Positions 1 to 64,000 of a DNA stretch of 64,000 bases are shown piece by piece. The notes below the pieces were generated by a model, which was not told the DNA's origin, searched no databases, and saw nothing but the letters and a program-made list of their open reading frames with translations. This stretch comes from an uncultured Alphaproteobacteria bacterium (GTDB lineage Bacteria; Pseudomonadota; Alphaproteobacteria; HIMB59; GCA-002718135): contig CACGDO010000006.1 in NCBI GenBank assembly GCA_902571865.1, positions 13,069 to 77,068 on the forward strand. The letters are read 5' to 3'. How positions within the stretch are numbered: the stretch's first letter is position 1; every line of letters begins with the position of its first letter. The position numbers and the translations under genes are program-made.

Positions 1-459
1 TAATTCAATAACATGTGCATTATATTTTTTCTTCAAAAGAAAAGCATTGCATAATGATTCACCAATATTTCCACCAACAAATGTGTTAATCTTATTTTTT
101 TTTAAAATGTCTCCTATTAATTTGGTTGTTGTTGATTTCCCATTTGTACCAGTTATAGCTATGATTTTTTGATTTTTTAAATTTGAAATATATAGATTTA
201 AGTCTCTATATACTTTTTTAGATATATTTTTTTTTTGAAATTTTTTTTGTCTTAAAGATATACCAGGGCTAACGAAAATTTTTTTAAAATCATTCAAATT
301 ATCTTTCTTAATATTAAAAAAATAATCTTCATTATAATTTTTTTTTATAGCTTTTCTTACTGTTGGATTATCATCCCACATCTTAAATTTTATTTTTTTA
401 GTTTTAAAATAATTTACAATAGAAAGTCCTGATTTTTGAATTCCGTAAATTAAATACAT
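1..459 (-). CDS. murD: UDP-N-acetylmuramoylalanine--D-glutamate ligase, N-terminal part (gene runs off the window start)
   Basis: Not in the ORF track. My translation from the ATG at 459-457 gives MYLIYGIQKSGLSIVNYFKTKKIKFKMWDDNPT...IIAITGTNGKSTTTK (Mur-ligase P-loop). TAATG overlap with the mraY stop. Canonical dcw position after mraY. Confidence 0.8.
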   Translation of the reverse strand, partial: MYLIYGIQKSGLSIVNYFKTKKIKFKMWDDNPTVRKAIKKNYNEDYFFNIKKDNLNDFKKIFVSPGISLRQKKFQKKNISKKVYRDLNLYISNLKNQKIIAITGTNGKSTTTKLIGDILKKNKINTFVGGNIGESLCNAFLLKKKYNAHVIEL

Positions 460-1547
460 TATCTAATTCTTAAAGTTGCAAGACCAATCAAAGCTAATAC
501 AATAGTAATTATCCAAAAACGAATAACTATTGTTGACTCAGGCCATCCCTTTTTTTCAAAATGATGATGTAATGGAGCCATTAAAAAAACTCTTTTTCCT
601 GTCATTTTAAAAATGAATACTTGGATTACTACAGACAGGGTTTCTAGAACAAATAAACCTCCTATTATTGCAAGAAGAATTTCATGTTTACATATTATTG
701 CTATTGAGCCTAAAGATCCTCCTAATGCTAAAGACCCAGTATCACCCATAAAAACTTTAGCAGGTGGTGCGTTAAACCATAGAAACCCTAAAGCAGCTCC
801 AATTAATGAACCACAAAAAACTGCTAACTCACCAGTTCCAGGAATATATTGAATAAGTAAATAATTAGAAAAAACTATATTACCTGAAACATAAGCTATG
901 AAAGCAAAAGACATAGCAACTATCATTACAGGGACAATTGCTAAACCATCAAGTCCATCAGTTAGGTTTACTGCATTAGCCGATCCAATAATTATAAATA
1001 TGGAAATTAGAAAATAAAATATTCCAAAATCTATAATTAAATTTTTAAAGAAAGGAAATGTCATGGATTTGCTTATACTTGGGTCTAAGTTGATAAGAAT
1101 TAAATATGTAATAAAAAATGAAAAAATAATTTGAAATATAATTCTTATTTTTGATGAAATACCCTCACTTGTATTTGATTTTATTTTTTTGTAATCATCC
1201 GCAAAACCAATAGATCCAAAAATTAAAATAGTTAAAAGTAAAATCCATATAAAAATATTTTTTAAATCAGCCCAAATAATCGTAGATATTAAAACACTAA
1301 GAATAATCAATAATCCACCCATTGTAGGGGTACCTTTTTTTGCAATTATATGTGATTCCGGACCGTCATCTCTTATCGGCTGACCAGTTGGTTGAATATA
1401 TGATAATTGATTAATAATATAATTTCCAAATATGAGAGAAAAAAATAATCCAGTAAGTATAGAGGCGCCAGCTCTAAATGTTATATAACTAAAAATATTT
1501 AGAAAACTAAATAAAGATTGGTATTCAAAGGCCAAATATTTAATCAA
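459..1547 (-). CDS. mraY: phospho-N-acetylmuramoyl-pentapeptide transferase
   Basis: 362-aa polytopic membrane protein with NAVNLTDGLDGLA and FMGDTGSLALGG motifs. dcw position. Confidence 0.95.
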   Translation of the reverse strand: MIKYLAFEYQSLFSFLNIFSYITFRAGASILTGLFFSLIFGNYIINQLSYIQPTGQPIRDDGPESHIIAKKGTPTMGGLLIILSVLISTIIWADLKNIFIWILLLTILIFGSIGFADDYKKIKSNTSEGISSKIRIIFQIIFSFFITYLILINLDPSISKSMTFPFFKNLIIDFGIFYFLISIFIIIGSANAVNLTDGLDGLAIVPVMIVAMSFAFIAYVSGNIVFSNYLLIQYIPGTGELAVFCGSLIGAALGFLWFNAPPAKVFMGDTGSLALGGSLGSIAIICKHEILLAIIGGLFVLETLSVVIQVFIFKMTGKRVFLMAPLHHHFEKKGWPESTIVIRFWIITIVLALIGLATLRIR

Positions 1548-2911
1548 ATCGATACCTTCTGTAATAATTTTTTTGCAAACTTATTTAGTTTTGTTGAGTT
1601 AGAACATTTAATTAAAATAATGTCATTATTATGTACTTTCTCTTCTAAAAATCTCATGATTTTATTTGTGTTTTTAAAATAGATAAATTCATTATTTGGA
1701 TTTAAAAAATTTTTTATAGATAATTCAAAGAATTCGCCAGATAAAATTACAAATTTATAAGTAGTGTCATCTAATTGTTTTAGTAATTTATAATGAATTT
1801 TATAAGAATTAATTCCCAATTCATTCATTGTTCCAAGAATTACTATTTTTTTATTATTGTTTACTTTTATATTTTTTAAGTTTTGTACACTCTGCATCAT
1901 TGTATCTGGGTTAGCATTATAAGATTCATCAATAATATTTATTTTTTTCTTATTAAAAGAAATTTTATGAACTAACCCCCTGCCTTCAACTGGTTTTAAA
2001 AACTTGAAACGATTTATAACTGATTTAATATTTAAAGAATTTTCATTATAAAATGCAAGACAAAATAATAAGTTATTTAATCTATGCATTACTACTGTAT
2101 CAGTAATAATATTAATTTGTTTTTTATTAATCGAAAAAGTTACTCTATTAACTTTTTCTAAAGGAGATATTTTTTTAATAAAATATTTTTTTGAAGAATT
2201 ATCAATACGAATTATTTTAAGATTTTTTTCTTTTTTTGCCTTTGTAATTAAAATATTTTCAGATTTAGATGAAACATTTAAATATAGCTTTTGTCTATTA
2301 TTATTATGTTTTGAAATAAATATATCAGCTTTTTCTTTTGCAATATTATTTTTAGATTGGAAATTTTCAAGATGTGTAGATTGTATATTTGTAATAAATA
2401 CCTCTGATGGTCTAACTAAATTACTAAGAAATTTTATCTCACCAAAATTGTTTGTTCCAATCTCGAAAATTGCAAAATTTGACTTTAAGTTTAAATTTAG
2501 TATAGATACTAATACTCCTAACTGATTATTATAACTTTTCTTTGAGTAAGAAATAGTATGATCTTTTTTTAAGAAAAATGCTAAAGTTTCTTTTAAAGTT
2601 GTTTTTCCAGCACTGCCAGTAATACCTATTACTTTACCTTTGTATAAATTTCGTTTTTTTTTTGCTATTTCTATAAGATATTTATAAATATTTTTTACAT
2701 ATAAAATTTTTTTATTCTCTTTAAAATTTTTCTTATCAGTTAAACAAAATCTTGCACCTTTATTTATTGCTTCATTTATGAATTTGTTTCCATGAAATCT
2801 TTTACCTTTTAAAGCAAGGAAGATATCACCACTTTTAATGTCTAGACTTGATATTTGAATTTTATCTTTTCTAGATATAATATATTTCTCTAATTTATTT
2901 AATTCGTTCAT
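1544..2911 (-). CDS. murF: UDP-MurNAc-tripeptide--D-Ala-D-Ala ligase
   Basis: Mur-ligase P-loop GITGSAGKTT. Lies between murE and mraY. 4-nt overlap with mraY. Confidence 0.9.
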   Translation of the reverse strand: MNELNKLEKYIISRKDKIQISSLDIKSGDIFLALKGKRFHGNKFINEAINKGARFCLTDKKNFKENKKILYVKNIYKYLIEIAKKKRNLYKGKVIGITGSAGKTTLKETLAFFLKKDHTISYSKKSYNNQLGVLVSILNLNLKSNFAIFEIGTNNFGEIKFLSNLVRPSEVFITNIQSTHLENFQSKNNIAKEKADIFISKHNNNRQKLYLNVSSKSENILITKAKKEKNLKIIRIDNSSKKYFIKKISPLEKVNRVTFSINKKQINIITDTVVMHRLNNLLFCLAFYNENSLNIKSVINRFKFLKPVEGRGLVHKISFNKKKINIIDESYNANPDTMMQSVQNLKNIKVNNNKKIVILGTMNELGINSYKIHYKLLKQLDDTTYKFVILSGEFFELSIKNFLNPNNEFIYFKNTNKIMRFLEEKVHNNDIILIKCSNSTKLNKFAKKLLQKVSI

Positions 2912-4329
2912 TAATTTAATAATTGTTTCACAACTTTAAAATCATCAAACCTAATTATTTTATTTTTTAAAATTTGAAATTTTTCGTGCCCTTTACCCGC
3001 TACTATTAAAATTTCATTCATTTTTAACTCTTTAATAGCTAATTTAATTGCATTTCTTCTATCTGATATTTCAATAGCTCTAGGACAATACTTTAAAAGA
3101 TTTTTTCTTATTTTAGATGGATTTTCATTTCTAGGATTATCATCTGTTATATAAATTTTACTAGCATATTTATTTGCAATTAATGCCATGGATTTTCGCT
3201 TACTTTTATCTCTATCGCCACCACAACCAAATAAAATTGCTGGTTTCATTTTTTTGATTTTATAAGCAAGTAGTATTTTTTTTAAAGCATCTGGTGTATG
3301 TGCATAATCAATAATAATTTTTGATTTTTTTTTCTTATATTCAATTGTTTCTAAACGGCCAGAGGGATTAGTAACTTTTGATAATACTCTTAAAATTTTA
3401 TTTTGACTAATATTAAGTGCCAAACAGCAAGTAATGGCACATTCTAAATTTTCTAATTCTATATTTGTTTTAAGTTTTAAATTTTCTAATTCATATTTTT
3501 TATTATTGATATTCACATATACAAAATCATTGATTTTTATTAATTTTATACTTTTATTTCCAAAATATTTTAATTTGATATTTTTTTTTATCAATTTTTT
3601 TTTTAATTCTGATGATATTTTTATTCTTGAATTAATTATAGCAAATCCACTATTTTCTAAATGATTAGTAAAAAGTTTAATTTTAGATTTTTTATAATTT
3701 GAGAATGTTTTATGGTAATCAAGATGATCTTTGGTAATATTTGTAATAGCTGCAATATTTATAGGATAATTTCTTAGCCTGTTTTGTTCTAAAGCATGAC
3801 TTGAAGCTTCAAAAATGAAAATATTTTTTTCTTTTTTATTAGAAGAACCATATTTAAAAAGCTCTTCATAAGCAGGAGTTGTTAAATTTAATTCATTTAT
3901 TTTTTTTCCGTTTATAAAATGACCTAAAGTACCAACCGTTGTATTGTTGTATTTTAGTAAATTAAGAATTTTTGAAATATACCAAACAACTGATGTCTTT
4001 CCATTTGTGCCTGTAACTGCTATCGTTTTAAATGGAAAATTATTATAAAGTTTATTTAATAAAAAATAGGTCTCAAAATTAATATTAGATACAACAAATT
4101 GAGGGATTTTTAAATTTTTAATGAATTTATTTGAAATTATAGCAGGAGTTTTATTTTTAAGTACTTGATCTAAATAAATCTTTTTTACCTTTGTATTTTT
4201 ATCATAAACAAACAACGTTTTGTTGTTAGTAAATTTTGAGTTGGAGGTAATTGCAGAGAAATGTTTATTTTTATTAAAATTGTACGTTTTATTTACATTA
4301 ATAACTTTTGATAAATTAGACAGTAGCAT
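2911..4329 (-). CDS. murE: UDP-MurNAc-L-Ala-D-Glu--2,6-diaminopimelate ligase
   Basis: GTNGKTS P-loop and C-terminal DDNPRNE motif typical of MurE. dcw position. Confidence 0.9.
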   Translation of the reverse strand: MLLSNLSKVINVNKTYNFNKNKHFSAITSNSKFTNNKTLFVYDKNTKVKKIYLDQVLKNKTPAIISNKFIKNLKIPQFVVSNINFETYFLLNKLYNNFPFKTIAVTGTNGKTSVVWYISKILNLLKYNNTTVGTLGHFINGKKINELNLTTPAYEELFKYGSSNKKEKNIFIFEASSHALEQNRLRNYPINIAAITNITKDHLDYHKTFSNYKKSKIKLFTNHLENSGFAIINSRIKISSELKKKLIKKNIKLKYFGNKSIKLIKINDFVYVNINNKKYELENLKLKTNIELENLECAITCCLALNISQNKILRVLSKVTNPSGRLETIEYKKKKSKIIIDYAHTPDALKKILLAYKIKKMKPAILFGCGGDRDKSKRKSMALIANKYASKIYITDDNPRNENPSKIRKNLLKYCPRAIEISDRRNAIKLAIKELKMNEILIVAGKGHEKFQILKNKIIRFDDFKVVKQLLN

Positions 4330-5965
4330 TTAATTTTCTATATAAAAAATTTGTGTCTACTTTTAGAAGTTCATCATTTTTATCTTTTGAAATATTAAAG
4401 AGGTTTATAATATTAATAATAATATCTTTTACCAAGGGTGCATTTACTCTTGCTCCAGTCATTCTTTGTTTAGTGCCTTTATCCTTTTTTGGATACTCAA
4501 TAGCAGTGTAAACTACATATTTTGGATTATTTGTTGGGAATATTCCAATAAAGGACGTTAAGTTTCTATCTTTATAATATCCGCCATTTGGATTAAGTAA
4601 TTCTGATGTCCCTGTTTTACCTCCTACAGAATAACCATCTATTTTTACTCTTGGACCAGTGTATTCGGTTTTGAGAACAACGGAATTTAATAAATTGATA
4701 AAGAATTTAGATGATTCTTTATTATTAAAAATTTGTTTCTTTACAAATTGTTTGTTTAATTGAAGCGTAGGAAAAACTTCATTCCCATTATTTGCAAATG
4801 AGGCATAAGCTTTAACTAAATGAAGAGGTGTAATTGCAAATCCATGACCAAAACCAATAGTTGCTGTTTCTAACTTACCCCAATTATTTTTATTTCCTAA
4901 AGGGGCTGAGCTTTCTTTATTTTCTATACTTATTTTTTTATTGAAACCTATTTTTTCAAAAAATTCTTTTTGGTTTTTTTTACCAATTAATGTTGCTATT
5001 TGAGCTGTACCAATATTGGATGATTCAATAATTATTTTTTCAACATCATAAATACCATTATCTTTGTATTTATCATGATCACCAATATTTAAATATTTTT
5101 TTGAAACATCAAAAGTCATCTGAGGATTTAGAATATCTAAATCAAATCCAATAGTTGCAGTTATTGGTTTGAATGTTGATCCCATTTCATAATTAGACTG
5201 AAAAACTCTATTTATTAAATTATAATCATTAAATGAAGATTTGTCCTCAGGATTATAATCAGGGAGACTTACCGATGATAGGATTTGTCCGCTAGTAATA
5301 TCCATAACTATAGCTAAACCTGATTCAGCTTTATAATTATTTATTGTTTTTAAGAGATTTTCTCTAACCAACTGCTGTAAATTAGTATCAATACTAATAG
5401 TTATATCTTGTGATTTTGAGAGTTCATTATCAAAATACCTCTCAATTCCACTCTGTCCATTCTGATCAATATCTACATATCCAAGAATATGCGATAAAGT
5501 ATTCTTATAGGGATATATTCTTTTAAATTCTTTGTGAGCTTTGATATTTATTTCACCTAGATTAATTATTTTTTGATATTCAATTGGAGATATATTTCTT
5601 TTTATCCAAACAAATTTACTTGTTGATATTAATTTTTTCTCTATTTTTTTTATATCTAAATCAAGAATTGATCCCAATTTATTTGATAGATCTTTTTTAT
5701 TTCTTATCTTATGAGGATTAATTGATAATGAGATACTTTCAATTGAGGTAGCAATTATATTTCCATTCCTATCATATATAGTTCCCCTAATATCTTTTTT
5801 TATATAATTAGTAGTATCATCAGTCAAATTAGGAAAGAGCATAATTGATGAGATTCTATAAATAGAAATAAAATAGATAAAGATAAAAATTGTAATTGAA
5901 AAAAAAACTCTTCTATGAAGTAATTTTAATGAATCACTATCAAATAATTTCAGTTTACTTAACAT
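4316..5965 (-). CDS. ftsI: peptidoglycan D,D-transpeptidase (PBP3)
   Basis: N-terminal TM helix. Transpeptidase motifs STFK, SSN and KTGT are all present. dcw position. Confidence 0.9.
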   Translation of the reverse strand: MLSKLKLFDSDSLKLLHRRVFFSITIFIFIYFISIYRISSIMLFPNLTDDTTNYIKKDIRGTIYDRNGNIIATSIESISLSINPHKIRNKKDLSNKLGSILDLDIKKIEKKLISTSKFVWIKRNISPIEYQKIINLGEINIKAHKEFKRIYPYKNTLSHILGYVDIDQNGQSGIERYFDNELSKSQDITISIDTNLQQLVRENLLKTINNYKAESGLAIVMDITSGQILSSVSLPDYNPEDKSSFNDYNLINRVFQSNYEMGSTFKPITATIGFDLDILNPQMTFDVSKKYLNIGDHDKYKDNGIYDVEKIIIESSNIGTAQIATLIGKKNQKEFFEKIGFNKKISIENKESSAPLGNKNNWGKLETATIGFGHGFAITPLHLVKAYASFANNGNEVFPTLQLNKQFVKKQIFNNKESSKFFINLLNSVVLKTEYTGPRVKIDGYSVGGKTGTSELLNPNGGYYKDRNLTSFIGIFPTNNPKYVVYTAIEYPKKDKGTKQRMTGARVNAPLVKDIIINIINLFNISKDKNDELLKVDTNFLYRKLNATV

Positions 5966-5968
5966 TAA

Positions 5969-6283
5969 TTAATTTTTTGAACTAACAAGCTTTATATTTT
6001 TTTCTTGATTTGAAAGTTCTTCTATTTTTACAATAAGAGGAACATTATTGTTTTGTGTTTCATAGAAATATAATTCATATAGTGTTTTTAAATATGAACT
6101 ATTTTGATGGGCAGCTAATTCAATCTTATTAATTTTTAAATTTTCTGAAATTTTAGATATTTTCATTTTCAGATTATGATTATTTTTTTCGATTTCTCTT
6201 GAATGGTTGGCAATAAAAATCATCGAAAAAACCAGTATTAAATTAAGAATTAAAAAAAATATAATTGATCTAGTATACTTCAT
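5969..6283 (-). CDS. ftsL: cell division protein FtsL-like
   Basis: 104 aa with a single N-terminal TM helix and a coiled-coil-like tail. Lies between rsmH and ftsI. The call is positional. Confidence 0.6.
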   Translation of the reverse strand: MKYTRSIIFFLILNLILVFSMIFIANHSREIEKNNHNLKMKISKISENLKINKIELAAHQNSSYLKTLYELYFYETQNNNVPLIVKIEELSNQEKNIKLVSSKN

Positions 6284-6285
6284 GA

Positions 6286-7224
6286 TTAAATTTTCTGAGC
6301 TACCCGAAGTTTTGCTGATCTAGATCTGGGATTTTCTAAAATCTCAGAAGCTGACGGCAATATTGGTTTTTTGGTGATTATTTTAAGTTGAGTTGCCAGT
6401 ATATCAGGTAACTCCGGGTAGTGGCGGGAGGAACGCCATCGTTTACCACTGTTGTGGTTAAAAAAATCTTTCACAATTCTATCTTCTAGACTTTGGAAAG
6501 AAACTACTAAAATTAAACCATCTTTATTTAAAATTTTTAAAGTTTTTTCTAAACTAGTCTTTAGTTCATTTAACTCATCATTCACATAAATTCTAATTGC
6601 CTGAAAAGTTTTTGTTGCTGGATGAATCTTGTTTTTTAATAGATTCTTTTTTGGTAAACATTTTTTAATAATGTTTGATAATTCTATAGTATCATTTATA
6701 AATTTTATTTTTCTATTTTTTACTATTTCTTTTGCAATAACTCTTGAATAACGTTCTTCTCCATATTGATAAATTATATCAGCTAAATTTTTTTCTTCAT
6801 ACTTGTTAATTATGTCATAAGCATTTTTATCTGAAGAACCCATTCGCATGTCAAGTGGTCCAGATTTCTTTAATGAAAAACCTCTTTGCGCATTGTCTAT
6901 TTGATTTGAACTTGTGCCTATATCAAAAAGAATTATGTCAAATTTTTTATTTTTAAAATTTGTATTATTTACTATTTCTTCAATCCTGCTAAATTTATCA
7001 TTTATTAGAGTAAAATTTGAAAATTTAGATTCTATTTCTTTTGCAAATATCTTTGAAATTGGATCCCTGTCTATTGCTAACAATTGATTAACATTAAATT
7101 TTTCAAGTATAGTTTTTGAATAGCCACCGCCACCAAAAGTTGCATCTATTACATTTATTGATTTTGTTAATGGCAGAAAAGATATTATTTCTTTTATCAT
7201 TACTGATTTATGTAAATTTTCCAT
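6286..7224 (-). CDS. rsmH: 16S rRNA (cytosine1402-N4)-methyltransferase
   Basis: HKSVM...DATFGGGGYS...DRD...DIGTSSNQ motifs of MraW/RsmH. Confidence 0.95.
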   Translation of the reverse strand: MENLHKSVMIKEIISFLPLTKSINVIDATFGGGGYSKTILEKFNVNQLLAIDRDPISKIFAKEIESKFSNFTLINDKFSRIEEIVNNTNFKNKKFDIILFDIGTSSNQIDNAQRGFSLKKSGPLDMRMGSSDKNAYDIINKYEEKNLADIIYQYGEERYSRVIAKEIVKNRKIKFINDTIELSNIIKKCLPKKNLLKNKIHPATKTFQAIRIYVNDELNELKTSLEKTLKILNKDGLILVVSFQSLEDRIVKDFFNHNSGKRWRSSRHYPELPDILATQLKIITKKPILPSASEILENPRSRSAKLRVAQKI

Positions 7225-7225
7225 A

Positions 7226-7687
7226 TTATTTTTGTTGTGTTAACATCGTTCGTAATGATTTTTTTTCTTTTAAAAGACGTCTTCTTGAATCTTCAGTATT
7301 TTTTAGACCTTTTTTTGGCTCCCAAATTTGAAAATAATGACCTTGACCAAAAAAGGCAGCTTCAGTTTTAATTTCAGCGTATAATTTTAATTCTTCAGGA
7401 ATTAAAAACCTTCCTTCTTTATCAATATTAGTTGTAATTATTTCTGAAAATATTGATGTTGAAAAATCATCATAATCTTCGGAAAAAAAATCTAAATTAT
7501 TAATTCTTTTTGCAATCTCTTTTAATCTTCCAACACCACAACCTTCAATAGAAGGTGTTTTAATAGATTTGTATAAAATAATTTCATTTCTATTAGCTTT
7601 TGGAAGGATATTTCTAAAACTTGAAGGAAGAGAAACTCTTCCCTTCTTATCTATTTTATTAATATATTTTGATACAAATAAATCCAT
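7226..7687 (-). CDS. mraZ: transcriptional regulator MraZ
   Basis: 153 aa with two DxxGR-type repeats (IDKKGRVSLP and IDKEGRFLIP). First gene of the dcw cluster. Confidence 0.9.
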   Translation of the reverse strand: MDLFVSKYINKIDKKGRVSLPSSFRNILPKANRNEIILYKSIKTPSIEGCGVGRLKEIAKRINNLDFFSEDYDDFSTSIFSEIITTNIDKEGRFLIPEELKLYAEIKTEAAFFGQGHYFQIWEPKKGLKNTEDSRRRLLKEKKSLRTMLTQQK

Positions 7688-7692
7688 TATTT

Positions 7693-7727
7693 ATGGGTTA
7701 TCATGGGAATATATGGGCGTCAATGGG
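7693..7727. promoter_or_regulatory. candidate MraZ operator: four ATGGG(N) direct repeats with exact 10-bp phasing
   Basis: ATGGG occurs at 7693, 7703, 7713 and 7723 on the + strand. The array begins 6 nt upstream of the mraZ start codon. Confidence 0.6.
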
Positions 7728-7738
7728 TATGTGTAATT

Positions 7739-7766
7739 ATGATAAATGTTCTTTGTATGTTCTCAA
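7739..7766 (-). promoter_or_regulatory. candidate sigma-70 promoter for the mraZ/dcw operon
   Basis: Minus-strand TTGAGA (7766-7761), 16-nt spacer, TATCAT (7744-7739). It lies directly upstream of the repeat array. Confidence 0.4.
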
Positions 7767-7775
7767 CAAACAAAC

Positions 7776-8110
7776 AGATGGTGCATAAGCCGGGTTCTGT
7801 AATTTAATAAAAATTGATGATCATTAATCTAGAACAAATGTCACCATTTGTTTCAAGCAGTCTACCCGAACAGCTCAGCTGGAACTGATTGCCATTCCTA
7901 TTTGACCTTGCTCCAAAAAGGGTTTGCAAAGCCTTTTTTGTTACCAAAAAAGCGGTAAGCTCTTACCTTACCTTTTCACCCTTACCTTTACAGGCGGTAT
8001 ATTTTCTGTTGCACTTTCCCTAAGCTTTCACTTGCCAGGTGTTACCTGGTTTTTTTCCCAGTGGAGCCCGGACTTTCCTCTTGATTTCTCAAGCGATCAT
8101 CGCACCATCT
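7776..8110 (-). ncRNA. rnpB: RNase P RNA, bacterial type A
   Basis: The reverse complement contains GAGGAAAGTCCGGGCTCCACTGGG, GGTAAGGGTGAAA, GGTAAGAGC and ACAGAACCCGGCTTATGCACCATCT. A 9-bp P1 helix forms between the 5' AGATGGTGC and the 3' GCACCATCT. The ORF 7924..8112(+) lies inside it. Confidence 0.9.
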
Positions 8111-8129
8111 AATTTTCTATTAAATTCAT

Positions 8130-8876
8130 TTAATTTTTCGTCAACAAAAAATTAAATAGATGTTTGATTAAAGCATTATAAATCAATTTGTTATTTACCT
8201 TATCTTTTTCATTTAAATATCTAAATCCATAAGATTTAATAAGATCATTATATAGTTTAAAATTTTTATTTACTTTACGGGTATCATATCCAATAAAAGA
8301 TAATATAAAAATTATAACCTGTTTTTTTGTTTTAAAGTTATATTTATTGAACCAATGTTCTATTATTTGTTTATCGCTTTTCTTTAAATTTTTAAAATTT
8401 AAAATAATTTGTGATTCAGAAAGTGATTTCCAAGGAAAATTTTTTCCTGGATCTTTTTTTCTAAAAGGGGCAATATCAGAATGTGCTAAAATATTGTTTT
8501 TACAAATTTTATATTTTTTTTGTATTCTAATTATAAGTTTTTGTAATGAAGAAATCATTTTAGATGTAAATTTATTATTCTTTCCCCGTGGGCTGTAATC
8601 GAGCTCTATTCCTATTGAGATTGAATTAATGTCATTATAATCTTGCCAAAAAGCTATTCCAGCATGCCAAGCTCTAAATTTATCATCCACCATTTTGTAG
8701 ACTTTTCCTTTTTGAGAAATTAAGTAATGTGAACTTACTTTCTTTTCTTTTTTGCATAAATGAGAGATAGCCTCTTCAGTATTTTTTAATGCTGTATAAT
8801 GAATTATAATCAGCTTTATTTTTGAATTGTTTCTTGAATTATAATTTGGAGACTTGTATTTTGTTATATATTTCAT
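8130..8876 (-). CDS. ampD: N-acetylmuramoyl-L-alanine amidase (AmpD-like, amidase_2) with a C-terminal extension
   Basis: IIHYTA...SSHYLI...RAWHAG...SIGIEL...AHSDIAPFRKKDPG motifs. Confidence 0.8.
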   Translation of the reverse strand: MKYITKYKSPNYNSRNNSKIKLIIIHYTALKNTEEAISHLCKKEKKVSSHYLISQKGKVYKMVDDKFRAWHAGIAFWQDYNDINSISIGIELDYSPRGKNNKFTSKMISSLQKLIIRIQKKYKICKNNILAHSDIAPFRKKDPGKNFPWKSLSESQIILNFKNLKKSDKQIIEHWFNKYNFKTKKQVIIFILSFIGYDTRKVNKNFKLYNDLIKSYGFRYLNEKDKVNNKLIYNALIKHLFNFLLTKN

Positions 8877-8909
8877 TCAAATTTTAAAATTTAAATATAT
8901 AATTAAAAT

Positions 8910-13942
<5,033 letters not shown>

Positions 13943-14021
13943 TTTTTTGCTATATTAGAGATATATATAATGTAATTTATAAACTATATTAAATAATAGT
14001 TTAGATATTAGTGATTAGTCT

Positions 14022-14807
14022 ATGAGTAAAAAAATTATAATTCTATTTTTTCTGTTTTTCAGTTTACTTTCTTATAAAGTAATTGCTAGTGATGCTGATC
14101 AAGTTAATACTGACTCAGAGGATTTTGATACAACCAAGGTAGAAGATGAAATATATGATCCTTTTGAAACAGTAAATAGAGCTATATTTAGTTTTAATAA
14201 TGTAGCTGATAGAATTGTTTTAGAGCCAATTGCAAAAGGCTACAAAAAATTACCTTCTCCTTTACAAAGTGGAATAAATAATTTTTTAAGCAATTTAAGA
14301 GCTCCCTTGGTTGTTGTTAATCAACTATTACAAGGACAGGGTGAAAACGCTGTTCAATCATCAGGGAGATTTATAGTTAATAGCACAGTAGGTTTATTTG
14401 GGTTAATTGATGTAGCTGAAAAAATTGGACTTGAAGAAAAAGAGGAAGATTATGGTCAAACCCTTGCAACTTGGGGTGTTGGAGATGGTTTTTATATCGT
14501 ACTGCCCCTATTTGGACCTTCAAATCTAAGAGACACATCAGGTATGGTGTTAACTATGTTAACTGATCCAATTAATGCATATGCAGTAAGTGAGGGGGAA
14601 GCTTGGTTAGTACCAATGAGAACGGCAGTTAATGCAATTGATACAAGATCACAAATAATTGATGAAGTTAATGCATTAAGAAATAATTCAGTGGATTACT
14701 ATGCTGCAGTAAGAAGCTCTTACTATCAAAACCGAAAGGCAGCAATTAACAATGTGGATGACTCAGAATTAACCCCTCTACCTCTAATTAGTATTGAATT
14801 TGAATAA
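14022..14807 (+). CDS. mlaA: MlaA/VacJ family lipid-asymmetry protein
   Basis: DPFETVNRAIFSFNN...NFLSNLRAP...NQLLQG signature of VacJ. Confidence 0.85.
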   Translation: MSKKIIILFFLFFSLLSYKVIASDADQVNTDSEDFDTTKVEDEIYDPFETVNRAIFSFNNVADRIVLEPIAKGYKKLPSPLQSGINNFLSNLRAPLVVVNQLLQGQGENAVQSSGRFIVNSTVGLFGLIDVAEKIGLEEKEEDYGQTLATWGVGDGFYIVLPLFGPSNLRDTSGMVLTMLTDPINAYAVSEGEAWLVPMRTAVNAIDTRSQIIDEVNALRNNSVDYYAAVRSSYYQNRKAAINNVDDSELTPLPLISIEFE

Positions 14808-15409
14808 TGAAGTTTAAATTTATTATTATTTTTTTTATAATCTTTATTTCAAAAAACCTATATTCTAATGAAACCTCAGAATGGCTTAAAAGAGAAATAG
14901 ACATTATTCTTGAAGCTTATAAAAATGAAAATCTATCAAATGAAAATAGATTTCTTTTAGTTGAAAAAACAATTAATGATAATTTTGCTGGGACTGGTAT
15001 TGCTAAATTTGTTGCAGGAGAAGCTTGGAAAAAATCCGATAAAAATACAAAAAAAATCTACATTGATAATTTTAAACGCCATTTAGCTCTAAATATAGCT
15101 TCAATGATGCAAGGTTATTCAGATCAAACATATGAGTTAACAAAATCAAAATATGACAACAAAAACCAAGTTACTTTAATTGATATGGAGATTTTTTCAG
15201 ATACTGGATCAGTTGTTGTAACATGGCGAGTAAAAGAATCAAAAGATCGATTTTATATTATTGATTTAATTGTTGCAGATATTTCTTTAGTAGTAACAAA
15301 AAGATCAGAATTTAATTCTATGTTAAAAAAAGTTGATTATGATCTTTCAAAATTTAATGAAGTTTTATTTGATCAAAACCTAGAAAGTTATCAGAAGATT
15401 ACTGAATAA
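14807..15409 (+). CDS. mlaC: phospholipid-binding periplasmic protein MlaC/Ttg2D family
   Basis: Signal peptide and Tol-tolerance-type pattern (FxxHLAxxxA...W...IIDLIVADISLVVTKRSEF). Adjacent to mlaA. Confidence 0.7.
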   Translation: MKFKFIIIFFIIFISKNLYSNETSEWLKREIDIILEAYKNENLSNENRFLLVEKTINDNFAGTGIAKFVAGEAWKKSDKNTKKIYIDNFKRHLALNIASMMQGYSDQTYELTKSKYDNKNQVTLIDMEIFSDTGSVVVTWRVKESKDRFYIIDLIVADISLVVTKRSEFNSMLKKVDYDLSKFNEVLFDQNLESYQKITE

Positions 15410-15431
15410 TACCTAATAAAATTCTCAATAA

Positions 15432-16556
15432 TTAAATTTTTAAATTTTTTATTTCTTCTTCGGTTAATATTGCAGGTTGATTAGGGTTGGTTGATAGTTG
15501 GTAAGATTTGCTTTCCTCAGCCGATTTTATAATTCCATCCATAATTTCTAGAACATGTAGAGATAATTCAAGAGAACATCTTGCTTTTCGATTATTAGAT
15601 ATGGAATCAATCATTTCTGAGAGTCCTATTCCTCTATAATTTGCTTTTTTGTTACCCTCTCCGTCACTCTTGTTAGGAATACCTAACAACATGTTATCAT
15701 TATTTATAGTTTCCCAATCACTATCTTTTTGGGAAATTAACAAATCACCACTAAAAAAATTTGGATCGGGGACTATCATTGAACCATCAAGTCCATAAAG
15801 TTCAATTGTTGAATGGTTATTTTTCCAGACATCCCAAGTACAAAAAAACTGTACTTTTGCGCCATTTTGAAACTCTAAAGAACCCATCAGAGTTGTTGGT
15901 GTTTCAACTTTAATTTTATCTCCATATCTAGGTTTACTAGTTATTATTCTTTCATTTGTAGCAGTTCCACTGATTGCGTTTATTTGTTTAACTGGTCCAA
16001 TTAAGTTAACTAATTGAGTAATATAATAAACACCAACATCAAAAACTGGTCCAGCTCCAGGTTTAAAGAAAAAATCTGGATTAGGGTGCCAATGCTCCAT
16101 TCCATGAGACATCAAATTAAATGTACCTAAAACAATTTTACCTATCTTATTGTCTTCAATTAATTTTCTAGCTTTTTGACCTGCCGCTCCAAGAAAAGTA
16201 TCGGGTGCGCATCCAACATATAAACCCTTTTCATTTGCTAATTTTTGTATCTCTAAACCTTCTTGAAAATTCATTGCTAATGGCTTTTCACTAAAACAGT
16301 GCTTTCCATTTTGTAGTGATTTTGCAATAATTTCTTTATGGGCAGATGGAATTGTTAAATTAATAATTAAATCAATTTCATTATTTTCTAAAATTTCATC
16401 AACTGATAACGCTTTAACATTATATTTAGATGCAGCATTAGATGCAGCTTCATTATTAATATCGGCACAAGCAACTATTTTAAAATTATTAAATATTTTT
16501 TGACACTCAAAATAAGTTTCAGAAATATTTCCACAGCCAACAATACCAATATTCAT
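15432..16556 (-). CDS. Gfo/Idh/MocA family NAD(P)-dependent oxidoreductase
   Basis: N-terminal Rossmann IGIVGCGNIS and the EKP motif (FSEKPLA). Confidence 0.85.
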   Translation of the reverse strand: MNIGIVGCGNISETYFECQKIFNNFKIVACADINNEAASNAASKYNVKALSVDEILENNEIDLIINLTIPSAHKEIIAKSLQNGKHCFSEKPLAMNFQEGLEIQKLANEKGLYVGCAPDTFLGAAGQKARKLIEDNKIGKIVLGTFNLMSHGMEHWHPNPDFFFKPGAGPVFDVGVYYITQLVNLIGPVKQINAISGTATNERIITSKPRYGDKIKVETPTTLMGSLEFQNGAKVQFFCTWDVWKNNHSTIELYGLDGSMIVPDPNFFSGDLLISQKDSDWETINNDNMLLGIPNKSDGEGNKKANYRGIGLSEMIDSISNNRKARCSLELSLHVLEIMDGIIKSAEESKSYQLSTNPNQPAILTEEEIKNLKI

Positions 16557-17329
16557 TAAATTGTTTCTAAATATTCTAAAGATTTGGTTGTGTATTCTTT
16601 ATAATCTTTTGGATCATCGTGTTCCAAGACAAAAACTTCACATGGTGTTTTTTTAACTTCAGAAATTAGTTTAGGCCAATCAATAAAACCTTCTCCTACA
16701 GCAGACTGTTCACTGTGTTCTAATAGGTTTTTACTTTGATCATAAAAATCTTTTAAGTGACATCCAATGATTTTATTTGAATATTTTTGTATCCAAGGAA
16801 TAGGATCTGCACCGCCCGCTATTGTCCAGCCAAGATCAATTTCTAATTTTAATTTTTCATTATGATCCATCATACATTCAATTGGCAATTTTCCACTTGG
16901 AAGTGCTTTAAATTCATAAGAATGATTATGATAACCAAGTGTTAATCCAGCATCTTCAAAGGTACTAACATGAGAAGATAATTTTTTTCCAAAATCCATC
17001 CACTCTTCCTCATCCATATCAAATGTATTTTTAAACTCAGCATCTTTTCTAGCTGGAGGAGCCGGTACAATAATATGTTTGATGTTCATTGTATTTGCAC
17101 GATTAATGATATTGTTAGAATCACTTAGAGATTCAAAACCAACATGAGTAGACTTTGATGTAATATTTGATTGATCCATCATTGATTTAAACTCATCAAT
17201 ATTCATTGATTCTAAGCCAAAAAGTTCGATATTAACAATACCTGAGTTTGATAAAAATTTTAGTATTGGTTCATATGGCTGAAAATGTCTAGTGGTATAA
17301 AGCTGCATTGTAACATCTTGTTTATTCAT
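16556..17329 (-). CDS. sugar phosphate isomerase/epimerase (xylose-isomerase-like TIM barrel)
   Basis: GYHNHSYEF and LEHD motifs. I prefer the ATG at 17329 (MNKQDV...), 1 nt after the upstream ATPase stop, over the track start at 17359. Confidence 0.75.
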   Translation of the reverse strand: MNKQDVTMQLYTTRHFQPYEPILKFLSNSGIVNIELFGLESMNIDEFKSMMDQSNITSKSTHVGFESLSDSNNIINRANTMNIKHIIVPAPPARKDAEFKNTFDMDEEEWMDFGKKLSSHVSTFEDAGLTLGYHNHSYEFKALPSGKLPIECMMDHNEKLKLEIDLGWTIAGGADPIPWIQKYSNKIIGCHLKDFYDQSKNLLEHSEQSAVGEGFIDWPKLISEVKKTPCEVFVLEHDDPKDYKEYTTKSLEYLETI

Positions 17330-17330
17330 A

Positions 17331-18404
17331 TTAAATTCTCTCCTCAGACTTACTATCAAATATAGAAGATTTATTTATATCAAAAGAGATACTTATTTCA
17401 TCATTTAAATTAAAATTTGAGCTTCCTTCTAGTCTAATAGATATTGGATTACCCTCAACACTAGTCCAAACAAGAGTATCTGCCCCCATAGGCTCCACTA
17501 ATTCAACTTTACATTGAATAGAATTTTCATTTTGTTCTATATTTATGTTTTCTGGTCTAATCCCAAACACAACCTCTTGATCATTCATCAAATTATTTAT
17601 GTTTTCATATTTAGAGATATCAATTTGTTTTTTTCTAACAATTATATTTTGATTTGATTTATCAAATTTAGCATTTAAAAAATTCATGCTTGGAGATCCA
17701 ATAAACCCGGCCACAAATAAATTAGCTGGTTTGTTATAAATTTGTTTAGGTGTATCTAATTGCTGTATTAATCCATCTTTCATAACAGATATACGGTCCG
17801 CAAGCGTCATAGCTTCTATTTGATCATGAGTAACGTAAATCATAGTATTTGATAAATCTCTATGAAGTTTTTTAATTTCATAGCGTAGTTCAGCTCTTAA
17901 TTTTGCATCAAGATTACTTAAAGGTTCGTCAAATAAAAAAACTTTTGCATCTCTAACCAAAGCTCTACCAATAGCAACACGCTGCCTTTGACCTCCAGAG
18001 AGTTGAGAAGGTTTTCTTTTAAGTAATTCATTTATTTGAAGGAGATTTGCAGCTTTTTTAATTTTTTCATTAATTAAATTTTTCGCTGTACCCATCATTC
18101 TCAAACCAAATGATAAATTTTTCTCAACAGTCATACTCGGGTACAATGCGTATGATTGGAATACCATTCCTATATGTCTATCTTTTGGTTCTTTCCATGT
18201 TACGTTATCATCTTCAATCCAAATCTGTCCATCAGTTAAATCTAGAAGTCCTGCAATACAATTTAAAAGAGTTGTTTTTCCACAACCTGAAGGGCCAAGT
18301 AAAACCATAAATTCACCCTCTCTTATATCAAGGCTTAAATCTTTTAAAATTTCAGTTTTACCATAACTGAATGAGATATTTTTAACTTCTACATTATTTT
18401 TCAT
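17331..18404 (-). CDS. sugar ABC transporter ATP-binding protein (MalK/UgpC/MsmX type)
   Basis: Walker A GPSGCGKTT, signature LSGGQRQR, Walker B FLFDEP, and a C-terminal TOBE-like regulatory domain. Confidence 0.9.
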   Translation of the reverse strand: MKNNVEVKNISFSYGKTEILKDLSLDIREGEFMVLLGPSGCGKTTLLNCIAGLLDLTDGQIWIEDDNVTWKEPKDRHIGMVFQSYALYPSMTVEKNLSFGLRMMGTAKNLINEKIKKAANLLQINELLKRKPSQLSGGQRQRVAIGRALVRDAKVFLFDEPLSNLDAKLRAELRYEIKKLHRDLSNTMIYVTHDQIEAMTLADRISVMKDGLIQQLDTPKQIYNKPANLFVAGFIGSPSMNFLNAKFDKSNQNIIVRKKQIDISKYENINNLMNDQEVVFGIRPENINIEQNENSIQCKVELVEPMGADTLVWTSVEGNPISIRLEGSSNFNLNDEISISFDINKSSIFDSKSEERI

Positions 18405-18406
18405 TA

Positions 18407-19288
18407 TTACCCCTTAATTGCTCCAGCTGCTATTCCTCTTACAAACCATCTTCCTGATATAAAATAAACAAAAAGTGGAACAAGTGATGTTAAAATAGTT
18501 GCAGACATATCTACATTATATTCTGCAACTCCATAGTCAACTTGCACAATATTATTTAATTGAACTGTCATTGGTTGATTGTCTCTTCCTGCAAAAACTA
18601 ATCCTAGAAGAAAATCATTCCAAATTCCAGTAACTTGAAGAATGACGGCTACAATAGTTATAGGGGCAGACATTGGGATAATAACATATAAAAATATTTT
18701 TATAAAATTACCTCCATCAATTCTTGCGGCTTTAAAAAGATCTATTGGTAGACTCGTATAAAAATTCCTAAATATTAGTGTTAGTATAGGCATACCAAAA
18801 ATTGTATGAACTAAAATTATTCCTGGTAGAGTTGAATAAATACCAAGTGCATCTTCTATTTTAAGCAGAGGATAAACCATTACTTGATAAGGAATAAAAG
18901 CACCAAACATACATAGACCAAAAAAGAAATAAGCACCCTTAAAACGCCAAAAAGCTAAAGCATAGCCATTTATTGCACTTAGACCAACAGAGACAATAAC
19001 ACTTGGTACAGTAATTTTAATTGAATTAAAAAAACCTGGTTTTAAACCTTCACAAACAAATCCAGTACAAGCCTGAGACCAGGCTTTAGGCCAAGAATAA
19101 AAACTTAGTTCTTTTGGCAAATTTAAAATATTTGCAGCTCTGATTTCATCCATATCTTTTAAGGATGTGATAATCATTACATATAACGGCATTAAAAAAA
19201 ACAAAGCGCATGTTAAAATAAAACAATACATCCCAATTCTTCCGATAGTTAAATGTTTTGGACGAGGTCCTGAAGGTATAGCACTCAT
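18407..19288 (-). CDS. carbohydrate ABC transporter permease (MalG-like)
   Basis: 6-TM permease with an EAA-type loop (AARIDGGNFIKIFLYVIIP). Confidence 0.85.
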   Translation of the reverse strand: MSAIPSGPRPKHLTIGRIGMYCFILTCALFFLMPLYVMIITSLKDMDEIRAANILNLPKELSFYSWPKAWSQACTGFVCEGLKPGFFNSIKITVPSVIVSVGLSAINGYALAFWRFKGAYFFFGLCMFGAFIPYQVMVYPLLKIEDALGIYSTLPGIILVHTIFGMPILTLIFRNFYTSLPIDLFKAARIDGGNFIKIFLYVIIPMSAPITIVAVILQVTGIWNDFLLGLVFAGRDNQPMTVQLNNIVQVDYGVAEYNVDMSATILTSLVPLFVYFISGRWFVRGIAAGAIKG

Positions 19289-20169
19289 TAGTTTGCCGCG
19301 TATTTATTTCTTAAATAAAATTCATAAAATGCCCATGGTGCAAGTATACATACAACTGAAATAAACATGATTATCGATGCTGCAAATGCCTGTCCTAAAT
19401 TTGCTCTACTAAAAAAATTTTCCATAACGTACATAGCGGGTGTAGTTGTTGCATAACCGGGGCCGCCAGATGTTAATGCCAAAATTAAATCATAAACTTT
19501 AACTACTCCAGCAGCAATTAAAACTATAGCTGTAACAACCATTGGCCTAAGCATTGGTAGAATTACAAATAAATAAGATTTCCATTTTGCTACTCCTTCA
19601 ATACTTAATGATTTCCAAATATCTTCATCGATACCTCTGAGACCTGCTAACATTAGAACCATCACAAATCCTGCACCTTGCCAAACAGCGGCAATACAAA
19701 CTGCATAAATTGCTAAATCTCTATTAACTAACCAGTCAAGCTCAAACCAACCAAATCCCCACATATGCATCGAGTTTTCTAATCCAAAGGTAGGGTTTAG
19801 AACCCATTTCCAAACTAAGCCTGTTACGACAAATGACATTGCATAAGGATATAAAAATATAGTTCTAAATAAACTTTCTCCTCTAATTTTTTGATCAATC
19901 AATACTGCGAGTAGAAAACCTATTACTAGACATCCAATTGTAAATACAAAACCATAGATAAAAATATTTTCGACTGCTACATCCCATTTTCTTTGTTTAA
20001 ATAATCTTTCATACTGATCAAAACCAACATAGTTCATGACAGGAACTAATTTGGAGTTAGTTAAAGAATAAACAAATGAATAAATAATACATCCAACAAA
20101 GACCGTTAATGATATTACAATCATTGGAAGCAAAGCTATCATTGATGCAATATTTCTAAATAGAGGCAT
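19288..20169 (-). CDS. carbohydrate ABC transporter permease (MalF-like)
   Basis: 6-TM permease with the EAA loop SLSIEGVAKWKSYLFVILP. Confidence 0.85.
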   Translation of the reverse strand: MPLFRNIASMIALLPMIVISLTVFVGCIIYSFVYSLTNSKLVPVMNYVGFDQYERLFKQRKWDVAVENIFIYGFVFTIGCLVIGFLLAVLIDQKIRGESLFRTIFLYPYAMSFVVTGLVWKWVLNPTFGLENSMHMWGFGWFELDWLVNRDLAIYAVCIAAVWQGAGFVMVLMLAGLRGIDEDIWKSLSIEGVAKWKSYLFVILPMLRPMVVTAIVLIAAGVVKVYDLILALTSGGPGYATTTPAMYVMENFFSRANLGQAFAASIIMFISVVCILAPWAFYEFYLRNKYAAN

Positions 20170-20191
20170 ATCTAAATTAATTAAATTTATT

Positions 20192-20213
20192 AGAGCGGGT
20201 TTTAACCCGCTCT
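20192..20213 (-). terminator. intra-operon GC-rich stem-loop after the SBP gene (mRNA stabiliser or partial terminator)
   Basis: AGAGCGGG-ttttaa-CCCGCTCT (8-bp stem). No U-tract follows it in the transcription direction. Confidence 0.45.
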
Positions 20214-20225
20214 TAGTTAATATTG

Positions 20226-21470
20226 TTATAGTCCGCTTGTTAGAACACCTTCTAGATCATCCATTGCTTGTGCAACAGTATAATTAGGGTCATTTCTAAA
20301 TTCAGAGATAATATCGCTCCACGCAGCAGTAAATGCTGGTGTATTCCAATCATCACTTTCTCTCATAATTGCATCAGGATTTTGAATTAAATCTAAACCC
20401 ATTTGCATACAAGCATCAGCAGCAGAAGTATCAACATCAAGTCTCATAGGTAAAGAACCTTTAGCATTATTGAATTTAGCTTGTACAGTTGGATTAACCA
20501 TCATACTTGCCATTGCTAGTTGAGTATCTTTTACTTTTGGATCGTCATGTTTAGGAAAAACAAATACGTCACCACCAAGTGCAACATATTTTTCTTTTCC
20601 AGGGATTACACATGAATAATCTTTCATTGCTTCCATTCCAGCAACAGCGAATTCACCTCTTGCCCAATCTCCCATTACCTGCATAGCAGCTTTACCTTCG
20701 ATGACCATTGCAGTTGTATCATTCCATAATCTTCCTGGAGAACCCTCATCGGTAAATTGATTTAATTCTCTGTAAGTATTTAAAACTGATTCAAACCTAC
20801 CATCTCTAAATGCATCAACATCTTTATCTCTATAAACTGAACGCATTAATGGAAAGCCCATTATTGAAGATGCAACAACATCAAACATTCCTGATTCTTG
20901 CCAACCTTGTCCACCAAGAGCTAAAGGAATAATTCCCGCTTCTTGTATTTTTGGAGCACCAGCTAAAAATTCTTCAAATGTTTGAGGAACTGGAAGACCA
21001 ACTTGTTTGTATACGTCGTTGTTAATCCACATCCATTGCCAACTATGGATATTTACTGGAACACAATAAAATTCACCTTCAAATTCGCAAGTTTCAATTA
21101 ATTCAGGTGGATAAATAAAATCTCTCCATCCTTCAGCAGATGCAACTTCTTCAAGTGATTGAAGTAAGCCTTGCTCGACTAAGTCTACAAATTGTTTTGA
21201 AATATTAAACTGTGCTGCAGTTGGTGGGTTACCACCTATAATTCTGTTTACAGTTGTTCCTCTTGCATTGTCTCCACCAGTAATAGCAGTATCAATCCAA
21301 GTATTACCCATCTCTTGCCAAGCTTCTGCAAACTGAGAAATAGCAGCTTGTTCTCCACCAGATGTCCACCAGTGAATAACTTCAGCTTCCATGTGGCCAG
21401 CTGCCTTGGAAGCGTTAGTAAAAGATAGGGGTACAAATATAGTTAATAATATTGAAAAAAATTTTTTCAT
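20226..21470 (-). CDS. sugar ABC transporter substrate-binding protein (family 1)
   Basis: 414 aa with a signal peptide. First gene of the SBP-permease-permease-ATPase operon. Preceded by the AAGGGAGGAAA Shine-Dalgarno. Confidence 0.85.
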   Translation of the reverse strand: MKKFFSILLTIFVPLSFTNASKAAGHMEAEVIHWWTSGGEQAAISQFAEAWQEMGNTWIDTAITGGDNARGTTVNRIIGGNPPTAAQFNISKQFVDLVEQGLLQSLEEVASAEGWRDFIYPPELIETCEFEGEFYCVPVNIHSWQWMWINNDVYKQVGLPVPQTFEEFLAGAPKIQEAGIIPLALGGQGWQESGMFDVVASSIMGFPLMRSVYRDKDVDAFRDGRFESVLNTYRELNQFTDEGSPGRLWNDTTAMVIEGKAAMQVMGDWARGEFAVAGMEAMKDYSCVIPGKEKYVALGGDVFVFPKHDDPKVKDTQLAMASMMVNPTVQAKFNNAKGSLPMRLDVDTSAADACMQMGLDLIQNPDAIMRESDDWNTPAFTAAWSDIISEFRNDPNYTVAQAMDDLEGVLTSGL

Positions 21471-21505
21471 TATTTTCCTCCCTTTTTTAAATAATTTGAC
21501 AATTT

Positions 21506-21521
21506 AGTAAAACGTTTTACT
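21506..21521. promoter_or_regulatory. candidate LacI-family operator (perfect 16-bp palindrome)
   Basis: AGTAAAACGTTTTACT with a central CG, flanked by inverted TTGACA hexamers at 21496-21501 (+) and 21522-21527 (-). It lies in the divergent SBP/lacI intergenic region. Confidence 0.6.
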
Positions 21522-21569
21522 TGTCAAGCCAAATAGTATTATTTAATTTAATTAATAGATTTTAGTATT

Positions 21570-22607
21570 ATGAAGAAAAACAAGAAAATAAATATTGTTG
21601 CTTTATCTCAAAAATTAGGTTTATCAGTGAGTTCAGTATCAAGAGCACTGAATGGATATGACAATATATCACAGAAAACAAAAGATAAAATTTTTAAAAC
21701 AGCTAAAAAATATAACTATTTTCCCGATTTAAATGCCAAAAGATTAGCTTCCAAAAAAACGGATACGATTGCTTTTATATCATCCATAGATCCTGACGCA
21801 CCAGATCACGTTGTTTTACAGTTTCTTGCAGGAATTACTCTTGGGATAAAAAATACAAATACTGAATTAATAACAAAATTTTGCTTAAATGAAGATGAAG
21901 AAATGAATTATTTCAAAAAACTCATTAGCACAGGTCAAGCAGATAAATTTATATTTTATAAAATTAAAAAAAATGACGAAAGAGTTCATTTCTTAAACCA
22001 AAGAGGAATCAAATTTGTGACTTGGGGTAGAACTAACAAACAAACAGAGCATGCTTGGATTGATCTGGATAATAAGAAAAGTATTGAACTGTTAATGGAT
22101 AAGCTTTCAAATAATGGTCATAAAAGAATTGCTTTTATCAATGTTCATCGCAGTTTTAATTATGGTGCACAACGAAAAGCCGCTTATGAAAGTTCGATGA
22201 AAAATTTACAACTACAATATTCAAATGAATATTATCAAGATAGTTTAATCGAAACTGTTGAGTCAGGATCAGCCATAACAAAGTATTTATTAAGTTTAAA
22301 AAAACCTCCTACTGCTATAATTTGTTCTCATCTTCGTTTTTTTACAGGATGTTTATTGAAATGTCAGGATATGAAATTAGAAATTGGAAAAGATATTTCT
22401 GTGGTAGGATTTAATGATCAAGATAGTTATTTAAGCTCTCAAAATCTTACATATATTTCACACCCATTAATGGAAATGGGAAAACAATCGGTAAAAATTT
22501 TACAGAACCTAGAACAAGATATATCAATAAAAAAAGTATCCACTTTGATTAACCCAATATTAAATGAAGGAACAAGTCACAAAATTAAAAAAACTAAATT
22601 AAGATAA
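21570..22607 (+). CDS. LacI family transcriptional regulator
   Basis: N-terminal HTH (IVALSQKLGLSVSSVSRALNG) and a periplasmic-binding-protein-like effector domain. Confidence 0.9.
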   Translation: MKKNKKINIVALSQKLGLSVSSVSRALNGYDNISQKTKDKIFKTAKKYNYFPDLNAKRLASKKTDTIAFISSIDPDAPDHVVLQFLAGITLGIKNTNTELITKFCLNEDEEMNYFKKLISTGQADKFIFYKIKKNDERVHFLNQRGIKFVTWGRTNKQTEHAWIDLDNKKSIELLMDKLSNNGHKRIAFINVHRSFNYGAQRKAAYESSMKNLQLQYSNEYYQDSLIETVESGSAITKYLLSLKKPPTAIICSHLRFFTGCLLKCQDMKLEIGKDISVVGFNDQDSYLSSQNLTYISHPLMEMGKQSVKILQNLEQDISIKKVSTLINPILNEGTSHKIKKTKLR

Positions 22608-23555
22608 ATTTAACCAATTAATTTCTTCTTTTGTTAATTCTATATCTAAGCAAGGTAGTGTTGTGTCAAGCTCATCAATTGTTCGTGGTCCAATTAATGC
22701 AAATGATGGAAAAGATTGATTGATGGTCCAGCTTGCTGCAATATTATGTGCAGTACATCCTTTTTTTTCAGCTAGTTCCATTGCTCTTTTTTTTCTTTCT
22801 CTATTATCTTCGCTATCATAACAACTAATAGGACCACTTGAGTTCTCACCTGGTGCTCTATAAGTTTCTGCTTTAGTAATTTTATCTTCAATTTCTTTTG
22901 TAATAGCATCAGGTAAAAAATAACCTCTTGCCTGACTAGACCAAGACATGTGAGATTTTTGAGTAGAATGTAGATACTCTAATGTTTCATTAACATTAGA
23001 TGACAAACAACCATTCCAAAGTGGATTAATCATTTTAGCAAGAGCTAAATTATTATTAAGGATAGACATTTCTTGTTTATTATTTTTTTGTGCCCATTCA
23101 TTTCCTTCTTTAAATCTTTCAATAGTCCAGTTTGAACCACCAAATATTTTTATTCTCCCCTTTTCTTTTTCTTGATTTAAAATATCCATAAATTCTTCTA
23201 CAGGATAATCAGGATTATCTCGGTGCATAATATAGATATCAACATAATCGGTATTCATTCTTTCAAGAGAGATTGTTAATTGTTTTGAAATAGCTTCAGG
23301 ATTGCAATCAGGGGTATGTGCTCCCTTGCCAAGTATTAAGACATCTTTTCTATTATTATTATTTTTTAACCATTCACCAAAAACTTTTTCATGATTACCA
23401 CCGCCATAAATAAATGCAGTATCAAACATATTGCCACCAACTTCAATCCAATGATCCCATAACTTTGAAGCTTCATTAATATCATCTTGGTTATCACATC
23501 CCATAACAAGTTTAGAAATGTCTTTATCTATTCCTTCTATTCTATCGTATTTCAT
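22599..23555 (-). CDS. aldo/keto reductase
   Basis: FDTAFIYGGGNHEKVFGEW motif, 318 aa. 4-nt overlap with the upstream oxidoreductase. Confidence 0.85.
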   Translation of the reverse strand: MKYDRIEGIDKDISKLVMGCDNQDDINEASKLWDHWIEVGGNMFDTAFIYGGGNHEKVFGEWLKNNNNRKDVLILGKGAHTPDCNPEAISKQLTISLERMNTDYVDIYIMHRDNPDYPVEEFMDILNQEKEKGRIKIFGGSNWTIERFKEGNEWAQKNNKQEMSILNNNLALAKMINPLWNGCLSSNVNETLEYLHSTQKSHMSWSSQARGYFLPDAITKEIEDKITKAETYRAPGENSSGPISCYDSEDNRERKKRAMELAEKKGCTAHNIAASWTINQSFPSFALIGPRTIDELDTTLPCLDIELTKEEINWLNLS

Positions 23556-24595
23556 ATTTCATCCTGTGGTAATTTATAATTTACTTTTTCTCTCCATGTA
23601 TCAAGAGCTTGAAGATTGCCTAATGTATCTTCCCAAGTCATTGCTGGGTGAGGTGGTTGTATTTTTTCCTTTGCAATACACTGGCTTGCAAGTTCTCCTT
23701 CAAAGAAAAATAAATGTTCTGGTCCTTTAACATCAGTTACTTCTTCATTACCATTTTTACTAATAATGATTTTTGCATGATAAGGACCTCCTTGTCTTCC
23801 TGGCATCCATGGATCGGGTAATTCGATAGTACCTTCAGAGCCTGTAATAATAGCATTATTTTTCATGCTTTCTCTAATTGCAGTTGAGACTTTGGCTTTA
23901 ATTCCATTTTTAAATTCTAAATTGGCATGAGCAACTTCATCAACTCCTGTTTCCCCTATTCTTGCTTCAGCATCTATAAAAGTAGGCTCTAAAAACTTTT
24001 CTCCTGTTGCAACACCTGCAATTAACCTAGAAAAAGAAATAGGATATAAACCAACATCCAATATACCACCGCCTGCAAGGTTTTTATTAAACAATCTGTG
24101 ATCAGGTATTGTTTTACCCATATCAAAACCAAAAGAAGCTTCAATAGATGTTATATCCCCTATTGTTTTATTTTTAATTACTTCTAATAGTTTTGGAATT
24201 TGAGGATGACAACGATACATAAAGCCTTCCATATAAAAAACTCCAGCTTCTTTTACTGCCTCTATAATTTTTTTACCTTGGTTTAAATTTACAGCTCCTG
24301 GTTTTTCACAAAGAACATGCTTTCCTTTACCTGCAGCTTTGATTGTCCATTCAGCATGCAAAGTATGTGGTGTAGAAATATAAATAGCATCAATATGTTC
24401 TGAATTTATAATATCTTCATAATTATCAAATCTAAAATCAGGATGAATATCATATTTATCACCAAAGGTTTTTCGACGGTCTTCATTTTTACTAGCTATA
24501 CTTACGAGTTGACCCGAGTAAGAGTCTTTTAATCCATCTGCAAAATTATTAGCTATATTACCTGGTCCAATAATTCCCCATTTAATTTTTTCCAT
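23552..24595 (-). CDS. Gfo/Idh/MocA family oxidoreductase
   Basis: WGIIGPGNIA Rossmann motif and the CEKP motif. Confidence 0.85.
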   Translation of the reverse strand: MEKIKWGIIGPGNIANNFADGLKDSYSGQLVSIASKNEDRRKTFGDKYDIHPDFRFDNYEDIINSEHIDAIYISTPHTLHAEWTIKAAGKGKHVLCEKPGAVNLNQGKKIIEAVKEAGVFYMEGFMYRCHPQIPKLLEVIKNKTIGDITSIEASFGFDMGKTIPDHRLFNKNLAGGGILDVGLYPISFSRLIAGVATGEKFLEPTFIDAEARIGETGVDEVAHANLEFKNGIKAKVSTAIRESMKNNAIITGSEGTIELPDPWMPGRQGGPYHAKIIISKNGNEEVTDVKGPEHLFFFEGELASQCIAKEKIQPPHPAMTWEDTLGNLQALDTWREKVNYKLPQDEI

Positions 24596-24596
24596 A

Positions 24597-26423
24597 CTAC
24601 CCTTTTACAGCACCAGCCGATAAGCCGGCAATATAATATTTTTGAACAAAAGAAAAAATTACTATAATTGGAATTGTTGTTAAAGTTGCAAAAGCCATAG
24701 CTTGTCCATACTGCGGTTCCTGACCTACACTTAGTGCAAAAACTTCCGTCATACCAAGAGGAATGGTATAGTTAAGATCATCTCTTAAAATTATAAGTGG
24801 CCATAGGAAACTATTCCAAGAATTAACAAATGTAATTATTGCGAGAGTAGCTATTCCAGGCCAAACAAGTGGGACAACTATTTGCCAAAATATTCTAAAC
24901 TCACCAGCTCCATCTGATCTTGCTGCTTGAATTAATTCATCTGGAACAGAAGTTATAAATTGTCTCATCATAAAAATTCCTATCGCAGGTGCAACAAAAG
25001 GAATTATTAGCCCCGTTAAAGTGTCATTCAATCCCATTCTTCCAACTAAGACGTAAAGAGGAATCATTATAATTGGGAAAGGTATCATTGCAGTTGCTAC
25101 CATAAAAATGAAGAGTTTGTTTTTTCCTTTAAAGTTATATTTTGCAAATGCATACCCGGCTAAAGTACATAAAAAAATCGTTAGAATTGTTACAGCTATA
25201 GCAACAAAGAAGGAATTGAATATCCATAAACTTGCAGGAAACTCAGTAAACAATTTTGTTACATTTTCCCAATTAGGACTTTTAGATAAAACTATTGGTG
25301 GCCATGCCATTATTTCTGCTGTTGATTTAATTGATGAGGTAAGCATAAAAAAATAAGGGATTAGTGTTATCAAACCTATAATTGTTATTATTAAATTTAA
25401 TGAATATTTTCCAATTGTTGGCGATAAAGATTTTTTATTAGAACTAGAAGACTCAATTGGAAAAATATTAGCAATAAAATCTATGACAGGAGATAAAATT
25501 CTCTCAATAAAACTTTTTTTTGCATCCTGATCTAAATTTGACGCAAATGATCTAAATTGAAATAATGATATAGCTAAAATACAGATAAACATAAATACAC
25601 CAATAGATGATCCAAACCCTAATTTGAGCTGATTAAAGCCCCTTTCCATCATGTAAACAACCATTGATTTAGCATGAGTTGGAACATCGTTTCCACTATA
25701 CATAACAAATACATCTTCAAATATTTGAAATGAACCAATAGAAACAATTATACAAACAAATAATGTTACAGGTGCTAGCTGAGGAAGAGTCACATACCAA
25801 AATTGATGCCATGCAGTTGCTCCATCTATTTTTGCAGCTTCATATAATGTTCTATCTATAAATTGTAGTCCTGCTAAAAAATAAATACAGGTTAAGCCTG
25901 TCCACCTCCATATTATCAACATCATAACAGACCACTTTGAAGTTGAAGATGATTCAACCCAATTGATTGGTTCTATCCCAATAAAACCAATTATATAATT
26001 AAGTAGTCCAAAATCGCTATTTAATATCATTTTAAAAGTTAATGCTGCTGCAACGACTGATGTAACTATAGGTGAAAAAAATACTAAGCGCCAAAAAGGT
26101 TTTAGTTTTAGACTATGACTATTAAGAGCTAGAGCTAATAAAAGTGCAAGAGGAATGGTTATAAATACACTTCCAGCAGAATAAAATACTGTATTTTGGA
26201 AAGTTTCCCAAAAATTTTGGTCTTTAAAAAATAAATATTCAAAATTTCCCCATCCTCTAGGTTTAGGAGCTTTTACACCTTTCCATTTATAAAAAGCTAA
26301 AATAAAAGATGCTATAGTAGGTAAAAGAAAAAAAATTGTAAAAATAATATAAAATGGCGATATAAAAAAATATGGCGCAACCTTTTCAGGTCTAAATCTT
26401 CGACTATTACTCACAACTGACAT
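24597..26423 (-). CDS. fused carbohydrate ABC transporter permease (MalF-like N-half and MalG-like C-half in one 608-aa ORF)
   Basis: Two EAA loops (AAKIDGATAWHQFWYVTLP and AARSDGAGEFRIFWQIVVP) separated by a Ser-rich hydrophilic linker (about aa 290-335). Confidence 0.8.
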   Translation of the reverse strand: MSVVSNSRRFRPEKVAPYFFISPFYIIFTIFFLLPTIASFILAFYKWKGVKAPKPRGWGNFEYLFFKDQNFWETFQNTVFYSAGSVFITIPLALLLALALNSHSLKLKPFWRLVFFSPIVTSVVAAALTFKMILNSDFGLLNYIIGFIGIEPINWVESSSTSKWSVMMLIIWRWTGLTCIYFLAGLQFIDRTLYEAAKIDGATAWHQFWYVTLPQLAPVTLFVCIIVSIGSFQIFEDVFVMYSGNDVPTHAKSMVVYMMERGFNQLKLGFGSSIGVFMFICILAISLFQFRSFASNLDQDAKKSFIERILSPVIDFIANIFPIESSSSNKKSLSPTIGKYSLNLIITIIGLITLIPYFFMLTSSIKSTAEIMAWPPIVLSKSPNWENVTKLFTEFPASLWIFNSFFVAIAVTILTIFLCTLAGYAFAKYNFKGKNKLFIFMVATAMIPFPIIMIPLYVLVGRMGLNDTLTGLIIPFVAPAIGIFMMRQFITSVPDELIQAARSDGAGEFRIFWQIVVPLVWPGIATLAIITFVNSWNSFLWPLIILRDDLNYTIPLGMTEVFALSVGQEPQYGQAMAFATLTTIPIIVIFSFVQKYYIAGLSAGAVKG

Positions 26424-26447
26424 ATTATTATTTTAATTCAATTTTAA

Positions 26448-26473
26448 AAAAGCAGGGTAAAAACCCTGCTTTA
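26448..26473 (-). terminator. stem-loop plus U-tract after the SBP gene (likely partial intrinsic terminator)
   Basis: AGCAGGGT-aaaa-ACCCTGCT (26451-26470). In the minus-strand direction it is followed by TTTTT and preceded by an A-tract. Confidence 0.55.
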
Positions 26474-26484
26474 AAAATTATAGT

Positions 26485-27738
26485 CTATAAAAAGTCAAGT
26501 TCATCCTGAACTTGTGAAATGAACCTTTCATGTGCTTCTTCAGCCGTGATTTCTCCATTAGCTAGTAACGTAGTTAAGTCACGAGAAACAGTATCAATAA
26601 TAGCTCTTCCAACGTGCTGATAGTCATCAGCGCTTGAACCTGCAACAGAAATGAATGGTTCAGCAAATTTTTGACCTCCATAAAAATCAAACTTTTTGTC
26701 AGCAATTCTAGGATCCTCTAGAGCTGATAATAAAGTAGGCATACCTCCAAAGAAGTCATACTTTGCAATTTGACCTTCATAAGAAAAATATGCAAGTTCA
26801 AGAAGTTTTTTTGCTACATCAACTGCTTCTGAAGATTTATGAATCGCAAAACCAGTTCCACCCCAGTGAAAAGTTTTATAACCATCATCTCCCCAAGTAG
26901 GAAGTGGAGCAACTCTCCATTCACCTGCTTGCGTATCTTTCACAGTAGGTTGTAAACAGCAATTATTGTACCAATCTGGTGCCATTGTTCCAACTGTTTG
27001 CTTAGAATTATATAAAACACCAGGAGTTTGACCCCAATAATCAGTTGTATAATTTATAACACCACTCGCAAAAGCTTCTTCTTGGTATTTCAAAATGTCC
27101 ATGAAGAGATCTTCATTCATTTCGAATTCGCCATCTTCATTAAAGAATTTACCACCAGCTTGTTGGTACATACCAATAAATCTTAATTCAGAAAGCATCA
27201 TTGAAATACCATCTTTAGCTAAGATCTTTCCTGTTTCCATAAACTCATCCCAAGTTTTAGGAACTGATTTACCATAACTTTCAAGAATACTTGGGTTATA
27301 GTAATAAACCATATAACAACCTTCACTCTCAATACCATAGATTTCACCATTAGTATGAGTCCAAGCAGCAACCTTACCAGGATTCCATTGAGACATATCT
27401 CCGTACATATCTGTTAATGGAACAAAATTATCTGAAATGATATCATCTACCATAAATAATCCGAAACCACTGATTTCTATTCCAAGAAGATCTGTATGTT
27501 CTGAACCTGAGGCTATAGCTGTTAAACTGTTTGTTGCCATGTCAGGAGTAACTTGAAAGTCAAAAGTAATGTTATCATCTGGAAATGCAGCCTGCACTTC
27601 TTCTAAGTAAGTATTAAAATAATCAACATAGAGTTGGTTATGAGTCCACATTGATAAAGTTACATCTCTAGCATTAGAAGCCGATGAAAAACCAACTAAA
27701 ACTGCAAGAGATAAAATTAAGGATTTAATTAATTTCAT
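26485..27738 (-). CDS. ABC transporter substrate-binding protein (family 1, sugar type)
   Basis: 417 aa with a signal peptide. Upstream of the fused permease. Has the AAGGGAGGAAA Shine-Dalgarno. Confidence 0.8.
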   Translation of the reverse strand: MKLIKSLILSLAVLVGFSSASNARDVTLSMWTHNQLYVDYFNTYLEEVQAAFPDDNITFDFQVTPDMATNSLTAIASGSEHTDLLGIEISGFGLFMVDDIISDNFVPLTDMYGDMSQWNPGKVAAWTHTNGEIYGIESEGCYMVYYYNPSILESYGKSVPKTWDEFMETGKILAKDGISMMLSELRFIGMYQQAGGKFFNEDGEFEMNEDLFMDILKYQEEAFASGVINYTTDYWGQTPGVLYNSKQTVGTMAPDWYNNCCLQPTVKDTQAGEWRVAPLPTWGDDGYKTFHWGGTGFAIHKSSEAVDVAKKLLELAYFSYEGQIAKYDFFGGMPTLLSALEDPRIADKKFDFYGGQKFAEPFISVAGSSADDYQHVGRAIIDTVSRDLTTLLANGEITAEEAHERFISQVQDELDFL

Positions 27739-27823
27739 CTTTTCCTCCCTTTAATAGGTATTATAAAAATTATATTGATCAAAAAAGCAAGTTAAAAATA
27801 ATAATTTATATTAATATTATTTT

Positions 27824-28651
27824 TTATTTATTTGGTGAAATAACTTGTTCGTGTGGCATTACTATTTTTTTTTGAAATTCAGTAAGATTTGATAGTAGTT
27901 TTTTTGAAGGTCTATACGGGTGTCTGAAAAAACCCCAAGAAGGTCCATATCTATAAACAACAATTCTTCTTTCTCCCTTATTTGTTCTTTTTGCAGACCC
28001 ATGACAGAGTGAATCAACGAATAGTAGTCCATCACCAGCTTTTAAATAAATTTCTTTTGAAGCAGTCATATTATCAGCAGATGTAACTTTCCCTTTTTTC
28101 ATAGAATGTTTTTCAAATTCGGGATGACGTATATTTGATTTATGAGATGAAGGTATAATTACAGTACCACCATCACCAGGACCAATATCTTTTAACGCTA
28201 ATAGGATATTTACTTGACCACAATGAAACTTTCCTTCTTGAAATCTATAATGATTTCTTTGAAGAGCTTCGTGATGGCCAGAGTGAATGCCAATAGCTTC
28301 CCCCGGTCCTCTTATATTAGCAAAATTTTCATCAATAAATAACGGACCATGATGTTGATCAAAAGTATCTTTGCCTCCAACAAAATGAAGCATATGATTA
28401 ATCCAAGATGGATGATCAATTAATTTTTCGAATGGCTTACCTGCTTCGTAAATTTGCTGAAGATTAAGACCTTCTTTTCCACCATAGTTGTGACCATGAA
28501 CATGTCCTGCCCATTCATCATTTTTTACATTTTTTAATTTATCTAAAATATTATTAAGATTTTTTAATTCTTTTTTATTTAAAGCATTTTCAATTACTAA
28601 GTATCCATTTAGATCAAATAAATATTCATCAAGCTTTGAAACTTTTTTCAC
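27824..28651 (-). CDS. phytanoyl-CoA dioxygenase (PhyH) family Fe(II)/2OG oxygenase-like protein, atypical metal motif
   Basis: PhyH-like architecture (DLNGYLVIENAL...; distal SLCHGS; RRIVVYRY). The proximal motif reads IHSGHHE rather than WHxD. GTG start. Confidence 0.65.
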   Translation of the reverse strand: MKKVSKLDEYLFDLNGYLVIENALNKKELKNLNNILDKLKNVKNDEWAGHVHGHNYGGKEGLNLQQIYEAGKPFEKLIDHPSWINHMLHFVGGKDTFDQHHGPLFIDENFANIRGPGEAIGIHSGHHEALQRNHYRFQEGKFHCGQVNILLALKDIGPGDGGTVIIPSSHKSNIRHPEFEKHSMKKGKVTSADNMTASKEIYLKAGDGLLFVDSLCHGSAKRTNKGERRIVVYRYGPSWGFFRHPYRPSKKLLSNLTEFQKKIVMPHEQVISPNK

Positions 28652-28673
28652 AATTATATTTTGAAGTAAAAAT

Positions 28674-28692
28674 TTATTCTTTTCAAGAATAA
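28674..28692 (-). terminator. weak AT-rich hairpin after fba
   Basis: TTATTCTT-ttc-AAGAATAA, followed by TTTTT in the minus direction. Only one G:C pair in the stem. Confidence 0.3.
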
Positions 28693-28696
28693 AAGT

Positions 28697-29761
28697 CTAA
28701 TTTATGACTGCTTTAAAATCACCAGATTTGTATTTGATAGCCATTTCACCTAAAGACATTGAATTTATTGAAGATGCATTACCGGCAGTGCCAAATTCTT
28801 GTAATCTATTTTTTACAACTTCCTTCATTGCATCTTTAGAAAGTAGTAAATATTTACGGGGATCAAATTGAGATGGATTTTCATGAAAATATTTTCTAAC
28901 AGCCGCTGTAGCAGCTAATCTCAGATCCGTATCAACATTAACTTTTCTCACGCCATGTTTAATGCCTTCTTGAATTTCTGAAACAGGTACGCCGTATGTC
29001 TCTTTTATTTTTCCACCATACTCATTAATAGTTTTTATTAAATCTTGTGGCACTGATGATGATCCGTGCATAACCAAATGTGTATTCGGAAGTCTTGAGT
29101 GAATTTCTTTTATTCTGTCTATTGCTAATATATCTCCTGTCGGTGGTCGTGAAAATTTATAAGCACCATGACTCGTTCCAATTGCAATAGCTAATGCGTC
29201 AACATTAGTTGCTTTTACAAAATCTGAAGCTTCATTAGGATCCGTTAGTAATTGATCATGATCAAGTTTACCTTCTGCACCTACACCGTCTTCTTTTTCC
29301 CCAGTTCCAGTTTCCAAAGAACCTAAACATCCAATTTCTCCTTCAACGGAGACACCTAAAGCATGCGCCATATCAGTTGTTTCTTTGGTAACTCTAACAT
29401 TGTAATCAAAGTCTGAAGGTGTTTTTTGATCATCCATTAAGGAGCCATCCATCATTACGGAAGTAAAACCTAATTCAATACAGTTTTTACAATCACTCGG
29501 AGATCCTCCATGATCTTGATGTAGAACAGTTGGAATGTCTGAAAACTCATCCATTGCTGCTTCAACTAATTTTTTAACAAAAATGGGGCCGGCATATTTT
29601 CTTGCAGCGCCAGATGCTTGCAGAATTACAGGGCTATTTAATTCTTTAGCCCCTTCCATTATGGCTCTTATTGCTTCCAAGTTATTTACATTAAATGCAG
29701 GTACACCATAATTATTTTCAGCTGCATGATCTAATAGTTGTCGAAGCGAAATTAATGACAT
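28697..29761 (-). CDS. fba: fructose-bisphosphate aldolase, class II
   Basis: [14 protein letters not shown] and HGSSS motifs, 354 aa (CbbA-type length). Confidence 0.9.
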
Positions 29762-29805
29762 ATGTGGACTCTATTAAACATAATAATAATTAATTCAACT
29801 AAACA

Positions 29806-30939
29806 GTGAAAGAAATTTTAAAATATTCTTGTCTAATTTTTTTATATGCTTTGTCACATAGTTATTTAGCAACATGTTTTGCAATTGATTTAAAAATAAA
29901 AGGTTATGAAGAACGTTACATAGGTCTATCATTATCATTCTGGGGTATCGGAGTTATTTTAGGGGCATTATTACATAATTTAATAAGAAAAAAATTAAAT
30001 TTATTTTCTACAATTTTATATGGTTCAATAATTCAGTTAAGTTTTTCTTTAATTTTTTTAATTGATCAAAATACTTTTCTAGTAGCTTTAATGCAATTTG
30101 TTATGGGTATAACTAGTGCAATTAATTCATTAACGCTTGAATCACACATCAGCTCTAAATTTAAGAAAACATCTGGTTTCTATATATCTTTATTTTGGTC
30201 ATCTGCTGGATTAGGCGCAATTACTGGAAGTCTATTTATAGCAATAAATGGTATAAATAATTTAACTTATTATGTAGCAGCTTTATTTTTTCTTATGCAT
30301 TTTATTCCAATTTATTTATTTCGCTCATCTATTAGTAAAATTGCCATTGAAAACCTGAGTCTTAGATTATCTAAAAATGTTTTAAGTAAAATAAAATATT
30401 TACTTTTTTGTGTAATATTATTTGGTGCATGTGATGCTGGATTTAGCTCATTATTTCCATCATATTTATTAGAAGAATCATATAGTGATAAGCAAGTTGG
30501 AAGAATAAATTTTTTAGCTGGATTAATTGCTTTAGTTTTTTATCCCTTTATGGGCAAGTTAGTAGATAATTATAATAAGACTATTATTTTTAATACTTTT
30601 TGTTTTATAAATTTTATTAATTTATTTATTCTTTATTTTATCAGTGATTTTTATGTTTATATAATTTGTGTAGCATTTTATTATTACACCATTGGAACAG
30701 TTTTCTTAATTACATTTAATATTGTAGGTAAAAAACTTGAAGGGGGAGTAATAGTTTTTGGAATAGCTGGTCACTATATCAGTGAAAATATCGGAAGTTT
30801 TCTTGGTCCTAATTTAATTGGTAATATCATTAATATAAATATTAATTATTTCTTTTTAATATTTGTTTTTTTATACATCTTAATAGTCTTACTATTTAAT
30901 TATAATCAAATAAAAGATGGTGGGCCCTCAGGGACTTGA
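29806..30939 (+). CDS. MFS transporter
   Basis: About 12 predicted TM helices. GTG start. The last 22 nt run antisense into the tRNA gene. Confidence 0.65.
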   Translation: MKEILKYSCLIFLYALSHSYLATCFAIDLKIKGYEERYIGLSLSFWGIGVILGALLHNLIRKKLNLFSTILYGSIIQLSFSLIFLIDQNTFLVALMQFVMGITSAINSLTLESHISSKFKKTSGFYISLFWSSAGLGAITGSLFIAINGINNLTYYVAALFFLMHFIPIYLFRSSISKIAIENLSLRLSKNVLSKIKYLLFCVILFGACDAGFSSLFPSYLLEESYSDKQVGRINFLAGLIALVFYPFMGKLVDNYNKTIIFNTFCFINFINLFILYFISDFYVYIICVAFYYYTIGTVFLITFNIVGKKLEGGVIVFGIAGHYISENIGSFLGPNLIGNIINININYFFLIFVFLYILIVLLFNYNQIKDGGPSGT

Positions 30940-30994
30940 ACCCCGGACCACCCCGTTATGAGCGGGGCGCTCTAACCAACTGAGCTAAGAGCCC
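30918..30994 (-). tRNA. tRNA with CAT anticodon (elongator Met or lysidine-modified Ile2; not initiator-like)
   Basis: Hand-folded cloverleaf: GGGCTCT/TA/GCTC-AGTTGGTTA-GAGC/G/CCCCG-CTCATAA-CGGGG/TGGTC/CGGGG-TTCAAGT-CCCTG/AGGGCCC/A/CCA (77 nt). 1-72 is G:C and there is no GGG/CCC anticodon stem. Confidence 0.85.
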
Positions 30995-31035
30995 TCAAAA
31001 TCCCTTATAGATGATTATCAAAATTTTAATAATAT

Positions 31036-31242
31036 TTATTTTTTAGAATTTAGCATTTTTTTTACTGAATGATAAAATTCATCAGTAACAGTAAAATAAA
31101 AGCCATTTTCTTCATGTAAAGAATTATTACCGTTTCCATTTACTGTATGAAAGTCTGTGAGATGTTTAAAAAAAATATTTATATCTGGAATGGCATATTT
31201 TCTACCATCATCACTTTTTATGATAAAACCCTCCTTACTCAC
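31036..31242 (-). CDS. hypothetical small protein (about 68 aa) possibly translationally coupled to the ABC ATPase
   Basis: The ORF 31036..31329 overlaps the ATPase 3' end. A GTG at 31242, preceded by GAGG, overlaps the ATPase stop (GTGAGTAA). I recognise no family. Confidence 0.35.
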   Translation of the reverse strand: MSKEGFIIKSDDGRKYAIPDINIFFKHLTDFHTVNGNGNNSLHEENGFYFTVTDEFYHSVKKMLNSKK

Positions 31243-32863
31243 CCACAACCTCAAATGCTGATTGAACAAGTTGCTTGGTATACTCATTAATTGGATTATC
31301 AAGAACATCTTTTGTAATTCCCTCTTCAATTACTTTACCATCTTTCATCACTAAAGTGTAATGACATAAGGATCTAATTACTTTTAAATTATGGCTAATA
31401 AATATGTAAGATAAATTATGATTTCTTCTTAAGGATCTTAGTAAATCTATTATTTGTGCTTGAATTGATAAATCTAACGCTGATGTTGGTTCATCCAATA
31501 ATATAAATTCAGGATTTAAGATTATTGCTCTAGCTATAGCTATTCTTTGTCTTTGACCTCCAGAAAATTCATGCGGAAATCTATGTAAGACGCTTTCATC
31601 TAAATTAACTTCTTCAAGCGTTTTTATTACTAAATTATCTTTTTCTTCACTAGATAAATCTTTTCTATTAATTTCTAAACCTTCTCCTATAATTTGTTTA
31701 ACAGTATGTCTTGGGTTTAATGAAGAAAAAGGATCTTGAAATACTATTTGCATGTGTTCTCTAAGTTCTTTCATTTTTTGAGTATTATAATTTTGAATTT
31801 CTTGATCCTCAAAAAAAATTTTACCAGAATTAATTTCTTGAAGCTTAATTAATGACATTCCTAAAGTACTTTTTCCTGAACCGCTCTCTCCAACAATACC
31901 TATTGTCTCTCCGTATCTAGCTTTTATATCAACATTATTAACAGCAATGAGCTCTGATGTTTTTTGATTAAAAAAATTTCCTTTTTTTAATACAAATTTA
32001 ACAGTACATTTTTGACCTTCTATAATATAATTTTTATTTTCCTCATCAAATGGATCTGGCTCACCACTTGGCTCAGAGTTAATTAGATGTTTTGTATATT
32101 CATGTTTAGGATTAGAAAAAACATCTTCTGTATACCCTTTTTCTACTATCTTACCGTATCGCATTACACAAATGCGATCACTGGTTTTACGCACAACTGT
32201 TAAATCATGAGTAATAAGCATTATTGCCATGCCGTATTTTTTTTGAAGATTTTTTAATAATTTTAAAATTTGTGATTGTATCGTTACATCTAAAGCTGTT
32301 GTTGGTTCATCTGCAATAAGTAAATCAGGTTTATTTGCAATCGCAATCGCGATCATGATTCTTTGTCTTTGACCCCCTGATAACTGGTGTGGATATTGAT
32401 TTAATCTTTCTTCGGGTTGTGGAATCTGAACTTCATTTAATAACTCTAAAGCCCTTTTTTGAGCTTGAAATTTACTTATGTTACTATGTTCACGAAGAAC
32501 TTCTATAATTTGACTTCCTATCTTATGTAAAGGATTTAAACTAGTTAAGGGTTCTTGAAAAATCATTGTTATACCATCCCCTCTGATTTGTCTCATTTGC
32601 TCATCAGTGAATTTACCTGTCTCAACACCTTTAAAAAAAATATTAGTTTTTGGTCCAACTGTTGAATTTTTTGGTAACATCTTCATGATGGTTCTTGCAG
32701 TAACAGATTTACCAGAACCTGACTCACCAACTATTGCAAGTGTCTCACCTTTCATAATATCAAATGAAATATCGTTTACGGCGTTTACTACACCTCCTTC
32801 AACACTGAATTTAATTTCAGCATTTTTTAGATCTAAAAGTTTTGTATTATTTTGAGACTGCAT
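31235..32863 (-). CDS. ABC transporter ATP-binding protein with duplicated ATPase domains (fused DppD/DppF type)
   Basis: Two Walker A motifs (GESGSGKS twice), two signatures (LSGGQRQR and FSGGQRQR), and two Walker B motifs. Confidence 0.9.
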   Translation of the reverse strand: MQSQNNTKLLDLKNAEIKFSVEGGVVNAVNDISFDIMKGETLAIVGESGSGKSVTARTIMKMLPKNSTVGPKTNIFFKGVETGKFTDEQMRQIRGDGITMIFQEPLTSLNPLHKIGSQIIEVLREHSNISKFQAQKRALELLNEVQIPQPEERLNQYPHQLSGGQRQRIMIAIAIANKPDLLIADEPTTALDVTIQSQILKLLKNLQKKYGMAIMLITHDLTVVRKTSDRICVMRYGKIVEKGYTEDVFSNPKHEYTKHLINSEPSGEPDPFDEENKNYIIEGQKCTVKFVLKKGNFFNQKTSELIAVNNVDIKARYGETIGIVGESGSGKSTLGMSLIKLQEINSGKIFFEDQEIQNYNTQKMKELREHMQIVFQDPFSSLNPRHTVKQIIGEGLEINRKDLSSEEKDNLVIKTLEEVNLDESVLHRFPHEFSGGQRQRIAIARAIILNPEFILLDEPTSALDLSIQAQIIDLLRSLRRNHNLSYIFISHNLKVIRSLCHYTLVMKDGKVIEEGITKDVLDNPINEYTKQLVQSAFEVVGE

Positions 32864-33971
32864 ATGGATCTACCGCATCTCTTATACCATCGCCAAAAGC
32901 GTTAAATGCTAAAACTGTAAAAATAATCATACCTACTGGAGCCATCATCCAAGGAGCATAGGCAAAACTTTGTATATCTAAAACCTGATTTAACATAACA
33001 CCCCATGAAACCATAGGATGCTGAACACCTACACCTAAAAAACTTAAAAATGTTTCAACTAAAATAATTGAAGGAATAGTAAAGGAAGTCCATACAATTA
33101 CATGAGATAATGTATTTGGAAAAATATGTTGAATCATTATTCGAGATCTTGAAGCACCAAGAGCTCTAGCAGCTCTTACAAACTCTAGATTTCTTACTAA
33201 AAAAGTTTTACCCCTAATCTCTCTTGCAATTGATGCCCAGTTTAATAATACAATAATTGCAGCAAATAAAATAAAGACAACTGTTTCATCTGCTCTTCTC
33301 GGTAAAAGTGCAACTAATGCAAAATATAATGGATAAGCTGGAAAAGAAAGAGCAAATTCTGTAACTCTTTGAGCAACTAAATCATAAGTTCCCCCAAAAT
33401 AACCAGAACTTATGCCTATCATTAAACCAATAATTAATGATGCACCAACTGCAATGAGAGCAAATAATAATGTTATTTGTGTTCCAACTAACATTCGTGA
33501 TAACATATCCCTTCCCATATTATCAGTACCTAAAAGATGTATATTTCCATCATTGTTTCCAAATAATCGAAGATTAAAATTCATTCCAAAAATTGTATAT
33601 TCATCACCTTGTATAAAAAATTTTATAGGAATCATTTCTTCAGACTCAGAAAAAGTAAACTCAAAAGTTTCCATGTCCATTTCTTCAATAGTTTTATAAA
33701 CAAAAGGACGAAAATGAAAGTTACCATTATTATCAAAAAAATGTATTAGTTGGGGAGGATGATATAATTCATCTTGAACAACTTTTTTATAATTATGTGG
33801 TGATAAAAATTCTGCAAATACTGCTAAAAATAAAATAAATATAACTCCATAAAAACCAAACATCCCATATCTATTTTTTTTAAGTCTTAAGTAAGAGAGG
33901 TGCCAATGGGAGTTAACTTTTATATAATTATCAGTCTCTGCATTTAATGTTTGAATATTATTACTATCCAC
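32847..33971 (-). CDS. peptide/opine/oligosaccharide-type ABC permease (DppC/OppC-like)
   Basis: BPD_transp_1-type TM protein with a long N-terminal periplasmic insert. Overlaps its neighbours. Confidence 0.8.
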   Translation of the reverse strand: MDSNNIQTLNAETDNYIKVNSHWHLSYLRLKKNRYGMFGFYGVIFILFLAVFAEFLSPHNYKKVVQDELYHPPQLIHFFDNNGNFHFRPFVYKTIEEMDMETFEFTFSESEEMIPIKFFIQGDEYTIFGMNFNLRLFGNNDGNIHLLGTDNMGRDMLSRMLVGTQITLLFALIAVGASLIIGLMIGISSGYFGGTYDLVAQRVTEFALSFPAYPLYFALVALLPRRADETVVFILFAAIIVLLNWASIAREIRGKTFLVRNLEFVRAARALGASRSRIMIQHIFPNTLSHVIVWTSFTIPSIILVETFLSFLGVGVQHPMVSWGVMLNQVLDIQSFAYAPWMMAPVGMIIFTVLAFNAFGDGIRDAVDPYAVSK

Positions 33972-34996
33972 TATGCTGCGCCTCCCGCCATATCTCTAAT
34001 TCTAGGATCTAAGAGTGCTAAAAAACAATCTGCAACAAAATTACCAATTACTAATACTAGTGATAAAATCATGAAGATTGAGGAGGCAACATATATATCC
34101 ATTGAAGATACAGAACTGAGCACTAATGGACCTACTGTTGGTATTGCTAAAACAATAGCAACTTCTATTTCACCCTCTATAAGGTAGGATACACTTCTAC
34201 CTTGGTTCATAATGATTGGATGCAATGCATTTGGAACACCATGCTTCCAAACTATTTTACTTTCCTTTAATCCTTTTGCTCTAGCTGTTTCAATAAATTG
34301 CATTTTTAAAACATCTAATAAATTTCCCCTCATCATCCTCATTTGATAGCCAGCCCCAACAAAACTTCCAACCGCAATAATTGGCCAAGTATGTAGGAAA
34401 AAATCCCAAGTTTTAGCTAAACTCCACCAACCTTCTTGCAATACGTATTCCTGTGAAAATAACGATCCGTAATAGGGAGAATGAAACTTAATTGCCCAAA
34501 AATATAAAATGAAAATTGCTATTATAAACTTAGGAATGGAGAAAGCTAAGAATGTTAAGACCGTGGCTATCTGATCTCCAATTTGATATTGATGAGTAGC
34601 GGCATATACGCCCGCAAGAATACCAATCGTTACTGCATTAAAATAACAAATAAATGCCAGTAGTAATGTCCGCGGAATCCTATCTCCAACAACATCATTT
34701 ACTGGTCTTTTTTGAACAAATGAATCTCCTAAATCCCAATATAAAGTTACATCTTTAACCCAAGTTAAATATTGTATGTATACAGGTTTATCTAAACCAA
34801 GTTTTTTTCTTAAATCTTGAGCTTGAATTTCTGCTTCATCTTCACTTATTCCGCCAAGCATCATTGTTTGTCTTTTCCATTGATCTGCGTAATCTCCAGG
34901 CATTGCTTGAACAAGAATGAATGCTACAAGAGTAATTGCTATTAGCAGAGGAATAGTTGCTATTAGCCTTTTTAAAAAGAAAATTAGAAAACCCAT
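33971..34996 (-). CDS. ABC permease (DppB/OppB-like)
   Basis: N-terminal FLIFFLKRLIATIPLL and a C-terminal LLDPRIR motif typical of DppB/OppB. Confidence 0.85.
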   Translation of the reverse strand: MGFLIFFLKRLIATIPLLIAITLVAFILVQAMPGDYADQWKRQTMMLGGISEDEAEIQAQDLRKKLGLDKPVYIQYLTWVKDVTLYWDLGDSFVQKRPVNDVVGDRIPRTLLLAFICYFNAVTIGILAGVYAATHQYQIGDQIATVLTFLAFSIPKFIIAIFILYFWAIKFHSPYYGSLFSQEYVLQEGWWSLAKTWDFFLHTWPIIAVGSFVGAGYQMRMMRGNLLDVLKMQFIETARAKGLKESKIVWKHGVPNALHPIIMNQGRSVSYLIEGEIEVAIVLAIPTVGPLVLSSVSSMDIYVASSIFMILSLVLVIGNFVADCFLALLDPRIRDMAGGAA

Positions 34997-35016
34997 ATTT
35001 GAAATTTAAGTTAATT

Positions 35017-35040
35017 CTATGGCCCTTTTACGGGCCATAG
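35017..35040 (-). terminator. intra-operon GC-rich stem-loop after the SBP gene
   Basis: CTATGGCCC-ttttac-GGGCCATAG (9-bp stem). No U-tract follows. Confidence 0.45.
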
Positions 35041-35053
35041 AAAATATATATTA

Positions 35054-37078
35054 TTAATACTCTGCTAATACACCAGGTAAGAACTCATCAAGTTGATCAG
35101 CTTTTGGAGTATAAAGTCTAGACCTCATAACTCCATCTTCTGCCCACTCATACATATACACAGGTGCACCAGGATGATTATTTTTTATCCTTTTATTGAT
35201 TAAAAGTGCAGCTGGAGCTTGAATTAAGCCCACGGTATATACATTTTCAGTTCTAACTCTCTGGATATCTCTAGCAAGACTTGCAACTTCTGAAAGATCA
35301 TTAGTTGATAATATGCCTTGAGCCTTATCAACCAGTGTTTCTTCAAATGCAAGTAGATCGCCTTCATTGTCTCTATGCCATGCTGGATTTTGAGATGTTG
35401 TTGGCAATCTATCACCAATATTCTTCGTCGCAACAACCCAGTGCTCTCTTGCAATATACATGCTCCAATTTCCACTATCAGTGAATGCATCAGTATTATC
35501 AGAAGGTTTTAAAACTGGTTTAATACCAATTGCTTCAAACATACTTACAGAAGCATCAGCTAATTTATTATCAGTAGATCTTAAACTATTATAAAGAACA
35601 TCAATAACAAGGTCATCTCCTCCATTAGGAAGATTTCTTATACCATTGCCGTCTGAGTCTTCTAAACCAAGACCATCCAAAATTGAATTAGCTCCAGATA
35701 CATTATATGCATAGTAAATTGAGTCATCAAAATTATGAAAAGGAGAACCTGCTACAAAACCACCAGCATGTGGATGAAAAAAAGGTCCTCTAGCAACTGA
35801 TTGACCCATAGTGTCTCTATCCATTGCATGTGACATTGCTTTTCTAAATTCCACATTTCTAAATAATTTTCTAAGCTCTCTTTCATAATCACTGCTTACA
35901 CCAAATTCTGAAGATAGATTCAGCATTAAGTCCCAAGCAATCAACCTTGTACCAAATACTGATTTAACTGGAGAATTAGGATCTTTGTTTTGTTTTAATG
36001 CTTCAACATAGTTTCCTGGATTTTCCATATTGGAAAAATCTCCAGTACCAGCTAAGGCCTGAGTAGTTCTATCATCCCAAGATGTTAACTTGTAGATAGT
36101 TTCATTATAGTAAGGAAGTTGATTACATTCTTCATCTACTTTCCAGTAATACGGGTTACGCTTCATAACCATTAACTCATCTACTTTATGAACTACTGGA
36201 ACAAAAGCTCCCATTGTAACAATAGGTAAAACACTTGCTGGCATTCCATTAGCGTATGACTCGTAAGTTGCATCACTATTATGCGCAGGGTGTAATGGTT
36301 TCATTACATGAGATGGTCCAGGAGCGCCTCCCATATATGCAAGCTGTGCTAATACAGCATTACCTTTTGGTTCATCAAAATTAAATTTGAATGAATATGG
36401 TCCAAGTATTTCGAGAGTTGTTCCTGCTCCTAATGCATCTTTAGGTAATCTAGAATTTACATTGGCGTCTTGAACATTATCGTTCCACCAAAAATCTATG
36501 TCTTCAGTGTCAAATATATCTCCATCTGACCATCTAGCTCCCTCTAAAAGATACATCGTTAGTGATTTTCTATCAGAACTGAATTCCCAATCTTTTGCCA
36601 AGTTTGGAAGTGGATTAGCTTCTTCTGCTTTAACTTGCCATAGAGGTCCAAGTCTAGTCAATGATTCCATTAGTTGAATATTAATTCCACCCCATCCTTG
36701 ACTTTGTCCAGCTAACCAGTTGAAACCTTCTGGTCTTCCACCAATAACATGTCGAAATGTTCCACCATACTCACCAATACCATCAACCATTTGATCTTTT
36801 TTTGCCATCCATGGTTCTTTAGGCATTCTTTCGTTTACAGGTGGTAACTTTCCAGCATCAACATAAGATTTTGTTAGAGGTGATTCATTATAACTATCAC
36901 AACTTTGATAAGTCCATAAATCATCTCTTCCCACAAGTTCAATATCCATACCGGACATACTCTTGTCTTTAGGCAAAGTTTCTAAACCACTTACAGTTGA
37001 AGTCATAGCAAAAATACTAACTCCAACAAGTAAGCTTGCTGCCTTGCTTTTAAATTTGAATTTATTTTCAATACCCAT
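35054..37078 (-). CDS. ABC transporter substrate-binding protein, family 5 (large, 674 aa)
   Basis: Signal peptide and a size typical of large cluster-C/family-5 SBPs. Heads a DppBC plus fused-ATPase operon. Has the AAGGGAGGAAA Shine-Dalgarno. Confidence 0.75.
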   Translation of the reverse strand: MGIENKFKFKSKAASLLVGVSIFAMTSTVSGLETLPKDKSMSGMDIELVGRDDLWTYQSCDSYNESPLTKSYVDAGKLPPVNERMPKEPWMAKKDQMVDGIGEYGGTFRHVIGGRPEGFNWLAGQSQGWGGINIQLMESLTRLGPLWQVKAEEANPLPNLAKDWEFSSDRKSLTMYLLEGARWSDGDIFDTEDIDFWWNDNVQDANVNSRLPKDALGAGTTLEILGPYSFKFNFDEPKGNAVLAQLAYMGGAPGPSHVMKPLHPAHNSDATYESYANGMPASVLPIVTMGAFVPVVHKVDELMVMKRNPYYWKVDEECNQLPYYNETIYKLTSWDDRTTQALAGTGDFSNMENPGNYVEALKQNKDPNSPVKSVFGTRLIAWDLMLNLSSEFGVSSDYERELRKLFRNVEFRKAMSHAMDRDTMGQSVARGPFFHPHAGGFVAGSPFHNFDDSIYYAYNVSGANSILDGLGLEDSDGNGIRNLPNGGDDLVIDVLYNSLRSTDNKLADASVSMFEAIGIKPVLKPSDNTDAFTDSGNWSMYIAREHWVVATKNIGDRLPTTSQNPAWHRDNEGDLLAFEETLVDKAQGILSTNDLSEVASLARDIQRVRTENVYTVGLIQAPAALLINKRIKNNHPGAPVYMYEWAEDGVMRSRLYTPKADQLDEFLPGVLAEY

Positions 37079-37166
37079 CTTTCCTCCCTTAGAAAAAATA
37101 TTTACATAAATAGAGTATTTTTTTTCTACAAAATCAATATCAAAAATAAATTATTTTTTAATAATT

Positions 37167-38696
37167 TTATGAGTTTGTAGAAATATTGATAAATTGGTTG
37201 TGAGTAAGAGATTCCTTAATAATTTGATTAAATTTTTGAGAAAAATCATTATAATATTGTCTAGAACTAGACCTTAAATCATACTTTTGCATTTGTTGTC
37301 TTGCAGATTCCTTATTTAATAGCCCAAGACCGTCTACAACTGGGTAATAAAGCTGTGATTGTACATGAGGTAGGCCAGATAAGTAATCATCAAAGTGATC
37401 CAAACTTGGAAGTTCATCTTGCCAAAGTGATATAAGTTTTTTTGTTTCTTCACTAATACATTCATCAGCAACATATTCCCAAAATTGTGAATCTCTTCTC
37501 TTAGAAACATAATGCATATTCAAGAAAGTTTTAAAATCATCAAACTGTCGACCAATACGATTATTAAAATCTGATATTTTATTATCATCATTGAAATCCA
37601 TTTCTTTTTTTAAATATTCAGAAGCAAATAAAATTAATTGTACCAAAGTACTATGAATGGAAGTGGCCTCCAATGGTTCAAGAAAACCTGATGATAAACC
37701 TATTGCCAAACAATTTTTTACCCAATACTTTTCAAGTCGACCACTATTAAATTTTATATCTCTTCTTGGTTCAATTTTATGTCCAAAAACTTTTTCTATT
37801 TCTTCTTGTGCTTGATCAGGTGAAATAAATTGATCACTATATACATAGCCAGCACCTATTCTTTCTTGAGTTGGTATTTGCCACATCCACCCAAATTTTT
37901 GTGCCCAAGCTAAAGTATAATTAATATAATTTTCTTCATTAATATCTAGAAAGAAAGGCATTGCTCTATTAACAGGTAAATTGTCTTGATAGGATTTCCA
38001 TTTTGTTTTGTACTGATCTCCAATAATTAATTTCCTAAATCCACTACAATCAACAACGAGATCAATATCTAATTCTAACCCACTCTCAAAATGTAAAGAT
38101 TCTATTGTTCCATCATCATTAACTTTACAAGATGTATAAACATCATCGATTATTTCTATATTCTGAGATCTTTTCTTTAAATAACTAGCTACTAGTGAAT
38201 TATCAAAATGATACGCATAATAAAATGGACTAATAAGTTCTAAATTATTATCTTTATAAACATAGGGAACTTTTTTATTTTGCATAAGTAACGTATGTAG
38301 GTGAATTTCTGAAACAGGTCTCCCAGCAGCGACGGCATAAGCTTTTAAGTATTCAAAATTTTCTGGCTTACTTTTTGGTGCTATTAATTGAGGGTCATCA
38401 ATTGGTCCATAATAAGTATACCCCAATTCTTTCCAGTCTTTATGAACGATACCAAACTTTAAAGTAGCTTTAGTTTCTTTTAAAAAATCTGTCTCATCTA
38501 AATTATATTTTTTTAAAAACTCATAAAAAATACTTGTTGTTCCTTCTCCAACACCAATTGTTGGAATTTTTGATGATTCAATTACTTTTACATTTGCATT
38601 TAATTTATTAGAGTAAAAAAAATCACTCATAATATAAGCAGCTAACCATCCAGCAGTTCCACCACCTAAAATAACAACATTTTTAATTTCTTTCAT
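37167..38696 (-). CDS. flavin-dependent (tryptophan-type) halogenase family protein
   Basis: GGGTAGW dinucleotide fold, IGVGEGT, WxWxIP motif (GWMWQIP), and a GLSSGFLEPLEATSIH block closely resembling PrnA/RebH-family proteins. Confidence 0.75.
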   Translation of the reverse strand: MKEIKNVVILGGGTAGWLAAYIMSDFFYSNKLNANVKVIESSKIPTIGVGEGTTSIFYEFLKKYNLDETDFLKETKATLKFGIVHKDWKELGYTYYGPIDDPQLIAPKSKPENFEYLKAYAVAAGRPVSEIHLHTLLMQNKKVPYVYKDNNLELISPFYYAYHFDNSLVASYLKKRSQNIEIIDDVYTSCKVNDDGTIESLHFESGLELDIDLVVDCSGFRKLIIGDQYKTKWKSYQDNLPVNRAMPFFLDINEENYINYTLAWAQKFGWMWQIPTQERIGAGYVYSDQFISPDQAQEEIEKVFGHKIEPRRDIKFNSGRLEKYWVKNCLAIGLSSGFLEPLEATSIHSTLVQLILFASEYLKKEMDFNDDNKISDFNNRIGRQFDDFKTFLNMHYVSKRRDSQFWEYVADECISEETKKLISLWQDELPSLDHFDDYLSGLPHVQSQLYYPVVDGLGLLNKESARQQMQKYDLRSSSRQYYNDFSQKFNQIIKESLTHNQFINISTNS

Positions 38697-38699
38697 AAG

Positions 38700-40184
38700 T
38701 TATTTATCAAATTCAAAAGCTTGTGCTTCTACAAGCAGAGATGATTCTTTGTCGTTTTTTAGTTCTTCAGGTGATCTTGTTTTCATTCGAGCAGCGCCTT
38801 TAAAATTTTTCTTTTTAACAGTTGATTTTTTTATTCTTTCTAATGCTTGATCCATTTCATTTTGGTATTGTGGTAACCACTTAGATTGAGCTACTAACAT
38901 TTCATCTACCATTGCCCAAACTTCATCAGGTGAACAAACTGCACTTACTAATGGATCTTGTAGAACAGCTAATTTTAAAAGATTAATATCTCCATCAATT
39001 GCTGCTTTAACAGCCATTCTTTGCACATCAATTGAAGTTCGGCATAATGAGGCACAAGCCATTGGTAATTCTATACCCTTAATCATTTTAATACCGTCCT
39101 TATCAACTATGCCAGTACTTTCAATTACACAATCATCTGGTAAATTTTTTATAGTACCATTGTTTACAACATTAAAATGACCTCTATAAGGTCTGTTAGT
39201 TTCTATAGCTTCAATTATATAACTTCCATGCTCAGTTGATCTTTTGTGAGTTGATATATCAATTCCAGATTCATTTAAAAATTTTGAAAAATCTTCTACA
39301 AACCAATTTCTTTTTTCTGAAGTAACTCTTAAATATCCACCTGTTTCACCATGTATCCAATTTGATAGATCAATCCAATTTGGTATTTCTTCTACCCTCT
39401 TTCTATACCATGGAAGATATTCACTTAAATGACCATTACTTTCAGTTGAGAATAAGCCAAATCTCTTTAGAATATCAATTCTAACTTTTTCTTGTTTTGA
39501 TATTTCAGGATGATTTTCTAAAGCTTCGACAAGCACATCTTTTGAGACCTTTTCGCCTTTAAATTTTAAATCAATGTACCATGTCATATGATTAATTCCA
39601 CTGCACATATACTCAAGATCAGTATCGTTTTCAGAACCTAAAGCCTTAGAAATTAATTTGGCACCACCTTGAACACCGTGGCACAAACCGACCGTATTTA
39701 CTTTTGCTTCAGATATAGCTGCCCATGTGTTCATAGCCATAGGATTAGAATAATTTAAAAATAATGCATCTTTATGAGAAAAAGATTTTATATCATCACA
39801 AAATTTTAAAGTTTGAGGAATATTTCTTTGTCCATATAAAATTCCTCCAGCACAAATTGTATCTCCTACACATTGATCTACTCCATATTGAAGGGGGATA
39901 TTAATATCATGTTCAAATGCTTCTAACCCACCTATTCTAGTACAATTAATAATATATTTTGCCCCATCTAGTGATTTTTTTCTATCAGTTGATTGTTCTA
40001 TCTTTGCTGGGAGCTTATTTTGATCAATATCTTTTTGAATTAAACGAGAAACTAATTCTAAATTTTTTTTTGAAATATCATGAAATGAAAAAGTGATATC
40101 TTGAAATTCAGGAACTTTTAGCAAATCTCTTACTAAGGTTTGTGTAAACCCTATACTGCCTGCACCAATAAAACTAATTTTCAT
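38700..40184 (-). CDS. glycoside hydrolase family 4 (NAD+/Mn2+-dependent alpha-glucosidase/galactosidase-like)
   Basis: KISFIGAGSIGF Rossmann motif, LNYSNPMAMNTW, GLCHGVQG and GINHMTWY motifs. Has an extra C-terminal tail of about 50 aa. Confidence 0.8.
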   Translation of the reverse strand: MKISFIGAGSIGFTQTLVRDLLKVPEFQDITFSFHDISKKNLELVSRLIQKDIDQNKLPAKIEQSTDRKKSLDGAKYIINCTRIGGLEAFEHDINIPLQYGVDQCVGDTICAGGILYGQRNIPQTLKFCDDIKSFSHKDALFLNYSNPMAMNTWAAISEAKVNTVGLCHGVQGGAKLISKALGSENDTDLEYMCSGINHMTWYIDLKFKGEKVSKDVLVEALENHPEISKQEKVRIDILKRFGLFSTESNGHLSEYLPWYRKRVEEIPNWIDLSNWIHGETGGYLRVTSEKRNWFVEDFSKFLNESGIDISTHKRSTEHGSYIIEAIETNRPYRGHFNVVNNGTIKNLPDDCVIESTGIVDKDGIKMIKGIELPMACASLCRTSIDVQRMAVKAAIDGDINLLKLAVLQDPLVSAVCSPDEVWAMVDEMLVAQSKWLPQYQNEMDQALERIKKSTVKKKNFKGAARMKTRSPEELKNDKESSLLVEAQAFEFDK

Positions 40185-40255
40185 ATTTTTATTTTTACAC
40201 TGAGTAAATTAATTGACAATGTTTTATTTTTATACATCATTAAAAAATATTAAAG

Positions 40256-40996
40256 ATGACTGAATTACAGAATTTTATAAAAAATGGATTTGTTCTAAAG
40301 AAAAGTCTTTTTTCTAAAGAGGAGATTGATAAGTTAAATCAATACATCTCTATTCGACAAGACAAAGAGCAAAGTGCTAGAGAAACAACAACTTCAACTG
40401 GGAAATTAACAATGACGATGTGGAATCATCCTTCAGAAGATTTATTTGGAAAATTCTCTACTAATGAAAGAATAGTCAAACCAATGGAAATTTTCTTAAA
40501 TGATGAAGTTTATCATTATCATTCCAAAATTATTTGGAAAAATCCAGGTGATGGTGGATTTGATTGGCATCAAGATTATGGTTATTGGTATCACAACGCC
40601 TGTCTTTATCCAGATATGGCATCATGTTTTATAATGCTAGATAAAGCAAATAAAGAAAATGGCTGTCTCAAAGTATTGAGAGGCTCTCATCGTGTTGGAA
40701 GAATTAGCCATGAACGATCAGACACACCTGAACAAACAGCAGATAATGAAAGAATAAGAGAATTAGAAAAAAGACATGAGTCTGTTTATATTGAAGCAGA
40801 ACCAGGAGATGCATTATTCTTTCATTCAAATCTATTGCACTCTTCTGATGCAAATAAATCAAAAAATTCTAGAAGAACATTAATAGTGTGCTTTAATACT
40901 AAATCCAATAATCCTTATAAAGAAATTGGACATGCTTCTTATAACCAGTTAAAAGTAGCAAATCATAATTCAATTATGGAGTATAAAATTGACTAA
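40256..40996 (+). CDS. phytanoyl-CoA dioxygenase (PhyH) family Fe(II)/2OG oxygenase
   Basis: Canonical WHQDYGYW (HxD), distal FFHSNLLHSS and an RR motif, 246 aa. Confidence 0.8.
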   Translation: MTELQNFIKNGFVLKKSLFSKEEIDKLNQYISIRQDKEQSARETTTSTGKLTMTMWNHPSEDLFGKFSTNERIVKPMEIFLNDEVYHYHSKIIWKNPGDGGFDWHQDYGYWYHNACLYPDMASCFIMLDKANKENGCLKVLRGSHRVGRISHERSDTPEQTADNERIRELEKRHESVYIEAEPGDALFFHSNLLHSSDANKSKNSRRTLIVCFNTKSNNPYKEIGHASYNQLKVANHNSIMEYKID

Positions 40997-42350
40997 ACTC
41001 ACAATCATTGGTGCTGGTAGCGCAGTATTTACCAAAAATATTTTTACAGATTTAATGTTTATTGATGATTTTAAAAAAATGGACATTGCGCTGGTAGACA
41101 TCGATGAGAAAAGATTAAAAATTTCTCATGAGTTACTAGATGTAATTGCAAAAAAGTTGGATGCTTCTCCTAATATAAAATCATATACAAATAGAAAAGA
41201 AGCTTTAGCAGGTTCTGATTTTGTACAATCAACTATCCAAGTGGGAGGATATAAACCATCAACAGTAATAGATTTTGATATTCCAAATCAATTTGGGTTA
41301 AAACAAACAATTGCTGATACCCTAGGCATTGGAGGAATTATGCGAGGTCTCAGAACAATTCCTGTTTTAGTGGATATTGGTAAAGATATAATGGATCTCT
41401 GTCCAAATTCATTATGGTTGCAATATGTAAATCCAATGTGTTCAAATATGATAGCGATAAATAACGCATGTCCTGGAATTAATTCTATAGGACTATGTCA
41501 TTCAGTGCAAGGAACTGCAGAAATGCTTGCTAGAGATTTAAATGAAAAAATTGAAGATATTGATTATCTATGTGCTGGGATTAATCATATGGCTTTCTAT
41601 AAAAAGTTTTCAAAAAAAAATGGTAATGGGGGAGAGGATCTTTATCCAAGATTGAAAAAGTTAGCTGATGATATTGTTAGAGATAAAATAACATCTACTA
41701 GAAGTATAGGTAGGGATAGTGAATCAGATAAAGTTCTACATGAAAAAGTAAGATATGAAATTTTAAGACGATTTGGTTATTTTGTTACAGAGTCTAGTGA
41801 ACATTTTGCTGAGTATGTTCCATGGTTTATTAAACAAAACAGACAAGATTTAATTGATCAATATAAAATTCCAATTGAAGAGTATATTGATAGGTGTGAA
41901 AATAATATCAAGTTATGGGACGATTTAGAAAAAGATATGACACCCATACATAATCAACCTCTAAAAAGAGGAAAGGAATATGCATCATACATTATGGACG
42001 CTGTAACAAATAATAATGAAGTAACGATTAACGGTAATGTAATGAATGATGGATATATAGATAATTTACCATCAAATTGTTGTGTTGAAGTTCCCTGTTT
42101 AATTAATTCAAATGGTAATGAACCTCAAAAGACCGGTCGCCTACCTGAACATTTAGCAGCATTAATGAGAACAAATATAAATGTTCAAATATTGACTGCA
42201 GAAGCGGCATTAACAAATAAAAAAGAGCATATCTATCATGCTGCAATGCTTGATCCCCTTACTGGAGCTAATTTATCAATTGATGAAATATATGCAATGG
42301 TTGATAAGTTAATTGCAGCACACGGGAAATATTTACCAAAATATCATTAA
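40989..42350 (+). CDS. glycoside hydrolase family 4 (MelA-like)
   Basis: TTG start. LTIIGAGSAVFTKN, YVNPMCSNM, GLCHSVQG and GINHMAFY motifs. 8-nt overlap with the PhyH gene. Confidence 0.8.
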   Translation: MTKLTIIGAGSAVFTKNIFTDLMFIDDFKKMDIALVDIDEKRLKISHELLDVIAKKLDASPNIKSYTNRKEALAGSDFVQSTIQVGGYKPSTVIDFDIPNQFGLKQTIADTLGIGGIMRGLRTIPVLVDIGKDIMDLCPNSLWLQYVNPMCSNMIAINNACPGINSIGLCHSVQGTAEMLARDLNEKIEDIDYLCAGINHMAFYKKFSKKNGNGGEDLYPRLKKLADDIVRDKITSTRSIGRDSESDKVLHEKVRYEILRRFGYFVTESSEHFAEYVPWFIKQNRQDLIDQYKIPIEEYIDRCENNIKLWDDLEKDMTPIHNQPLKRGKEYASYIMDAVTNNNEVTINGNVMNDGYIDNLPSNCCVEVPCLINSNGNEPQKTGRLPEHLAALMRTNINVQILTAEAALTNKKEHIYHAAMLDPLTGANLSIDEIYAMVDKLIAAHGKYLPKYH

Positions 42351-43177
42351 TGTCGAAACTTACAGTTAAAGATTTATTTGACAAAAAAGGAAAAGTTAAA
42401 TTAACAGAACTGTATGTAACAAATGCTTTAGAAGCGTATGCAGCTGAACAAGCTGGAATAGATATACAGATTGTATCATTTAAAAAAGATACATTAAGAA
42501 CAGGAGTGCCAACAAATAAATGGTTTAGAGATGCACATATAAAAGATATTCGTGATGCCGCTCCAAACACTTTTATGATTTATGGTCTTGGTCAATTATC
42601 TTCTCCAGAAAAAGCAATTGATGCTGCTCTTATTGCAAGAGAAAATGGGGCCGATGCAGTTTATTGTGGTAATAGTCCAAAATATATAGAAGCTCTTCGA
42701 AATGAAGGATTGCCAGCCGTCAGTCATATAGGCTTAATACCTTATAAAAGTACATGGACTGGTGGTTTTAAAGCAGTAGGAAAAGATGCTATATCTGCCT
42801 ACAACGTTTATCAAGATGCTTTGGCATACGATCAAGCAGGTGCAATTGGTCTTGAAGTAGAATGTGTGCCTGATAGAGTTGCGGAAGTTATTACAAAAAA
42901 AGTTAATTTATTAACATTATCTATGGGAAGTGGCCCTAAATGTGATGTTGAGTTTTTATTTATTCAAGATGTTATAGGTACCAATACTGATAGAGTGCCT
43001 CGTCATGCTAAAGTTTTTAAGGATACAAATAAATCTTACGAAAAGCTTGTTGATGACACTATTGAAGGACTTAAGAGTTTTATTGAAGACGTAAACACTA
43101 AAAAATTTCCAACTCCATCAAATATAGTTGAAATAAAAGATGATGAGTTTGAAAAATTTTTAAATAAGATTGGTTAG
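42350..43177 (+). CDS. PanB-like (ketopantoate hydroxymethyltransferase fold, ICL/PEP-mutase superfamily) protein, divergent
   Basis: The C-terminal half resembles PanB (HIGLIPYKSTWTGGFKAVGK, GLEVECVP, SMGSGPKCDVEFLFIQDVIG). The N-terminal catalytic motifs are not recognisable. TAATG overlap with GH4. Confidence 0.55.
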   Translation: MSKLTVKDLFDKKGKVKLTELYVTNALEAYAAEQAGIDIQIVSFKKDTLRTGVPTNKWFRDAHIKDIRDAAPNTFMIYGLGQLSSPEKAIDAALIARENGADAVYCGNSPKYIEALRNEGLPAVSHIGLIPYKSTWTGGFKAVGKDAISAYNVYQDALAYDQAGAIGLEVECVPDRVAEVITKKVNLLTLSMGSGPKCDVEFLFIQDVIGTNTDRVPRHAKVFKDTNKSYEKLVDDTIEGLKSFIEDVNTKKFPTPSNIVEIKDDEFEKFLNKIG

Positions 43178-44001
43178 ATATTTACTATTAATAAATCTTT
43201 TCCAATTATTGGATCTTTGCCAAAATCTTTTTTTACAATTTTCTTTAATTTTGAAACATTAAATCTTGTTGGAACAAAATGTGTTAAAACAAGTTTTTTA
43301 CAGTTTGTTAGTTTAGCTACTTTACCTACAAGATTACTTGGAGTGTGATATTCTTTAACATTATGTAATGTTTTTTTAGTTCTTAGTTTTGATGTTTTAT
43401 TCATTTCATATTCTATAAAAACCTCATGAAGTAAAACATCTGAGTTCTGAGCATTTTGCATTAAACTTTCACACGGTCTTGTATCTCCACTTATAGTTAA
43501 TTTCTTATTATTATTATAAAATGAAAATCCATATGCATATGGCACTGGTTTATGATCAACTTCAAAGTATTTAATTTTAATATCATTTATACTTATTGAG
43601 CCTTTTTTATTAAATTCATAAACTTTATATTTCAAACCTTTTGTTGATTTTCTTTTTTCATATGAAATTCTTAATTCACGTTCAATTTTCCAAGCTGAAA
43701 ATATTTTATCAACAAATTTCTTTGTTCCTTTTGGTCCATATATTTTCCAAATTGAATCTCTATCCGAGTGCCAAGATGATATAATGAGTTGATATAAATC
43801 AATTACATGATCAGTGTGCAAATGCGTAATCAATAAAGCATCAATATCTGCTGAAGAATATCCACTTTGATTTAATCTTTGTGTTACACCAGAACCACAA
43901 TCAATTAGGATTTTAGTTTTTTTTGTTGATACAAAGTTTGATGCACCACACCTTTTGTAATCAATTGATGGGCATCCAGTTCCAAGAAGCGTTAGCTTCA
44001 T
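43174..44001 (-). CDS. MBL-fold metallo-hydrolase (RNase Z/ElaC-like)
   Basis: HLHTDH (HxHxDH) motif. 1-nt TAATG overlap with the rpoD stop. Confidence 0.75.
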   Translation of the reverse strand: MKLTLLGTGCPSIDYKRCGASNFVSTKKTKILIDCGSGVTQRLNQSGYSSADIDALLITHLHTDHVIDLYQLIISSWHSDRDSIWKIYGPKGTKKFVDKIFSAWKIERELRISYEKRKSTKGLKYKVYEFNKKGSISINDIKIKYFEVDHKPVPYAYGFSFYNNNKKLTISGDTRPCESLMQNAQNSDVLLHEVFIEYEMNKTSKLRTKKTLHNVKEYHTPSNLVGKVAKLTNCKKLVLTHFVPTRFNVSKLKKIVKKDFGKDPIIGKDLLIVNI

Positions 44002-46157
44002 TATTCGTCAAGAAATGTTTTTAACTTTCTTGCTCTAGTAGGGTGCTTTAATTTTCTTAGGGCTTTTGCTTCTATTTGTCTTATTCTTTCTCTTGTAACA
44101 CTAAATTGCTGACCAACTTCTTCTAATGTATGATCACTATTCATACCAATACCAAATCGCATTCTTAAGACTCTTTCTTCTCTAGGTGTCAAAGAAGACA
44201 AAATTCTTGTAGTAGTATCCCGTAATGAACTTTTTACAGCTGCTTCAATTGGTATAAGAGCATTTTTATCCTCTATAAAATCTCCCAATGAACTATCTTC
44301 TTCATCACCAACAGGTGTTTCTAAACTTATAGGTTCTTTTGCAATTTTAAGAACTTTTTTAACTTTATCTAAAGGCATGTGCAGTCTATCTGCTAATTCA
44401 TTAGGTGTTGGCTCTCTGCCGATCTCGGACATGATTTGTCTTGTTGTTCTAACAATTTTATTTATTGTTTCTATCATATGAACTGGAATTCTAATTGTTC
44501 TAGCTTGATCAGCAATTGATCTTGTTATTGCTTGTCTAATCCACCATGTAGCGTACGTAGAAAATTTATAACCTCTACGATATTCAAATTTATCAACTGC
44601 TTTCATAAGACCAATATTACCCTCTTGGATAAGATCTAAAAATTGCAGACCTCTATTTGTGTATTTTTTTGCAATAGATATGACAAGTCTTAAATTAGAT
44701 TCAATCATTTCTTTTTTGGCCCTATTTGCTGATCTTTCTCCTTGCTGAACAGTTCCGACTATTCTTCTGAATTCTGATAATGGAAGTTCAGAAGCTGTTT
44801 GTATTTCTTTAATTTCTTCAATATTTTTATTAATTTCTATATGATTCCTATTTATAAATTTTTCCCAATTTTTATCTTTTGTAGATAGCAAACTTTGGAT
44901 CCAATTTTTTTCAAAATTAAAATTTAAATATTGAGAGATAAAATCTTCCCTTTTTACCCCAGCGTTAGTAGCCATGCGAAGCATCTTACCTTCTCGTAAA
45001 AGAAGTTTTTTATTAAGTTCATACAAAGCTTCCATTAACGCTTCAATTGTTGTTGAGTTAAAATGAACAGCTTTCATAGCAGCAACCATTTCTTTTTGAA
45101 TTTTCAAGTATTTTTTTTCCAAAGAAATGTAATTTTTTTCATTTTTTTTATCTGCATTAATTAGTTCTTGGCTGTGTTTTTGAAGTTTTTTGAATAACTT
45201 TGTTATATCATTAAAATCGTTTAATACTTTTGGTTTAAGCTTTTCTTCCATAGCTGCCAGTGAAACATTTAAGCTATCGTCATCATCGTCATCCTGTTGT
45301 TGTTCTTCTTCATTATTTTCTTCAGTGTTTTTTTCATTTTCTTTCTTTTTTTTATCATCCTCTTTATCACTTCCACCACTTTCAATGAGCTTAAGTGTGT
45401 CTTCTAGTTTTGAGTCAGAAATATCTGACATATCATAAGTAGCTTCCAAATCTACTATATCTCTTAAAAGCATAGTCCCATCTTTAATTGAATCTTTCCA
45501 ATTAATAATTGATCTAATCGTCATTGGACTTTCACAAATTGCTCCAATCATTTTTTCTCTTCCTGCTTCAATTCTTTTAGCAATAGCTATTTCACCCTCT
45601 CTGCTTAAAAGCTCAACTGCACCCATGTCTCTTAGGTATAGTCTTACTGGATCATCTGTTTTACCTGTTTGTTTTTTTTCTTGTTCATCACTGCTCTCTT
45701 CAGATTTTGCAGTTTGCTCTTTTGCTAGAGTTATTAATTCTTTTGCCTCTTCCTCAGAATGAATTTTGATATTATTAGATAATAATAGATCGCTAAATTT
45801 TTTAATATTTTCTTCAAGTCTGAATTTTTTAGGAATAGCTTTTTCAATTATTTTTTTTGTATATATTCCATCAATTTTATGTTTGTTGATTAACTTAGCA
45901 AATATTTCTTTTATTTTCTCTTCAAAACCTGAGATTGCTTTTGGAATTTTTTTTGGTTTATCTTCTTTTGAAGATTTAATTAAATTCTTTTTGGATACTG
46001 GTTTTGAAATAGTTTTTATTGTTTTTTTTAAAATTTTTGGTTTAGCTTTGGCAGTCCTGGAAACTAATTTTTTCTTAGTTAATTTTTTTTTAATAGAAGT
46101 TTTGTTTTTAACAGCAGTAGTTTTTTTATTAGCAGTTTTTTTCTTCTTTTTTGCCAT
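44001..46157 (-). CDS. rpoD: RNA polymerase sigma-70 factor RpoD
   Basis: Regions 2-4 are conserved ([50 protein letters not shown]). Unusual Lys-rich N-terminus and an acidic insert. Confidence 0.95.
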
Positions 46158-46161
46158 AACT

Positions 46162-47913
46162 TTATTTTAATAATTCTTCGTTGTTATTAAGATTAAAAGT
46201 GATATTTTTTAACTCATCCCATGTCATTGAAGACGAATTATTATGTATATCATTTAGGCTTTTATTTATTTTTTTCAAATTTGAAAGTCTTGTATTTAAA
46301 TTATTTATGGATTCTTTAATTTCATTTATAACTTCCTTAGAATCATAATCTAAGCGTACATAAGGGAAAAGTTGAATTATACTATTATCCTTAGTTTTTT
46401 CGTAAATTTCAGATAGTTTATTGGAAAATTTAGCTGTGTAAATATTATCTATATCAACCTCAAAAAACTCTGATTTATGAATAAAATTTAAGAATTCAGT
46501 CTGATCATCATTTAATAATTCTGAAGTTGTCAACAAGGAATAGATCTCCTGTCTTAATTTCGTATGATTTAGATAGGCTGTAAGAAATGAGTAAATTTGT
46601 TTCTCTTTTAATGAAATCGTTTTTGGAGTAATTTTAATAGGTTTCTTTTTACTAGAAAATGATTTTAGTTTTTGAAAAAATAAAGATTTAAATTCATTTT
46701 TGTAAAAATATTTTATTTTACTATCTTTTATATTGCTAACTAATTCATCAATATAATTATCAAATATAACTTTATTATCGGATTTTTGTAGATCAATTGA
46801 TTTTGATGATTCCTGAAAAATAAAATCTACAATTGACAGTGGATTTTTTAAGTATGTTGCAAACTTACTTAGAGAATATTCATTTATAAAAGTATCTGGG
46901 TCGTATTCATTTGGCAAAATAACAAATTGTAATAATTTTGAAGGAGTTAAATAAGGTAATGACATTATAGCACTTTTAAAAGAAGCCTTTAAACCTGATG
47001 TGTCTCCATCGAACATCAATGTTGGTTTATTTACATATTTCCATGATAATAAAAGATGACTATCAGTTAAAGCAGTTCCAAGTGGCGCTACGGCTGTTTT
47101 AATATTTTTATCATATAAACTTATTACATCCATATAACCCTCACAAATTAACATATTTTTTTTTGATCTTATATTTTGTTTAGCGTTAAAAAGATTATAC
47201 AAAATATTTCTTTTTTTAAAAAAATCACTTTCAGGTGAATTAATATATTTAGGATTTGAGTTATCTAATACTCTTCCGCCAAATCCAACAATTTTTCCAT
47301 ATTCATTTGTAATTGGAAATATAAGTCTGTTGTAAAAAAAATCACGTATCTTATTATTTTTATCTAGTTTTACTACATTACTTTCAAGTAGTTCTGTATC
47401 TTGAAAACCTTGTTCTTTTAGAAATTGATATAGAGTTTGTTTTGAGTTGGAAGAAAATCCTAACTTAAAATATTTAATAGTCTCGTCTGATAAATTTCTT
47501 TTATTTAAATATCTTTGACAATCTTTATTTTCCTTTAGATTATCTTGAAACCATTTTGTCGAAATTTCTAAAATTTTATAAATTTTATCATTTTTTTTAT
47601 TAATATTTGAATCAAAATTATCAACTATTCTAATACCAACTCTTTGAGCTAATTCTTTTACTGCCTCAGGGAAAGAAAAATTATAAAGGTCTGTGTATAT
47701 TGTAAATATATCTCCTTTAGCCCCACATCCAAAACAGTAATATGAACCTAACTCATCATTTATTTTGCAAGATGGAGTTTTTTCATCATGAAAAGGACAA
47801 CAACACCAACTATCTTTTCCTTTTTTTATGACTTTTGTTTTTTTTTCTATTTCTTGTGAAAGAATAATTTTTGATTTTATTAATTCAAGATCATTTTTTG
47901 AAAATGACATCAA
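46162..47913 (-). CDS. dnaG: DNA primase
   Basis: Zn-ribbon [13 protein letters not shown]...CFGCGAKGD and a TOPRIM domain (EGYMDV...DGD). Confidence 0.9.
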
Positions 47914-48365
47914 TTGCCCAGTAAAGATTTAGCAATTTTTCCAACTAAACCCATATCTATTTTTCCAGTATATTTTTCCTTAATAATTTTCATAAGTGCG
48001 CCCATTTCTTTGAGTGAAGTATAATTATTTTCTTGAATTATATTCTTTATGATCAATATTGCTTCATCTTCATCCATTTGTTTGGGTAAAAACATTTCTA
48101 TTATTTTGATTTCATTTAGTTCATTTTCAATAAGATCATTCCGATTCGCTTTTTTAAAAGCTTCTATTGAATCTTTTCTTTGTTTTACTAAACTTTGAAG
48201 TAAACTTAAAATATCAGAATCGGTTAAAGCGTCTTGCTTACCTCTTAGAGAGATTTCTTTATCTTTAATTGAACTCTTAATTAATCGTAAGGTATTTACT
48301 GAATTAAAGTCTTTTTCTTTGATAGAATTGTTATAATGACTTTCAATTTTATCCTTCAAGCTCAT
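47910..48365 (-). CDS. GatB/YqeY domain-containing protein
   Basis: 151 aa with a YqeY-like pattern (LRLIKSSIKDKEI...EIKIIEMFLP). 4-nt overlap with dnaG. Confidence 0.75.
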   Translation of the reverse strand: MSLKDKIESHYNNSIKEKDFNSVNTLRLIKSSIKDKEISLRGKQDALTDSDILSLLQSLVKQRKDSIEAFKKANRNDLIENELNEIKIIEMFLPKQMDEDEAILIIKNIIQENNYTSLKEMGALMKIIKEKYTGKIDMGLVGKIAKSLLGN

Positions 48366-48467
48366 ATTTTTTCACTTTCTAATAAATTTAATTTAATAAT
48401 ATAATTCTTCTTTTTAATTTCAACTAATCCTTGACTACATTGTTATAAATGCATACTAACTATCATT

Positions 48468-49655
48468 TTGCTTCATCAAAATATAATGGAAGTTTCAAAA
48501 AAAATACCACATATACACATTAAAACCGCGGCTCTTGTATTAGAAAATGGTGAAATCTTATGGGGTTATGGATTAGGACAGAAAAAGGCTGCGGTAGGTG
48601 AGCTTTGTTTTAATACTTCACAAACAGGCTATCAAGAAGCATTATCGGATCCTTCATATACAAAACAAATCATAACATTTACTTTTCCACATGTTGGAAT
48701 TGTAGGAACAAATCAAGAAGATCAAGAGTCAAAAAAAATCTATGCTGATGGTTGCGTAATAAATCAACCATTATCAGAATATTCAAATTGGAGAGCAGAA
48801 AATGACTTAAATTCATATTTTTTAAAAAATAAAATTCCATGCATTTTCGGAATTGACACTAGATACTTAACTAAGAAATTATCTGTTGAGGGAGCTAAGA
48901 AGGCTGCAATAATTTACTTTGGAGAAGGTGAAAATAAAATTGAAAAACTTAAAACTCAAATAAATGAGTGGAAAGGTCTTCAAAATTTAGATTTGGCTGG
49001 GATAGTGTCGACAGAGCAAAACTACAATTGGAAAAAGGGAATATGGAAAAGTGATAAATCAATTAAAAAACAATTTAAATATAATGTTACTTGTTTGGAC
49101 TTTGGAATAAAAAATAACATTTTAAGAAATCTAAACGAATTTAATCTTAATCCAACTGTATTAAACTTATTTTCTAGCTACGAAGAAATAATAGAAACTA
49201 ATCCCTCAGGAATTTTTTTATCGAACGGTCCCGGTGATCCATATGCCACAGGAAGTAAAATAGTAGATGTAATTAAAAAATTAATTGATGATAATATTCC
49301 AATATTTGGAATATGTTTAGGTCATCAAATATTAGGATTGGCTCTAAATGCAAAGACTAAAAAAATGTTTCAAGGTCACAGAGGTTCAAACCATCCCGTC
49401 AAAAATCTCACAACAGGCATTGTTGAAATTACTTCACAAAATCATGGTTTTGAAGTTGATAGAGATAGTTTTAGTAAAGATATAATTGAAACACATGTTT
49501 CACTATTTGACAGGACTAATGAAGGGTTAAAACATAAGCATCTGCCAGTATTTAGCGTTCAGTATCATCCAGAGGCGTCACCTGGTCCACACGATAGTCA
49601 TTATTTATTTGAAGAATTTTATAAACTTATTGAGAATAATGCCAAAAAGAACTGA
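48468..49655 (+). CDS. carA: carbamoyl-phosphate synthase small (glutaminase) subunit
   Basis: GICLGHQ catalytic Cys and the C-terminal [15 protein letters not shown] motif. The true start may be the ATG at 48486. Confidence 0.9.
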
Positions 49656-52600
49656 TATAAATAAAATATTAATAGTAGGTGCAGGCCCTATAGTTATAGG
49701 TCAGGCTTGTGAATTTGATTACTCAGGTGCTCAAGCATGTAAGTCTCTAAAAGATGAAGGTTATAAAATTGTATTAATTAATTCAAATCCTGCAACAATA
49801 ATGACTGATCCAGAATTAGCTGATCAAACTTATATTGAGCCTATAACTAAAGAATTTGTAGAAAAAATAATAGAAATAGAAAAACCAGATGCTCTCCTGC
49901 CAACTATGGGAGGGCAAACTGCTTTAAACGTTTCGATGGAACTTTTTAATAATCGAATACTTGAAAAACACGGAGTAAAAATGATTGGAGCAAACCCAAC
50001 AGCAATAGAATTAGCTGAGGATAGACAAAAATTTAAAGATGCTATGAAAGAAATTGGTCTAAGCTGCCCTAAAAGTTACGTAGTTAACACTATTGAAGAT
50101 TCAAAAAGGGTAAAAAATGAATTAAATTTACCTCTTGTTATAAGACCGAGTTTTACACTTGGAGGTACCGGAGGTGGTGTTGCCTATGATGATGAGGGGT
50201 TTATTGATTTATGTAATAGAGGTTTAAATGCTAGCCCAACAAATCAGATACTCATTGAAAAATCTGTTTCAGGTTGGAAAGAATTCGAGATGGAAGTTGT
50301 TAGAGATAATAAAGATAATTGTATTATTGTTTGTTCAATTGAAAATGTTGATCCAATGGGTGTTCATACTGGAGATAGCATTACAGTGGCTCCATCATTG
50401 ACATTAACTGATAAAGAATATCAAATTTTAAGGAATGCTAGCATTAAGGTTCTCAGAAAAATAGGTGTAGATACTGGTGGCTCAAATGTTCAATTTGCAA
50501 TAAATCCTGAAGATGGAGAAATTAATGTAATTGAAATGAATCCAAGAGTTAGTAGATCTTCTGCATTAGCATCAAAAGCTACAGGTTTTCCAATAGCAAA
50601 AATTGCTGCAAAATTAGCCGTAGGTTATACTTTAGATGAACTTGAAAATGATATTACTACAACAACACCAGCAAGTTTTGAGCCAACTATTGATTATGTT
50701 GTAACTAAAATTCCAAGATTTACTTTTGAAAAATTTGTTGGTGCAAATTCTGACTTAACGACATCTATGAAATCAGTTGGTGAGGCAATGAGTATAGGTA
50801 GATCTTTTAATGAATCAATCCAAAAGGGTTTTAATTCTCTTGAGTATGGTTTAACTGGTTTTGATAAACCAAAACTTAGCTCAAATAATAAAAATGCAAT
50901 CTTGGATGAACTTAAAATACAATCTTCGCAACGCTTGTTAGTTGTAGGAGAAGCCATAAGGATTGGATTAACAGTTGATGAAATAAATCAAACTACAAAA
51001 TATGATAAATGGTTTTTAAATCAAATTAAAACAATAATTGATTTTGAAAAAATCTTAAAAGAAAAAGGCCTCAACAAAGATATAATATTATATGCTAAGA
51101 AAATAGGATTTTCAGATAGTAAAATCTCATCAATATTAAGTATCAAAGAAAAAGAATTAAGAAAATTTAGAAGTGATAACGATATTAATCCAGTCTTCAG
51201 ACTAGTGGATACTTGTGCAGGTGAATTTAGTTCTAAAACTCCGTATCTTTATTCTACTTACGATTGGGATTTTGAAAATACTAAATTCTGTGAAGCAAAT
51301 CCTACATCAAAAGAAAAAGTAATAATTCTTGGAGGTGGTCCTAATAGAATAGGTCAAGGCATTGAATTTGATTATTGCTGTGTACATGCTGTCTATGCAC
51401 TGAAAGAAAAAGGCATTGAAACAATAATGATAAATTGTAACCCAGAAACAGTTTCGACTGACTATGATACTGCTGATAGACTTTATTTTGAACCACTTTC
51501 AGCTGAAAGTGTTATTGAAATTTACAATAAAGAAAAAAGTAATGGAAATGTTCTAGGTGTGTTAGTTCAATTTGGAGGCCAGACTCCTTTAAAAATTGCA
51601 AAAGAATTAGAAGAAGCTGGAATAAAAGTTATAGGAACTTCAACTGAAGCAATAGATTTAGCTGAAGATAGAGATAGATTTAGTGAAATATTGATGAAAC
51701 TAAAAATTGCTCAACCAAAAAATGCATTTGCAAATACTGTAACTCAAACTTTAGAAAAAGCTGAAGAAATTGGATATCCTGTTTTAGTTAGGCCTTCATA
51801 TGTACTTGGTGGAAGAGCTATGCAAATCGCATACAATAAAGATAATTTAGAATCATTTTCTAATGAGGCTCTTGAAGTTTCTTCAAATAATATAATTTTA
51901 ATTGATGAATATCTTGAGAATGCTAAAGAAATTGATGTAGATATAATTAGAGATAAAAATGGAGAAATATTTGTAGCTGGGATTATGGAACACATCGAAG
52001 AGGCAGGCATTCACTCTGGAGATAGTGCTTGTTCCTTACCTCCCTATTCAGTTAGTATAGAAACTCAGAATAAAATAATTGAATGGGTATCAAAAATTGC
52101 CAATGAAATTAATGTTGTTGGATTAATGAATACTCAATTAGCAATTAAAGATAAAAAAATATATGTTTTAGAAGTAAACCCAAGAGCCAGCAGGACTGTA
52201 CCATTTGTGGCCAAGTCAAAAGGTATTCCAGTAGCAAAAATTGCAGCAAAAGTAATGATCGGCGAAAATCTTAATTCAATTTTGAATAACTATAAAATTA
52301 ATGAATTAAAAAACTTTAATGTAAAAGAATCTGTTTTTCCTTTCAATAAATTTGATGGAGTGGATCTAATATTAGGTCCTGAAATGAAATCTACAGGAGA
52401 AGTTATGGGAATAGATAAAACCTTTTTATCTTCCTATATTAAGAGCCAAATAGCCTCTGGTAATATTCTTCCATCTAAAGGGACAGTATTTATCTCAATA
52501 GATAATGATAATAAAAAATTCATTATTAAGATAGCACAAAAATTAAAAGAATTAGATTTTAATCTACTTGCAACTAAAGGGACTGCTGAATACTTAAATA

Positions 52601-52869
52601 CTAATAACATCGAGACAAAAATAATAAATAAAGTAAAAGAAGGTAATCCTCATGTAGTTGACTCATTAATTAATAATGAAATTCAGCTAGTAATTAATAC
52701 AACAAAAACTCAATCATCTATTAAAGATAGCTATAGTATTAGAAGGACATCATTGATGTATAATATTCCATATTATACGACAATAGCTGGAGCAAAAGTT
52801 GCTGTAGATGCTATTGAACATATGAAAAATCAAGAGTTCACAATAAAAAGTCTTCAAACTATAAATTAA
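49639..52869 (+). CDS. carB: carbamoyl-phosphate synthase large subunit
   Basis: The canonical N-terminus [30 protein letters not shown] starts at the ATG at 49639 (17-nt overlap with carA). Two ATP-grasp halves and an MGS-like C-terminus. Confidence 0.95.
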
Positions 52870-52909
52870 TTTTATTGACTATAAAAAATAAATAAATCAT
52901 CATGAGCTT

Positions 52910-53383
52910 ATGAATAAAATTCCTATGACTGCTGAAGGTTATACAAAATTACAAGATGAATTAAAAAAATTAACCTCTGAAGATAGACCAAAAATAATTG
53001 AAGCAATTGCCGAAGCTAGAAGCCACGGTGATTTATCTGAAAATGCAGAATATCAATATGCTAAGGAGCAACAAAGTTTAATTGAAGGAAGAATTATAGA
53101 TTTAGAGAGTGCTATTAGTAAAGCAGAGGTAATAGATGTTAAATCTGTTGAAGGTAACGATATTAAATTTGGTGCTACAGTTGAAATAGAAGATGATGAA
53201 AGTGGAGAAAAACAACAATATCAAATTGTTGGGGAATATGAATCAGATATTGAAAATAAAAAACTTTCAATTACTAGTCCTTTAGCAAGAGGCTTGATTG
53301 GTAAAACAGAAGAAGAAAATGTTGAAATCAACAGTCCAAAAGGTTTAAAAAGTTATACAATATTATCAGTAAAATACATTTGA
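52910..53383 (+). CDS. greA: transcription elongation factor GreA
   Basis: GDLSENAEY motif, 157 aa. Confidence 0.95.
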   Translation: MNKIPMTAEGYTKLQDELKKLTSEDRPKIIEAIAEARSHGDLSENAEYQYAKEQQSLIEGRIIDLESAISKAEVIDVKSVEGNDIKFGATVEIEDDESGEKQQYQIVGEYESDIENKKLSITSPLARGLIGKTEEENVEINSPKGLKSYTILSVKYI

Positions 53384-54333
53384 ATAAGGACAATCCTAAA
53401 ATTTGGTCATTAACTGATGGTTCACAGGGAATGATAAGTCAAACTAAAGGCCTGGCAAATGAATTAAGTATAAATATAAAAGAATTTAAAACTGAAATAA
53501 TTTTTCCTTGGAATAAATTACAACCAGGGATACTTCCTATTTTTAGTTGGATATTTAAAAATAAGTTACCAATAGATGAGATACCTGATTTAGTTATCAG
53601 TTGTGGAAGAAAAAGTGTTTACCTCTCAATCTATCTTAAAAAAAAATTTCCTAATATAATTAATATTCATATTCAAAACCCAAAAATTTCTTCAAAATAC
53701 TTTTCATTTGTTATTGCTCCAAATCATGATGGTTTATATGGTGGAAATATAATCAATTCAACAGGTGCGATACATCATTTTAAAAAAACTAAGAATTTAA
53801 AAAATCATTATGGAATTAATACAAAAAATTTGATTACTTGTATTATTGGTGGTGAAAATAATCACTATAATTTCTCAAAAGAAAATACTTTAGATCTTTG
53901 TAAAAGAATAAAAAAATTAAAGTCTCATAATAATGAAATTTTAGTTCTTACCTCGAGAAGGACTAATAAAGAAATTAAGCATATTTTGAAAAAAGAATTG
54001 AGCACTATATCTACATTATGGCTTGGAGAGGGAAAGAATCCATACGAATTTGCTATTTATAATTCCAGTAATTTTATTATTACTTCTGACTCAACCTCTA
54101 TGATTTCTGAAGCAAGTATATCTGGTAAGCCAATTTATGTTTATCAATTACCAATGAAGAGAAAAAGTAAAAGATTTATAAGATTCCATGAAGAATTTAA
54201 AAAAATGAATATAACAAGAGATTTTAATACTTTAGATAAATTAGAAATATGGACATATACGAAACTTGAGGAAAGCAAAAGAATTGCTGGAATTATAAAA
54301 AAAAGAATTATAGAAAGGAAAAATGAATCTTGA
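53380..54333 (+). CDS. ELM1/DUF1022 (mitochondrial-fission ELM1-like, GT-B-like) family protein
   Basis: N-terminal KIWSLTDGSQGMISQTKGLANEL resembles the family signature. 4-nt overlap with greA. Confidence 0.5.
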   Translation: MNKDNPKIWSLTDGSQGMISQTKGLANELSINIKEFKTEIIFPWNKLQPGILPIFSWIFKNKLPIDEIPDLVISCGRKSVYLSIYLKKKFPNIINIHIQNPKISSKYFSFVIAPNHDGLYGGNIINSTGAIHHFKKTKNLKNHYGINTKNLITCIIGGENNHYNFSKENTLDLCKRIKKLKSHNNEILVLTSRRTNKEIKHILKKELSTISTLWLGEGKNPYEFAIYNSSNFIITSDSTSMISEASISGKPIYVYQLPMKRKSKRFIRFHEEFKKMNITRDFNTLDKLEIWTYTKLEESKRIAGIIKKRIIERKNES

Positions 54334-54943
54334 GAACTTAACTCATGCAGATTTTCCTTTTAATCACTGGGTATTTAGTAATTGTTTAGAAGAAGGCGCA
54401 TTAGATGAAATTTCCTATAGTAATATTCCGTCAGGAGACAGAATGTACGATGGGACAAGAGCTGCAGATTATACAGGACAGGGAGTTGATGGTAAATTAA
54501 GACTTTTTATAACAAAAAATAATTGTCAAAATTTTCCATATCTAACAAAATTAATTCAGTCTTTACAAAACAAAGAAATGGTAAATAAAATATCAAAAAT
54601 AATTGATAAAGATTTATCAAATTCATACGTCAGATTAGAGGTAATTGGAGATAAAAAAGGATTTTGGTTAAAACCACACAAAGATATTTCAGAAAAATTA
54701 ATGACTATGATGGTTTGGGCAAACCCATATAATGAAGCGTCAAATTTGGGTACAGACCTATATGATAAAAATTTTAAATTAGTTAAAACAATTAAATATG
54801 TTCATAATAGTGGTTATTTTTTTTCTTCAGGGGATGATACTTGGCATGGACTTGAATTAAAAGAAATTCAAAAAGAAAGAAGATGTATTCAAATAAATTA
54901 TGTTACTTTTAATACAGATTGGCCAGTTGAAAAAAGTGCTTAA
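54323..54943 (+). CDS. small 2OG-Fe(II) oxygenase superfamily-like protein
   Basis: Candidate HxD (PHKD), distal His (DTWHGL) and Arg (RRCIQINY). 11-nt overlap with the ELM1-like gene. Confidence 0.45.
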   Translation: MNLENLTHADFPFNHWVFSNCLEEGALDEISYSNIPSGDRMYDGTRAADYTGQGVDGKLRLFITKNNCQNFPYLTKLIQSLQNKEMVNKISKIIDKDLSNSYVRLEVIGDKKGFWLKPHKDISEKLMTMMVWANPYNEASNLGTDLYDKNFKLVKTIKYVHNSGYFFSSGDDTWHGLELKEIQKERRCIQINYVTFNTDWPVEKSA

Positions 54944-54960
54944 ATTATTAATTTAATTAT

Positions 54961-55902
54961 ATGACTGAAAAAATAGAAAATGATGTCTTAATTATTGGCT
55001 CTGGACCAGCAGGCTATACTGCTGCAATCTATGCAGCAAGAGCAAATTTAAAACCACATTTAGTTTCAGGTTTAGAACCAGGAGGTCAACTAACTATCAC
55101 TACGGATGTAGAAAACTATCCAGGGTTTGAAAATGTTATTCAGGGTCCTTGGCTTATGGAACAAATGAAAGAACAAGCTGTAAAAGTAGGGACTATTTTT
55201 CATAATGATATTGTAACGTCAGTTGATTTTGAAAATAATCCATTTATTTCCAAAACTGAGTCAGGGAAAGAATTTGTATCCAAATCAATTATTATAGCAA
55301 CAGGTGCTCAAGCTAGATGGTTGAATTTGGAAAGTGAAAAAAAATTTAAAGGATTTGGTATTTCTGCTTGTGCAACTTGCGATGGATTTTTCTTCAAAGA
55401 TCAGCAAGTAGCAGTGATAGGTGGAGGTAATAGTGCCGTAGAGGAAGCAATGTTTTTGACTAAATTTGCTTCAAAGGTATTTTTAATTCATAGAAGAGAT
55501 AGTTTGCGAGCTGAAAAAATTTTGCAAGAGAGACTATTTAACAATAAAAAAATTGAAATAATTTGGAACAGTAAAGTTTCTGAATTTGTTGGAGATGAAA
55601 ATCCAAATACATTAAAAAAAATTATTTTAGAGAACACATTAGATAGAAGCAAAACAACTATAGATGTAGATGGCGCATTTATAGCTATAGGACATGATCC
55701 TGCTACTTCACTTTTTATTGATAAGTTAAAAATGGATGAGGAAAATTATATAATAACTAAACCTGATAGTACTGAGACAAGTATTAAAGGAGTTTTTGCA
55801 GCTGGAGATGTAAAAGATAAAATTTACAGACAGGCTGTTACTGCTGCTGGTATGGGTTGTATGGCTGCTTTAGAAGCTGAAAAATATATAGCAGAGAATT
55901 AA
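54961..55902 (+). CDS. trxB: thioredoxin-disulfide reductase
   Basis: GSGPAGYTAA, redox-active CATCDG, and GGGNSAVEEA. Confidence 0.95.
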   Translation: MTEKIENDVLIIGSGPAGYTAAIYAARANLKPHLVSGLEPGGQLTITTDVENYPGFENVIQGPWLMEQMKEQAVKVGTIFHNDIVTSVDFENNPFISKTESGKEFVSKSIIIATGAQARWLNLESEKKFKGFGISACATCDGFFFKDQQVAVIGGGNSAVEEAMFLTKFASKVFLIHRRDSLRAEKILQERLFNNKKIEIIWNSKVSEFVGDENPNTLKKIILENTLDRSKTTIDVDGAFIAIGHDPATSLFIDKLKMDEENYIITKPDSTETSIKGVFAAGDVKDKIYRQAVTAAGMGCMAALEAEKYIAEN

Positions 55903-56028
55903 TTATCCCTGTCTTGCTTTCATTCTGGGATTTTTTTTGTTAATTACATAAATCCTACCTTTTCTACGAACAACTTTGCAATCCTTATCCCTAGTTTTGG
56001 CAGTTTTTAATGAACATTTAACTTTCAT
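55903..56028 (-). CDS. rpmJ: 50S ribosomal protein L36 (41 aa, C-minus alphaproteobacterial type)
   Basis: Not in the ORF track (<60 aa). My translation is [41 protein letters not shown]. Confidence 0.9.
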
Positions 56029-56038
56029 AAAAAGCGCT

Positions 56039-56071
56039 TTAAATTCTGGGATTTGTTTTGTCAAACATATA
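56039..56071 (-). pseudogene. possible relic of a duplicated rpmJ 3' end (also readable as a 9-codon u[12 protein letters not shown])
   Basis: 26/33 nt are identical to 55918-55950 when aligned codon by codon, including a shared 12-mer [22 protein letters not shown] aligns with [10 protein letters not shown]. Confidence 0.3.
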
Positions 56072-56085
56072 TTGTCTGAATTAAT

Positions 56086-57672
56086 ATGAGAAAGTTATCT
56101 TACCCTGGAAGATCTAATGTTTTAGCTCAAAATGGTATGGTGGCAACATCAAATCCATTAAGCTCTATGGTAGCAATTAATATACTTCAAAAAGGTGGAA
56201 ATGCCGTTGATGCTGCTATCGCGGCTTCAGCTGTTCAAGCCGTAGTATGTCCTAGCGCAACAGGAATTGGCGGAGATTGCTTTGCAATTATTTCCATGAA
56301 TGGTAAAAAACCAATTGCTGTAAACGGTTCTGGAATTGCTCCAAAAAAAGCAAATCTAAAATTTTATAAAGACAATAAAATAAAAAGTATTGGTTTAACA
56401 AGTCCACATTCAGTTACTATTCCTGGGGCAGTCCATGCATGGTGTTCTATGCATGAAAAATTTGGAAGAATTGATTTTAAAGAAGTTTTATCTGGTGCAG
56501 TAAATTTTGCTAGAAATGGATTTCCTATTCATGAAGTTGAAGCTATCGCTTGGAAGGAAAATGAAAAAAAACTTAAAAAAAATCCTAATTCTAAAAGAGT
56601 GTTTTTAAATAAAAATCTTAGTTATGGATTTGGTGAAGTTTTTAAGAATATTCCTTTAGCAAATACTTTAAGATTCATATCAAAAAATAAAATTAAAGGT
56701 TTTTATCAAAGTGAAATTACCAAAGATATGGTTAAGACACTAAACAAACTTGGAGGATTACATACAGAAGAAGATTTCTATAATCAAAAAACGCTATTTT
56801 CAAAAACAATAACAAATTCATATAGAAATTTAAAAATACATCAATGTCCCTTAAATAGTCCTGGATTAGTTGTCTTGATGATGATGGCAATGACTGAGAA
56901 ATTAAATATCAAAAAATACCATCCTTCAAGTTTTGAAAGATATCATCTTCAAGCTGAAATTTCAAAAATATGTTTTGAGATTAAGGAAACAATATTTGGC
57001 GATCCTAATTTTAATAATATAAATATAAAAGATTATTTAAGTAATGAATATATAAGCTCTTTATGTTCTAGAATAAATAAAAATAAAATTTACTCTTCAA
57101 AAAAAGGCTATGTAACATCTCACCCTGAAACAATTTACTTAAGTGTTGTGGATAGGGATTTGAATTCAGTATCTTTTATTAATTCAATATGTCATGGTTT
57201 TGGAAGCGGAATCACAAGTAATAAAACAGGAATTCTTTTTCAAAATAGAGGTGTTAATTTCAGATTAGAAGATGGTCACCCCAACTCAATTAATAGTCAT
57301 AAAAGACCACTTCATACAATAATCCCTGGGTTAATAACTGATAAGAATGATGAGACACTGTATTCTTATGGAGTTATGGGAGGACAATATCAACCAATTG
57401 GTCAAACTCATTTGATGCAAAATATAATCGACTACAATTTGTCAGTTCAAGAAGGCTTAGATTTACCTAGAGCATTTGCTCTTAATGGCATCTTAAATGT
57501 TGAAAATTCATTAGATGATAAAATTGTAAAAAAATTAAAGAATATTGGTCATAAAATTAAAATAAATAAAAATGCTATTGGTGGTGGTCAATGTATAAAA
57601 ATAGATAGAAAAAATGGAGTACTTATAGGAGGTTCAGATCCACGAAAGGATGGTATGGCGATAGGTTACTAA
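56086..57672 (+). CDS. ggt: gamma-glutamyltransferase family protein (no obvious signal peptide)
   Basis: [10 protein letters not shown] and a putative autoprocessing Thr in [11 protein letters not shown]-terminal GGSDPRKDG. Confidence 0.85.
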
Positions 57673-57673
57673 C

Positions 57674-58711
57674 CTAAACTTTCCCAAAAGTGTCGTTATA
57701 CTGATTATTTACTCTTACAAATGTAGTACACTTACTAAGCTGCTTTAATGATGAAGCGCCTACGTAAGTGCAACTACTTCTTACACCTCCAAGAATATCT
57801 CTAATTGTACTGTCTAGCGAATTCTTCATTTGTATTTTAACTTTTTTACCTTCAGATGATCGATAGTTTGCAAGACCACCATAATGTTTCTCATTTGCTT
57901 CTTCAGAACTTGATCCATAAAACTCGATAAATTTAGTTCCATTTTCCTCAATTATATCACCACCGCCTTCCTTATGACCTGCTAACATTCCGCCAAGCAT
58001 AACAAAGTCTGCACCAGCTCCGAAACCTTTTGCTACATCACCAGGACAAGTACAGCCTCCATCAGCGATAATATGCGCTCCTAATCCATGTGCTGCATCA
58101 GCACATTCCATTACAGCGCTTAGTTGTGGATACCCTACTCCTGTTTGTATTCTAGTGGTACAGACACTTCCAGGACCGATACCAACTTTAACAATATCTG
58201 CCCCACTTAATACTAATTCCTGAGTCATATCTGCAGTAACAACATTACCTGCAATAATAGTTTTTTTTGGATATTTTTTTCTTACTTCTGAAACAAAATT
58301 ACTAAAATTTTCTGAGTAACCATTTGCAACATCAATACAGATAAATTTAAATTTTGGATATTTTTTTAGAATTGAATTTAACCTATTGTAACTGTCTTTA
58401 CTTGTGCCACAACTAAGAGCGATTGAATCAAAGAAAACATTTTTTTTATAAATAGTTTCTATTTGATTAATGTCATGTTGTTTTGTTAAAGCAGTCATTA
58501 GTTTGTGAGAACTTAGTTTTTTTGCAACATCTATTTCACCAACACCATCCATATTAGAGGCTATTATTGGAATTCCTTTCCATGATAATCTTGAGTGTTT
58601 AAAAGTATATTTTCTATTCAAATCAACATCTTTCCTACTTTTTAAAGTACTTCTCTTTGGTCTAAAAAGGACATCTGAGTAGTCAAGTTTAATTTCTTCT
58701 TCGATTCTCAT
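57674..58711 (-). CDS. guaC: GMP reductase
   Basis: [22 protein letters not shown]-terminus, IMPDH/GMPR barrel, and the catalytic-Cys loop [11 protein letters not shown]. Confidence 0.9.
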
Positions 58712-58773
58712 AAATACATTCGCATATTTGTATTAAATAATTTAGAAATTAAAACAAATATAAATTGTTATCT

Positions 58774-59655
58774 ATGAACTTAAATACGTTAATAAATGCA
58801 AATAAAAGAAAGTTTGATATTAATTTTAAAAAGCTTTTAAAAAATAAGCTAGACAAATCAAGTTTATCAAATGCAATCTTTTATGGCTCTATGAATGGAG
58901 GAAAAAGAATAAGGCCATTTTTAGTAATGGAGTCTGCAAAAATAGCAAAAATTTCATCAAATGATGCCTTTATTATAGCCTCATGTATTGAATGTATACA
59001 TTCGTACTCCTTAATTCACGATGATTTACCATCAATGGATGATGATGATTACAGAAGAGGTAAATTAAGTACTCATAAAAAATTTAATGAAGCTACTGCA
59101 ATATTAGCAGGAGATGCTTTACATGATTTAGCATTTGAATTGATATCAGGAAATTTTAAAAATAAAAATGTTATTTCTAGATTAAATTTAATAAATTATC
59201 TTTCTTTGTGTATTGGGCATAAAGGATTAGCTCTTGGTCAAGCTTTAGATTTAGAATATGAAAATAAAAAGTTATCTACAAATAAAATTTTAGATATGTA
59301 TTCTAGAAAAACTGGCAAGTTATTTGAATTCTCTTTTTCTGCACCTTTTATATTAAAAGATAAAAGTAAAATAGATATTCAATTTGCAAAAGATTATGGA
59401 ATGTTATTTGGTTTAATATTTCAAATTATAGATGACTTAATTGATGAAATTGGAACTTTTAAGAAAATTGGAAAAACACCAGGTAAAGATGTTGAGCAAG
59501 GCAAAAGTACTTTACTAAAATTAATTGGTGAAAAACAAGTTACTGATTTATGTAATAATAAAATTAATACTTTTATAAAAAAATATAAAAATAAAATAAG
59601 TCAAAACCCTATACTAATAAAAATGCTAGAATTTGGAATGGGTCGACTAAATTAA
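58774..59655 (+). CDS. ispA: (2E,6E)-farnesyl/geranylgeranyl diphosphate synthase
   Basis: DDLPSMDDDDYRRG (first Asp-rich motif) and IIDDLID (second). I prefer the ATG at 58774 over the TTG at 58765. Confidence 0.85.
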   Translation: MNLNTLINANKRKFDINFKKLLKNKLDKSSLSNAIFYGSMNGGKRIRPFLVMESAKIAKISSNDAFIIASCIECIHSYSLIHDDLPSMDDDDYRRGKLSTHKKFNEATAILAGDALHDLAFELISGNFKNKNVISRLNLINYLSLCIGHKGLALGQALDLEYENKKLSTNKILDMYSRKTGKLFEFSFSAPFILKDKSKIDIQFAKDYGMLFGLIFQIIDDLIDEIGTFKKIGKTPGKDVEQGKSTLLKLIGEKQVTDLCNNKINTFIKKYKNKISQNPILIKMLEFGMGRLN

Positions 59656-60095
59656 ATATGTACAATTTTTTTTGCTAAATATAATCCAGATGTAGCTGAT
59701 ACAGCAGTTAATGAACCACCCCAGAACATATCTATGAAAGTAACGGTTGGTGACCAACCTTTAAGTACTGCCATATTTGTTAAGTTGTATGTGCCATACG
59801 CAACTAAACCAAATATGAAGCCAGTGTATAATGTTTTCATTAAGTTACCAGAATCAACACAAGGTTGAATTACAACCAAAGCCATACCAAAGACATATAA
59901 AATGTAAAAAAGAGCAGCAGCCCACATTACAGGCTTATCAGCTAATAAGTTACCTATGAGAGGTCTATAAAAAGACTTTGTAGCAAAACTTAACCAAATT
60001 ACGTCTATTATTAAGAAAATCAATGAAGCGATTAGAGTGGCTACTAGTAAACATTTGAGCATATAATATAAATATATCATATTATTAAATTTCAA
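59652..60095 (-). CDS. DUF2177-like small membrane protein
   Basis: 147 aa with 4 predicted TM helices. The family assignment is from memory of the motif pattern. Confidence 0.45.
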   Translation of the reverse strand: MKFNNMIYLYYMLKCLLVATLIASLIFLIIDVIWLSFATKSFYRPLIGNLLADKPVMWAAALFYILYVFGMALVVIQPCVDSGNLMKTLYTGFIFGLVAYGTYNLTNMAVLKGWSPTVTFIDMFWGGSLTAVSATSGLYLAKKIVHI

Positions 60096-60116
60096 GAATA
60101 TTTATTAAAATTTCTA

Positions 60117-60191
60117 TGGTGGGTGTGACAGGGATTGAACCTGTGACCCCTGCCGTGTCGAGGCAGTGCTCTACCGCTGAGCTACACACCC
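60117..60191 (-). tRNA. tRNA-Val (anticodon GAC)
   Basis: Hand fold: GGGTGTG/TA/GCTC-AGCGGTA-GAGC/A/CTGCC-TCGACAC-GGCAG/GGGTC/ACAGG-TTCAATC-CCTGT/CACACCC/A/CCA (75 nt). Confidence 0.8.
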
Positions 60192-60411
60192 AAGTAGTTT
60201 TTTATTTAAATATATTATTTTGAAATATAATGACTTTTAAAGGTAAAGCAATAATTGAAAGATCATATGAGATTTTTAAATTATACTTAATTTAACCTTT
60301 TTTAATCATTAATTAAGTAAATAAATTATAAACATATTGATCAATTTTTTATTAAATAATATTCAGAGTTTAGAATTATTCATACGATTGCATATAAATA
60401 TTAGGAGATAA

Positions 60412-60912
60412 ATGAAAGTAAAAAAAAACAATTTTACAGAAAATGAAATCTCTAAAGCTCTTAAAATTTATAATTATTTTATTGAAAATTCATTCTCTAA
60501 TTTTGAAGAAAAAAAATTATCTAAATTACAATTTAATTTATTATTAAAAAAAATTAAAAAAAATAAATTACCATTTATTTTAGCAATTGAAGAAAATGAA
60601 GTTATTGGATTAGCCTTTGTAAATAAATTTAGAGAAAAAAGTGGATATAGATTTTCATATGAACATTCAATCTATGTTGATCCAGATTTCATTAATAATG
60701 GGTATGGTAATAAAATACTAAAAGAACTTATTAAAATATGCAAAAAAATTTCGAAGATTAAAAATTTGATAGCAGTGATTGGTGGAAAAAATAATTTTGC
60801 TTCTATAAAAATACATAAAAATAATGGATTTCAATATATTGGAACTATAAAGAAAGCTGGTTTTAAAAAAAATAAGTGGGTTGATTCGATTTATATGCAA
60901 AAAAGGTTATGA
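60412..60912 (+). CDS. GNAT family N-acetyltransferase (phosphinothricin-acetyltransferase-like)
   Basis: GLAFVNKFREKSGYRFSYEHSIYVDPDFINNGYGNKILKELI pattern. AGGAG Shine-Dalgarno. Confidence 0.7.
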   Translation: MKVKKNNFTENEISKALKIYNYFIENSFSNFEEKKLSKLQFNLLLKKIKKNKLPFILAIEENEVIGLAFVNKFREKSGYRFSYEHSIYVDPDFINNGYGNKILKELIKICKKISKIKNLIAVIGGKNNFASIKIHKNNGFQYIGTIKKAGFKKNKWVDSIYMQKRL

Positions 60913-61373
60913 AAAAAGTAAACACTAACAATTTTAAAAAAACACTTAGTAAGTTTTCGACAGGAATTACTGTTGTATGTGTAAAAAATAATAATTCAAT
61001 ATATGGGAAAACTGTTAATTCATTTAACTCTCTATCTCTAAACCCTCCTATGGTTTTGTTTTCTTTAGGCAATTACTCATCTTCAATAAAAAAGTTTTCA
61101 AAAACTAATTTCTTATCAATAAATATTTTATCTAGTAAACAAAAAAAATTATCTGATAATTTTGCCTCAACTACACCTAAATTAGAAAATATAAAATTTA
61201 TTGAAGGGAAATATAAAACGGCAATTATACCAAATTGCATAGCAAATCTTGAATGTAAACTAATAGATAAAATCAAAAAAGGTGATCACATAATATTTAT
61301 ATGTAAGATATTAGAAGTACAATCTAATGATAAATTGAAACCTCTTGTATATTTTAATTCAAAATATTTCTAG
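60909..61373 (+). CDS. flavin reductase-like FMN-binding protein
   Basis: FSTGITVVCV...GKTVNSFNSLSLNPPMVLFSL motif of the Flavin_Reduct domain. 4-nt overlap with the GNAT gene. Confidence 0.75.
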   Translation: MKKVNTNNFKKTLSKFSTGITVVCVKNNNSIYGKTVNSFNSLSLNPPMVLFSLGNYSSSIKKFSKTNFLSINILSSKQKKLSDNFASTTPKLENIKFIEGKYKTAIIPNCIANLECKLIDKIKKGDHIIFICKILEVQSNDKLKPLVYFNSKYF

Positions 61374-62666
61374 GTGCTTAAAATTTTAAGATATCTAATT
61401 TTAATTTCTTTAATATCATCAGGATATTATTTATTTATTTCTGAATACTTTCACTTATCAGAAAAAGATTCTTTAGAGACAGAGATTATTAAAAACGAAA
61501 AAGTAGAAAATAAAAAAGAAATTATTCAAGAAAAAAAAGAGGAAGTGGCTTCACCTAATATAAAAAAAAGTATTGATAAAGTGCAATATGTTGAGAATAA
61601 AATTAAAATTTTAAAAGGTGATACTTTTGTTTCTATTTTAGAAAGTTTAAACTTTGAACAAGAAAATATTTACGAAATTATAAGTGAGATAGAAAACTTT
61701 TTTGATTTAAAGAAAATCAAAACTGGAGAAATTATAAGTGTTTTTGAAAATAGTTTTGGAGAAATTAAAAAAATTGAATTTTTTAAGAACAGTGAGACAA
61801 TTATCTCAGTTAATTTAGATAAAGAAATAAATATAAATATTAGAGAATTAACTAAGGACTCGTTCATTGAATCAAAAGAATATACAATTGCAGAATCATT
61901 ATTTTCAGACGGTATCAAAAATGGTGTATCACCAGATATTTTAGTTAAAATTATAAGTCTTTTTAGTTTTGATCTTGATTTTCAACGAGATATTAGAGTC
62001 AATACAGTTGTTTCAATATCCTATGAATTTGATGAAATAGTTGAGACAGGTACAATAGAATATAATGATATTAAATATGCTTCGATAACAATAGATGGAA
62101 AACAATTAGAATACTTTAAGTTTATTACTGATGATGGTTATGTTGATTATTTTAACAGAGAGGGTAAAAATGTTAAAAAATCAATATTAAAGACACCTTT
62201 AGACGGTGCAAGAATTTCATCAAATTTTGGTATGCGTAAACATCCTATCTCAGGTTTCAATAAAATGCATAAAGGTGTTGATTTTGCTGCACCTACAGGA
62301 ACACCAATTTATGCTGGAGGAAATGGAATTGTTGAATACGTTGGAAGGAATGGAGGATATGGAAAATATATTCGTATAAGGCATAACAATGGATATAAAA
62401 CGGCATATGCACATTTGTCAAATTATAAGAAAGGTATTTCTAAAGGTGTAAGAGTTAACCAAGGTGAAGTTATAGGCTATGTAGGTAGTACAGGAAATTC
62501 TACAGGGCCTCATCTTCATTATGAGATTATTTATCAAAATAAACATATAAATCCGTTAAAACTGAAACTTCCTTCTGGAAAAATACTTGAGGGCAAGGAA
62601 TTAGAAAAATTTAAAGCAGAATATAAAATAATATATGCTGATCATTTAAGTATGTTATACGAATAA
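61374..62666 (+). CDS. M23 family metallopeptidase (MepM/NlpD-like murein endopeptidase)
   Basis: HKGVDFAAPTGTPIYA and GNSTGPHLHYE motifs. N-terminal TM helix. GTG start immediately after the previous stop. Confidence 0.85.
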   Translation: MLKILRYLILISLISSGYYLFISEYFHLSEKDSLETEIIKNEKVENKKEIIQEKKEEVASPNIKKSIDKVQYVENKIKILKGDTFVSILESLNFEQENIYEIISEIENFFDLKKIKTGEIISVFENSFGEIKKIEFFKNSETIISVNLDKEININIRELTKDSFIESKEYTIAESLFSDGIKNGVSPDILVKIISLFSFDLDFQRDIRVNTVVSISYEFDEIVETGTIEYNDIKYASITIDGKQLEYFKFITDDGYVDYFNREGKNVKKSILKTPLDGARISSNFGMRKHPISGFNKMHKGVDFAAPTGTPIYAGGNGIVEYVGRNGGYGKYIRIRHNNGYKTAYAHLSNYKKGISKGVRVNQGEVIGYVGSTGNSTGPHLHYEIIYQNKHINPLKLKLPSGKILEGKELEKFKAEYKIIYADHLSMLYE

Positions 62667-63080
62667 CTACTTTGTTGATCTTGTTCTTTTTTCTTTAGAT
62701 GGTTCTGCTATAAATGGAATAGATTCAATGGAATCGTCTTCTGCTTTATCATTGTCATTTTCTTCGACAGTTTCATTATCATTTTCTGAAGATTGTTCAT
62801 TTGAAGTACTTTGTTTTTGGTCATCAAAATTAGTATTTTCTTCAACATTAATACCTAGCTCAACCATTATTCTGTAATAGTGATCAGTAAATTGATAATA
62901 GTATTCAGATTGAATTCTATCACCTGATCTGGATGCTTCTTTAGCTAGCTTTAAGTACTTGTTATATTGCTGGGATACATTACCTCTATTTCTATTATTG
63001 AAATTTTTGTAGCCACCAGGTTTCTTAAAACTGGTTCTTCTATTACTCTTATAAGCGGTTCTACCGTTTTTTTTATACAT
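62667..63080 (-). CDS. DUF4167 domain-containing protein
   Basis: Basic N-terminus followed by YNKYLKLAKEASRSGDRIQSEYYYQFTDHYYR and an acidic C-terminus. The family assignment is from memory. Confidence 0.5.
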   Translation of the reverse strand: MYKKNGRTAYKSNRRTSFKKPGGYKNFNNRNRGNVSQQYNKYLKLAKEASRSGDRIQSEYYYQFTDHYYRIMVELGINVEENTNFDDQKQSTSNEQSSENDNETVEENDNDKAEDDSIESIPFIAEPSKEKRTRSTK

Positions 63081-63156
63081 AATGTTAGGAAATTAAAAAT
63101 TTATTAAATTATTAATCTTTTTTCTTACCTATACATTTCATTTGATTTATTTCAAC

Positions 63157-63987
63157 TTATATCTTTGAAAAACTAAGGATTCTCTCGATTCCTTGAAGAT
63201 CATTAACTATTTTATTCAAATATAATCCAGAATTTTCAAATATTTGTTCACAATCTTGTCTCTGATTAATACCAATTTCACATATAAAATGAGCACTTTT
63301 ATTCATTAAATTTTTTAAATTATTTGAATATTCTCTATAAAATTTCAACCCATCATCTCCCCCAACTAATGCTAATTTAGGTTCAAAATTTTTAACTTCT
63401 GGATCTGTATTATTAAACTGATCTTCTGTTAAGTATGGTGGATTAGATACAATCAAATCAAACTTGGAATTAATATTTTTAATATCAATCATCTTAAGTT
63501 GAATTTGATTATAACAATTATGTATTTTTAAGTTTTTTTCTGCAACTTCTAATGCCTCTTTAGATATATCTATAGCTGTAATCGATGCATTTTTATATTC
63601 CTTTGCAAGTGATATTGCGATGCAGCCTGAGCCGGTACCAATATCTAATATTTTTAATTTAAGGTTTTTGTTTCTATAAATATTTAATACTTCCTCAATT
63701 ATTAATTCTGTTTCAGGACGAGGATCTAAAACAAAATTATTTACATAAAAATCATTTTTCCAAAAAGGTTTATTATTAATAATTTTAGCTATTGGTTGTC
63801 TATTAATTCTTTTTTCAAGATAAGATCTAAATTTAACAACATCAATATCATCAAGATTTAGGTTACTTAAAATAATTTCATTATTTTTTTTAGAAGCATA
63901 CTTAAGTAATATTCTTAGATCTAGTTCTGGATTACTTAAATTTTTTTGTTTTAATTTAGTTAAACTCTCTTTAATTAAATTATTCAT
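63157..63987 (-). CDS. prmC: peptide chain release factor N5-glutamine methyltransferase
   Basis: SAM motif ILDIGTGSGCIA and the catalytic NPPY (VSNPPYL). Confidence 0.9.
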   Translation of the reverse strand: MNNLIKESLTKLKQKNLSNPELDLRILLKYASKKNNEIILSNLNLDDIDVVKFRSYLEKRINRQPIAKIINNKPFWKNDFYVNNFVLDPRPETELIIEEVLNIYRNKNLKLKILDIGTGSGCIAISLAKEYKNASITAIDISKEALEVAEKNLKIHNCYNQIQLKMIDIKNINSKFDLIVSNPPYLTEDQFNNTDPEVKNFEPKLALVGGDDGLKFYREYSNNLKNLMNKSAHFICEIGINQRQDCEQIFENSGLYLNKIVNDLQGIERILSFSKI

Positions 63988-64000
63988 TTTTCATATTAGC

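Follow-up and report, generated by a model that had tools for sequence, protein, structure and literature searches.

What does a 12-kb locus do for a marine alphaproteobacterium when it brings together an ABC importer, a flavin-dependent-halogenase-family enzyme, two GH4 glycosidases, a PhyH dioxygenase and a PanB-like protein? The locus lies within the window, i.e. the whole 64,000-nt stretch of DNA analysed here. The initial annotation stated that no characterised pathway joins these families, and treated the locus as a candidate undescribed system. From sequence comparisons, we conclude that it is probably the form taken in SAR11 by the alphaproteobacterial Agp/Mel system for alpha-galactoside utilisation. 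What is known is the transporter and GH4 system; what is new is a set of three conserved accessory enzymes (halogenase-like, PhyH and PanB-like).

Organisation of the locus

All ten ORFs of the initial annotation were recovered at its coordinates, and strong Pfam family matches were obtained for every enzyme and transporter ORF. The features are the following.

30918..30994, minus strand: tRNA-Met (CAT), ARAGORN; left boundary of the flexible island
31036..31242, minus strand: small conserved gene, 68 aa; tblastn against L146
31235..32863, minus strand: fused double ABC ATPase (AgpD-like); two ABC_tran domains and oligo_HPY (Pfam)
32847..33971, minus strand: OppC/DppC-type permease (AgpC-like); OppC_N and BPD_transp_1 (Pfam)
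33971..34996, minus strand: OppB/DppB-type permease (AgpB-like); BPD_transp_1_N and BPD_transp_1 (Pfam)
35015..35042, minus strand: intercistronic stem-loop between SBP and permease genes; folding, 11-bp stem with 6 G-C pairs
35054..37078, minus strand: SBP of the MelB/AgpA family, 674 aa; SBP_bac_5 (Pfam), PDB 6epy match
37167..38696, minus strand: flavin-dependent-halogenase-family enzyme, 509 aa; Trp_halogenase PF04820, 354 bits
38700..40184, minus strand: GH4a, MelA-type alpha-galactosidase; GH4 (Pfam), NCBIfam PRK15076
40185..40255, no strand: divergent control region; conserved TTGACAAT(A/G)TT core
40256..40996, plus strand: PhyH-family Fe(II)/2-oxoglutarate dioxygenase; PF05721, 117 bits
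40989..42350, plus strand: GH4b, MelA-type alpha-galactosidase; GH4 (Pfam), NCBIfam PRK15076
42350..43177, plus strand: PanB-like TIM-barrel protein; Pantoate_transf PF02548, 132 bits

These coordinates bear out the spacing described at the outset, namely an 88-nt gap (37079-37166), a 71-bp divergent gap (40185-40255), and overlaps of 8 nt (PhyH/GH4b) and 1 nt (GH4b/PanB-like). The locus is also regulator-less as described: none is encoded within 31036-43177, and the nearest, a LacI-family gene, lies at 21570..22607. No gene for galactose catabolism was recognised in the locus, a point against the alpha-galactoside reading. In the minus-strand unit, the halogenase-like gene had been placed before its GH4 neighbour; the two were swapped, GH4a (40184->38700) being the first gene of the unit, followed by the halogenase-like gene (38696->37167), the 88-nt gap and the SBP gene.

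At the far end of this unit, a 97-aa TTG ORF (31329..31036) was judged to extend too far upstream: a related contig has stop codons in the first third of this ORF and conserves its last ~62 codons. The real small gene is likely to be 31242..31036 (68 aa). An 8-nt overlap joins its GTG start to the ATPase stop (GTGAGTAA), and the tblastn alignment with L146 has 59/85 identical positions, with subject-frame stops upstream of the ATPase stop. The 68-aa gene had no match in Pfam or NCBIfam and belongs to the type A island only (see below).

A transporter and two GH4 enzymes of the Agp/Mel type

The "Opp/Dpp-type importer" label was replaced by that of an Agp/Mel alpha-galactoside ABC system on the basis of the SBP match, the GH4 genes and the gene order. 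First, the SBP, which has a signal-like segment at its N terminus, is homologous over its full length to MelB of Agrobacterium fabrum (PDB 6epy-6eq8). The match to 6epy reaches E 1.4e-166 and 559 bits (residues 45-661 aligned to residues 25-654), and the SBP of the other island allele, type B, matches MelB end to end with 597 bits. In Agrobacterium, the SBP of the mel operon mediates the uptake of melibiose, galactinol, raffinose and stachyose (PMC6683767). The fused ATPase contains an internal 816-nt duplication; its fused counterparts in the Mel-type loci of Ensifer and Devosia share 54-56% identity with it.

Second, both GH4 enzymes exceed the cut-off (486 bits) of PRK15076, the curated NCBIfam model of the MelA-type alpha-galactosidase subfamily, with 550.6 bits for GH4a and 595 bits for GH4b. 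GH4a contains the IGAGS, GLCH and GINH motifs, and in Ensifer, Devosia and Pelagibacterium the GH4 occupying the melA position is 59-62% identical to it; GH4b is 48% identical to the GH4 whose gene follows that of the ATPase in Ensifer and Devosia. These similarities support the proposal that a glycoside would be taken up and then deglycosylated by NAD-dependent GH4 enzymes.

Third, the gene order is that of rhizobia. On Ensifer canadensis pT173d (L061), used here to represent the Sinorhizobium meliloti locus, it reads AraC / GH4 - SBP - permease - permease - fused ATPase - GH4, with identities to the window proteins of 59, 43, 45, 45, 54 and 48%, from GH4 to GH4. Like S. meliloti agpT/melA-agpABCD, the SAR11 locus thus has a family-5 SBP (~675-695 aa), two Opp-type permeases and a fused double ATPase, flanked by two GH4 alpha-galactosidases (43-59% identity overall). 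The rhizobial melA and agp genes are required for raffinose and melibiose use, and AgpT is an AraC activator (PMC4254191). Since families, order and lengths all correspond, a characterised pathway does join the transporter and GH4 families, contrary to the initial annotation; for this part of the locus, the genes do have orthologues in a characterised pathway. Unlike that of S. meliloti, the SAR11 locus has no AraC activator, its second GH4 gene is divergently transcribed and belongs to a fixed backbone, and its transporter block behaves as a two-allele flexible island; the halogenase-family, PhyH, 68-aa and PanB-like genes are additions. Extra enzymes also distinguish it from the A. fabrum mel operon and, the host being marine, its natural alpha-galactosides probably differ from those of A. 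fabrum.

A flexible island next to a fixed backbone

Among 36 classifiable SAR11 species genomes, three configurations were found: type A (9 genomes), type B (14) and island-less (13), L047 being an additional type-B-like variant. The segment from tRNA-Met to the GH4b start (~9.9 kb) forms a flexible island that exists as two divergent alleles. It contains the genes for PhyH, GH4a, the halogenase-like protein, the SBP, two permeases and the ATPase, and the small gene. GH4b and the PanB-like gene are fixed SAR11 backbone, next to rpoD: GH4b is present in all three configurations, and almost every SAR11 genome sampled retains its junction with the PanB-like gene. In island-less genomes, the tRNA-Met is located ~125 nt upstream of GH4b; in types A and B, the whole island lies between the two. 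The locus is therefore not the single unit first described, as 13 SAR11 genomes keep GH4b and the PanB-like gene without transporter, halogenase-like, GH4a or PhyH genes at this place. PhyH travels with the island and not with the backbone. In four genomes (L008, L009, L017 and L032), the recombination junction is the PhyH/GH4b boundary, with an island-type PhyH allele (77%) on one side and a window-type GH4b (97-99%) on the other.

The PanB-like protein scores 106 bits with the NCBIfam panB model, under the equivalog cut-off of 207.55. It shares with PanB (1m3u, 3vav) a family-level sequence match and the TIM-barrel fold, its predicted model giving TM 0.70-0.77 to KPHMT. His136 and Glu181 of PanB have their counterparts here, while other residues stand in place of Asp45, Ser46, Asp84, Lys112 and Glu114. 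The description of this protein as degenerate is accurate for the metal and catalytic residues of PanB, but not for the protein itself, which is part of a conserved subfamily with its own invariants (Y105, H126, E169, E171, D199, D207, R218, H219). The subfamily is wide and so far uncharacterised; the protein is devoid of PanB's metal ligands and recurs with oxygenases in sugar-type loci. No direct support was found for the initial proposal that it handles a 2-oxoacid-type end product: elsewhere, members of the subfamily are encoded beside oxygenases, an aldehyde dehydrogenase and sugar ABC systems, not panC/panD as for PanB.

It is quite conceivable that the PanB-like gene, and perhaps GH4b too, have no functional link with the island and are simply backbone genes beside a recombination hotspot, with a 1-nt overlap due to SAR11 genome compaction. 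Their presence with or without the island would fit, as would L065, where PhyH is directly followed by the PanB-like gene and GH4b is absent, and L046, where an 85%-identical PanB-like copy lies in another sugar ABC context with no MelA-type GH4; even a remote GH4 is nearby in only 3/64 loci with distant subfamily members. Such independence is harder to reconcile with GH4b being the syntenic orthologue of the rhizobial second alpha-galactosidase, with the near-universal conservation of its junction with the PanB-like gene, and with the invariably sugar-type catabolic surroundings of the PanB-like subfamily.

Three accessory enzymes

For the halogenase-like protein, an alignment of 119 sequences (118 homologues plus that of the window) shows conservation of K80, W270xW272xI274-P275, E340/E343 and the FAD motif. 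Fold, FAD motif, WxWxIP and catalytic Lys and Glu are shared with PrnA, RebH, PyrH, Thal, BrvH, Xcc4156 and 2pyx, and the predicted model gives TM 0.81-0.86 to Thal, PyrH and BrvH. However, the window protein is only 24-29% identical to these flavin-dependent tryptophan halogenases and orphan relatives and, unlike theirs, its gene sits in a catabolic sugar operon, with no flavin reductase encoded nearby. BrvH, whose native substrate is not known, is likewise encoded without a surrounding biosynthetic cluster (PMC5945002, PMC7754283).

The suspected association of the halogenase-like gene with GH4 genes extends beyond this genome. Orthologues 43.5-52% identical to the window's occur inside Mel-type operons (L002, L057, L142, L143, L144/145 and a Sulfitobacter mediterraneus plasmid), including those of Devosia rhodophyticola and Pelagibacterium limicola, which also comprise an SBP, two permeases, a fused ATPase and two GH4s. 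They are often translationally coupled, as on the Sulfitobacter plasmid (4-nt overlaps with both GH4 genes). A new orthologous halogenase-family group with intact catalytic motifs is thus present in alpha-galactoside operons of SAR11, Devosia/Pelagibacterium and Sulfitobacter, this flavoprotein being a conserved member of some Mel-type operons. In the literature consulted, we found no study of any of these halogenase-bearing operons. Unlike SAR11, these operons keep AraC/HTH regulators. PhyH and PanB-like proteins, first presented as parts of the system, accompany none of the examined Mel-type loci of other taxa. More distant halogenase-like paralogues are found beside TonB receptors, in uptake loci that mostly relate to sugars; in Catenovulum, one lies between a TonB receptor and alpha-/beta-galactosidase genes, beside glpD and tpiA.

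The PhyH protein has the iron triad (H105-x-D107 and H195). Its nearest solved structures are a 'phytanoyl-CoA dioxygenase' (7dt0/7e01), then GriE and EctD, two PhyH-family small-molecule hydroxylases with which it shares fold family and HxD...H triad; its score of 68 bits is far under the ectoine-hydroxylase cut-off of 336.5.

A plain alpha-galactoside pathway needs none of the three accessory enzymes and all three are highly conserved, which counts against the Agp/Mel reading. In line with the initial annotation, the island might instead import an unusual modified glycoside (for example O-methylated, halogenated or otherwise substituted), the three enzymes catalysing obligatory reactions of an undescribed pathway of oxidative deglycosylation or tailoring. 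We regard this as possible but rather doubtful. The conserved catalytic residues of the halogenase-like protein and its GH4-operon setting would be explained, as would the mobility of PhyH with the island, the galactosidase neighbours in Catenovulum, and the recurrence of the PanB-like subfamily with oxygenases, aldehyde dehydrogenase and sugar ABC/ThuA/GFO genes; in a different lineage, a tandem GH4 - PhyH-family - halogenase-like arrangement, with a 20-nt overlap, lies beside GH2 and GH32 genes. Yet the rhizobial loci, which have this transporter and orthologues of both GH4s, function with none of the three enzymes (PMC4254191), and the Devosia, Pelagibacterium and Sulfitobacter loci have the halogenase-like gene alone of the three. 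Moreover, the PhyH of L058 is unrelated in sequence to that of the window, GH4b and the PanB-like gene persist without the island, and the flavin reductase is missing from the neighbourhood.

Nature of the imported sugar

The SBP is 43% identical to Ensifer/Sinorhizobium megaplasmid SBPs over 98-99% of its length, so that its specificity could have shifted. The type A and type B alleles of SAR11 are themselves only 43-44% identical, and at least one may therefore prefer a different glycoside. The ocean is rich in sulfoquinovosyl- or glucosyl-glycerol-type osmolytes and lipid head groups. Transport of such an alpha-glycoside, with GH4s specific for that sugar and oxygenases removing a substituent, would agree with this divergence, with the widely varying specificity of GH4 enzymes, and with their best solved-structure matches here (alpha-galacturonidase and phospho-glucosidases). 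We nevertheless find it unlikely, given the end-to-end MelB match of both SBP alleles and the GH4 scores (551 and 595 bits with the MelA model versus 133 and 144 with the AglA alpha-glucosidase model).

An ordinary oligopeptide, dipeptide, opine or nickel importer with unrelated neighbours is highly improbable: permeases and ATPase do give generic NCBIfam matches to Opp, Dpp, Nik, Gsi and YejF models, but SBP and permease matches all fall under curated cut-offs, the transporter genes are syntenic with GH4 genes in all lineages examined, and the SBP scores 17-64 bits with OppA, DppA, NikA and CntA models against 559 with MelB, in keeping with the view that this family-5 system serves a sugar and not a peptide.

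Proposed functioning and expression

Under the preferred Agp/Mel reading, an alpha-galactoside would be captured by the MelB/AgpA-type periplasmic protein. The characterised ligands are melibiose, raffinose and galactinol; in seawater, galactosylglycerols such as floridoside or a digalactosylglycerol head group are plausible. By homology, import would proceed via the two Opp-type permeases and the single fused double ATPase, and galactose would be released in the cytoplasm by the two paralogous NAD+/Mn2+-dependent MelA-type GH4s. PhyH and the PanB-like protein would probably process a substituent or product of the imported sugars.

Expression probably starts from a conserved divergent promoter core. 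In the divergent region, TTGACAAT(A/G)TT is the only block common to all island alleles, and it matches -35-like hexamers on both strands; across the whole 40185..40255 region, promoter-like matches were not above chance. Downstream of the SBP gene, the stem-loop at 35015..35042 folds at -21 kcal/mol (z = -4.4 versus shuffles) and would probably raise SBP output relative to the permeases. At the equivalent position, MFE folding alone, without shuffle control, also predicts hairpins, differing in sequence, for type A subtypes, type B, Devosia, Ensifer and L142.

Gene content and layout of the locus

All the genes named in the initial annotation were recovered by ORF listing and translation and by Pfam/NCBIfam scans, in a window of low G+C content (about 30%). 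The spacings it gave also agree with the ORF coordinates. The order that it gave on the minus strand, halogenase-like gene then GH4 gene, is swapped: by coordinates, GH4a is transcribed first. The genes are as follows, in transcription order on each strand.

Genes of the locus (window positions)
40184 to 38700, minus strand: GH4a, glycosidase, first gene transcribed on this strand
38696 to 37167, minus strand: Trp_halogenase-family gene (halogenase-like), second gene
37078 to 35054, minus strand: SBP_bac_5 protein (SBP), 674 aa, after an 88-nt gap
minus strand, between the SBP and ATPase genes: two Opp-type permeases
32863 to 31235, minus strand: fused double ATPase, followed by a small ORF
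40256 to 40996, plus strand: PhyH, separated from GH4a by a 71-bp divergent gap
40989 to 42350, plus strand: GH4b, glycosidase, overlapping PhyH by 8 nt
42350 to 43177, plus strand: Pantoate_transf-family gene (PanB-like), overlapping GH4b by 1 nt

The small ORF, read as 97 aa from a TTG codon, is over-extended: its first third contains stops in the related contig L146, where the remainder is conserved. The gene is probably shorter, 68 aa (31242..31036), and would begin at a GTG codon that overlaps the ATPase stop. This 68-aa minus-strand gene has no family match in Pfam or NCBIfam; it is translationally coupled to the ATPase, conserved in L146 and confined to islands of the window's type (type A, see below). 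The ATPase gene contains an internal DNA repeat (31438-31588 versus 32254-32404, 816-nt spacing, 72-77% identity), which is due to the two ABC domains of the fused protein.

Transporter and glycosidases of the Agp/Mel kind

Over its full length, the SBP is homologous to MelB of Agrobacterium fabrum, whose structure was deposited under the name 'periplasmic alpha-galactoside-binding protein' (PDB 6epy; E 1.4e-166, 559 bits, residues 45-661 on 25-654), and scores only 17-64 bits with the OppA, DppA, NikA and CntA models. It belongs with the long family-5 SBPs of MelB/AgpA type (~680-695 aa). A tblastn search of plasmids found homologues on 250 rhizobial replicons, including those of Ensifer/Sinorhizobium, at ~43% identity over 98-99% of the length. 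The succession SBP, permease B, permease C and single fused double ATPase has the same order and sizes as on Ensifer canadensis pT173d, where the annotated locus reads AraC / GH4 - SBP - permease - permease - fused ATPase - GH4.

MelA-type GH4 genes on both sides of the transporter, as in Agp/Mel loci, were also recognised. GH4a and GH4b score 551 and 595 bits with the MelA-type alpha-galactosidase model PRK15076 (curated cut-off 486), and the Pfam GH4 domain matches each of them end to end. Both have an N-terminal NAD+ Rossmann motif and Cys/His metal-site motifs (IGAGS at residue 6/7, GLCH at 166/168, GINH at 196/197 in GH4a/GH4b), which we take, from GH4 structures, to be those that bind NAD and Mn2+. 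GH4a is 59% identical to the first Ensifer GH4 and GH4b 48% to the second, at matching positions. They share only 34% identity with each other, which, together with their separate Ensifer counterparts, indicates old paralogues with their own orthologues. Our literature search found no paper describing SAR11 GH4 genes.

The arrangement matches that of the Sinorhizobium agpT / melA-agp locus, which is needed for raffinose and melibiose use (PMC4254191), and that of the mel operon of Agrobacterium, in which the SBP serves the uptake of melibiose, galactinol, raffinose and stachyose (PMC6683767). Because the transporter and GH4 genes agree with these loci, the statement that no characterised pathway joins these families fails for six of the ten genes. 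The locus is most probably a SAR11 system for alpha-galactoside import and hydrolysis of the Agp/Mel kind, partly carried by a flexible island and devoid of an AraC regulator. Its core is ordinary, and the proposal of an undescribed system could still apply to the accessory enzymes only.

Regulatory features

No AraC-family activator (AgpT) adjoins the transporter. As first noted, no regulator is encoded in 31036-43177 (Pfam scan), and the nearest one is of LacI type (21570..22607, plus strand), 8.4 kb away. AraC genes are present in all the non-SAR11 Mel-type loci examined, except in Sulfitobacter, which has an unspecified HTH regulator.

The spacer between GH4a and PhyH is 66-75 nt long, and its alleles differ apart from a core, TTGACAAT(A/G)TT, that overlies -35-like hexamers on both strands. 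Promoter-like sites across the region are not in excess (59, versus 67 +/- 8 in shuffles), so that the TTGACAAT core is only a candidate regulatory element. In the 57-nt spacer between the SBP and permease genes, an 11-bp G+C-rich hairpin is predicted at 35015-35042 (z = -4.4); the 88-nt gap upstream of the SBP gene has no significant structure (z = -0.3). Hairpins of unrelated sequence are predicted at the equivalent position in all SAR11 alleles, Devosia, Ensifer and the homologous locus L142, which suggests selection on structure. In SBP-dependent ABC operons, a hairpin after the SBP gene fits differential expression of the SBP, and by analogy the one found here may have this effect.

A replacement-type flexible island in SAR11

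Close homologues of the window's proteins carry the name Pelagibacteraceae. A species-level scan (one genome each) with the PanB-like query gave 52 loci, nearly all from SAR11-type single-cell genomes, to which configurations were assigned by mapping the window's proteins and locating tRNAs. Among the 36 classifiable species genomes, three configurations were found, all between a tRNA-Met and a block made of GH4b, PanB-like, an MBL-fold gene, rpoD and dnaG. Type A, that of the window (9 genomes), contains after the tRNA-Met the small gene, ATPase, permeases, SBP, halogenase-like gene and GH4a / PhyH. Type B (14 genomes) has the same families, with a transporter and GH4a only 43-65% identical to those of type A; its halogenase-like gene (64% identity) is relocated to the end, after the ATPase, in the position held by the 68-aa gene in type A. 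One further type-B-like variant, L047, has an additional PhyH-like gene. In type C (13 genomes) the island is absent, which leaves the tRNA-Met only ~125 nt ahead of GH4b. Presence or absence and allelic exchange thus take place between shared flanks, the tRNA-Met and GH4b.

Four loci (L008, L009, L017 and L032) combine a type B island (PhyH 77%) with a window-type GH4b (97-99%). This places an exchange junction at the PhyH/GH4b boundary, and thus PhyH in the island and GH4b with PanB-like in the backbone. An integrative island is ruled out: the segment abuts the 5' side of the tRNA-Met, no integrase family was found among the ORFs by Pfam scan, and no tRNA-derived direct repeat was found at the island. 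We therefore class the segment as a flexible island of the replacement type.

The type B SBP also matches MelB end to end (597 bits). The type A and type B SBPs share ~43-44% identity, and each is about as close to the Devosia SBP, a divergence that leaves room for different alpha-galactoside preferences of the two alleles. SAR11 is the ocean's most abundant heterotroph, and its known substrates are mostly small and non-glycosidic. An island so widespread and allelically diverse would mean that many SAR11 species are able to take disaccharide- or oligosaccharide-type glycosides, and glycoside capacity would then be a niche-defining flexible trait in SAR11.

The halogenase-like enzyme

The halogenase-like protein has the GxGxxG motif for FAD (G11-x-G13-x-x-G16), the WxWxIP motif (W270-x-W272-x-I274-P275), the catalytic lysine (K80, for PrnA K79) and the EPLE glutamates (E340/E343, for PrnA E346). 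This set is invariant or nearly so in an alignment of 119 sequences (the window protein and 118 homologues of 46-95% identity). The structural model (pLDDT 89) has the two-domain fold of the family, with TM 0.81-0.86 to Thal, PyrH, PrnA and BrvH. No partner flavin reductase or biosynthetic gene was found in the window's locus or in any homologous locus; the genes around it encode transporters and glycosidases.

Outside SAR11, all the orthologues whose surroundings we inspected (43.5-52% identity) are part of Mel-type loci: Pelagibacterium limicola, Devosia rhodophyticola, and the loci L142, L143 and L144/145. L142 is a single operon (SBP - permeases - ATPase - GH4 - Hal - GH4, Hal being the halogenase-like gene). 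On a Sulfitobacter mediterraneus plasmid, the sole orthologue-level match in the plasmid collection, the halogenase-like gene overlaps each GH4 gene by 4 nt. Another lineage (metagenome contigs L058-L060, 45% G+C) has the order GH4, small ORF, PhyH-family gene (311 aa) and halogenase-like gene. On these contigs the last two genes overlap by 20 nt and are followed by SET-domain, GH2 and GH32 genes, of which the GH32 gene hints at raffinose-type substrates.

The association with Mel-type loci is real and conserved. Alpha-galactosides offer no obvious electron-rich carbon for halogenation. Our literature search found no paper tying the Trp-halogenase family to alpha-galactosidases or SAR11, and the text of Blanvillain 2007 makes no mention of halogenase, SapC or Pass1. 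Tryptophan is not accepted by BrvH, the orphan relative studied in most depth, for which no native substrate is known (PMC5945002, PMC7754283).

More distant paralogues, 28-35% identical, come from Catenovulum (two loci), Asticcacaulis, Niveispirillum and Sphingomonas. Each of them adjoins a TonB-dependent receptor, and four of these five loci also contain LacI and/or glycosidase genes. A Catenovulum adriaticum locus (L149, pCadTS8_1, 2764-16102) reads glpD - tpiA - TonB receptor - halogenase family - SapC - alpha-galactosidase - beta-galactosidase - SLC5, a gene set with which an alga-associated bacterium could use galactosylglycerol or digalactosylglycerol. On a Niveispirillum cyanobacteriorum plasmid (L152, 3350-13089), four tandem halogenase-family genes lie beside one TonB-dependent receptor.

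PhyH and the PanB-like protein

PhyH (PF05721, 117 bits) has the iron triad HxD...H (H105-Q-D107 and H195). Its nearest solved relatives include the small-molecule hydroxylases GriE and EctD, and homologues with 76-95% identity abound in marine metagenomes. In L047 and L067, a copy resembling the window's second PhyH-family gene (PhyH2, see below; 74-75% identical) also lies between GH4a and PhyH. A predicted PanC+PhyH fusion protein (P0390) was rejected: it is an artefact of gene calling across a longer intergenic region, and its Pfam match is only weak.

The PanB-like protein scores well under the panB equivalog cut-offs (TIGR00222, 106 bits versus 207.55; PRK00311, 115.7 bits versus 272). 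E. coli PanB Asp45, Asp84, Ser46 and Lys112 are replaced by F44, G79, K45 and Y105, and Glu114 by a gap or Gly; in PanB (1m3u structure), Asp45 and Asp84 are the Mg2+ ligands. The equivalents of His136 and Glu181 are kept (H126, E171), as is the TIM-barrel/KPHMT fold (TM 0.70-0.77 to 3vav, 1m3u and 1oy0). With the metal ligands missing, a housekeeping panB is ruled out.

The protein is highly conserved in SAR11 (86-96% identity, >100 clusters). An exhaustive representative search found dozens of full-length relatives, 36-47% identical and with the same residue pattern, and canonical PanBs only at ~31-33%. The subfamily has its own invariant residues (Y105, H126, E169, E171, D199, D207, P217-R218-H219). 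The word 'degenerate' is thus right in that PanB residues are replaced, but the protein is remodelled rather than decayed.

We scanned 64 metagenomic loci of distant members, using a 7-sequence alignment. FA_desaturase-like di-iron proteins recur in 21 of them and aldehyde dehydrogenase in 15, always immediately upstream; other recurrent neighbours are Opp-type and ribose-type ABC components, Rieske ferredoxin and reductase, FA_hydroxylase, LacI and PhyH. One locus (L097) reads ALDH - PanB-like - sugar ABC - ThuA - GFO/IDH/MocA - xylose-isomerase-like TIM. Another (L117) has oxygenase/PanB-like repeats adjoining a sugar ABC system and a PfkB kinase. In the locus L046, the genes are PhyH, sugar ABC system, PanB-like, PhyH, sugar-acid dehydratase and lactonase. 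We infer that PanB-like follows an oxygenase in the breakdown of sugar-like compounds. By analogy with PanB chemistry, hydroxymethyl/formaldehyde transfer to tetrahydrofolate and 4-hydroxy-2-oxoacid cleavage would be two reasonable guesses at its reaction. MelA-type GH4 genes are outside this wider pattern in the 64 loci, and the adjacency with GH4b may be functional or merely positional.

Low-G+C SAR11-like genomes have two or three PanB-like paralogues per locus (L117 6140-8822, L046 15474-18156, L119, L120, L138, L141), interleaved with membrane di-iron oxygenases, Rieske ferredoxin and ferredoxin reductase.

A possible catabolic role of the accessory enzymes

We propose, tentatively, an undescribed step in which the imported glycoside, or a product of it, would be acted on by the halogenase-like enzyme, either by itself or together with PhyH and PanB-like. 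A broader reading, which we hold with similar reserve, is that a catalytically intact halogenase-fold clade serves glycoside catabolism, not natural-product biosynthesis, and that PhyH and the remodelled PanB-like protein join it in SAR11. The three enzymes would act on the alpha-galactoside after import, on its aglycone or on a substituent; the steps could include oxidative or halogenative removal of a modification, and transfer of a one-carbon unit to tetrahydrofolate.

If this catabolic reading were true, it would add an undescribed enzymatic step to marine sugar use, and give a first physiological context to the orphan genes of the 'tryptophan halogenase family' found beside sugar-uptake systems in many Proteobacteria. 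The operon association itself gives orphan enzymes of the BrvH type (PMC7754283) a concrete context open to tests. The same applies to the uncharacterised PanB-like subfamily, through its company of oxygenases in sugar loci.

Other regions of the window

A larger sugar-type region lies upstream of the locus (15432-27738). It contains a first set of genes (GFO/IDH/MocA, xylose-isomerase-like TIM barrel, MalK-type ATPase, two permeases and SBP_1), then the LacI regulator at 21570..22607 (plus strand), an aldo-keto reductase, a second GFO/IDH/MocA, a fused double permease and another SBP_1. Its NCBIfam matches are all far under cut-offs (levoglucosan, inositol, xylose dehydrogenase-like).

A second PhyH-family gene, with no BLAST-level relation to the island PhyH, lies beside a class II fructose-bisphosphate aldolase gene (27824-28651 and 28697-29761, both minus strand); these two genes belong to the backbone conserved across the three configurations. 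At the other end, an MBL-fold, RNase Z-like gene (43174-44001, minus strand; 138 bits, under the cut-offs) is convergent with the PanB-like gene, the two sharing 4 nt, and is conserved backbone ahead of rpoD and dnaG.
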